A stretch of 32,000 bases of DNA, from contig CAKQHZ010000001.1 of the NCBI GenBank assembly GCA_934246625.1, forward strand, positions 510,001 to 542,000. Direction: 5' to 3'. The notes below the pieces were generated by a model, which searched no databases, was not told where the DNA came from, and was given only the letters and a program-made list of their open reading frames with translations. The translations under genes were made by a program, and so were the position numbers. Source of the DNA: an uncultured Alphaproteobacteria bacterium (lineage in GTDB: Bacteria > Pseudomonadota > Alphaproteobacteria > Rs-D84 > CACZYB01). This document shows positions 1 through 32,000 of this stretch, piece after piece (the first letter of the stretch is position 1; every line of letters starts with the position of its first letter).

Positions 1-16
1 TCGGTTGAGGGGTATT

Positions 17-739
17 TTATTTCCTTATTTTTTCAAATGTGTTTATTTTAAATTCGAAAAGTGATGATGGGTTTATATTTACTATGTTCTTTACACTTGG
101 AATATTTCGAAACCTTTGTAATGGTTCAATTTCCATATTGATTTCCCAATGTTCCTTTAATGCTTCGGATAATGAATTTGTTGATGGTGTTTTATATATA
201 AACTCAACTTCTGTTTTCCATTTGTCCTTATATCTGTATGGCTCCTTTGTAATTTTGACTGAGCGTGTAGTATTTTCGTTTAAAAGTTTTATTATTTCGT
301 TGTATTCGTTATTTTTTGCATTTTTGAATGATTGGTATGCTTGGTTGTTATATTCTCCAGTTAATAAGTTATAACTTGGAAGTTTTAAGATTGAGGCATA
401 TATTGAATTTTCGTTTTTATCATTTATTCCTAAATCCCTTAACATCATATATTTTGAACCATTTACAGTATAACGAACGGTTATGTATTCCATAATTAGC
501 TTTTTTGTAAAGTCTTCTATTTGAAGTTTTGAAAAGGCTTTACTTTTTAATGGAGTAATTTCAAATAATTCCTTTGAATTATCAAAATTGGAAATTATTA
601 TAGGGTTAAGTTTGAAATTTGTGCTTTCAAGTTCTTGGTTTAAAACATTGCTTATGAATACGGATAACAATATGCTTGCAGTTCCGAAAATTGAAAGAAT
701 AATCAAAGATAGTGCGGAAGTGTTAGAGTTTAATTTCAT
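17..739 (-). CDS. VirB8-like bitopic membrane protein (putative type IV secretion component, paralog 2)
   Basis: 240-aa ORF with SD GAGGTG upstream of the ATG at 739. It has a single N-terminal TM (SALSLIILSIFGTASILLSVFI) followed by a soluble domain. That domain carries VirB8-type landmarks: KKLIMEYITVRYTV resembles the VirB8 Y-V-x-x-R-E-T-Y helix, and C-terminal NPSSLFEFKINTFEK resembles NPLGFxVTSY. The start overlaps the upstream gene by 17 nt. Confidence 0.4.
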   Translation of the reverse strand: MKLNSNTSALSLIILSIFGTASILLSVFISNVLNQELESTNFKLNPIIISNFDNSKELFEITPLKSKAFSKLQIEDFTKKLIMEYITVRYTVNGSKYMMLRDLGINDKNENSIYASILKLPSYNLLTGEYNNQAYQSFKNAKNNEYNEIIKLLNENTTRSVKITKEPYRYKDKWKTEVEFIYKTPSTNSLSEALKEHWEINMEIEPLQRFRNIPSVKNIVNINPSSLFEFKINTFEKIRK

Positions 740-1628
740 TTTGCACCTCTTTTATTTCAGTTTGTTTTTGTGTGTTATAATTTTTTAATATAAGTTCGTA
801 ATTTGGGTTAAACATATAACTTAAACTTATAATCTTTTTTGTTCGAGGAGATGATTTCATTCCAGTGATTGTTATATATGATGTAATAACATCTTGGTTT
901 ATGACTTTGTTATTTTGAAAATTTTCAAGTATGAAGTTGACCTTATACTCGTTTGTGATTTGAGTATCGGTTGTTGGTGAAATCCATTCTGATATTGTGC
1001 CGAAAAAAGATGTGTCATTTACTGTTTGTTGTGCTTGGATAAGTTCCATATCTAAAATAGTGATTGTTTGTGTAATACCATTTTGCACCATTATTTCATA
1101 AGTTGGTTTTTGATTTTGTAAAAATGAGCTGTAAATAGCGTTTGTTGAAAAGTTGCATATATAACATTTTTTTGTTATGTTTAAAAAGTCGGTGTTTTTT
1201 AAATTTGCATTTGTTGTGCAATCGCACCAATTTTCTTCGTTATCAACAAAGCGTTGTGATGTTGTGAAAGTTTTTGTTAAATATTCTCGAATCAAAAATT
1301 CAGAAAGGTATGTGTTTTCGGAAAGTTTCCTTATTTGTTGTGTGGGAATACCGTTTGTGCTGTTTAATTTTTTGAAACGAGTTTCATAAGTGTCCCAATA
1401 AATAAAATATGGTTTTATTTGTCGTGAGTATGCCTTTATGATTATGAATAGAGATATTATTATCGCAATTAAAATGAATAAAAAAGTTAATTTTGATAAC
1501 TTGTAAATTCCAAAAAGGTATTTACGTTCAGGAATTGATGCAATATCAACAGAAAATGGATATACGGGAAAATCGTTTTTATTTTCGGTTGATTGCCCAT
1601 TTGTTATATTGTTGCTTCTATTAACCAT
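723..1628 (-). CDS. VirB8-like bitopic membrane protein (putative type IV secretion component, paralog 1)
   Basis: 301-aa ORF with a ~45-aa cytoplasmic N-terminus and one TM (LTFLFILIAIIISLFIIIKA). IKPYFIYWD follows the TM, as the PY motif does in VirB8. It also has SEFLIREYLTKTFTT and C-terminal FNPNYELILKNY. A periplasmic 4-Cys cluster (WCDC...CYIC) is present. The gene overlaps both neighbours, suggesting translational coupling. Confidence 0.45.
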   Translation of the reverse strand: MVNRSNNITNGQSTENKNDFPVYPFSVDIASIPERKYLFGIYKLSKLTFLFILIAIIISLFIIIKAYSRQIKPYFIYWDTYETRFKKLNSTNGIPTQQIRKLSENTYLSEFLIREYLTKTFTTSQRFVDNEENWCDCTTNANLKNTDFLNITKKCYICNFSTNAIYSSFLQNQKPTYEIMVQNGITQTITILDMELIQAQQTVNDTSFFGTISEWISPTTDTQITNEYKVNFILENFQNNKVINQDVITSYITITGMKSSPRTKKIISLSYMFNPNYELILKNYNTQKQTEIKEVQNEIKL

Positions 1629-1786
1629 TCAGGTAAGCCTGGCTTTGTATCTACTTGAAGACAAGCACAAGGTGATATTTTTAATTCGTTTGCATCATAG
1701 CCAACACCAACAGGGTCTGTGTTATAAATTGAACCACTGCAACCTGAAATAAGTATAATTGTTAAAAGAGCTAATAATTTTTTCAT
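1604..1786 (-). CDS. small lipoprotein, VirB7-like
   Basis: 60-aa ORF with a strong SD (AGGAGG) upstream. It has a lipoprotein signal with lipobox LISGC (MKKLLALLTIILISGC|SGS). The short mature peptide carries a K-x-SPCAC motif reminiscent of VirB7/ComB7-type lipoproteins. It sits directly upstream of the VirB8-like genes and overlaps the first. Confidence 0.5.
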   Translation of the reverse strand: MKKLLALLTIILISGCSGSIYNTDPVGVGYDANELKISPCACLQVDTKPGLPEWLIEATI

Positions 1787-1926
1787 ATTTCCTCCTATTT
1801 ATAAATATAAGGATACAAGATGCTTTTTGTTTGTGCAAGTTTTTTTTGATGATGTTTGCAATATTTTCCTTTATTTTCTTAAATTTTATTATAGACTTTT
1901 ATTTGTTAATTAAATGGAGTTTATTT

Positions 1927-2514
1927 ATGAAAAAATTGTTAAGAAAAATTTATGATTATGTTTTGTATTTAAGTGAAACAAAATATGCTATGGCTGTGTT
2001 GCTTTTTATTTCATTTTTTGGAAGTATATTTTTCCCTCTTCCAACTGAAATTATTATGATTCCGATGATTTTAGCTGTGCCTAAAAAAGCATTATGGATT
2101 TCAACTATGGCTTTGATTTTTAGTGTGCTTGGCGGTGCTGCGGGTTATGTTGTTGGAAGTTTTTTATTTGAAAGTGTTGGTATAAAAATTTTGGAACTTC
2201 TTAACTATGTTGATACTTTCCATAAATTTGCTGGACTTTATAACGAATGGGGTTATTGGATTGTGTTTGCTGGTGGACTTACTCCTTTCCCATATAAAGT
2301 TATTACTATTGCAAGTGGTTTTGTTAATATGAATTTTGCAATATTTATAATTGCTTCTGCTGTGTCAAGGGCAGTGCGTTATTACTTTATTGCTTGGTTG
2401 TTATATAAATATGGTGAAAAGGCAAAGTATTTTATTGAAAAGCATTTGGAAGTTTTGACGGTTGTTTTCTTTGTGCTTTTGTTTGTTGGATTTTATGTAT
2501 TAAAGTTTATATAA
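1927..2514 (+). CDS. YqaA/DedA-family (VTT/SNARE-associated domain) membrane protein
   Basis: The start is trimmed to ATG 1927, which has GGAG 9 nt upstream. The protein is multi-pass, with FFPLPTEIIMIPM and a later G-L-T-P-F-P-Y-K ... SRAVRYY pattern typical of the YqaA/DedA family. Confidence 0.7.
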   Translation: MKKLLRKIYDYVLYLSETKYAMAVLLFISFFGSIFFPLPTEIIMIPMILAVPKKALWISTMALIFSVLGGAAGYVVGSFLFESVGIKILELLNYVDTFHKFAGLYNEWGYWIVFAGGLTPFPYKVITIASGFVNMNFAIFIIASAVSRAVRYYFIAWLLYKYGEKAKYFIEKHLEVLTVVFFVLLFVGFYVLKFI

Positions 2515-2527
2515 TATGTTAAGTTTT

Positions 2528-2568
2528 AAAAAAAATAACTGGGATTTTTTAGGTCCCAGTTTTTTTTA
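2528..2568. terminator. bidirectional rho-independent terminator between convergent genes
   Basis: Perfect 8-bp stem aactggga (2537-2544) / tcccagtt (2554-2561). It is flanked by an A-run upstream and a T-run downstream. Confidence 0.75.
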
Positions 2569-3483
2569 TTAGAAGCGGAATAGAAAACCAAGTTTTATGA
2601 TTGGAAAATATCCCTTTCTTATTGAATTTAGTTCATCTTCATATTGTGTTTTTGTATCGTCTAACAATTTTTGAATATCTGTATTTGATGTATCAACTGG
2701 TGCAGTTGCAATAAGATTTGTATAGTTTTCATCAGAGTAAATCTTTATATTTCCAGTTCCAGAAATGTCAGTGGTAATTTCTGGTTTGTCTGTGAATACA
2801 ACACCAGCATCAAGATACATTTTTAATCCCCAGAATAAACCAAAGTCAAAACCTAAACCTGCATAAGGTCCGTTTATATCATAATCAAGTCCAGCTTTTA
2901 AGTTTGCTGTGGCATCAACTTCATAGTAAAGTGTTTGATTGTTGTCTGATTTCATAGAAAATTTTTCGCCAGCAGTTTTTTTCAATTCGCCATTGATTGA
3001 AAAATCACCTGTGTAATATCCAGCAGAAATTCGGAAGTTGCCAAGTGCCCAAGTGTTTCCGAATGGATAAAAATCGATTAAGGCACCAAAGTTTTCACCC
3101 TTTATTTTTGCCTTTATTTCATTATCATCAATTTTAATTGGGTGGTCATCAAGATAATCTTCGATATAGCTATCAAGAGGTTTCCAAGAGTTATAATCCA
3201 AACGAAAACCGAATCTGTTTTTCCAAAAGTTATCTTCGTGTTGTGGAATTCTGTATCCAATTTGTGCATTGGCACCACCAAGAACACCAATACCAACACC
3301 AAGTTGGAAGCCTTTGGCTGAAAAGCCAGAATTTTCTTCCTTTAGTGCATATTTTATTGGAGAATTTTCAGGTTGAGCGATTTCCATTTTTTTTATGGGT
3401 GATGTTCCCTCAAGAGTTTGAGAAAAAGCATTTGCAGAAAGCAATGTTGTTGACAATGCCAATGTGAAAATTTTTTTATTCAT
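2569..3483 (-). CDS. outer-membrane beta-barrel protein
   Basis: The start is trimmed to ATG 3483. The signal peptide is MNKKIFTLALSTTLLSANAFS|Q. The body has alternating aromatic/Gly-rich beta-strand patterns. The C-terminus GFLFRF ends in Phe, a typical OMP signature. Confidence 0.75.
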   Translation of the reverse strand: MNKKIFTLALSTTLLSANAFSQTLEGTSPIKKMEIAQPENSPIKYALKEENSGFSAKGFQLGVGIGVLGGANAQIGYRIPQHEDNFWKNRFGFRLDYNSWKPLDSYIEDYLDDHPIKIDDNEIKAKIKGENFGALIDFYPFGNTWALGNFRISAGYYTGDFSINGELKKTAGEKFSMKSDNNQTLYYEVDATANLKAGLDYDINGPYAGLGFDFGLFWGLKMYLDAGVVFTDKPEITTDISGTGNIKIYSDENYTNLIATAPVDTSNTDIQKLLDDTKTQYEDELNSIRKGYFPIIKLGFLFRF

Positions 3484-3592
3484 ATTTCCCTCGTTTATTT
3501 GTTTATTTATATTTAAGATTTTATACCTATATAATAACAAGGTCAAGATAATAAAATTGTCAAATTATAGACAAAAATAGTAAAAATAATTA

Positions 3593-3621
3593 TTGAATAA
3601 TATTCAAAAATGTGATATATT
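3593..3621 (+). promoter_or_regulatory. sigma70-type promoter with extended -10
   Basis: TTGAAT (3593-3598), a 17-nt spacer, then TATATT (3616-3621). TG at 3613-3614 precedes the -10, giving TGnTATATT. The SD AAAGGAG (3631-3637) and ATG 3645 lie just downstream. Confidence 0.55.
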
Positions 3622-3644
3622 TATTTTTATAAAGGAGATTGTAT

Positions 3645-4336
3645 ATGTTAATGTTTAGACAAAAATCGGGGGGGGTAAAACCACTTCTTTTGAAAAATCT
3701 TTAAATATTGCGAAGTTTGTTCGCATTTCTTCAATTTGTTTATGTTTCAGTTTGTCAACTTTTTACTCCTCGGACGTTTTTGCAAGAAGGGGTAGAAATT
3801 CCAATAAACGTTTTGCAAGTAGTGGAAAAAATTCACGTAGGCAAGCAAAAACTGGAACTAGTAGTGTTTCTTTAAGAAAATCACAAAGTAGAGATATATC
3901 ACTAAGTAGAGATATAGATTCTTATTCTGTTGTAGCAAGTCCTGCTACAACAAGTAGTGTTTCGACAGATAGTTCCGCTGGTAATAATTATTCAAATTTG
4001 CTTGCAACTGTAAAAATGCTTTCAAACAGGATTGATGAACTTGAGAAAAAAATAGAATTAATAGTAGATAAATTAGACATTAGAGTTAATGCGTTGGAAA
4101 ATCGCATTTTTAGTCTTGAAACAGTAAAGTTAACTGATGAACAACAAAAAATAGTTGAGAATTTTAGGCGTAAATATCTACGTGAAGGGTTGGAAAATTT
4201 AACATATGAAGAAGCAAAATCTCAATTACCTTTTTTAACTGATGACTACATTAAAGAATTTATCCAAAAAATTAAGGATCTAAGTTCTATTGCAAGTGTT
4301 GCTTCTTCACTTAAAGAAAGTGAAAGTGCAAGATAA
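3645..4336 (+). CDS. secreted Arg/Ser-rich coiled-coil protein, frameshifted at a poly-G tract (phase-variable candidate, OFF as sequenced)
   Basis: ATG 3645 has a near-ideal SD 7 nt upstream. In the given sequence this frame stops at 3702 after 19 codons. The long ORF (track 3752..4336) is open back to 3659 in another frame. There it encodes a signal-peptide-like segment (KFVRISSICLCFSLSTFYSSDVFA|RRGR) but has no ATG. One extra G in the 8-G run fuses both parts into a 230-aa preprotein. Confidence 0.7.
3668..3675 (+). repeat. G8 homopolymeric tract (candidate slipped-strand mispairing site)
   Basis: tcGGGGGGGGtaaaa. This is the only G/C run of this length I can find in the window. It lies 8 codons into the reading frame that starts at ATG 3645. 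Confidence 0.9.
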
Positions 4337-4352
4337 ATTTTTGAAATAAAAA

Positions 4353-4377
4353 AAAGAGGAGCTGTTAACTCCTCTTT
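4353..4377. terminator. bidirectional rho-independent terminator
   Basis: 9-bp stem aaagaggag / ctcctcttt with a 7-nt loop. An A-run lies on one side and a T-run on the other. It sits between convergent genes. Confidence 0.75.
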
Positions 4378-4386
4378 ATTTTTCTT

Positions 4387-7300
4387 TTAATCTTCCAATT
4401 TGAATTTGCTTAGATATTCAAGGAAACGAGATTTGTAATTGTTTTCGAATGTTCTTTCACGAACGATTTCTTCAAATCTTTCTGGATTTGTATTTTTAAT
4501 TACCTTATATCTTGTTTCTTTTAATAAGTATTCACGAATATCTAATGTTGGAATACGGCTGTCCATTTGAAGTGGAGCTTTGCCCTGTGTGATAAGACGT
4601 GGGTCAAATCTGTAAAGTGGCCAGTGTCCAGATTCAACGGCTGCTTTTGTTTGTGTTGGGCCGTTAACCAAATCAAAACCGTGTGCAATACATGGAGCAT
4701 AAGCAATGATAAGTGATGGACCATCAAAACTTTCTGCTTCGCGGATTGCCTTTACAGCTTGGGCTTCGTTTGCACCCATTGCAATTTTTGCAACATAAGC
4801 ATTTGCATTTGCCATTGCAATTAAACCCAAATCCTTTTTCATAAGTTTTTTACCACCAGTTGCAAATTTTGCACTTGCACCAAATGGAGTTGATTTTGAT
4901 TGTTGTCCACCTGTGTTTGAATATACTTCGGTATCAAGCACAAAGATGTTGACATTTTTACCCATATTTAGAACGTGGTCAAGTCCACCGTATCCAATAT
5001 CGTATGCCCAACCATCACCACCGAAAATCCATAATGATTTTTTGATAAGATAGTCTGAAACAGAAAGAAGCATTTTTGATTTTTCATCTTTTGCAGATGA
5101 AAGTTTTTCCTTTAATGCCTTTACACGATTTCTTTGAGCATCAATACCAGCTTCAGTTGATTGGTCTGCGTTAATGATTTCTTCAACAATGGTATCGCCG
5201 ATTGTTGATGATAATTCCTTTAATAATGTTTTTGCAGTATTTGATAGAGTTTCAACTGCAACTGCTTGACCAAAACCATATTCTGCATTGTCTTCGAATA
5301 ATGAGTTTGACCATGCTGGACCATAACCCTTTTCATTTTTTGCATAAGGGGTTGTTGGTAAATTACCACCATAAATTGATGAACAGCCTGTTGCGTTTGC
5401 AATCATCATTCTGTCACCAAAAAGTTGAGTGATAATTTTAATATATCCAGCTTCACCACATCCAGCACATGCACCAGAGAACTCAAATAATGGTTGCATA
5501 AGTTGAGTGTGCTTTGGAAGAGCAGGGTTTAATTTTGTTCTGTCAATATAAGGAATTGATTCAAAGAATTTAAAGTTTGCACTTTCAACTTTGCCAACTT
5601 CTTGTATTGATTTCATTGTTAATGCCTTTGCAACTTTGTCTGAACCTTCGATAGGTGTTTTTACAGGACAATTTGCAACACAAAGTCCGCAACCTGTGCA
5701 ATCTTCAGGAGATACTTGAACAACATAATTTAAACCTTCGCCAAGTTCCTTTGTCTTGTATTTTGCAACTTTGAATGTGTTTGGAGCATTTTTAAGTTCT
5801 TCGTCTGTCATAACTTTTGTTCTTATTGCACCATGTGGGCAAATGAAAGCACATTTTCCACATTGTAAGCAAGTTTCGTTATTCCATACTGGAACCATTT
5901 CTGCGATTGAACGTTTTTCGTATCTTGAAGTTGCAGTTGGGAATGTGCCATCAGGTGCAAATGCAGATACAGGTAAATCGTTTCCTTCACCAGCAATGAT
6001 TTTTGCATGAAGTCTTTTTACAACTTCGGTTGCATCACTTGAAACAACAGATGGACGAGGACGTGCATTTTGTGATGGTGTTGATGGAACTTCTACCTCA
6101 TAAATATTTGAGATAGCATTATCAACAGCGTTAAAGTTCATTTGAACTATTTCAGGACCCTTTTTCATATAAGTCTTTTCAATAGCTTTTTTAATTGCTT
6201 TGATTGCTTGTTCACTTGGGATTACACTAGCAAGATGGAAGAATGCAGTTTGCATAATTGTATTGATACGTCTTCCCATACCTGAATCACGAGCAACTAT
6301 ATTTGCATTGATTGCATATACTTTTAATTTCTTTGAAATAATTTGTTCTTGAACTTCAAGTGGTAAGTTTTCCCAAAGTTGTTCTTTTTTAAATGGTGAG
6401 TTGATTAAAAGTGTGCCACCTTGTTTGATATTTTTTAACATATCAAGAGTATAGAACAATGGGAAGTGGTGAACTGCCAAAAAGTTTGCAGAACTTATTA
6501 AATATGGAGCTTTGATTTGTTTATCACTAAATCTTAAATGTGAAATTGTGTTTCCACCAGATTTTTTTGAATCGTATTCAAAGTATGCTTGACCATATTT
6601 TGTTGTTTCTGAAGTGATAATTTTAATTGAGTTTTTATTTGCTCCAACTGTTCCATCACTTCCTAAACCATAAAAGAGTGCTGCATAAGTATCTTTGTCA
6701 TCAAGTTCAAAACCATTGTTATAATCAAGTGAAAGGTGTGTTACATCATCATTGATACCAACAGTAAATTCTTGTTTTGGTTCGGATTTGTTTAGTTCGT
6801 CGTAAATAGCCTTTACCATATTTGGAGTAAATTCTTTTGATGAAATACCATAACGACCACCATTTACATAGATGCCACAGCGATTTTCTTCTTTTAATGC
6901 AGAGCATACATCAAGGTATAATGGTTCGCCAAGTGAACCAGGTTCCTTTGTTCTATCAAGAACAGAAATTTTCTTTACACTTGATGGAATTGCATTTACG
7001 AAAGCCTTTGTTGGGAATGGTCTGTAAAGATGAACTTTTACCAATCCAAGTTTTTCGCCATTTGCATTTAAAACTTTTATTGTTTCTTCGATTGTTTCAC
7101 AAGCAGAACCCATTGCAACAATTACTCTGTCTGCATCAGGAGCACCTACATATTCAACAACATCGTAATGTCTTCCTGTAAGTTTTTCGAATTTTTCCAT
7201 TTCTTCCTTTACGATGCCTTCAACCTTGTCATAGTAAGGGTTTGATGCTTCACGTGCTTGGAAGAATACATCAGGGTTTTGAGCAGTTCCGCGGATTGCT

Positions 7301-7941
7301 GGATTTTCAGGTGTTAAAGCATTTTTGCGGAATTCATCGATTTTTGATGTATCAATCATTTTTGATAAAACTTCGTCTGAAACTTTTTCAATTAAGTTGA
7401 TTTCGTGTGAAGTTCTGAAACCATCAAAGAAGTGTAAGAATGGAACACGAGCTCTTAGTGTAGCAGCGTGTGAAATAACAGCTATATCGTGAGCTTCTTG
7501 AACACTGTTTGAAGCAATCATTGCAAATCCAGTTTGACGACATGCCATAACATCGGAATGGTCGCCAAAGATTGATAAAGCGTGAGAAGCAACAGTTCTT
7601 GCACTTACATGCATAACGAATGGGAACAATTCACCAGCGATTTTATACATATTTGGAATCATTAAAAGAAGACCTTGTGATGCGGTAAATGTAGTTGCAA
7701 GTGAACCTGCTTGAAGAGCACCATGAACTGCACCAATAGCACCAGCTTCTGATTGCATAGTTGTTACTTCTGGAACTATACCAAAAAGATTTTGTCTTTT
7801 GGCATTACTCCATACTTCGTAATTTTCTGCCATAGGTGATGATGGAGTGATTGGGTATATAATTGCGAGATCGGTCAATCTGTAAGCAACATCAGATGCA
7901 GCTTCATTTCCATCACACATCAATTTTGTTATATCAGCCAT
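4387..7941 (-). CDS. nifJ: pyruvate:ferredoxin (flavodoxin) oxidoreductase, single-chain PFOR
   Basis: 1184 aa. It carries two 4Fe-4S ferredoxin motifs (CLQCGKCAFICP, CTGCGLCVANCP). The TPP-binding region is GGDGWAYDIGYGGLDHV. The N-terminus has the conserved YPITPSS and the overall architecture is that of PFOR. Confidence 0.95.
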   Translation of the reverse strand: MADITKLMCDGNEAASDVAYRLTDLAIIYPITPSSPMAENYEVWSNAKRQNLFGIVPEVTTMQSEAGAIGAVHGALQAGSLATTFTASQGLLLMIPNMYKIAGELFPFVMHVSARTVASHALSIFGDHSDVMACRQTGFAMIASNSVQEAHDIAVISHAATLRARVPFLHFFDGFRTSHEINLIEKVSDEVLSKMIDTSKIDEFRKNALTPENPAIRGTAQNPDVFFQAREASNPYYDKVEGIVKEEMEKFEKLTGRHYDVVEYVGAPDADRVIVAMGSACETIEETIKVLNANGEKLGLVKVHLYRPFPTKAFVNAIPSSVKKISVLDRTKEPGSLGEPLYLDVCSALKEENRCGIYVNGGRYGISSKEFTPNMVKAIYDELNKSEPKQEFTVGINDDVTHLSLDYNNGFELDDKDTYAALFYGLGSDGTVGANKNSIKIITSETTKYGQAYFEYDSKKSGGNTISHLRFSDKQIKAPYLISSANFLAVHHFPLFYTLDMLKNIKQGGTLLINSPFKKEQLWENLPLEVQEQIISKKLKVYAINANIVARDSGMGRRINTIMQTAFFHLASVIPSEQAIKAIKKAIEKTYMKKGPEIVQMNFNAVDNAISNIYEVEVPSTPSQNARPRPSVVSSDATEVVKRLHAKIIAGEGNDLPVSAFAPDGTFPTATSRYEKRSIAEMVPVWNNETCLQCGKCAFICPHGAIRTKVMTDEELKNAPNTFKVAKYKTKELGEGLNYVVQVSPEDCTGCGLCVANCPVKTPIEGSDKVAKALTMKSIQEVGKVESANFKFFESIPYIDRTKLNPALPKHTQLMQPLFEFSGACAGCGEAGYIKIITQLFGDRMMIANATGCSSIYGGNLPTTPYAKNEKGYGPAWSNSLFEDNAEYGFGQAVAVETLSNTAKTLLKELSSTIGDTIVEEIINADQSTEAGIDAQRNRVKALKEKLSSAKDEKSKMLLSVSDYLIKKSLWIFGGDGWAYDIGYGGLDHVLNMGKNVNIFVLDTEVYSNTGGQQSKSTPFGASAKFATGGKKLMKKDLGLIAMANANAYVAKIAMGANEAQAVKAIREAESFDGPSLIIAYAPCIAHGFDLVNGPTQTKAAVESGHWPLYRFDPRLITQGKAPLQMDSRIPTLDIREYLLKETRYKVIKNTNPERFEEIVRERTFENNYKSRFLEYLSKFKLED

Positions 7942-8263
7942 AATTTTTACCTTTCATTTGTTTTTATTAGCTTTTATTGTTATGTATGATACTAGCTTTG
8001 TCTGCTTGTTTCAAGGGAAAATTTTTCTATATTAAAAAGAGTGTTAAAAAAACTTTACAATATTTTTGTTATATGATATTATCGGAGTCGGTTCACAAAA
8101 AGAATCAAAAAGTAGAATTAAAATATATTGAAAAAGAATAAAATATAATTTTACGGGGTATTTTAAAGTTATATTTTGCTAACATTTTGATATGTATTTA
8201 GTTTTAATTTGGCACTTTGTAGGGGTAAAAAATTCGAAGTGCAAAACGGGAGAAAATAAAACC

Positions 8264-8674
8264 ATGAATAAGATTATGAAAAAATCTATAATGTTGTGTC
8301 TTCTTTGCACAATGTTTTCTGTTCACGCATATTCACAATACGGTGGCTGTAGTTATTCTTCTGGTGGATATTCTGCACCTAAAAAGTCTGCTTTGACTTC
8401 GGTTTTGGAACAGTATTGTGTTCCTGCAAGTGGTAATGATTGTTCAAAGTCTTCTGAATTGGCAGAATATACTTCAAAGGGTTGTTCTTGCAATATTGGA
8501 AGATATTGGAATTCATCTTTGCGTAAATGTAAGGAATGTGAATATGGTAGTTATAAACCAAGTTTAGGTGTTGAAGATTGTATTCAAATCGAATGCCCTG
8601 TGAATACTTTTTTAACAACTGTATCCAATTGTGGAGTTAATGAATATAGAAAAGTTTTACAAGAAACAAAATAA
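8264..8674 (+). CDS. small secreted cysteine-rich protein (CxxC / ephrin-receptor-like module)
   Basis: The start is trimmed to ATG 8264, which has GGGAG upstream. The signal peptide is MNKIMKKSIMLCLLCTMFSVHA|YS. The ~112-aa mature part has about 11 Cys. These include CSCNIGRYW...KCKECEYGSYKPSLGVEDCIQIECPVNTF. Confidence 0.7.
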   Translation: MNKIMKKSIMLCLLCTMFSVHAYSQYGGCSYSSGGYSAPKKSALTSVLEQYCVPASGNDCSKSSELAEYTSKGCSCNIGRYWNSSLRKCKECEYGSYKPSLGVEDCIQIECPVNTFLTTVSNCGVNEYRKVLQETK

Positions 8675-8687
8675 AAGGGAGAAAAAA

Positions 8688-9413
8688 ATGAAATTAAGAC
8701 CATGGAATTTTATAAAAAGTAATTTATTTAAAAAAGGAACTCTTTTAGGGTTATTTACTTTATCAAGTGCGGCTGGTGCACAAACTATTTATCAATGTCA
8801 ACCATGTCCAAATGGATTGGCTTCTCAACCTGGAACAATATCTGCTTCTGGTTGTTTTAATCCAGTAAGTAAATCTGGTTCAAGAGTTATTTTTGATAAT
8901 TCAAGTTCTGGTTGGAGTGGAACTTTACAACCAGGTTGGTATAGAATTAGTTTAAGAGGTAGTAGTGGTTCAGGTGCTGGTGGTGGATGTGGTTATTCAT
9001 CTTGTTATGGTGGTAATGGTGGAGATATGTATTATGTTTTCTATGTTTCTTCAAGTGCATCTGGTGAGTATTCTTGGAATGGTGGTTCACCAAAGTTTGT
9101 TGTAAAAGAAAATGGAAAAGTAAGAACATTTAATTCAACTAGAGGAACAGATGGCTATCAAACAAAATCAAATTGTCGTAAAGTATATTCTACTTATGGT
9201 GATTACTTGGGGGAACAATGTGATTACAGTTGTACCAATGGAACAAATGGTTCATCAACAGTGGTGTATGGAAGTGAAAAATCAAATTGTCATAAAGTAA
9301 AGACTACTTATGGTAGTTATGATGTTTGTGGTTACAATGTAAATGAAAGTGAAAAATTTACATCAAATGTTGATGCAAAATCTTATGCTGGTGGTAAATT
9401 AACTAGATTATAA
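8688..9413 (+). CDS. secreted Cys/Gly/Ser-rich protein (CxxC module + glycine-rich domain + internal repeat)
   Basis: The start is trimmed to ATG 8688, which has GGGAG upstream. The signal peptide is ...GLFTLSSAAGA|QT. It is followed by YQCQPCPNGLASQPGTISASGC and then GWYRISLRGSSGSGAGGGCGYSSCYGGNGGDMYYVFYV. Two copies of KSNC[RH]KVxxTYGxY follow. Confidence 0.7.
   Translation: MKLRPWNFIKSNLFKKGTLLGLFTLSSAAGAQTIYQCQPCPNGLASQPGTISASGCFNPVSKSGSRVIFDNSSSGWSGTLQPGWYRISLRGSSGSGAGGGCGYSSCYGGNGGDMYYVFYVSSSASGEYSWNGGSPKFVVKENGKVRTFNSTRGTDGYQTKSNCRKVYSTYGDYLGEQCDYSCTNGTNGSSTVVYGSEKSNCHKVKTTYGSYDVCGYNVNESEKFTSNVDAKSYAGGKLTRL
9165..9209 (+). repeat. intragenic direct repeat, copy 1
   Basis: aaatcaaattgtcgtaaagta...acttatggtgattac. 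It recurs 114 nt (38 codons) downstream with few substitutions. Confidence 0.8.
9279..9323 (+). repeat. intragenic direct repeat, copy 2
   Basis: aaatcaaattgtcataaagta...acttatggtagttat. It is in frame with copy 1. Confidence 0.8.
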
Positions 9414-9424
9414 TCTTTGAAACA

Positions 9425-9460
9425 AAAGGGAATATCTTCTTATTCCCTTTTTTATTTTTT
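9425..9460 (+). terminator. rho-independent terminator
   Basis: Perfect 10-bp stem aaagggaata / tattcccttt with a 6-nt loop, followed by a long T-run. Confidence 0.85.
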
Positions 9461-9477
9461 TTAAGTAGGCTTATTTT

Positions 9478-9834
9478 ATGTTTAAATTATTTTCAAAAAA
9501 ATCAGTTGAGGATACATATACGGTTATACCTTTGGCTCTTAATAAAAAAGCCAACAAATTGGTTGCCTATACTAATCAAGATATGTTGAAGCAAAGTGAA
9601 ATTTTTGAAGGTATGGTAAAAGATTTTTTTTCAAAACTTGATTGTGTGAAAACAAAACTTAATCATATTTATGAATGTCAACAAAAGGATAAAAATTTTG
9701 TTGCTGATTGTCGTGAAATTGATAAGGAAATACAAATGCTTTTATCCTTGCAAAAGGAAATAAATGGATATAGTGATGATTTTTCACAAAATATTTGGCA
9801 AAGTATTATAAATGAATTTCCTTCTGGTAATTAA
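9478..9834 (+). CDS. hypothetical cytoplasmic protein (118 aa)
   Basis: A long ORF in an AT-rich, stop-rich background. It has no TM or signal peptide. It ends 2 nt before the TTG and 14 nt before the ATG of the glycosyltransferase gene. The SD is weak and I recognise no family. Confidence 0.55.
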   Translation: MFKLFSKKSVEDTYTVIPLALNKKANKLVAYTNQDMLKQSEIFEGMVKDFFSKLDCVKTKLNHIYECQQKDKNFVADCREIDKEIQMLLSLQKEINGYSDDFSQNIWQSIINEFPSGN

Positions 9835-9848
9835 ATTTGGGTGGACAG

Positions 9849-12575
9849 ATGCAAAAATTTATTTCAGTGATTATTCCTTGCTATAATGTTGAAAATTATG
9901 TGGCTCGTTGTTTGGATAGTGTTATAAATCAAACTTATAAAAATCTTGAAATTATTTGTGTGAATGATGGCTCTACTGATAATACTTTGGCTATATTAAA
10001 AGATTATGCGAAAAAAGATAGTCGTATCAAAATTATTGATAAAAAAAATGGTGGACTTTCTTCTGCTAGAAATGCAGGTATTGAAGTCGCAAGTTATGAA
10101 TATGTCGTTTTTTTAGATAGTGATGATTGGATTGAACCTAATACTTACGAGCTTGCAATTTCAAAAATGGATGATGATATTGATTTGGTTCGTTGGAATG
10201 TTCGACTTGTCAATTATGATGATATTTGGTATGTGTGTTCTACACGAGAATGGTATAATTTATTTGATATGCAAGGTAAAATTTCATTTAATCAAGAAGT
10301 GTTAAGAAATTTTACTATAGAAGTATGGAATAAAATTTTTAGGAAATCAATTATTGATAAACATCATATACGTTTTCCTGAAGGATTGTTGCATGAAGAT
10401 TGGGTGTTCTTTTGGCACTATGCTTTGTTTATGAGAAATGTGTATTGTATTCCTGATAAACTTTACAATTATTATCAACGTAAAGGCTCTATTGTTAACA
10501 ATGTATTAACACGAAAGTTGGCACATAATTTTGATAAACTTCAAATTTGTGATAGAGTTTATGAAAATTTTGTAAAAGAGGGCGTTTTTGAAGAATATAA
10601 AACAGCATTTATTGAAAGTGTTTTCCTAAAACTTTTTCCTCAAATGGTGAATGAAGTTTATTCTGTTAAAGAAGCATGTTTAGAAGCAAAAAAATATATT
10701 TGTAAATGGGGTATTCAATTTGAAGATTATCATTTAATGTATTTGCTTATGAATGATTGTTTCAAAGAAATTGAAGATATTTATGTTAAAAGTATTTATG
10801 TTAAACAGTTCAATAATAAAAAACGTGAACAAAAAATTTCTATTATAGTTCCTGTGTATAATAGAGAAAAATATTTGAAAAGATGTTTGAATTCTCTTAT
10901 GAATCAAACGTATAAAAATATTGAAATTATTTGTATTGATGATTGTTCAACTGATAATTCCTGTAGAATTTTAAGTGATGCTTCAGGTTTTGATTGGCGA
11001 ATAAAAGTTTATCAAAATGATGAGCATAGAGGAATAGGTTATACTCGACAAATGGGGTTGGAACTTTCTTCTTGTGATTATATTATGTGGTGTGATAGTG
11101 ATGATTGGTATGAACCAACTATGTGTGAAAAAATGTTGAAGGCTATGCTTAAATACAATGTTGATATGGTTGAGTGTAGTGTTCAATATGTTGATAGCCC
11201 AGATATAGGAATAAGAAAGGAATTTGAACTGGATTTTGCTTATCACGTATGTCGTAAAGGTAAGCAAAGTATCGATTTTTATATCTTTAGTAATATGTAT
11301 AAATTTTTCTGGAACAAATTGTATCGTCGCTCAATTATTGAAGATTGGAAAATAAAGGTTTTTTCTTTGCCTGTGTATGAAGATATGGCTTTTGTATATC
11401 TTTATTTAATGAGGTCTAAATCGGTTTATTTTATTGATGAAAAACTTTATAATTATTATAGGCATGGTGGTAGTGTTTCTTCTTGTTTATATGATGAAAA
11501 TAAAGGTGTTGTTTTACTTGATGAATTTAAGGCATTTGAAAAAGTTGTTGATTTTGTAAAGGAACATAATTGGAAAGATAAGTTTTATATTTGTAATGAA
11601 ATGTATTATAAATATTTATTTTCATTATTGGATATAGGTAAATTTATTGTTAATAATCATACAAATAAGTTATTACGATTGGCATCTAAAGTTGTTTCGG
11701 ATTCAAGTAAATATTGTTCTGTGAAAATGAATATATTTTTTGCGTGTGATAATAACTATATAGAGCAATTATATGTCGCAATGTATTCTATTTTAGTAAA
11801 TTCATTACCTAATGATATTTATAATTTTTATATTCTTGATGGTGGAATTTCTTGGCTTAATAAACAAAAGTTGAATAAATTGAAAAAGGTAAAGCCTTTT
11901 ACAATAGAATATATTAAAATGAATGATAAGTTGTTTTCAAATTTTCCTATTACCGATTTATGTAATTATATTTCAAGGACAACTTATTACAGATATATGA
12001 TTCCAAGGTTAAAGCCAGAATTGGATAAGTGTTTATATTTGGATTGTGATTTAATATTGGAAGCTCCTATTCGTAAATTATATTCTATTGATATAGAAGA
12101 TAACTATGTGGCGGCAGTTCAAGATGCTTCACGATGCACACACTCTTTTTATAAACAATTTGATATAGATGTGCCATTTAATGCTGGGGTTCTTCTTATC
12201 AATAATAAAAAGTGGAAAGAGGATAATATTGTTGAAACGTTGTTTGAAAATACTTCTAAATTAAAAGATGTTTTAGTATGGCAAGACCAAGATGTCCTTA
12301 ATTATACATTTAAGGGTAAAGTGAAGTTTATTGATTGGAATTTTAATTTACAACAAAGTTTCTTTACTGAAAATGTAGAGCCATATAAATATACTTTTGA
12401 TGAAGTGCAAAAGTTTAAATTTAATCATATTGTTATTCACTATGCTGGTCCAATTAAGCCATGGCAAGCAGGGTGCGTTCATCCTTTTTGGTGGAGATAT
12501 TATTCTTATCTTAAACAAACTCCGTTTAAGAAAAATGCAAAGAAATATTTGAAAAAAATTTTGAAAGAATTGTAA
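9849..12575 (+). CDS. three-module glycosyltransferase fusion (GT2 + GT2 + GT8)
   Basis: One uninterrupted ORF. The track starts it at TTG 9837, but ATG 9849 is more likely. Module 1 has SVIIPCYNVENYVARCLDSVINQTYKNLEIICVNDGSTDNT...LDSDDW. Module 2 has SIIVPVYNREKYLKRCLNSLMNQTYKNIEIICIDDCSTDNS...CDSDDW. Module 3, from about nt 11727, has NIFFACDNNY...YLDCDLIL...HYAGPIKPW, like LPS glycosyltransferases of the RfaJ/LgtC type. No TM or signal peptide. Confidence 0.85.
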   Translation: MQKFISVIIPCYNVENYVARCLDSVINQTYKNLEIICVNDGSTDNTLAILKDYAKKDSRIKIIDKKNGGLSSARNAGIEVASYEYVVFLDSDDWIEPNTYELAISKMDDDIDLVRWNVRLVNYDDIWYVCSTREWYNLFDMQGKISFNQEVLRNFTIEVWNKIFRKSIIDKHHIRFPEGLLHEDWVFFWHYALFMRNVYCIPDKLYNYYQRKGSIVNNVLTRKLAHNFDKLQICDRVYENFVKEGVFEEYKTAFIESVFLKLFPQMVNEVYSVKEACLEAKKYICKWGIQFEDYHLMYLLMNDCFKEIEDIYVKSIYVKQFNNKKREQKISIIVPVYNREKYLKRCLNSLMNQTYKNIEIICIDDCSTDNSCRILSDASGFDWRIKVYQNDEHRGIGYTRQMGLELSSCDYIMWCDSDDWYEPTMCEKMLKAMLKYNVDMVECSVQYVDSPDIGIRKEFELDFAYHVCRKGKQSIDFYIFSNMYKFFWNKLYRRSIIEDWKIKVFSLPVYEDMAFVYLYLMRSKSVYFIDEKLYNYYRHGGSVSSCLYDENKGVVLLDEFKAFEKVVDFVKEHNWKDKFYICNEMYYKYLFSLLDIGKFIVNNHTNKLLRLASKVVSDSSKYCSVKMNIFFACDNNYIEQLYVAMYSILVNSLPNDIYNFYILDGGISWLNKQKLNKLKKVKPFTIEYIKMNDKLFSNFPITDLCNYISRTTYYRYMIPRLKPELDKCLYLDCDLILEAPIRKLYSIDIEDNYVAAVQDASRCTHSFYKQFDIDVPFNAGVLLINNKKWKEDNIVETLFENTSKLKDVLVWQDQDVLNYTFKGKVKFIDWNFNLQQSFFTENVEPYKYTFDEVQKFKFNHIVIHYAGPIKPWQAGCVHPFWWRYYSYLKQTPFKKNAKKYLKKILKEL

Positions 12576-12577
12576 TA

Positions 12578-12602
12578 AAAAAAGCCTCAAATGAGGCCTT
12601 TT
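12578..12602. terminator. bidirectional rho-independent terminator
   Basis: aaaaaaa-gcctc-aaat-gaggc-cttttt between convergent genes. The stem is short (5 bp plus flanking A/T pairs). Confidence 0.55.
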
Positions 12603-14402
12603 TTATATTCTTGAAATATGAACTGATACAGGTGGTTTTTTATCCATTGCATCGCGGATTACTCGTCTTGTTGAGGCAGTGATTATTTCACGAAGACCTG
12701 CATCGTTTTGAAGTTCTTTTTTTGATAAGTTTTTAATAGAACTTTTTATTTCATTTATAATTGAAGATTTGATTATGCCGGTTGCATCTGTTTCAAATAC
12801 TCCAAGTGATGAAATTTCAGGTTTGCCAACAAGTCCACCTTTGTTCATAATGACACTTACGAATACTGCACCATTATAGTTTATTTTTCTTCGTGCTGAG
12901 AAAACATCGTTTGCAGCAGAAATTTGGCGTGTTCCATCAATGATTATTTCGTTTGTTGGAACTATTTCAACGATTTGTGGTGCTTTGCCATCTTCGATTG
13001 CAACAAATTGTCCGTTTTCCACAATCATAGCATTTGGAATTTTGCATTCTTGGGCTATTTTATAATTACGGAAAGTGTGAATTGGTTCCCCGTGTATAGG
13101 AATTGCAATTTGTGGTTTTAGCAAATTATAAAGTTGTTCAAGTTCAGGCTTGCTTCCATGTCCTGAAGCATGAATTTTGGGATTATCCATATTTGTGATA
13201 ATATTTACACCATATTTTGCAAGGTTGTTTTGAACGTTTAAAATGGCCTCTTCGTTTCCAGGAATCATTTTAGAAGAGAAGATTACAGTGTCGCCTTCGT
13301 GCAATTTAAGACCAACATAAGTGCCATCAGCAACACGACTTAATACAGAACGAGGTTCGCCTTGAGTTCCTGTGCAAAGATATAAAACCTTTTCGTTATC
13401 ATATTTGCTTGCATCTTCGGCAGAGATATAGTCAAAATCTTTGAGATAACCTTCTGATTTTGCAATATCAATATTTGATTCCATAGAACGACCAAGGACA
13501 ACAAGACGGCGTCCTGTTTGTTTTGCAGCCTTGTAAATACTTTCCATACGGACGACATTTGTTGAAAAGCAAGTGATTACAATTTTACCCTTTTTTATGG
13601 ATTTTACAACTTTTGCAAGTTCGTCTCTTACTTCTTCTTCACTGCGACTGTGGTTTAAGTTAAGGGCGTTTGTAGAGTCGCTTAGGACGGCAAGACAACC
13701 TTCCTTTGCAACAGCCTTTAGTGTTTGAAGGTCGCTTGTTTTATCAATAAGTGGTGTTGGGTCAAGTTTCCAATCGCCAGTGTGGACAAGTGTGCCTTGT
13801 TCAGTTCTTATGATAATACCATTTGATTGTGGAATAGAGTGAGTGAAGTGAAAGTATTCAATATCAAATGGACCAATGTTGAAGCGAGCTCCATTTTTAT
13901 CAATTTGGCGAAGTGGAACCTTTCCAAATAATGGAGTTTCAGAAAGTTTGTTTTCAACCATTTTAAGTGCAAAAGGTGTTCCATAAATTGGACATTTTAC
14001 TTCCTCCCAAAGATATGGAATAGCACCATAGTGATCTTCGTGTGAATGTGTAAGTAAAATACCAAGAATACGGCTTTTGATTGCCTTTAGAAATGAGGCA
14101 TCAGGTATAACATATTCTGCACCAGCCATACGTTCACTTGGAAAACCAATACCCATATCAACGATAATCCATTGACCACGTGTTCCATATAAGTAAAGAT
14201 TGCAACCAATTCTGTCGCCCATACCACCAAGTGCACCGAAATAAATTCGATTATCTGATGATGACAAGTTCATTGAAGTTTTGACTTGTGTTTTTTTGAT
14301 TGTTGTAGTTGTCTTTAACTTCTTTTCAAATTTTGTAGGTTTTGTTTTTTTTATGTTTTTAGTATTTTTTTTATTTGTCTTTTTATCTTTTTTGAAAAAC
14401 AT
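12603..14402 (-). CDS. rnj: ribonuclease J (metallo-beta-lactamase / beta-CASP family)
   Basis: 599 aa with the HSHEDHYG zinc motif and beta-CASP layout. ATG 14402 has AAGGA upstream. A ~43-aa Lys/Thr-rich extension precedes the conserved core. Confidence 0.9.
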   Translation of the reverse strand: MFFKKDKKTNKKNTKNIKKTKPTKFEKKLKTTTTIKKTQVKTSMNLSSSDNRIYFGALGGMGDRIGCNLYLYGTRGQWIIVDMGIGFPSERMAGAEYVIPDASFLKAIKSRILGILLTHSHEDHYGAIPYLWEEVKCPIYGTPFALKMVENKLSETPLFGKVPLRQIDKNGARFNIGPFDIEYFHFTHSIPQSNGIIIRTEQGTLVHTGDWKLDPTPLIDKTSDLQTLKAVAKEGCLAVLSDSTNALNLNHSRSEEEVRDELAKVVKSIKKGKIVITCFSTNVVRMESIYKAAKQTGRRLVVLGRSMESNIDIAKSEGYLKDFDYISAEDASKYDNEKVLYLCTGTQGEPRSVLSRVADGTYVGLKLHEGDTVIFSSKMIPGNEEAILNVQNNLAKYGVNIITNMDNPKIHASGHGSKPELEQLYNLLKPQIAIPIHGEPIHTFRNYKIAQECKIPNAMIVENGQFVAIEDGKAPQIVEIVPTNEIIIDGTRQISAANDVFSARRKINYNGAVFVSVIMNKGGLVGKPEISSLGVFETDATGIIKSSIINEIKSSIKNLSKKELQNDAGLREIITASTRRVIRDAMDKKPPVSVHISRI

Positions 14403-14469
14403 ACGTATATCCTTTTTGTTATTAAGTATTTTTATTGTATCATAAATTTAAGTTGAATTCTATGTTTTT

Positions 14470-15162
14470 TTAAAGTAATCCAAGCATTTTGAAACTTATG
14501 TAATTACCCTTTGCTACTATTAAATGGTCGTGCAAAGATACATCAATGGTTTTAAGAGTTTCCTTTATTTTATTTGTGATTTGTATATCTGCCTTTGATG
14601 GGGTAGTATCGCCAGTTGGGTGATTGTGAACTATGATTATTGATGTGGCACCGATTTTTAAGACTTCTTTTAAAATTTCACGTGGATAAACAGATGAGGT
14701 GTTTATTGTTCCTGTTGAATGAGTTTCGTCCTTTATTAAATGACATTTTGTATTTAAGTAAAGGATATGAAATTCTTCGGTGTCCTTGTTTCCAATGTTT
14801 AATTTGCAATAATCAATAAGTTCGGTCCAGCTTGAAATAATAGATGTATTTTCGATTTTATCCTTTAGTGTTTTTATTTGACTTGCTTCTATAATTTTTA
14901 ATGTTGCGATTACGGTATCACCAACACCCTTTATTTGTTTTAAATCACTTTGGTTTGCTGTAATTACACCACCAAAGGTTTTGAATGTATTTATTAACTC
15001 CTTTGCAAGAGGTTTTACATCTCGTCTTGGAATTGCAATAGATAAAACAAGTTCCAATAATTCGTAATCAGCAAGAGCTTCACTTCCATTGTTAAGTAAT
15101 TTATCTCTTAGTCTTTGTCTATGACCTAGATAATGAGGTTGTTGTAAATTTTCGTCTGTCAT
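14470..15162 (-). CDS. radC: RadC-family JAB/MPN domain protein
   Basis: 230 aa. The N-terminal HhH-like region is LGHRQRLRDKLL...ELLELVL. The C-terminus carries the JAMM motif VHNHPTGDTTPSKADI. Confidence 0.9.
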   Translation of the reverse strand: MTDENLQQPHYLGHRQRLRDKLLNNGSEALADYELLELVLSIAIPRRDVKPLAKELINTFKTFGGVITANQSDLKQIKGVGDTVIATLKIIEASQIKTLKDKIENTSIISSWTELIDYCKLNIGNKDTEEFHILYLNTKCHLIKDETHSTGTINTSSVYPREILKEVLKIGATSIIIVHNHPTGDTTPSKADIQITNKIKETLKTIDVSLHDHLIVAKGNYISFKMLGLL

Positions 15163-15166
15163 TAAA

Positions 15167-15616
15167 TTATTTCTTATGTTTTTTTACTTTATTTATTTTA
15201 TCATAAGATGTTTTGTGAGCAACAGTTTTTTTATTTGATATATATTTATTATATATTTTTTCAGTTGTTTTATCTAAAATGAATAAAAATTCAATTAAAA
15301 TAAAGTAAATGAATTTGAATAATGGAGCAATGATTTTGTCATATAAAATTTCACTTATTCTGAAAAGGGCAACTGTTATGAAAATTATCCATGCAGTTAT
15401 AAAAAATCCTTCGATATAAATTTGTGAAGTGCGAGAAATTTTATAATCGTATAGGATTGTTGAAAGTGGAGTAGAGTATAAATAGATATAAACGAATCTG
15501 TAAAAAATTCCAGATGCAATAAGTGCAAATACGAAAAGAAAACGAAGAGGAAATAATGGTTTGTCAGTTGGAATTATATCTGTGTTTGTAAGAAAATTTT
15601 TCCAATTGTGTTTCAT
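15167..15616 (-). CDS. hypothetical multi-pass membrane protein with Lys-rich tail
   Basis: 149 aa with 3-4 hydrophobic segments. It is tightly packed between aspS (16-nt gap) and radC (4-nt gap) on the same strand. No family recognised. Confidence 0.6.
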   Translation of the reverse strand: MKHNWKNFLTNTDIIPTDKPLFPLRFLFVFALIASGIFYRFVYIYLYSTPLSTILYDYKISRTSQIYIEGFFITAWIIFITVALFRISEILYDKIIAPLFKFIYFILIEFLFILDKTTEKIYNKYISNKKTVAHKTSYDKINKVKKHKK

Positions 15617-15632
15617 TATTTCCTCCGTTGTT

Positions 15633-17414
15633 TTATTGTTGTTTTTTTGGTAATTCTACCTTTATATGTAATTCTCTTAATTGTTTATCATCAATTCTTG
15701 ATGGAGCACCCATCATTAAATCTTCACCACGACCATTGATAGGGAATAAAATTACTTCACGAAGATTTGGTTCATCTGCAAGAAGCATTACTATTCTATC
15801 AATACCTAAAGCAATACCAGCATGAGGAGGAACACCGTATTTGAATGCAGTCATAAGACCAGAAAATCTTTCTTCTACATCAGCACGTGTATATCCTACA
15901 TTTTCAAAAGCCTTTACCATAGTTTCAATGTCATAGTTTCGAACAGCACCACTTGCCATTTCGTAGCCATTACATACTATATCATATTGGTATGCTTTTA
16001 TTGATAAAAGATTTTCACTTTTTAAAGCATCAAGTCCACCTTGTGGCATTGAGAATGGGTTGTGTCCAAAATCAAGTTTGCCTGTTGCTTCATCTGTTTC
16101 ATAGAATGGAAAATCAACGATGAAAGCAAATTTGAAAATATCCTTTTCAATTAAATCCAAATCTTGACCAAGTTTTGTTCTTGTTAAACCTGCAAACTTT
16201 TGTGCTGGTGCAAGTTTATCGCAAACAAAAAATACACTGTCTCCATTTTTTATATCGCAAATTTCTTTTATCATTTCTATTCTATCTTTTGAAAGATTTT
16301 TTGCAATAGGACCTTTTTCTTCACCTGTTTCTTTATCAAAAACAATATATCCAAGTCCAGCAGCTTTGTTTGAACGAGCCCACTCATTAAGTCCGTCGAA
16401 CCATGAACGAGGTTTTTCTGAACTTGATGGTGCAACAATGGCTTTTACAACGCCACCCTTTTTAATATTGTTTGCAAAAATTGTGAAAGAAGAATCTTTG
16501 AATGCTTCTGTTACGTCCTTTATTATCAATGGATTTCTTAAATCTGGTTTATCAGAACCATATTTTTCCATTGCTTCTGTGTAAGGGATTCTTGCCCAAT
16601 CTGCAATTTTTCTTCCGTTTGCGAATGTTGAGAATGTTTTTTCAACTAAGCCCTTTGCAATAGATAAAACATCTTCTTGGGTTGCAAATGACATTTCCAT
16701 ATCAAGTTGATAAAATTCTAATACTCGGTCAGCACGTAAATCTTCATCACGGAAACATGGAGCAATTTGGAAATATTTATCAAATCCAGCAACCATTGCA
16801 AGTTGTTTGAATTGTTGTGGAGCTTGTGGAAGAGCATAAAATTTTCCAGGGTGAAGTCTTGATGGGACCAAGAAATCTCGTGCACCTTCTGGTGATGATG
16901 CTGTTAAAATAGGTGTTTGAAGTTCATTAAAATCTTCGTCCCACATATAATCACGCATAGTTTTTATGATTTTTGAACGAAGTTTGATAGTTTTTTGAAG
17001 TTTGTTTCTTCTTAAATCTATATAACGATATTTTAATCTTAAATCTTCTGGGAATTGTTCATCAGTTGCAACAAGTATAGGAAGCACATCGGCTGATGAA
17101 ATTACATTGAAACTTTCAATTTTAAGTTCAACATATCCAGATGGAAGATTTTCATTTATTGTTTCTTTGTCACGAGCAATAATTTCACCGTATACAGAAA
17201 TAACACTTTCAATTCTTAAATGTTCAAGTTTTGGAAAGTCAGGGTGTGTTGTATCAATCACACATTGAGTTATGCCATAATGATCACGTAAATCAATAAA
17301 AACAAGACCACCATGGTCGCGTTTTGAATTTATCCAACCTGAAAGTCGAACCTTTTTTCCAATAAAACTTTCGTTAATATCACCACAAGTATTTGTTCTG
17401 TATATATTTTCCAT
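15633..17414 (-). CDS. aspS: aspartate--tRNA ligase (bacterial type)
   Basis: 593 aa. It has an N-terminal OB fold (GWINSKRDHGGLVFIDLRDHYG). Class II motifs are present (FRDEDLRADR, QLDMEMSF, GIALGIDRIVMLL). Confidence 0.95.
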   Translation of the reverse strand: MENIYRTNTCGDINESFIGKKVRLSGWINSKRDHGGLVFIDLRDHYGITQCVIDTTHPDFPKLEHLRIESVISVYGEIIARDKETINENLPSGYVELKIESFNVISSADVLPILVATDEQFPEDLRLKYRYIDLRRNKLQKTIKLRSKIIKTMRDYMWDEDFNELQTPILTASSPEGARDFLVPSRLHPGKFYALPQAPQQFKQLAMVAGFDKYFQIAPCFRDEDLRADRVLEFYQLDMEMSFATQEDVLSIAKGLVEKTFSTFANGRKIADWARIPYTEAMEKYGSDKPDLRNPLIIKDVTEAFKDSSFTIFANNIKKGGVVKAIVAPSSSEKPRSWFDGLNEWARSNKAAGLGYIVFDKETGEEKGPIAKNLSKDRIEMIKEICDIKNGDSVFFVCDKLAPAQKFAGLTRTKLGQDLDLIEKDIFKFAFIVDFPFYETDEATGKLDFGHNPFSMPQGGLDALKSENLLSIKAYQYDIVCNGYEMASGAVRNYDIETMVKAFENVGYTRADVEERFSGLMTAFKYGVPPHAGIALGIDRIVMLLADEPNLREVILFPINGRGEDLMMGAPSRIDDKQLRELHIKVELPKKQQ

Positions 17415-17767
17415 TTTTACCTCTTTTTAATTGTATTTGAGTATGATAATAAATTTTAATATCAGAGTCAAAGAGTTTTTAATTTTTAATACAATGACTT
17501 AAACAGGAATTTATCTTTTATATTTATGTTTAGTCTTTTTATTGAATTAGTTGGATATTAGAGAAAAAGAATAAAAAAGTCCATAGTTTTTTGTTGAAAA
17601 ATGACTCAAATAGAGTCTTTGCCTTATGTTTTTGATTGAAATTGAAAAAAAAATTGTGTATATTATGGGAGCTTTTAAAAAATGCTTGATTTTACTAAGG
17701 ATTTTGGTGTAGACTCTTTCTACTTATCTAGTTTGGGTTTATACTTATTCGGTAAATTCAAATATTT

Positions 17768-17843
17768 AGGGGTATAGCTCAGCTGGTAGAGTACTGGTCT
17801 CCAAAACCAGGTGTCGAGGGTTCGAATCCTTCTGCCCCTGCCA
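17768..17843 (+). tRNA. trnW: tRNA-Trp (anticodon CCA), 3' CCA encoded
   Basis: Cloverleaf folded by hand. The acceptor stem is AGGGGTA/TGCCCCT and the D arm is GCTC..GAGT. The anticodon stem CTGGT/ACCAG encloses loop CTCCAAA. The T arm is GAGGG-TTCGAAT-CCTTC. Its position upstream of secE is classical. Confidence 0.93.
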
Positions 17844-17965
17844 TAAAATTAAGGAAAAACCTTAGTTTTATGGAATTTTGGAACATAAACGAATCGGAAA
17901 AGATTCTTTATAAAATTATGTGTTGAGCGAATCGGCATATTAAAAAAACAAAGTGAGGTTGAAGA

Positions 17966-18154
17966 ATGTTTGGTAAAATTGTTAATTTTTTTGAACAAGT
18001 GAAGCAAGAAATCTCTAAGGTTATCTGGCCTACTAAACGTGAAACTGTATCTTCAGCTATTATGATTTTTGTATTTTCTATTGTATTTGCTTTGTTTTTC
18101 TTTCTTGTAGATAGATTTTTTATGTGGTTAATGAGTTTTGTTTTTAACTTTTAA
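17966..18154 (+). CDS. secE: preprotein translocase subunit SecE
   Basis: 62 aa with SD GAGG upstream. It has the motif E..KV.WP...E followed by a single TM. Synteny with nusG supports the call. Confidence 0.9.
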   Translation: MFGKIVNFFEQVKQEISKVIWPTKRETVSSAIMIFVFSIVFALFFFLVDRFFMWLMSFVFNF

Positions 18155-18174
18155 TAAAATTAAAGGATAGGATT

Positions 18175-18747
18175 ATGGATATAAAAGAACAAAAAACAGT
18201 TGAACAAGTTAAAAATGATAATGCTAGATGGTATGTTGTTTATGTACACTCTGGTTGTGAAAAGGCTGTTGTTAAACGTTTAGAAGAAAAAATTAAAAAA
18301 CAAAAAATGGAAGATTCTTTTGTGGAAATCCTTATCCCTACACAAGAATCAACTGAAATTAAACAAGGTAAAAAAGTTAAAGTTGAAAAGAAATTCTTCC
18401 CTGGATATGTGCTTATCCGTATGGTTATGAATGATGATACTTGGCATATGGTTCGTGATATTCCTCTTGTATCCGGATTTTTGGGTTCAAGAACAAAACC
18501 ATCTCCTGTAAGTGAAAAAGATGCTGAAAATCTTATTCATAGACTTGAAAATGTTGAAGATAGTTTTGTTTCAGATATTAAATTTGAAGCAGGTGAACAA
18601 GTTAAAGTTTGTGAAGGTCCTTTTGCATCATTTAATGGTGTTATTGAAAAGGTTGATGATGAAAAACAAAGACTTAAAGTTTCTGTATCAATCTTTGGAA
18701 GACCTACACAAGTTGATTTGGAATATAACCAAGTTGAAAAATTATAA
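18175..18747 (+). CDS. nusG: transcription termination/antitermination factor NusG
   Basis: 190 aa. The NGN domain has WYVV..HSG.E and FPGYVLI. The C-terminal KOW has G..V.V..GPF..F.G. Confidence 0.95.
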   Translation: MDIKEQKTVEQVKNDNARWYVVYVHSGCEKAVVKRLEEKIKKQKMEDSFVEILIPTQESTEIKQGKKVKVEKKFFPGYVLIRMVMNDDTWHMVRDIPLVSGFLGSRTKPSPVSEKDAENLIHRLENVEDSFVSDIKFEAGEQVKVCEGPFASFNGVIEKVDDEKQRLKVSVSIFGRPTQVDLEYNQVEKL

Positions 18748-18753
18748 AAATTT

Positions 18754-18807
18754 TAACAGGGGTTCCTGTTAATTAACTGGTAGTAGGTTTGCCATAACCA
18801 AACTACC
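18754..18807 (+). promoter_or_regulatory. structured leader upstream of rplK (two hairpins; candidate L1 autoregulatory site)
   Basis: Hairpin 1 is taacagg-ggtt-cctgtta (18754-18771) and has no T-run. Hairpin 2 is ggtagt-a-ggtt-tgccat-aacc-aa-actacc (18779-18807). The function is inferred only from position in the L11-L1 operon leader. Confidence 0.3.
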
Positions 18808-18844
18808 GTTCCTAATAACAAAAACTAAACTAAAGGAGTTTAAA

Positions 18845-19285
18845 ATGGCATCTAAAAAAGAAATAGCAAAGTATGTAAAATTACAAATTGCTGCAGGCTC
18901 CGCTAATCCTTCACCTCCTGTTGGTCCAGCTCTTGGTCAAGCAGGTGTGAATATTATGGAATTCTGTAAAGCATTTAATGATAGAACAAGTAGCTTGGAA
19001 AAGGGTATTCCTTGTCCAGTTATTATTACTGTTTACAAAGATAAATCTTTTGATTTCATCGTAAAATTACCTCCAGTAAGTTTCTTAATCAAAAAAACTG
19101 CTGGTATTAAATCAGGAAGTAAAACTCCTGGTCAAGGTGCATCTGTTGGAAAACTTACAAAATCTCAAGTAAGAGAAATTGCAGAGCAAAAGATGAAAGA
19201 TATGAACTGCCATACAATCGAGGCTGCTATGTCTATGGTTGAAGGTCAATGTAAATCAATGAGTGTAGATGTAGTGGAGGGCTAA
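18845..19285 (+). CDS. rplK: 50S ribosomal protein L11
   Basis: 146 aa. It has the canonical [26 protein letters not shown]. Confidence 0.97.
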
Positions 19286-19286
19286 A

Positions 19287-19979
19287 ATGACATTTGTATC
19301 TAAAAGAATGAAAAAAATGTATGAAGGCTTTGATAAAGAAAAATTATATACTATATCTGAAGCATTGAAAGTATTAAAAGAAAAATCAACTGTAAAGTTT
19401 GATGAAACTGTTGATATTGCTATGAATCTTGGTATTGATATAAAACAATCAGACCAAAATATTCGTGGTATGGTTTCTCTTCCAAATGGAACTGGTAAAA
19501 AATGTGTTGTAGCAGTTTTTGCTAAGGGTCCAAAAGCAACAGAAGCAAAAGAAGCTGGTGCTGATATGGTTGGTGATGATGATTTAATTGCAAGCATCTT
19601 AAAAGGTCAAATTAACTTTGACAGATGTATTGCAACTCCTGATATGATGGCATCTCTTGGTAAAGTTGCTAAAGTTTTAGGTCCAAAAGGCTTAATGCCA
19701 AATCCAAAACTTGGAACTGTAACAATGAATATTAAAGAAGCTGTTGAAAAAGCTAAAGCAGGACAAGTTGAATATCGTGCTGAAAAATCTGGTATTGTTC
19801 ATGCTGGTATGGGTAAATTGTCATTTGGCGAAGCTAAATTGGAAGAAAATGTTCGTGCATTTATTGATGTTATTGCAAAGGCAAAACCTGCTTCATCAAA
19901 AGGTACTTACATTAAAAAAATCACTCTTTCATCAACACAAGGTGTTGGTTTAAGAATAGATTTAGGCGATTTGAAATAA
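19287..19979 (+). CDS. rplA: 50S ribosomal protein L1
   Basis: 230 aa. L1 motifs are present: KFDETVD, LPNGTGK, LGPKGLMPNPK.GTVT. Confidence 0.97.
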   Translation: MTFVSKRMKKMYEGFDKEKLYTISEALKVLKEKSTVKFDETVDIAMNLGIDIKQSDQNIRGMVSLPNGTGKKCVVAVFAKGPKATEAKEAGADMVGDDDLIASILKGQINFDRCIATPDMMASLGKVAKVLGPKGLMPNPKLGTVTMNIKEAVEKAKAGQVEYRAEKSGIVHAGMGKLSFGEAKLEENVRAFIDVIAKAKPASSKGTYIKKITLSSTQGVGLRIDLGDLK

Positions 19980-19993
19980 TCGTATAAAGAATA

Positions 19994-20090
19994 CTTGTCC
20001 AAGACCGTAGGGACGAAAGTTTAAAAGGTTTTGACCTCCCTACCAAGACAAGAGAAAAATTTTTTTAAATTTTTATCTTGGGCAAGATGG
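19994..20090 (+). promoter_or_regulatory. structured rplJ leader (candidate L10-(L12)4 autoregulatory element)
   Basis: A long interrupted stem pairs cttgtc...gtaggga (19994-20013) with tccctac...gacaag (20037-20052). A palindrome atcttg-gg-caagat follows. The location, about 100 nt upstream of rplJ, matches known L10 leaders. Confidence 0.4.
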
Positions 20091-20153
20091 GTGGTTTTGA
20101 AATTAAGATGATTTCGAAACTTTATATTAACCAAGAAAAAGAAAGGTTTGTAA

Positions 20154-20636
20154 ATGAATCGTAATGATAAAAAAGATTGGATTTCAAGTTTGAATTCTTC
20201 TTTTTCTGAATCAGAATCTGTTGTTGTTGCTTCTTTTAAAGGATTAACAGTTGCAGAAATTTCTGCTTTAAGAAAAAAAGCATTGGAACAAGATGCTACA
20301 ATCAAAGTTACACAAAATAGACTTACAAAGCTTGCTTTAAACGGAACAAACTTCGAAGAACTTGCTCCTCTTTTCAAAGGTTCAACTTTGGTTGCTTACT
20401 CAAAAGACCCAGTTTCTTCTGCAAAAGTTATTTTTAACTTTGCTAAAGAAAATGATAAAGTTGAAATACTTGGTGGTGCAATGGGTAAAGAAATCTTAGA
20501 TGTTGCTGGCGTTAAAAGTATTGCTATGCTTCCATCTCTTGATGAATCCCGTGCAAAGATTTGTGCAGTTATCAATACACCTGCTGGAAATCTTGCAAGA
20601 GTTTTCAAGGCTTATTCTGAAAAAGAAGCGGCTTAA
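20154..20636 (+). CDS. rplJ: 50S ribosomal protein L10
   Basis: 160 aa. L10 pattern: K...V..L......S..VVVA.F.GLTV.E...LR. Confidence 0.95.
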   Translation: MNRNDKKDWISSLNSSFSESESVVVASFKGLTVAEISALRKKALEQDATIKVTQNRLTKLALNGTNFEELAPLFKGSTLVAYSKDPVSSAKVIFNFAKENDKVEILGGAMGKEILDVAGVKSIAMLPSLDESRAKICAVINTPAGNLARVFKAYSEKEAA

Positions 20637-20684
20637 TAACCAAATAATAATAACCATTTAAAAAAGATAAAAAGGATTAAAAAA

Positions 20685-21053
20685 ATGGCAGATTTAGAAA
20701 AATTAGTTGAAGAACTTTCAAAATTAACAGTTATGGAAGCTGCTGAGCTTTCAAAAAAATTAGAAGAAACTTGGGGTGTATCAGCAGCAGCTCCTGTTGT
20801 AATGGCAGGTGGTGCAGCAGCTGGTGCAGCAGCAGAAGAAAAAACAGAATTTAACGTTGTTTTAGCTTCAGCTGGTGGCAACAAAATCGCAGTTATTAAA
20901 GAAGTTCGTGAAATCACAGGACTTGGTTTAAAAGATGCTAAAGATTTAGTTGATGGTGCTCCAAAGACAATCAAAGAAAACGTTGGTAAAGCAGCTGCTG
21001 AAGAAATGAAAGCAAAATTAGAAGCTGCTGGTGCAACTGTTGAACTTAAATAA
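20685..21053 (+). CDS. rplL: 50S ribosomal protein L7/L12
   Basis: 122 aa. It has an Ala/Gly hinge and a C-terminal domain with [21 protein letters not shown]...P. Confidence 0.97.
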
Positions 21054-21072
21054 GTTCTTATAAATTATTGGT

Positions 21073-21104
21073 GGAGGTAGAAGATTAGCTTTTCTTCTTC
21101 CTCC
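21073..21104 (+). terminator. rplL-rpoB intergenic hairpin (partial terminator / attenuator)
   Basis: 12-bp stem with one mismatch, ggaggtagaaga / tcttcttcctcc, and an 8-nt loop. Only a weak U-run follows. This fits the read-through attenuator known at this junction in E. coli. Confidence 0.5.
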
Positions 21105-21214
21105 CTTTCGGATTCTTAGCCGACTGTAGTATTAAAAAAGCAAAAAAGTTAATTTGACTTTAAAAAGATGATAAACTTTTAAGGTTCAAGCCCAAAACAA
21201 AAAAGGATAAAAAT

Positions 21215-24200
21215 ATGTTTAATGCTTATAAACGAATCAGAAAAGACTTTGGTAAAATTAAGGCTCCGATTGATGTTCCAAATCTTATTAAAATTCAAGA
21301 AGAATCTTATAAAAGTTTCCTTCAATTAGAAGAAAAACCTGAAGAAAGAAAAGATGTTGGTATCCAAGCTGTATTCAAATCTGTATTCCCTATACATGAT
21401 TTTTCAGGACTTGTTGATCTTGAATTCGTAAAATACGAGTTTGATACTCCTAAATATGACGCAGAAGAATGTCTTCGTCGTGGTTTGACATTTGCTGCTC
21501 CTCTTCGTGTTACTTTGAGACTTATTATATGGGATATAGATGAAGAGGGTAAAAAGACTATTAAAGATGTAAAAGAACAAGAAATATTTATGGGTGAAGT
21601 TCCTTTGATGACTGATAAGGGAACATTGATATTTAACGGCACAGAACGAGTATTCGTTTCTCAAATGCAACGTTCACCTGGTGCTTTCTTTACACATGAT
21701 GAAGGTAAAACTCATGCTAGTGGAAAGCTTTTATTTAGTGCAAAAATTATTCCATCTCGTGGTTTCTGGTTGGATTTTGAATTCGATGCTAAAGATATTC
21801 TTTATGTAAGAATTGATAAAAAACGTAAAATACCTGTTACTTCATTATTATCTGCTTTCTATAATGATGAAACTCAAATGGCTGTTGAAAAAGCTATTGC
21901 AGAAGGTAAAAATCCAGATGAAATCGAAAAAGTTGGTATGTCATCAAATGAAATACTTAAACTTTTCTATAACGAAGAAAAACTTACAAAATTTAAAAAT
22001 GGTTGGAAGAAACCTTTTAATGCTTCTTTGATTACAAAAAGCGTTAAATTTTCTTATGACTTAGTTGATGCAAAAAATGGCGAAGTTGTTCTTGCTATGG
22101 GTTCAAAACTTTCACCAAGAAATGCTAAAAAATTAGCAGAAGGTGGTTTGACAGACCTTTATATTACAGATGAACAACTTGCAGAAGCTGGACTTTTCTT
22201 GTCTGATGATGTTTTGGATATGGAAACATACGAAGTTATTGCAGAAGCAGGTCAAGAAATTGATGCCGAAGTTATTTCAAAATTCGAAGATGCAAAAATT
22301 AAAGAAATCCCAGTTCTTTATATTGATAATGTAACTGTTGGTCCACATATCAGAAATACTTTGATTGTTGATAAAAATAAAACTCGTGAAGAAGCATTGT
22401 TTGATATTTATCAAGTTATGCGTCCTGGTGAACCACCTACAGTATCATCTGCAGAAAGTATGTTCTTTAAGATGTTCTTTGATAAAGATTTTTATGATTT
22501 ATCATCTGTTGGTAGATTTAAGTTGAATACAAGACTTGATATTTCATTTGAAGATGCTCCTGAGAATTTAACAATTCTTCGTCGTGATGATGTTATTAAA
22601 GTAATTAAATACTTGGTTGATTTAAGAGATGGTAAAGGTGAAATCGATGATATTGATAACCTTTCAAACAGACGTATTCGTGCGGTTGGTGAACTTCTTG
22701 AAAATCAATACAGAATTGGTATTGTAAGAATGGAAAGAGCAATCAAAGAAAAGATGTCTTCTGCTCAAATCGATTCTGTGATGCCACAAGATTTAGTTAA
22801 TGCAAGACCTGTTCTTTCTGCTGTGAAAGAATTCTTGGGTTCTTCTCAATTATCACAATTTATGGATCAAAACAATCCTCTTTCTGAAATTACACATAAA
22901 AGAAGATTGTCTGCTCTTGGACCTGGTGGTTTGACAAGAGAACGTGCAGGTTTCGAAGTTCGAGATGTGCACCCAACTCATTATGGACGTATTTGTCCTA
23001 TTGAAACTCCAGAAGGTCAAAACATTGGTCTTATCAACTCATTGGCATCTTATGCAGTGATAAATAAATATGGTTTCATTGAAACACCATACAGAAAAGT
23101 TATTGATGGTAAAGTTACAGATGAAATTATTTATGTTTCTGCTATGGAAGAAAATAAATATATTATTGCCCAAGCAAACTCTGTTTTAAACAAAGATGGA
23201 AGTTTCGCAGAAGATTTGGTAAGTTGCCGTAAAAATGGTGAATTCGTTTTACTTCCAGCAAGTGAAATTACTTTGATGGACGTATCTCCAAAGCAACTTG
23301 TTTCTGTAGCAGCAGCGTTGATTCCTTTCCTTGAAAACGATGATGCTAACCGTGCTTTGATGGGTTCAAACATGCAACGTCAAGCTGTGCCTCTTATAAA
23401 GTCAGAAGCTCCTTTCGTTGGAACTGGTATGGAATATCGTGTTGCAACTGACTCTAAGGCTACTATACAAGCTGAAAACGATGGTGTTGTTACTCAAGTT
23501 GATGGTTCAAGAATCGTTATTCAAGCAACTGGTAAAAAGTCAAAATCAGCTACTGGTGTTGATATTTACAGACTTCAAAAGTATGCTAGATCTAACCAAG
23601 ATACTTGTATTAACCAAAAGCCGATTGTTAATGTTGGCGATAAAGTTAAAGCAGGTGATATTATTGCTGATGGTCCATGTACAGATATGGGTGAATTAGC
23701 TCTTGGTAGAAACGTTCGTGTTGCATTTATGCCATGGCAAGGTTATAACTACGAAGATGCTGTTGTTATCAGTGAAAAAATCGTAAAAGATGATGTGTTC
23801 ACTTCTGTTCATATTTCTGAATTTGAAGAAACTGCACGTGATACAAAGTTGGGTCCAGAAGAAATTACTCGTGATATTCCAAATGTTGGTGCCGAAGCAT
23901 TAAAGAATTTGGACGAAACTGGTGTTATTCATATTGGTGCTCATGTTAAAGCTGGCGATATTTTGGTTGGTAAAGTTACACCAAAGGGTGAAACTCCTGT
24001 TACCCCAGAAGAAAAACTTCTTCGTGCAATATTTGGTGAAAAGGCAACTGAAGTTCGTGATACATCTTTGAGAGTTCCACCTGGAACAGAAGGAACAGTT
24101 CTTGATGTAAGAATGTTCTTCCGTCGTGGTATTCAAAAAGATGAACGTGCTTTGTCTATTGAATATATGGAAATTGAAAAACTTAACAAAGATAGAAATG

Positions 24201-25387
24201 ATGAAAAGCAAATTTTGGAAGTTGGCTTCAATGAAAAGTTAAAAACTTTCCTTGATGGTAAAGTTGTTGCAGAAGCTCCTAAAGATGTTGCATCAAAGGG
24301 TGCTACTTTGAAGGCTTCTGAATTGGCTGGTATTCCATCTTCTAAACTTGAAAAAATCAAACTTGATAATGAAAAATCTCAAGAAGCATTTGTTTCAATG
24401 ATTTCTGAATTTGAAGAAGTTTTGAAAAAAACAGATGCAAAGTTTGATGACAAGATTGAAAAAGTTAAACAAGGTAATGACTTGCTTCCTGGTGTATTAA
24501 AGGTTGTTAAGGTATTTATCGCTGTTAAAAGAAAACTTCAAATCGGTGATAAGATGGCTGGTCGTCATGGAAATAAGGGTATTGTTTCACGTGTTGTTCC
24601 AGTTGAAGATATGCCTTATCAAGCAAATGGTGAACCTGTTGATATCGTTCTTAATCCTCTTGGTGTGCCAAGTCGTATGAATGTTGGTCAGATTTTGGAA
24701 ACTCACCTTGGTTGGGCTGCAAAGGGTCTTGGCGTTCAAATCGGTGAAATGATGGAACGTGTATATAAGAAGGAACTTAATGTTTCTGATATCCGTAATA
24801 AGTTAGAAAGAATCTATGGTAAAGAAATTTATGATAGAGAACTTAAAGACTTTACAGATGAAGAAATTAAATCTTTTGCAAATTCAATTTCAAATGGTGT
24901 TCCTATGTCAACCCCTGTATTTGATGGTGCAAAAGAAGCCGATATTTCTAGATTATTAGAAGAGGCTGGTCTTGATAGTTCTGGTCAAGTTGAACTTTAC
25001 AATGGTGAAACTGGTGAAAAGTTTGATTGTCCTGTAACTGTTGGTTATATGTATTACCTTAAACTCCATCACTTAGTTGATGAAAAAATCCATGCTCGTT
25101 CAGTTGGACCTTACTCTTTGGTTACACAACAACCATTAGGTGGTAAAGCTCAATTCGGTGGTCAAAGATTTGGTGAAATGGAAGTTTGGGCATTGGAAGC
25201 ATTCGGTGCTGCATATACTTTACAAGAAATGTTAACAGTTAAGTCTGATGACGTATCTGGAAGAACAAAAGTCTATGAATCTATTGTTCGTGGAAACTAT
25301 GACTTTGAATACGGAACACCAGAAAGCTTTAATGTTTTGGTTAAAGAAATCAAATCACTTGGTCTTAACTTGGAAATGAAAAAATAA
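21215..25387 (+). CDS. rpoB: DNA-directed RNA polymerase subunit beta
   Basis: 1390 aa. All conserved blocks are present, for example [20 protein letters not shown] and [16 protein letters not shown]. Confidence 0.99.
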
Positions 25388-25405
25388 TAAATAGGAGAAG
25401 TTATA

Positions 25406-28400
25406 ATGAATAATGAAATTCAAAAAGTTTTTACAAATGTAGTTCCGGAAGATAGTTTTTCTAAACTTAAAATTTCCGTTGCATCTCCTGAACAAATCCG
25501 TTCTTGGTCTTATGGTGAAGTTAAAAAAACTGAAACTATAAACTACAGAACTTTTAAACCTGAAAAGGACGGACTTTTTTGTGCTAAGATATTTGGACCA
25601 GTTAAAGATTACGAATGTCTTTGTGGTAAATATAAACGCATTAAATATCGTGGCGTAATTTGTGAAAAGTGTGGTGTTGAAGTTACACTTTCAAAAGTTC
25701 GTCGTGAAAGAATGGGACATATTGAACTTGCTTCTCCTGTGGCTCATATTTGGTTTTTGAAATCACTTCCATCAAAAATGGGTGTGCTTTTGGATATGCC
25801 ACTTAAGAAATTGGAAAAAGTTCTTTATTTCGATAACTATATCGTTATTGAACCAGGTCTTACACCTCTTAAAATGCACGAACTTTTAACTGAAGATGAT
25901 TATCAACGCTATATTGAAGAATATGGTCAAGATAGTTTCCGTGCAGGTATTGGTGCCGAAGCATTGAAAGAAATGCTTGCATCTGTTGATTTGAAAGAGG
26001 AAGCAGAAAAACTTCGTTTAGAACTTAAAGATATGAAGTTTGAAATGGCTCGTAAAAAAGTTATTCAAAGACTTAAAATCATCGAAGCATTTTTGGAATC
26101 AGGTTCAAAACCAGAATGGATGATTATGGACGTTATTCCAGTTATTCCACCTGAACTTCGTCCACTTGTTGCTCTTGATGGTGGAAGATTTGCAACTGCT
26201 GATTTGAATGACTTATATAGACGTGTTATTAACAGAAATAATCGTTTGAAAAGATTGATGGAACTTAAGGCTCCTGAAATTATTATCAGAAATGAAAAGA
26301 GAATGCTTCAAGAAGCTGTTGATAGTTTGTTTGATAATTCTCGTAGACCAAGACCAGTTGTTGCAAGCAACCGTCGTCCTTTGAAATCATTGGCTGATAT
26401 GCTTAAAGGTAAGTCAGGTCGTTTCCGTCAAAACCTTCTTGGAAAACGTGTTGATTATTCTGGTCGTTCAGTTATCGTTTCTGGTCCTATGTTGAAATTA
26501 CATCAATGTGGTCTTCCTAAACGTATGGCTCTTGAATTATTTAAACCATTTATTTATTCAAAGCTAGAATTTTATGGACACGCAAATACAATTAAATCTG
26601 CAAAGAAAATGGTTGATAAGGAACTTCCTATTGTATGGGATATTTTGGAAGAAGTTATTAAAGAACACCCAGTTCTTTTGAACCGTGCTCCTTCTCTTCA
26701 TAGACTTTCTATACAAGCATTTGAACCAGTTCTTATTGAAGGTAAAGCTATTAGACTTCATCCACTTGTTTGTACAGCTTTCAATGCTGACTTTGATGGT
26801 GACCAAATGGCTGTTCACGTTCCACTTTCTTTGGAAGCTCAACTTGAAGCTCGTGTTTTGATGATGTCAACAAACAACATCTTACACCCAGCTAATGGTA
26901 AACCTATTATTACACCTAACCAAGATATTGTCCTTGGTATTTACTATATGTCTATTGAAATAGAAAAGGCAAAAGGTGAAGGTATGGTTTTGGGTTCTTT
27001 AGATGAAATTAAACTTGCTCTTGCATCTAAAAAACTTGATATGCATGCAAAAATTAAAGCAAGAATCCAAGTTGTGAATGAGAATGGTGAGTTGGAATCC
27101 AAAGTTGTTGATACTACTGCTGGTAGAGTTTTGATTTACGAAATTGTTCCAAAGGCAAAAGGTGTTTCTTTTGATTTAGTTAATCAACAAATGACAAAGA
27201 AAAAGATTGGTGAACTTTTTGGTGCAATTTATAAATATTGTGGTCAAAAGGAAACAGTTATCTTTGCTGATAAAATTATGGATCTTGGTTATAAAAACGC
27301 TATGTATTCTGGTATTTCATTTGGTAAAGATAATATCGTTGTTCCAGATAGTAAGAAAAAACTTATTGAAGATACAGAAAAGAAAGTTATTGAATATGAA
27401 AAACAATATCAAGACGGTCTTATCACTTCAAAAGAAAAATACAATAAGGTTGTTGATGCTTGGGCAAATTGTTCCGAAGTTGTTGCTAATGAAATGATGA
27501 AAGTTCTTTCAAAGCAAGAAGATGGAAAACCACAAAATCCTATTTATATGATGGCAAATTCTGGTGCCCGTGGTTCTAAAGCTCAGGTTAAACAGCTTGC
27601 TGGTATGCGTGGTTTGATGGCTAAACCTAATGGTGAAATTATTGAAACACCTATTATTTCAAACTTTAAGGAAGGTTTGACTGTGGCTGAATACTTTAAT
27701 TCAACTCACGGTGCTCGTAAAGGTTTGGCTGATACTGCTCTTAAAACTGCTAATGCTGGTTATTTGACAAGAAGATTGGTTGATGTTTCTCAAGATGCAA
27801 TCATTACAATGGAAGATTGTGGAACAGAACGTTCTATCTCAGTTTCTGCTGTTGTTGATGGTGGTAATGTTGTTGAATCATTGGCAGAAAGAATCCTTGG
27901 TCGTGTGGCTGCTGAAGATATTATGACACACAATGGCGAATTGATTGTTTCTAAAAATAATCAAATTACAGAAGAAGATATTGAAAAAATTGAAGCCGCT
28001 GGTATTGAATCAGTAAAAATCCGTTCAGTGTTAACTTGTGAAGCAAAACATGGTATTTGCACAAAGTGTTATGGTCGCGATTTGGCTCGTGGAAATATGG
28101 TTAATGTTGGTGAAGCAGTTGGTATTATCGCTGCACAATCAATTGGTGAACCTGGAACACAGCTTACTATGAGAACTTTCCATATTGGTGGTGCTGCTCA
28201 AAAGGGTGTTGAAAAATCATCTATTGAATCTCCATACGATGCAACTGTAAAGTATGAAAATACATCTTATGTGAAGAATTCTGCTGATGAAAATATTGTT
28301 ATGACACGTAATGCAGAACTTATCTTCGTTGATTCAACTGGTAAAGAAATTAGCCGTCAAAAGGTGCCTTATGGTTCAAAGATTTATGCTCTTGAAGGCG

Positions 28401-29578
28401 ATAAGGTTTCAAAAGGTCAAAAGGTTGTTGAATGGAACCCTTACATCAGACCTATTATCACAGAAGTTTCAGGAAAACTTAACTTCGTTGATTTGATTGA
28501 TGGTGTTTCAGTTTCTGAAGTAAAAGATGAAGCAACTGGTATTTCATCAAAAGTTGTTGTTGATTGGAAAACTGGTCTAAAGAAGAAAGATTTGAATCCA
28601 TCTATCTATATACTTGATGAAAAGGGAAATACTTTGGTTCTTCCTACTGGTTCTTCTGCAAGATATATTATTTCAACAGGCACAGTTATTTCATCAAACA
28701 ATGGTGATGAAGTAAAAGCTGGTGATATTATTGCTTATATTCCTCGTGAAGATAGTAAGACAAAAGATATTACTGGTGGTCTTCCACGTGTTGCTGAACT
28801 TTTCGAAGCAAGAAGACCAAAAGATGCTGCTATTATCGCTGAAAAAGATGGAACTATTACATTTAAAGAAGATTACAAATCTAAATATAAAATTGCGATT
28901 GTTCCAAATGATGGAAGTGAAGAAGTTGAATATCTTATTTCAAAAACAACAGCTCTTAATGTTCAAGATGGTGATATTGTTAAGAAGGGTGATAAAATTA
29001 CTGAAGGTAAGATTGCTCCTCATGATATATTACGTATTTTTGGTGTTGAAGAATTGGCTAAATACCTTGTTAGTGAAATCCAAGGTGTTTATAGACTTCA
29101 AGGTGTGGAAATCAATGATAAGCACATAGAAGTGATTGTTCGCCAAATGCTTCGCAAGAACGAAATTATAGATGCTGGTGCAACTACATTTGTTAATGGC
29201 GAATATGTTGATGAAGAAGATTTGATTGAAGAAAACAAGAAGGCTGTTGAAGTAGGTGGAAAACCTGCTACTGCAAGACCTTATCTCCTTGGTATTACAA
29301 AGGCAAGTTTGCAAACTCGATCATTTATTTCTGCTGCATCTTTCCAAGAAACCACAAAAGTTCTTATCGAATCAGCTATTGCTGGTAAGGAAGATATGTT
29401 GACTGGTTTGAAGGAAAATGTTATCGTTGGAAGACTTATTCCTGCGGGAACTGGTGCTTATATCAACAGAATTAAAGCTATTGCAAAAGCTCAGGATCAA
29501 GAATTGGAAGCAGAAAAAGCTGATGAACTTAATAAAAAGCAAGATTCTGCTGACTTGACTCTTCCTGGTATTGCATAA
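25406..29578 (+). CDS. rpoC: DNA-directed RNA polymerase subunit beta'
   Basis: 1390 aa. It has the zinc-binding CLCGKYK...CEKCGVEV. The catalytic motif [12 protein letters not shown] is present. Confidence 0.99.
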
Positions 29579-29602
29579 TATCTTGAAAGAAAGTATTTAA
29601 AA

Positions 29603-29630
29603 AAGGAAGGTTTGATGGCCTTCCTTTTTT
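29603..29630 (+). terminator. rho-independent terminator of the rpoBC transcript
   Basis: Perfect 8-bp stem aaggaagg / ccttcctt with an 8-nt loop, followed by TTTTTT. Confidence 0.85.
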
Positions 29631-29665
29631 GCTATTTATATTATTGTAAATTTTTAAAGTAGATA

Positions 29666-29694
29666 TTGACAATAGAGGTTTTTGTCTATAGTAT
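29666..29694 (+). promoter_or_regulatory. sigma70-type promoter
   Basis: Consensus TTGACA (29666-29671), a 17-nt spacer, then TAGTAT (29689-29694). It lies directly after the rpoC terminator. Confidence 0.5.
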
Positions 29695-29722
29695 AGAGTC
29701 GATTAAAATAAAAAGTGTAAAA

Positions 29723-30166
29723 ATGGCAAAACCTAAAGTAAAAGTAAATATGTTATTGATAAAATTAAAGAAGTATGGAGCTTTGTTTCCTGTGCTTTTT
29801 ATTTTGCCTTATTTTGCCTATAATCCAAGCATTGCAAAAATTCATTTTTTGATGATTATGATTGTGTATTATTATGTTTTATTTATGGGACCAGTAAAGT
29901 TTATTGAATTTTTGATTCCTAAATTGGATTTAAAGCAAAAGGTTGTTGATGTGTTGGCTTGGTCTTGTGGTTTAATAATGTATTGTTGGACTTTTTATAA
30001 TTGGATTTTTGTTTTTATGAAAAAGTCGGATTATGATTTTGCATCAGCTATATTTATAATTCCATTTATTGCTTTTTTGCGTTGTGTGCAAGTAATTTTA
30101 TTTACGATTATTTGTGTATATTGCTATAACTATTTATCAACTAAATTGAAAAAGAAAGAAGGTTAA
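29723..30166 (+). CDS. hypothetical 4-TM membrane protein
   Basis: The start is trimmed to ATG 29723 because the track's TTG start is the -35 box. The start is uncertain since no clear SD is present. It has four hydrophobic segments and several Cys. The stop lies 1 nt before the next ATG. Confidence 0.55.
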   Translation: MAKPKVKVNMLLIKLKKYGALFPVLFILPYFAYNPSIAKIHFLMIMIVYYYVLFMGPVKFIEFLIPKLDLKQKVVDVLAWSCGLIMYCWTFYNWIFVFMKKSDYDFASAIFIIPFIAFLRCVQVILFTIICVYCYNYLSTKLKKKEG

Positions 30167-30167
30167 A

Positions 30168-30836
30168 ATGAAAGTATTTGAAAGTTTGATTCCAGAAGCT
30201 AAATTTTTTAAAAAAACTATAGATATATATCGTAAATATACAAATAAAATAAATAGAATTAAACGTCGTTTTAAATTATCTTCTGATATTCGTGAAAAAG
30301 ATATTTTAAAATTACGAGATTATAATTTTGTGCGTTTTCAATCTATACTTTATCAAATGGATATGTTTAATGTGTTGGAAGAACAAGAAAGAGGCTTGAC
30401 TTGCGATTTTATTTCGGAACAACTTGATCCTTATGCTTTGTCAGATGTTTTTTATCAAGAACAAGAATCTCTTGATCTTGTGAATGCTTTGAAACTTAAT
30501 CTTAATACAGATATGTTAAGTTCAGGTTTTAGTTTCTTTTTTAATAATATTGTTGTAGATACTGTTGATAGTGGTGTTGATTTGGAGGTCGTTCAAAATT
30601 TATTGGAACCATTTGTTAAAAATCAAAATGATATATTACGACTTAAAAAGGCTGCTATGAATGAATATAAACGTCAACTTTATCTATCTGTTGGAAATTA
30701 TGATAAGGAACGTTTTGATAATTTAAGATATAATTTAAACGTTTTATTTTCTTCTATGGATTGTTCTTATAGAAATGGAAGAAAAGGTAAAGTAGATAAT
30801 CGTTTGTTTAAACCTGAGAATAATAACGAAAGATAA
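30168..30836 (+). CDS. hypothetical soluble protein (222 aa)
   Basis: SD GAAGG lies upstream and the gene is translationally coupled to the preceding membrane-protein gene. It has a basic N-terminus and an acidic middle. No recognisable motif. Confidence 0.6.
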   Translation: MKVFESLIPEAKFFKKTIDIYRKYTNKINRIKRRFKLSSDIREKDILKLRDYNFVRFQSILYQMDMFNVLEEQERGLTCDFISEQLDPYALSDVFYQEQESLDLVNALKLNLNTDMLSSGFSFFFNNIVVDTVDSGVDLEVVQNLLEPFVKNQNDILRLKKAAMNEYKRQLYLSVGNYDKERFDNLRYNLNVLFSSMDCSYRNGRKGKVDNRLFKPENNNER

Positions 30837-30850
30837 AAATAAGAAAAATA

Positions 30851-30879
30851 TTGACTTTTTTAGGAAAGTATTATATATT
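30851..30879 (+). promoter_or_regulatory. sigma70-type promoter of rplU-rpmA
   Basis: TTGACT (30851-30856), a 17-nt spacer, then TATATT (30874-30879). Confidence 0.5.
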
Positions 30880-30913
30880 TTGAAAACATTTAAAAGAATC
30901 GAGGTAATGAAAA

Positions 30914-31207
30914 ATGTTTGCAATATTTACAACTGGTGGAAAACAGTATAAAGTTCAAAAAAACGAAGTATTAAAAGTTGAAAAACTTGACGCTGAAAAA
31001 AATGTTGAATTTTCAGATGTACTTATGGTTGATGGTAAAGTTGGTGCTCCTTTCGTTGAAGGTGCAAAGGTAAAAGCTGAAGTTGTTGACCAAATTCGTG
31101 ATGACAAAGTGATTGTTTTCAAAAAGAAAAGAAGACAAAATTACAGAAGAAAACAAGGTCATAGACAATATTTAACTGTTATTAAAATAACTGATATAAT
31201 TGCTTAA
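30914..31207 (+). CDS. rplU: 50S ribosomal protein L21
   Basis: 97 aa. [13 protein letters not shown] is canonical, and the protein has a basic C-terminal segment. Confidence 0.95.
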
Positions 31208-31231
31208 TTATTAAAGAAAAAGAGGTAAAAA

Positions 31232-31489
31232 ATGGCACATAAGAAAGCTGGCGGTAGTTCAAAGAATGGTCGTGATTCTGAAGGTAAAAGACTTGGAATC
31301 AAAAGATTCGGTGGTGAAAAAGTAACTGCTGGAACTATTATTGTAAGACAACGTGGAACAAAATATCACCCAGGAACAAATGTTGGTATGGGAACTGACT
31401 ATACTATTTTTGCAACTGTTGATGGTTCTGTTTCTTTCGTAAAAGGTGATGCAAAAGGAAGAACTTATATTTCTGTGATTCCTGCATAA
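31232..31489 (+). CDS. rpmA: 50S ribosomal protein L27
   Basis: 85 aa. [45 protein letters not shown] is canonical. Confidence 0.97.
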
Positions 31490-31511
31490 TTACCGAAAAT
31501 CTTTTAAGAAA

Positions 31512-31541
31512 ATGCCCTCTTTTTAGAGGGTATTTTTTTTG
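31512..31541 (+). terminator. rho-independent terminator after rpmA
   Basis: Stem atgccctct / agagggtat (one G:T pair) with a tttt loop, followed by a T8 run. Confidence 0.8.
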
Positions 31542-31570
31542 TTGATAAAAATTCTAAAAAGAGTTAATAT
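31542..31570 (+). promoter_or_regulatory. sigma70-type promoter
   Basis: TTGATA (31542-31547), a 17-nt spacer, then TAATAT (31565-31570). Confidence 0.45.
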
Positions 31571-31597
31571 AATTTTATAAAAGAGAGAAAATGGACC

Positions 31598-32000
31598 ATG
31601 ATAAAATTTAGATTTTGTAAATATTTATTTGTATTTTTTGTTTTTTTATCAATAATTTCAGATGTAAATTCTGCACCAAGAAGAAATTCAAAGAGAGCAA
31701 GTGTTGTTGGAAAAAATAATTCAAAAAGAGCTGCAACAACTTCTCGACGAGATAGTCGTAGAAATTCCAAACGTGCTGCTGTAACAGGTCGTGGAAAAGC
31801 CTCTAATTTAAGAGTTTTAAATTCAAATGTTTCAACTAAGACAAATGTAGATACTTCTGCTTCTGTTAAAATATCAGATACGGATGAAAAATATGATAAA
31901 ATTTTAAGTGAAATTAATTTTTTGAAACAAAGTGTTTCTACTTATGAGAGTAAATTTTCTGAATATGATAATAAACTTAAAGAGGCGAATACAAAAATTT
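31598..32000 (+). CDS. secreted Arg/Ser/Lys-rich coiled-coil protein, paralog of the 3645..4336 gene (partial, runs off the window)
   Basis: The ORF is absent from the track because there is no stop within the window. Hand translation from ATG 31598 gives MIKFRFCKYLFVFFVFLSIISDVNSA|PRRNSKRASVVGKNNSKRAATTSRRDSRRNSKRAAV...DEKYDKILSEINFLKQSVSTYESKFSEYDNKLKEANTKI. The track's minus-strand ORF 31564..31770 is its antisense shadow. Confidence 0.7.
   Translation, partial: MIKFRFCKYLFVFFVFLSIISDVNSAPRRNSKRASVVGKNNSKRAATTSRRDSRRNSKRAAVTGRGKASNLRVLNSNVSTKTNVDTSASVKISDTDEKYDKILSEINFLKQSVSTYESKFSEYDNKLKEANTKI

Follow-up and report, generated by a model that had tools for sequence, protein, structure and literature searches.

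The window, the whole 32,000-nucleotide stretch of DNA analysed here, is AT-rich (about 32% G+C) and contains a gene whose start codon is set apart from its body by a run of eight G's. On the forward strand we found a promoter-like site at 3593..3621, made up of the -35 element TTGAAT (3593-3598), a 17-nt spacer, a TG at 3613-3614 and the -10 element TATATT (3616-3621). The site scored 9 of 12 matches with the TG in a consensus scan and is predicted by consensus alone. A Shine-Dalgarno sequence, AAAGGAG (3631..3637, forward strand), can be read 7 nt before the ATG at 3645. The start of the leader (3645..3667, forward strand) comprises this ATG, an in-frame ATG at 3651 and then TTTAGACAAAAATC up to the tract, and is translated MLMFRQKS. 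The poly-G tract, G8, follows at 3668..3675 on the same strand, about eight codons past the ATG (seven from 3645, five from 3651), so that the ATG and the gene body stand in different frames, a state we call OFF. The frame from ATG 3645 reads MLMFRQKSGGVKPLLLKNL and in the G8 state is terminated after 19 codons by a TAA at 3702..3704 (forward strand). The rest of the signal-peptide coding region lies in the gene-body frame at 3676..3784 of the forward strand (KTTSFEKSLNIAKFVRISSICLCFSLSTFYSSDVFA), with cleavage predicted after VFA, and is followed at 3785..4336, on the same strand, by the predicted mature secreted protein of 183 amino acids plus the stop. TRF detected an 18-bp in-frame tandem repeat at 3880..3916 (forward strand; S[QL]SRDI unit, 2.1 copies).

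Downstream, a bidirectional intrinsic-terminator hairpin acting on both strands (4353..4377) is common to this gene and to the convergent gene for PFOR (pyruvate:ferredoxin oxidoreductase), which occupies 4387-7941 on the minus strand. Since the terminator divides the monocistronic gene from its convergent neighbour, a switch at the tract would control this gene only. The only sub-threshold Rfam matches were to the terminator hairpin. We also suspected a second split gene at 8192-9413 and rejected it, as this region holds two separate genes with their own starts. The original prediction considered an 8-G run in so AT-rich a window very unlikely to arise by chance. The G8 tract is indeed the sole G/C run of at least 6 in the 32 kb, and lowering the threshold to at least 5 adds just one more, a G5 at 9209. 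However, G8 was present in 5 of 100 dinucleotide-preserving shuffles of the window, so the tract is notable, yet not decisive alone.

The annotated 194-aa open reading frame (TTG 3752..4336) lacks an ATG or GTG of its own, and its frame is open back to 3659, directly past a TAG at 3656-3658. Upstream of TTG 3752 the gene-body frame encodes GGGKTTSFEKSLNIAKFVRISSICLCFSLSTFYSSDVFA followed by RRGRNS. Because TTG 3752 lies in the middle of the hydrophobic core and is not preceded by a Shine-Dalgarno sequence, it is not a credible start. The elements on which the original prediction was built, namely G8, the ATG, the Shine-Dalgarno sequence, the promoter-like site, the 19-codon stop and a 194-aa frame lacking an ATG and open to 3659, were all confirmed. 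Initiation downstream of the tract, which would have spoken against that prediction, was not borne out; there is no ATG, GTG or TTG between the tract and the middle of the signal peptide, and sister species keep the upstream Shine-Dalgarno sequence and ATG.

We then changed the length of the tract in silico. With G9 the ATG is joined to the gene body in a 230-aa preprotein. The original prediction gave this length for G6 as well; G6 is in frame too, but yields 229 aa. Tracts of G5, G7, G8, G10 and G11 all truncate the product to 10-20 codons. In the in-frame states (G6, G9) the tract is translated as Gly-Gly(-Gly) within the signal peptide's n-region. Since it contributes glycine only, in a leader predicted to be cleaved, in-frame changes in its length leave the mature protein unaltered.

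A simple charge and hydrophobicity analysis of the repaired leader gave an n-region of +6/-1, a 16-residue uncharged h-region with a maximum Kyte-Doolittle value of 2.0, and a VFA-RR motif at the cleavage site. The leader resembles a signal peptide of the Sec type, with an h-region of moderate hydrophobicity only. It aligns with the signal peptides of two sister-species loci (L003 and L004, described below). The window also carries a tract-less paralog at 31598, which begins where the gene studied here has ATT. The paralog had been put forward as evidence that the segment upstream of the tract is coding, and it does align across the junction (SDV..RRNS-KR), but weakly (BLASTP E=0.029, 27% over 109 aa). 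ATA replaces the first ATG in two further copies of the locus (L018 and L019), whose called proteins begin MFRQKS; this indicates that ATG 3651 can serve as the start.

Using the 194-aa protein as a query we found no related loci in GTDB species representatives or JGI metagenomes. Exact-protein look-ups, in contrast to this, placed the locus in many human-gut assemblies, Hadza samples included. We collected 21 further copies from independent ENA/Logan gut assemblies, which together with the window make 22. The flanks, about 45 nt before the tract (with the -10 element, the Shine-Dalgarno sequence and the ATGs) and 23 nt downstream, are all but identical among the 22 copies; the promoter-like site has the same letters in nearly all of them and AAAGGAG is kept in 22 of 22. 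The tract itself is not constant. It is G8 in nine copies (the window, L001, L022-26, L030, L031), G9 in eight (L002, L016, L017, L019-21, L034, L032) and G10 in four (L027-29, L033), and in one (L018) it is A+G5, a run broken by a substitution and precisely in frame. The sequencing runs behind these contigs include ERR7746349 and ERR7747084 with G10, ERR7738571 and ERR10750272 with G8, and ERR10754052 and SRR31228251 with G9; assembly ERZ27286929 has G8 and ERZ27287185 has G9. One of the G9 copies, L032, is nevertheless out of frame owing to two more 1-nt indels nearby. The original prediction had proposed a comparison of tract length at the orthologous locus and named uniform 8 G in relatives as the contrary outcome; what we observe is G8, G9, G10 and AG5 between essentially identical flanks.

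Compared over 1.2 kb, the 22 copies represent about 12 haplotypes, six in frame and six out. Tract length differs between haplotypes about 1% apart. Within a haplotype it is the same in every sample, as seen with five copies of one G8 haplotype, three of one G10 haplotype and several pairs. These comparisons of assembled sequence show tract length as a heritable strain-level character that changes faster than its flanks. Among the 22 loci compared, copies without a single flanking SNP between them always agree in tract length, and switching is for this reason deduced from identical protein bodies, presented below, not from clonal DNA.

Homopolymers are error-prone in some sequencing technologies, and one could suppose that the true tract is G9 everywhere and that G8 and G10 are sequencing or assembly errors. 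We regard this as highly improbable. The recurrence of one length within a haplotype holds across independent samples and assemblers (MEGAHIT k141, SPAdes NODE and Logan), which argues against random homopolymer error, as errors would not track haplotype. Likewise the AG5 allele reaches the correct frame through an interrupted tract, and the sister species have length variation of their own.

If the tract switches a gene on and off, one protein body should occur both with and without its leader. The protein-database set holds 43 distinct versions of the window protein with 38 distinct bodies. Fused (ON) versions account for 15 of the 43, and read QKSGGGK in 12 cases and QKSGGK in three. The remaining 28 are OFF stubs called from MSTFYSS. 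We found that five identical bodies exist in both states (P0006/P0015, P0002/P0032, P0008/P0038, P0011/P0042 and P0039/P0041). P0006 is the window's own open reading frame, and its partner P0015 is letter for letter the 230-aa repaired protein that had been predicted from the window. Given how diverse the gene bodies are, identity between two of them implies a recent common ancestor. Together with the tract polymorphism, the 15 ON and 28 OFF versions and the five bodies found both ways support the original reading of the window as the OFF state of a phase-variable gene. The OFF share in the window's species is about 63% of sequences, and a practical warning follows for annotation: gene callers present some two-thirds of copies as a leaderless 194-aa stub that begins inside the signal peptide.

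We examined what the gene encodes. In an AlphaFold model with a mean pLDDT of 67, residues 1-62 of the mature protein have pLDDT below 50, and helices at 64-109, 118-134, 141-147 and 153-182 have values of 85-94. The mature protein is predicted to begin with a disordered basic Ser/Thr-rich part of about 62 residues, to continue with a helix of 46 residues and to end in a small C-terminal domain, also helical; the last carries an LPF(L/M)(T/S)D motif. We found no significant relative of this cargo in Pfam or NCBIfam, or in the PDB when the AlphaFold model was used as a Foldseek query. An exhaustive profile search across 1.84 billion representatives returned the cargo's own two clusters only.

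Sequence diversity was measured on 10-12 haplotypes, with pi taken over the mature region and pN/pS from STFYS to the stop. The gene has a pi of 0.060 and a pN/pS of 1.11. By region, pN/pS is 0.48 in the N-terminal part of the body, 1.21 in the coiled coil and 2.33 in the C-terminal domain. For the PFOR neighbour the values are 0.005 and 0.09, for a neighbouring OMP-like gene 0.015 and 0.17, and intergenic DNA has a pi of 0.004-0.009. A pN/pS near 1 is also an outcome of relaxed constraint. The number of 18-bp repeat units varies as well, with two units in 34 alleles, one in eight and none in one. Hypervariability in a reading frame that is always intact fits an exposed antigen or receptor under diversifying selection and does not fit a decaying pseudogene, and the cargo is probably a hypervariable secreted or surface protein under such selection.

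The same data can be read as non-adaptive decay, in which the poly-G is a mutational hot spot in a dispensable, fast-evolving gene and the OFF alleles are pseudogenes heading to loss. A body pN/pS of about 1, the predominance of OFF alleles, a protein family of just two clusters in the 1.84 billion representatives, and a site that is empty in three relatives (L005, L006 and L013, in which the gene is absent from the same position) all lean this way. None of the 28 OFF variants, however, has a secondary stop or frameshift, and all indels in the body are in frame, as multiples of 3. In the OFF copies the Shine-Dalgarno sequence, the ATG and the leader are perfectly conserved, and identical bodies occur in both states. 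Uniform neutrality would not give a pN/pS of 2.3 for the C-terminal domain and of 0.48 for the N-terminal part. Finally, as set out below, tract and leader are retained at the same position across species with diverged or changed cargo. We consider decay an unlikely explanation, and the reading of the locus as a maintained switch is the one we carry forward.

The PFOR gene also gave access to other species. When PFOR served as the anchor, the nearest genomes among the species representatives proved to be uncultured MAGs from the gut of various animals (from bank vole, rumen, water-deer rectum and similar sources), with PFOR identities of 81-93%. Two of these, L003 and L004, belong to sister species whose PFOR is 92-93% identical, and carry a shorter orthologue of about 105 aa at the same intergenic site. 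The orthologue shares with the window gene a leader of the form SD-ATG-TAGACAAA-Gn-TAA, which in L003 and L004 reads SD-ATG-..TTAGACAAA..-G9-TAA. In full, their 5' end is AAAGGAG-N5-7-ATGAGTAAATTAGACAAA-N8-G9-TAATT, and then comes a signal peptide ending in SSGAFA and followed by YTKQED. The C-terminal domain is shared also, with ALPFMSDD in L003/L004 against QLPFLTDD in the window (BLASTP E=6e-5). Neither MAG has the gene in frame with its G9; a tract of G8 or G11 would restore the frame. Both forms of the L003/L004-type protein occur in the protein database, fused in P0048 and P0050 (MSKFDKPLWGGVI..) and as stubs in P0051-54. This comparison indicates that the putative switch is older than the species.

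A scan of metagenome contigs with the leader pattern returned mostly unrelated genes matching by chance, and a further, more distant AT-rich group with tracts of G10 (L036, L051) or G9 (L047, L053, L044). The leader of this group reads SD-ATG-(G/A)TTAGACAAAATAGACGAAT-Gn-TAAATCCC. When repaired, the members of this group encode M(V/I)RQNRRIGGGKSL.., a signal peptide, RRSSKRSASS.., a coiled coil and other domains. We do not treat the L047-type protein as an orthologue of the window protein, since BLASTP beyond the leader gave E=2.7. The Gly-rich C-terminal domain of L047 weakly resembles a secreted protein encoded elsewhere in the window, at 8688-9410 (E=0.001). An AAGGAG or AAAGGA precedes the ATG in L003, L004, L036, L044 and L047. 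In six aligned leaders the -35 TTG, parts of the -10 element, the Shine-Dalgarno region, the ATG, TAGAC-AA, the tract and the post-tract TAA are invariant, and in all these AT-rich loci each G/C run of at least 8 is the leader tract. The TTG and the -10 columns hold across the three gene types.

The DNA copies from other species (L003, L004, L036, L044, L047, L051 and L053) are OFF in 7 of 7 cases, and a search for the L047-type protein found leaderless stubs only and no ON form. These OFF-only DNA copies and stubs are compatible with neutral drift of the tract or with another route of expression. A separate rival reading is recoding, with RNA polymerase or the ribosome slipping on the G run, or a +1 shift at GGG-TAA, so that protein is made from nominally OFF DNA and the variation in DNA length is secondary. 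Besides the 7 of 7 copies from other species, most copies within the window's species are out of frame, and the post-tract TAA is invariant in the six aligned leaders despite the different frames used in the ON state. By inspection, a -1 slip on G8 or a +1 shift at G9-TAA would restore the frame. A single fixed recoding length, however, does not lead one to expect that in-frame alleles are common, and they make up 15 of 43 sequences and 6 of 12 haplotypes. The OFF lengths lie on both sides of the in-frame length (G8 and G10) and would need opposite shifts. We did not find a fixed out-of-frame arrangement in all relatives; in-frame copies and both kinds of out-of-frame copies coexist. The leader RNA folds no better than its shuffles (z=-0.75) and has no match in Rfam, and most documented cases of efficient transcriptional slippage involve A/T runs. 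On balance recoding is very unlikely to account for the locus, and we return to switching by the length of the DNA tract.

That one 5' module precedes different proteins raises a further possibility. The promoter, Shine-Dalgarno sequence, ATG, TAGACAAA, Gn, TAA and n-region might together form a conserved, portable switch cassette of this uncultured gut lineage, placed on unrelated secreted cargos, a suggestion that we make tentatively and regard as doubtful at present. The candidate cargos are a 56-aa helical domain in L003/L004; the basic region, coiled coil and the same domain in the window; a Gly-rich domain in L036/L047; and another protein in L044. In line with this suggestion, the TAGACAAA and post-tract TAA motifs are conserved though read in different frames. 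If the module is such a cassette, the target of selection would be the switch in the DNA, serving as an evolvability module, rather than the peptide.

Our data suggest that the locus is, very probably, a homopolymeric-tract (SSR) contingency locus, that is, a translational phase-variation switch that is OFF in the window. The features by which such loci can be recognised in sequence were all found. The repeat lies in the 5' coding region, changes in its length toggle the frame, its length is polymorphic between conserved flanks, and the same allele occurs ON and OFF with the OFF form intact. On these grounds the locus belongs to a known mechanism class. In the mechanism that we propose, a monocistronic gene for a small secreted protein would have a promoter to itself, and its translation would begin at ATG 3645 or 3651. 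Slipped-strand mispairing during replication would add G's to the leader tract or remove them. With G9 (or G6, or G12) the ATG would be in frame with the signal peptide and the body, and the protein would be made and presumably exported (ON). With G8 or G10 (or G7, or G11) translation would meet a stop after 10-19 codons and no exported protein would result (OFF). Within a population the switch would be reversible. As the cargo is hypervariable and probably under diversifying selection, switching would allow parts of a population to conceal or display it in the face of, for instance, host antibody or phage, either of which may be the agent.

ON/OFF state differs between the samples of different people, which makes it likely that the cargo is under pressure from host antibody or phage. 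The tract offers a concrete marker, countable in reads, for selection in vivo in metagenomes. In addition, public assemblies alone were enough to reveal a clean poly-G ON/OFF locus in an uncultured lineage of the human and animal gut.

Homopolymer contingency loci are textbook knowledge for a few cultured pathogens, and phase variation in gut commensals has been studied mostly through invertible promoters. The opa genes of Neisseria carry CTCTT repeats in the region that codes for the signal peptide. The window gene is like them in that the repeat sits in a leader that is cleaved (as predicted for the window), frame changes would switch expression, in-frame changes spare the mature protein and the cargo is hypervariable. 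It is unlike them in that Opa has a pentanucleotide repeat and is a beta-barrel outer-membrane adhesin, whereas the window has a homopolymer and a disordered and helical protein predicted to be secreted; there is no sequence relationship between the two.

A closer parallel in the type of repeat is offered by Campylobacter jejuni and Helicobacter pylori, whose contingency genes with intragenic poly-G/C tracts make up a phasome (PMC6321876). On the points taken from that source, the window shares with them a G run of at least 8 near the 5' end of the coding region in an AT-rich host-associated bacterium, a strain-polymorphic tract and, as we propose here, a surface or secreted cargo and frameshift ON/OFF switching by slippage (PMC6321876). 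The window differs from what is described there in coming from uncultured gut MAGs deposited as Alphaproteobacteria, in a cargo with no homology to a characterised protein, and in having one tract in 32 kb. In Bifidobacterium breve a G-tract in a sortase-pilus locus acts as a replication-slippage switch (PMC9187656). As far as that account is drawn on here, the resemblance extends to a poly-G ON/OFF slippage switch and a surface structure, both putative in the window, and to a human-gut commensal. Unlike the window, which is known from assemblies alone, B. breve is a high-GC Gram-positive with a pilus cluster and proof from depth sequencing (PMC9187656). Bartonella is likewise a host-associated alphaproteobacterium with SSR contingency loci (PMC11466379); within the portion of that work considered here, it is a pathogen and the genes are different. 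What is known, then, is the mechanism, and what the sequence comparisons put forward as new is its setting, an uncultured gut lineage and an orphan gene for a hypervariable, probably secreted protein.

We aligned the leader of the switched gene with those of the two sister species (L003 and L004) and of three more distant AT-rich metagenome contigs (L036, L044 and L047). Two motifs flanking the poly-G tract were found to be invariant in 6/6 leaders, which belong to three gene types: TAGAC-AA on the 5' side of the tract and a TAA directly 3' of it (3676–3678 of the window and the aligned columns of the other leaders). In the ON state the post-tract TAA is read within GGT AAA in the window but within GTA ATT in L003, and TAGAC-AA is read as F-R-Q-K in one case and as L-D-K in the other. 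These are different frames, and a conserved peptide does not explain the invariance of either motif. In one OFF frame the TAA results in immediate termination.

A relative of the switched gene that lacks the tract is located at 31598–32000 and continues past the end of the window. It begins directly at its own signal peptide, MIKFRFCKYLFVFF..SDVNSA|PRRNSKRASVVGKN, and its start corresponds to the point ..N-I(ATT)-A-K-F-V-R-I.. in the switched gene. A similar KPKRNSGKKARASAVAK motif was found in a 498-aa secreted protein that adjoins the pyruvate:ferredoxin oxidoreductase (PFOR) gene at another locus (L008, 6563–8056). Together these two proteins suggest that an ordinary secreted-protein gene was extended at its 5' end by the tract-bearing leader.

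The divergent neighbour of the switched gene is a conserved outer-membrane-protein-like gene (2569–3546, minus strand) with a weak match to the CarO porin (E=8e-4) that falls far below the cut-off. This gene adjoins PFOR in all close relatives, with or without the switched gene between them. Cys-rich and Gly-rich secreted proteins are also encoded near the locus, both in the window (8192–8674 and 8688–9413) and in other species (L003, 11085–11612; L004, 8394–9548), as well as at about 10720–11510 in L005 and L013. These proteins carry a CxPCPxG motif and match the Ephrin_rec_like repeat. Their Gly-rich domain bears a weak resemblance (E=0.001) to the cargo that the tract-bearing gene of the L047 type encodes.

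OFF copies of the switched gene are called as a protein of 186–200 aa from a TTG (3752 in the window) that lies within the hydrophobic core of the signal peptide. Because gene callers start at this internal codon, about two-thirds of the database entries for the gene (P0006, the window's own ORF, and 27 others) are mis-started stubs. Further into the gene an 18-bp tandem repeat (3880–3916) encodes the unit S[QL]SRDI, which is present twice in 34 alleles, once in 8 and not at all in 1. This repeat is a second slippage-type polymorphism of the switched gene, and it is in-frame.

An unrelated gene (..LDKNRGG*) on contigs of about 50% GC (L040, L048, L049, L052, L059, L060, L064, L065, L075, L077 and L078) also has the string TTAGACAAAAATC-G8/G9-TAA of the window leader at its 3' end. 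Its tract is likewise length-polymorphic, G8 or G9 depending on the assembly; the identity with the window leader is probably a chance similarity.

A chance match to the leader search pattern also brought up a DPPY-motif DNA methyltransferase (..DVWKLGDHVLLCGNCTEKPYLDKIFGGG-VTQKVDLLLTDPPYG), unrelated to the switched gene, with an internal poly-G tract. It is encoded on human gut contigs of about 60% GC (L037, L038, L041, L042, L050, L056, L057, L061–L063, L067, L068, L071, L072 and L076). Across these assemblies the tract is G8 (n=1), G9 (n=7), G10 (n=5), G11 (n=1) or G12 (n=1), and the reading frame is in frame at G10 only. Based on these sequences the methyltransferase is a candidate phase-variable gene that resembles a phasevarion.

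Follow-up and report, generated by a model that had tools for sequence, protein, structure and literature searches.

A conserved gene pair encoding predicted exported, cysteine-rich proteins with strain-variable loops in uncultured gut and rumen Alphaproteobacteria

ORF-A and ORF-B, two adjacent genes of uncultured Alphaproteobacteria with low GC from gut and rumen, encode small Cys/Gly-rich proteins that are predicted to be exported and that form a pair specific to one clade of these bacteria. They were studied in a 32,000-nucleotide stretch of DNA (hereafter the window) from an uncultured alphaproteobacterium, and in homologous loci. ORF-A carries what profile comparison indicates to be a genuine ephrin-receptor/TNFR-type cysteine module, and the loops of ORF-B differ from strain to strain, the changes being clustered in the loops. 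Since the module appears genuine and the loops vary between strains, a variable cell-surface contact device is the most likely account of the pair, rather than a recent eukaryotic import. In the form that we tentatively favour, with a confidence somewhat short of even, the pair would be a conserved, co-transcribed, disulfide-stabilised envelope or surface contact module, or an adhesin-like one, with variable loops.

ORF-A (positions 8264-8674; 136 aa) and ORF-B (8688-9413; 241 aa) lie on the + strand, as do all features described here, and are separated by an intergenic gap of 13 nt. Each has its own Shine-Dalgarno sequence GGGAG, seen directly at 8248-8252 (the ATG at 8264 follows 11 nt on) and at 8677-8681, the latter being 3 nt past the ORF-A stop codon and 6 nt 5' of the ATG at 8688. 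A promoter-like site, which may drive both genes, is located at 8054-8082 (TTTACA, a 17-nt spacer, TATTAT and an extended -10 TG); its hexamers and spacing are identical upstream of the ORF-A homologue in loci L001 (5385-5413) and L006 (5393-5421), and the block is kept in the four-species alignment A6. About 45 nt 5' of the ORF-A start codon is a conserved leader box, GGCACTTTGT (8211-8220), found in an identical position wherever a locus has the PFOR context and missing from the + strand of L006, L007, L009 and L010. The pair ends at an intrinsic-terminator-like hairpin (9424-9462), with an 11-bp stem (9424-9451), a 6-nt loop and then a T-run; a hairpin and T-run also stand 3' of ORF-B in L001 and L006, with other sequence, and in identical form in L008. 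The initial annotation had described a bicistronic unit of two exported Cys/Gly-rich proteins, each with a GGGAG and an ATG, and the common strand, the short gap, the separate ribosome-binding sites, the shared promoter-like site and terminator, and the adjacency kept among loci agree with that description, such that a bicistronic operon is predicted. Two details needed correction: ORF-B is real, and its start, previously placed one base off, is at 8688; the terminator is present, and its stem, given as 10 bp, has 11. Syntenic homologues of both genes, together with purifying selection on the scaffold and signal peptide (omega 0.08-0.5), indicate that ORF-A and ORF-B are more than chance reading frames.

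Both proteins begin with what inspection identifies as a signal peptide, as had been claimed, in which a basic n-region precedes a hydrophobic core and an AxA-type site. That of ORF-A (aa 1-22) reads MNKIMKK-SIMLCLLCTMFSV-HA/Y, with predicted cleavage at ...SVHA/YSQ after aa 22, and that of ORF-B (aa 1-31) reads MKLRPWNFIKSNLFKK-GTLLGLFTL-SSAAGA/Q, with predicted cleavage at ...AAGA/QTIY after aa 31. These features are retained, again by inspection, in all homologues of ORF-A and ORF-B, and both products are accordingly predicted to be Sec-dependent exported proteins. Neither a membrane anchor, a lipobox, an OMP-type C-terminal signal nor a dedicated secretion system was identified for the pair, which may simply remain periplasmic. 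The C-terminus of ORF-B was considered as an OMP beta-barrel signal and was not taken as one, since it ends ...KLTRL, unlike the ...GFLFRF of the window's OMP-like ORF.

Residues 79-117 of ORF-A (8498-8614) match PF07699, the Ephrin_rec_like/TNFR-type cysteine-rich module, at 28.0 bits (E 1.9e-6), above the Pfam gathering threshold of 23.1 bits, and PF07699 is also matched by 6 of 10 ORF-A family members (best E 9.2e-7). The mature protein has 10 cysteines; in the family alignment A4, the invariant cysteines are C60, C89, C92, C106, C111 and C123, with C52 and C74 nearly invariant, in keeping with the C-x2-C-x2-G-x-[YF] units of the repeat. A profile search of the PDB ranked the EphB2 cysteine-rich region and ELAPOR1 best, at an E of only 0.11, with the EphB2 cysteines in register (C-x-C-x2-G-x-Y...C-x2-C-x2-G-x-Y...C...C-P-x-[GN]-[TS]-[FY]). 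The resemblance to the ephrin-receptor-like/GCC2_GCC3 repeat noted in the initial annotation is thus upheld for ORF-A, as is the mostly eukaryotic distribution of PF07699, which is held to have arisen in early eukaryotes and is rare in bacteria (PMC6993872). The narrower pattern proposed for both ORFs, C-x2-C-x2-G-x(5-8)-G-x(3-5)-C, is fitted exactly by KCKECEYGSYKPSLGVEDC, while in QCQPCPNGLASQPGTISASGC the final spacer has 6 residues and falls outside the stated 3-5. Compared with other PF07699 proteins (EphB2 CRD, ELAPOR1, thyroglobulin and the Chlamydomonas mastigoneme protein Mst1), the pair is similar in that ORF-A scores above threshold and the ORF-B N-terminus forms one unit of the same pattern; it differs in consisting of tiny stand-alone bacterial proteins with 1-3 modules, whereas eukaryotic receptors and surface proteins carry long repeat arrays, and in residing in a bacterial clade without a detectable eukaryotic donor. 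The N-terminal tip of mature ORF-A (YSQYGGCSYSSGGYS; 8330-8374) is Gly/Ser/Cys-rich and variable among strains, with an 18-aa insertion in P0028 and a 10-aa deletion in P0029 (locus L008).

ORF-B consists of one cysteine-rich module followed by an all-beta domain. In its N-terminal module (Y35-C56, YQCQPCPNGLASQPGTISASGC; 8790-8855), C37, C40, P41 and G43 are invariant and G49 and C56 nearly invariant across the 26 family members of alignment A2. A Pfam scan of the window's ORF-B gave no PF07699 match for this module; among the 26 sequences two matched PF07699 below threshold (E ~1e-3) and five matched NCD3G weakly, and TNFR_ELAPOR1_6th was also weakly matched within the family. P0066, a relative with three modules, reaches 48.2 bits on PF07699 and matches Mst1 (E 3e-10) as well as ELAPOR1 and thyroglobulin. 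Together these profiles suggest that the ORF-B module is of the same type as that of ORF-A; hhalign of the two families found no significant module similarity, the signal peptides alone being aligned. The signature strand PGWYRISLRG (aa 82-91; 8931-8960), in which G83 and Y85 never vary in A2 and W84 and R86 hardly do, corresponds to a modelled strand (E83-90), and the conserved C-terminal strand AGGKLTRL (9387-9410), a case of the motif [AG]-G-x-K-[LI]-[TV]-[KR]-L kept across the family, to modelled strand 235-240 (pLDDT ~90). An AlphaFold2 model based on 14 sequences had a pLDDT of 60 and gave only noise against the PDB; with the 26-sequence alignment the mean pLDDT rose to 78 (pTM 0.65; residues 60-190, 85-96), and ORF-B is confidently modelled as an all-beta domain with the C-terminal strand integrated. 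Many family members have an odd count of mature cysteines, and cysteine parity did not covary between ORF-A and ORF-B as an intermolecular disulfide would imply, their sums being even in the window, L001, L006, L009 and L010 and odd in L003, L007 and L008; a fixed disulfide pattern or an A-B disulfide is therefore not supported.

ORF-B had further been interpreted as a PF12810-like glycine-rich domain of the ALK/LTK kind. The GWYRISLRGSSGSGAGGGCGY...GGNGGDMYYVFYV string claimed for it is present, and the order of its motifs, G-x-Y-x-[IV]-x-L-x-G-(Gly run)...(Gly run)-Y-x-F-x-[VL], is reminiscent of TYSISGYGAAGGKGG...GGGGGGGATYVF in ALK. The ALK/LTK ligand-binding domain (PF12810; PDB 7N00, 7NX3, 7LIR) is TNF-like plus glycine-rich; the phage tail-fibre tips Pam3 gp24 and S16 gp38 are related to it, and Pam3 gp24 and ALK share a TNF-like sandwich in which glycine-rich stems bear hypervariable receptor-binding tips (PMC9608196). 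As modelled, ORF-B would resemble ALK and the phage tips in having a putative beta-sandwich with a loop between two glycine runs and a hypervariable tip, and in placing its last strand at the extreme C-terminus. The domain assignment itself was not borne out. Up to E 10, PF12810 (ALK_LTK_GRD; threshold 24.5 bits) matched none of the 26 A2 members and none of P0064-P0067, whereas human ALK 673-984, the positive control in the same library, scored 54.1 bits; nor did any family member match PF21722 (Gly_rich_2, the bacterial/phage glycine-rich domain) at E<=10, or the ORF-B family any PHROG. Against ALK, hhalign gave a probability of 0.7% for A2 and 0.4% for A5, and BLASTP of P0067 an E of 4.4 (ALK sequence verified); ALK and LTK were not found by the PDB profile search, and a word-indexed profile search at E<=10 yielded no bridge to glycine-rich-domain families.

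By structure, ALK (7nx3_A) was the top PDB match of the ORF-B model (pLDDT 78), without significance (E 0.19, probability 0.54, TM 0.21; RMSD 9.1 Å over 109 columns). About a quarter of the 50 BFVD matches listed are named 'glycine-rich domain' or 'receptor protein-tyrosine kinase', with TM-scores mostly 0.1-0.3 and RMSDs mostly above 15 Å, the top one being a 'phage tail repeat like' protein (E 6e-4). The window's ORF-B has two short glycine runs, GSGAGGG and GGNGG, on either side of one loop, compared with the 10-14 that build the polyglycine lattice, and so falls short of a polyglycine-II lattice with its many glycine-rich motifs; five or more poly-Gly runs are found only in the divergent relatives P0047, P0065 and P0067, which are homologous to ORF-B across the N-terminal half (hhalign 98.8%). 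Unlike ALK and the phage tips, ORF-B is fused to a TNFR-type cysteine module, is predicted to be Sec-exported, and is partnered by a second cysteine-rich protein. On the model, a distant fold-level relation of ORF-B to ALK is possible.

ORF-B appears to found a tiny unannotated family, with no model in Pfam, NCBIfam or PHROG. An exhaustive profile search of 1.84 billion proteins revealed 21 representatives, of which four (P0040, P0042, P0043 and P0046) were spurious, being repeat proteins that match a short PGxYKV-like strand only, or translation artefacts, and were dropped; the search gave no eukaryotic homologue. In total the family comprises ~30 clusters out of billions of proteins, and in 185,579 species genomes it was found at 5 loci; its members all come from low-GC "Alphaproteobacteria bacterium" MAGs. 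No relatives of ORF-B were found in IMG/VR and JGI metagenome scans or by tblastn in 50,697 phage genomes. In every locus examined, the gene immediately 5' of the ORF-B-like gene is ORF-A-like, and the genes flanking the pair differ between loci (PFOR, polA or DHH). The locus is single-copy, core and syntenic, beside housekeeping genes and off mobile elements; the cassette is syntenic across the clade and has been inherited vertically in at least three lineages, and its GC (0.30-0.34) equals that of its flanks. The matching GC and the synteny speak against a recent horizontal transfer.

The pair diverges much faster than its neighbours. Comparison of species gives identities of 91-92.5% for PFOR and 88-90% for RNase J, versus 39-54% for ORF-A and 38-52% for ORF-B; in a second lineage, polA is 75-80% identical versus 38-50% for ORF-A and 34-52% for ORF-B. 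Among four strains whose PFOR is 99.2-100% identical, ORF-B is 84.7-92.6% identical, with dN of 0.045-0.097 and omega of 0.63-0.99, against an omega of 0.02-0.42 in the flanks (Fisher's exact test, p=0.0011); its dN is 10-40 times that of the flanks. For subgroups considered separately, identity is 88-93% in the signal peptide and 30-61% in the mature domain. The whole-gene omega of ORF-B is below 1, and relaxed constraint could account for part of the rate contrast.

Two regions of ORF-B concentrate the changes. One is a glycine-flanked hypervariable Cys loop (aa 91-112, GSSGSGAGGGCGYSSCYGGNGG; 8958-9023), which across the family ranges from absent to several tens of residues, with Cys-rich insertions, and which among the four strains shows 33 nonsynonymous versus 6 synonymous differences (omega ~2, from small, non-independent pairwise counts). 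The other is a mosaic hypervariable segment (aa 150-195; 9135-9272) that accounts for 14 of the 23 replacements separating the window from L008; its dN is 0.24 and its dS 0.34 among strains with PFOR 99-100% identical, and so high a dS points to recombination rather than to positive selection on point mutations. An internal tandem duplication, KSNC[RH]KV..TYG.Y..C.Y (9164-9319), consists of 42-nt copies at 9164-9205 and 9278-9319 that are 86% identical at a spacing of 114 nt, and the allele types of copy 1 resemble copy 2. Indels in ORF-B are bounded by direct repeats: a 25-aa segment of the window allele (9285-9359), missing from P0002-P0004, is associated with 15-nt direct repeats at 9268-9282 and 9343-9357. 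Neither paralogous silent cassettes nor phase-variation repeats were seen in the window.

We hypothesize that ORF-A forms a short stalk, built of ephrin-receptor/TNFR-type modules and ending in a variable Gly/Ser/Cys tip, and that ORF-B joins one such cysteine-rich module to a beta-sandwich whose cysteine-tipped loop, between the short glycine runs, and neighbouring hairpin are both hypervariable. The two proteins would be exported and oxidatively folded and would, once outside the cytoplasm, jointly serve in contact, receptor binding or adhesin-like attachment; the conserved scaffold would display the variable loops, comparable to phage tail fibres with their glycine-rich tips and to the ligand-binding domain of ALK. 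Point substitutions, repeat-mediated indels and recombination would diversify the loops, the pressure coming from host, partner cell, phage or immunity. Strain-variable surface or adhesin loci beside surface-glycan genes are a general class in bacteria. The pair is like them in being a core-genome locus far more divergent than its neighbours, with variation in loops, repeat-mediated indels and mosaic segments, and in adjoining fast-evolving glycosyltransferases; it is unlike them in having no recognisable anchor, autotransporter, pilus or S-layer domain.

The genes downstream offer a different account, in which ORF-A and ORF-B would be envelope or periplasmic proteins of an adjacent glycan pathway, either glycoprotein substrates of ORF-C and the GT2-GT8 enzyme or partners of a variable lipo-oligosaccharide; in the former case, modification would be cytoplasmic and precede Sec export, on the pattern of HMW1/HMW1C or AIDA-I/Aah, and the rapid change would reflect relaxed constraint or co-variation with the glycan. 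ORF-C (9478-9834; 118 aa) lacks a signal peptide, has no Pfam or NCBIfam match, and is tightly (translationally) coupled to the following gene for a multidomain glycosyltransferase (GT2 + GT2 + GT8; 9837-12575), which in most cases accompanies the cassette. Downstream of the pair, the usual order is a small cytoplasmic protein and then GT2/GT8 glycosyltransferases: ORF-C homologues (113-131 aa) are found 3' of ORF-B in L001, L003, L004, L006, L007, L008 and L010, and GT2/GT8 genes 3' of ORF-C in three different genomic contexts. That the glycosyltransferase (47-52% identity) and ORF-C (29-31%) evolve fast too, and that ORF-B is Ser/Thr/Gly-rich with N-x-S/T sites seen in its sequence, would also be in keeping with such a pathway. 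However, a terminator-like hairpin lies between ORF-B and ORF-C in most loci, L009 has the pair without ORF-C or a glycosyltransferase, GT2 and GT8 are generic polysaccharide/LOS enzymes (known protein glycosyltransferase families being unmatched), and between close strains dN is 0.06 in ORF-B versus 0.01 in the glycosyltransferase; we regard this account as possible, if on the unlikely side. The strong allelic diversity among strains could instead result from an arms race with competitors, were ORF-B, alone or with ORF-A, a secreted antagonistic effector of bacteriocin or toxin type, and the small size, predicted export, Gly/Cys-rich composition and narrow phyletic range of the proteins would suit such a role. 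It is distinctly unlikely, as Pfam, NCBIfam and PHROGs reveal no toxin, bacteriocin, immunity or transporter domain, no membrane immunity gene adjoins, the locus is core and beside housekeeping genes rather than on a mobile element, and the conserved scaffold with its integrated C-terminal strand resembles, in the model, a stable binding domain.

Horizontal acquisition and host mimicry had been proposed at the outset: ORF-A would be a recently acquired ephrin-receptor CRD and ORF-B an ALK/LTK domain, and the organisms do inhabit animal guts, the PF07699 match is genuine and of a module held to be of eukaryotic origin and seldom present in bacteria (PMC6993872), and ALK tops the PDB fold matches of ORF-B. 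The GC comparison showed no difference between pair and flanks, and this, the vertical inheritance of the cassette in at least three lineages, the lack of eukaryotic or phage relatives in the searches above, the failure of PF12810 and PF21722 where the ALK control was matched, and an hhalign probability below 1% make host mimicry highly improbable; recent import from a eukaryote is, on present sequence comparisons, disfavoured. Equally improbable is a phage origin for ORF-B, whether as a domesticated receptor-binding protein of the tail-fibre tip or as a decoy descended from such a protein. The names among the BFVD matches listed, with 'phage tail repeat like' at the top, and an architecture recalling the glycine stems and hypervariable tips of Pam3 gp24 (PMC9608196) would fit, but the BFVD superpositions are poor, relatives are absent from the phage genomes, PHROGs and IMG/VR searched, phage genes were not found nearby, and phage fibres do not typically come with a Sec signal peptide or a cysteine-rich partner. 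More speculatively, and in our view doubtfully, the ORF-B family may be a cellular-bacterial branch of a TNF-like/glycine-rich-domain superfamily (ALK/LTK and phage tips) fused to a TNFR-type module, making with ORF-A a prokaryotic TNF-like/TNFR-like attachment pair. Read in that way, the family would span multi-Gly-motif forms (P0047, P0065, P0067) to the single-loop minimal form of the window, ORF-A would be a free TNFR-type stalk, strain-specific loop tips would set specificity for partner or host cells, and the user would be a small-genome gut alphaproteobacterium, possibly partner-dependent.

The pair would join the small number of bacterial proteins that use the ephrin-receptor/TNFR-type cysteine module, and it defines a protein family for which Pfam, NCBIfam and PHROG have no model and which is restricted to a little-studied clade of low-GC Alphaproteobacteria from gut and rumen. 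Should the distant relation to ALK and phage glycine-rich domains prove real, the family supplies intermediates with few glycine motifs and would help to explain the evolution of the fold. Gut Alphaproteobacteria of the order Rs-D84 have genomes under 1 Mb and a predicted dependence on partner cells (PMC12306168); if the present organism is of this kind, an exported pair that is conserved yet hypervariable would be a prime candidate for its cell contact, and also a useful strain marker.

ORF-B is the founder of an unannotated protein family that combines a cysteine module with a beta-sandwich, and it lies directly downstream of ORF-A in the core chromosome. ORF-A (8264-8674; 136 aa) and ORF-B (8688-9413; 241 aa) are separated by 13 nt and preceded by GGGAG sites 11 nt and 6 nt, respectively, ahead of their ATG codons. 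A promoter-like site (TTTACA, 17 nt, TATTAT, with TG upstream) is found at 8054-8082, and at an equal relative position in two other species; a hairpin with an 11-bp stem and a T-run follows at 9424-9462, and hairpins with T-runs of different sequence also stand 3' of ORF-B in the homologous loci L001 and L006. Both proteins, and all homologues, begin with basic residues followed by a hydrophobic core and an AxA-type site (predicted cleavage after residue 22 in ORF-A and residue 31 in ORF-B), features from which export of both is predicted. Gene structure and N-termini thus bear out the initial annotation, which gave each ORF its own GGGAG, ATG and signal peptide and the pair a shared terminator; its two ORFs and their cysteine modules also stand, with the start of ORF-B corrected to 8688 and the last spacer of its module to 6 residues. 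Between the promoter-like site and ORF-A, ~45 nt upstream of the latter, the 5' leader carries a conserved box, GGCACTTTGT (8211-8220), which could be an operator or leader-RNA element. It recurs at the same position in L001, L003, L004, L008 and L012-L015, and is not present on the + strand in the polA- and DHH-context loci (L006, L007, L009 and L010).

The window has a GC content of ~32%. Upstream of the pair is a minus-strand gene for pyruvate:ferredoxin oxidoreductase (PFOR; 4387-7941), and downstream of the pair are genes for a GT2-GT2-GT8 glycosyltransferase, RNase J, RadC, aspS, tRNA-Trp, nusG, rplKAJL and rpoBC. The rpoB (21215-25387) and rpoC (25406-29578) products, ordinary in domain content, are both exactly 1390 aa, which is a coincidence. 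Two overlapping minus-strand genes (17-739 and 723-1628) encode proteins of 240 and 301 aa without Pfam or NCBIfam matches, each apparently with one N-terminal hydrophobic and probably membrane-spanning segment, and a 194-aa protein (3752-4336) without database matches has an N-terminal half rich in Ser/Arg and apparently of low complexity, and a seemingly helical C-terminal half.

Relatives of ORF-B are few: a word-indexed search of 5.8 billion clusters returned 16, an exhaustive profile search of 1.84 billion representatives returned 21 matches (4 of them spurious repeat proteins, which were discarded), and a wider profile (alignment A2) returned 21 at E<=10. Among 185,579 species genomes there were five loci, all in MAGs labelled 'Alphaproteobacteria bacterium' or 'bacterium'; GC across all loci is 28-33%. 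At every locus examined, the ORF-B-like gene is immediately preceded by an ORF-A-like gene for a small secreted cysteine-rich protein, the gene ahead of the pair varies (PFOR, polA or a DHH-family gene), and ORF-C, a cytoplasmic protein of 113-131 aa, follows in every locus except L009. This adjacency pattern makes the A-B pair the conserved unit, usually linked to an operon of ORF-C and a glycosyltransferase. As judged from the genomes, the cysteine-rich pair is clade-restricted and vertically inherited, and predicted to be co-transcribed and exported.

The cysteine module is of a familiar type, here in an unusual host. ORF-A scores 28.0 bits (E 1.9e-6) against Pfam PF07699 (Ephrin_rec_like; curated cut-off 23.1 bits), which 6 of 10 family members also match, as the initial annotation had anticipated. 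In the PDB, its family profile best matches the EphB2 cysteine-rich region and ELAPOR1, with cysteines in register but an E-value of only 0.11. By these sequence comparisons, the ephrin-receptor/TNFR-type module of ORF-A is real. The module proposed for ORF-B (Y35-C56, near-invariant family-wide) holds for the family, because several relatives weakly match TNFR-type models and the divergent P0066 has three such modules, scoring 48 bits on PF07699 and matching the Chlamydomonas mastigoneme protein Mst1 (E 3e-10), ELAPOR1 and thyroglobulin; the window protein itself has no match in Pfam, NCBIfam or PHROG. The mature cysteine count is odd in more than half of the ORF-B family (P0007-P0015, P0030-P0044 and others), which implies an unpaired thiol, a disulfide between molecules or loose pairing within the variable loops, and its parity does not covary consistently with that of the ORF-A partner.

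The glycine-rich domain that had been proposed for ORF-B fails at the sequence level. Scanned family members gave no match to PF12810 (ALK_LTK_GRD) or PF21722 (Gly_rich_2) even at E<=10, whereas the control run against the same library, human ALK 673-984 (100% identical to PDB 7mzy_A), scored 54 bits on PF12810; hhalign of the family against ALK gave a probability below 1%, and BLASTP against ALK gave nothing. A first AlphaFold2 model (14 sequences) was poor (pLDDT 60), and a second (26 sequences) reached pLDDT 78 and pTM 0.65, with pLDDT 85-96 over residues 60-190. The latter is all-beta with ~13 strands, the conserved C-terminal KLTRL being an integrated strand; this C-terminus does not resemble the beta-barrel C-terminal signal (GFLFRF) of the window's OMP-like protein (2569-3546, minus strand; signal peptide, weak CarO-porin match at E 8e-4). 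Foldseek found no significant PDB match; the best single one was the human ALK extracellular domain (7nx3_A; E 0.19, probability 0.54, TM 0.21). Among 50 BFVD matches listed for the first model, ~12 were 'glycine-rich domain-containing protein' or 'receptor protein-tyrosine kinase' entries, with TM-scores mostly of 0.1-0.3, and glycine composition could lie behind part of these fold matches. ORF-B may nevertheless be remotely related to the TNF-like/glycine-rich superfamily, which includes ALK/LTK and phage Pam3 gp24 (PMC9608196), since P0047, P0065 and P0067 each carry at least five poly-Gly runs in an order ALK-like by eye and are clearly homologous to ORF-B in signal peptide, cysteine module, and PGWY and YYVFYV strands (hhalign 98.8%, E 6e-17).

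The pair diverges far faster than its neighbours. Between species of the window's genus, identity is 91-92.5% for PFOR and 88-90% for RNase J, against 39-54% for ORF-A, 38-52% for ORF-B and 47-52% for the glycosyltransferase; in a second lineage it is 75-80% for polA, 38-50% for ORF-A, 34-52% for ORF-B and 29-31% for the very fast-evolving ORF-C. When four strains of the window's species are compared, identity is 99.2-100% for PFOR and 84.7-92.6% for ORF-B; dN of ORF-B is 0.045-0.097 and its omega 0.63-0.99, compared with omega of 0.02-0.42 for ORF-A, ORF-C, the glycosyltransferase and PFOR (nonsynonymous versus synonymous counts, ORF-B versus flanks, Fisher's exact test, p=0.0011). Substitutions, indels and recombination concentrate in the loops of ORF-B. 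By region, nonsynonymous and synonymous differences number 22 and 3 in residues 61-90, and 33 and 6 (omega ~2) in the glycine-flanked Cys loop (residues 91-112); in residues 150-195 dN (0.24) and dS (0.34) are both far above the flanks, which points to mosaic recombination or conversion. An internal tandem duplication (42-nt copies at 9164 and 9278) also falls in this last segment, and the window's allele has a 25-aa stretch, between 15-nt direct repeats, that is missing from other alleles. Family-wide, the length of the Gly/Cys loop runs from zero up to several tens of residues, the insertions being rich in Cys; in P0014 and P0015 (alignment A1, columns ~100-200), Cys/Gly/Ser-rich insertions of several tens of residues fall exactly there, so the scaffold can evidently accommodate entire additional mini-domains at that point. 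ORF-A also has a variable Gly/Ser/Cys tip with strain-specific indels. The ORF-B signal peptide (8688-8780; a long n-region of 16 residues) has an omega of 0.08 among strains and, within subgroups, is 88-93% identical versus 30-61% for the mature domain, the reverse of the usual pattern; a specific role in targeting or regulation could account for it.

Downstream, ORF-C and adjoining glycosyltransferase sequence lie within 9478-12575 in the window, 6850-8982 in L001, 6786-8910 in L006, 6748-8059 in L007 and 7756-9008 in L010. ORF-C has a conserved N-terminus (MF[KR]xx...[YF]x[VI]IPxELN) and no database match, always abuts or overlaps the start of a GT2/GT8 glycosyltransferase gene, and may be an adaptor or chaperone for that enzyme. 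The surface-glycan genes are themselves being remodelled: GT2+GT2+GT8 in the window (9837-12575; ~908 aa), GT2+GT8 (579-582 aa) in L001 (7243-8982) and L006, a split GT8 followed by GT2 in L007 (7136-8427), and GT2 followed by a DUF6311 protein in L010 (8100-9008).

With close to even confidence, we suggest that the pair is a variable device for contact or receptor binding, or an adhesin-like one, working beyond the cytoplasm. In it a conserved scaffold would present hypervariable, glycine-stemmed and cysteine-tipped loops, a design comparable to that of the ALK ligand-binding domain and of phage fibre tips. Neither an anchor nor a secretion route was identified for the pair. A glycan-pathway-linked envelope protein or glycoprotein is a conceivable but unlikely identity, and a bacteriocin- or toxin-like effector is a less probable one still. 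Recent import from a eukaryote for host mimicry is very improbable: the GC of the pair (0.30-0.34) equals that of its flanks and the cassette is syntenic, which argues against the recent horizontal acquisition that the initial annotation had raised. We give equally little credence to a domesticated phage receptor-binding protein; ORF-B relatives were absent from 50,697 phage genomes and IMG/VR viral contigs. None were found in JGI metagenomes either.

Neither the domain of ORF-B nor the conserved A-B(-C-GT) cassette has been described before. It is rather doubtful that bacteria here use a TNF-like/glycine-rich domain, both fused to TNFR-type modules and paired with them, to attach to cells, yet such an attachment pair would be notable if true.
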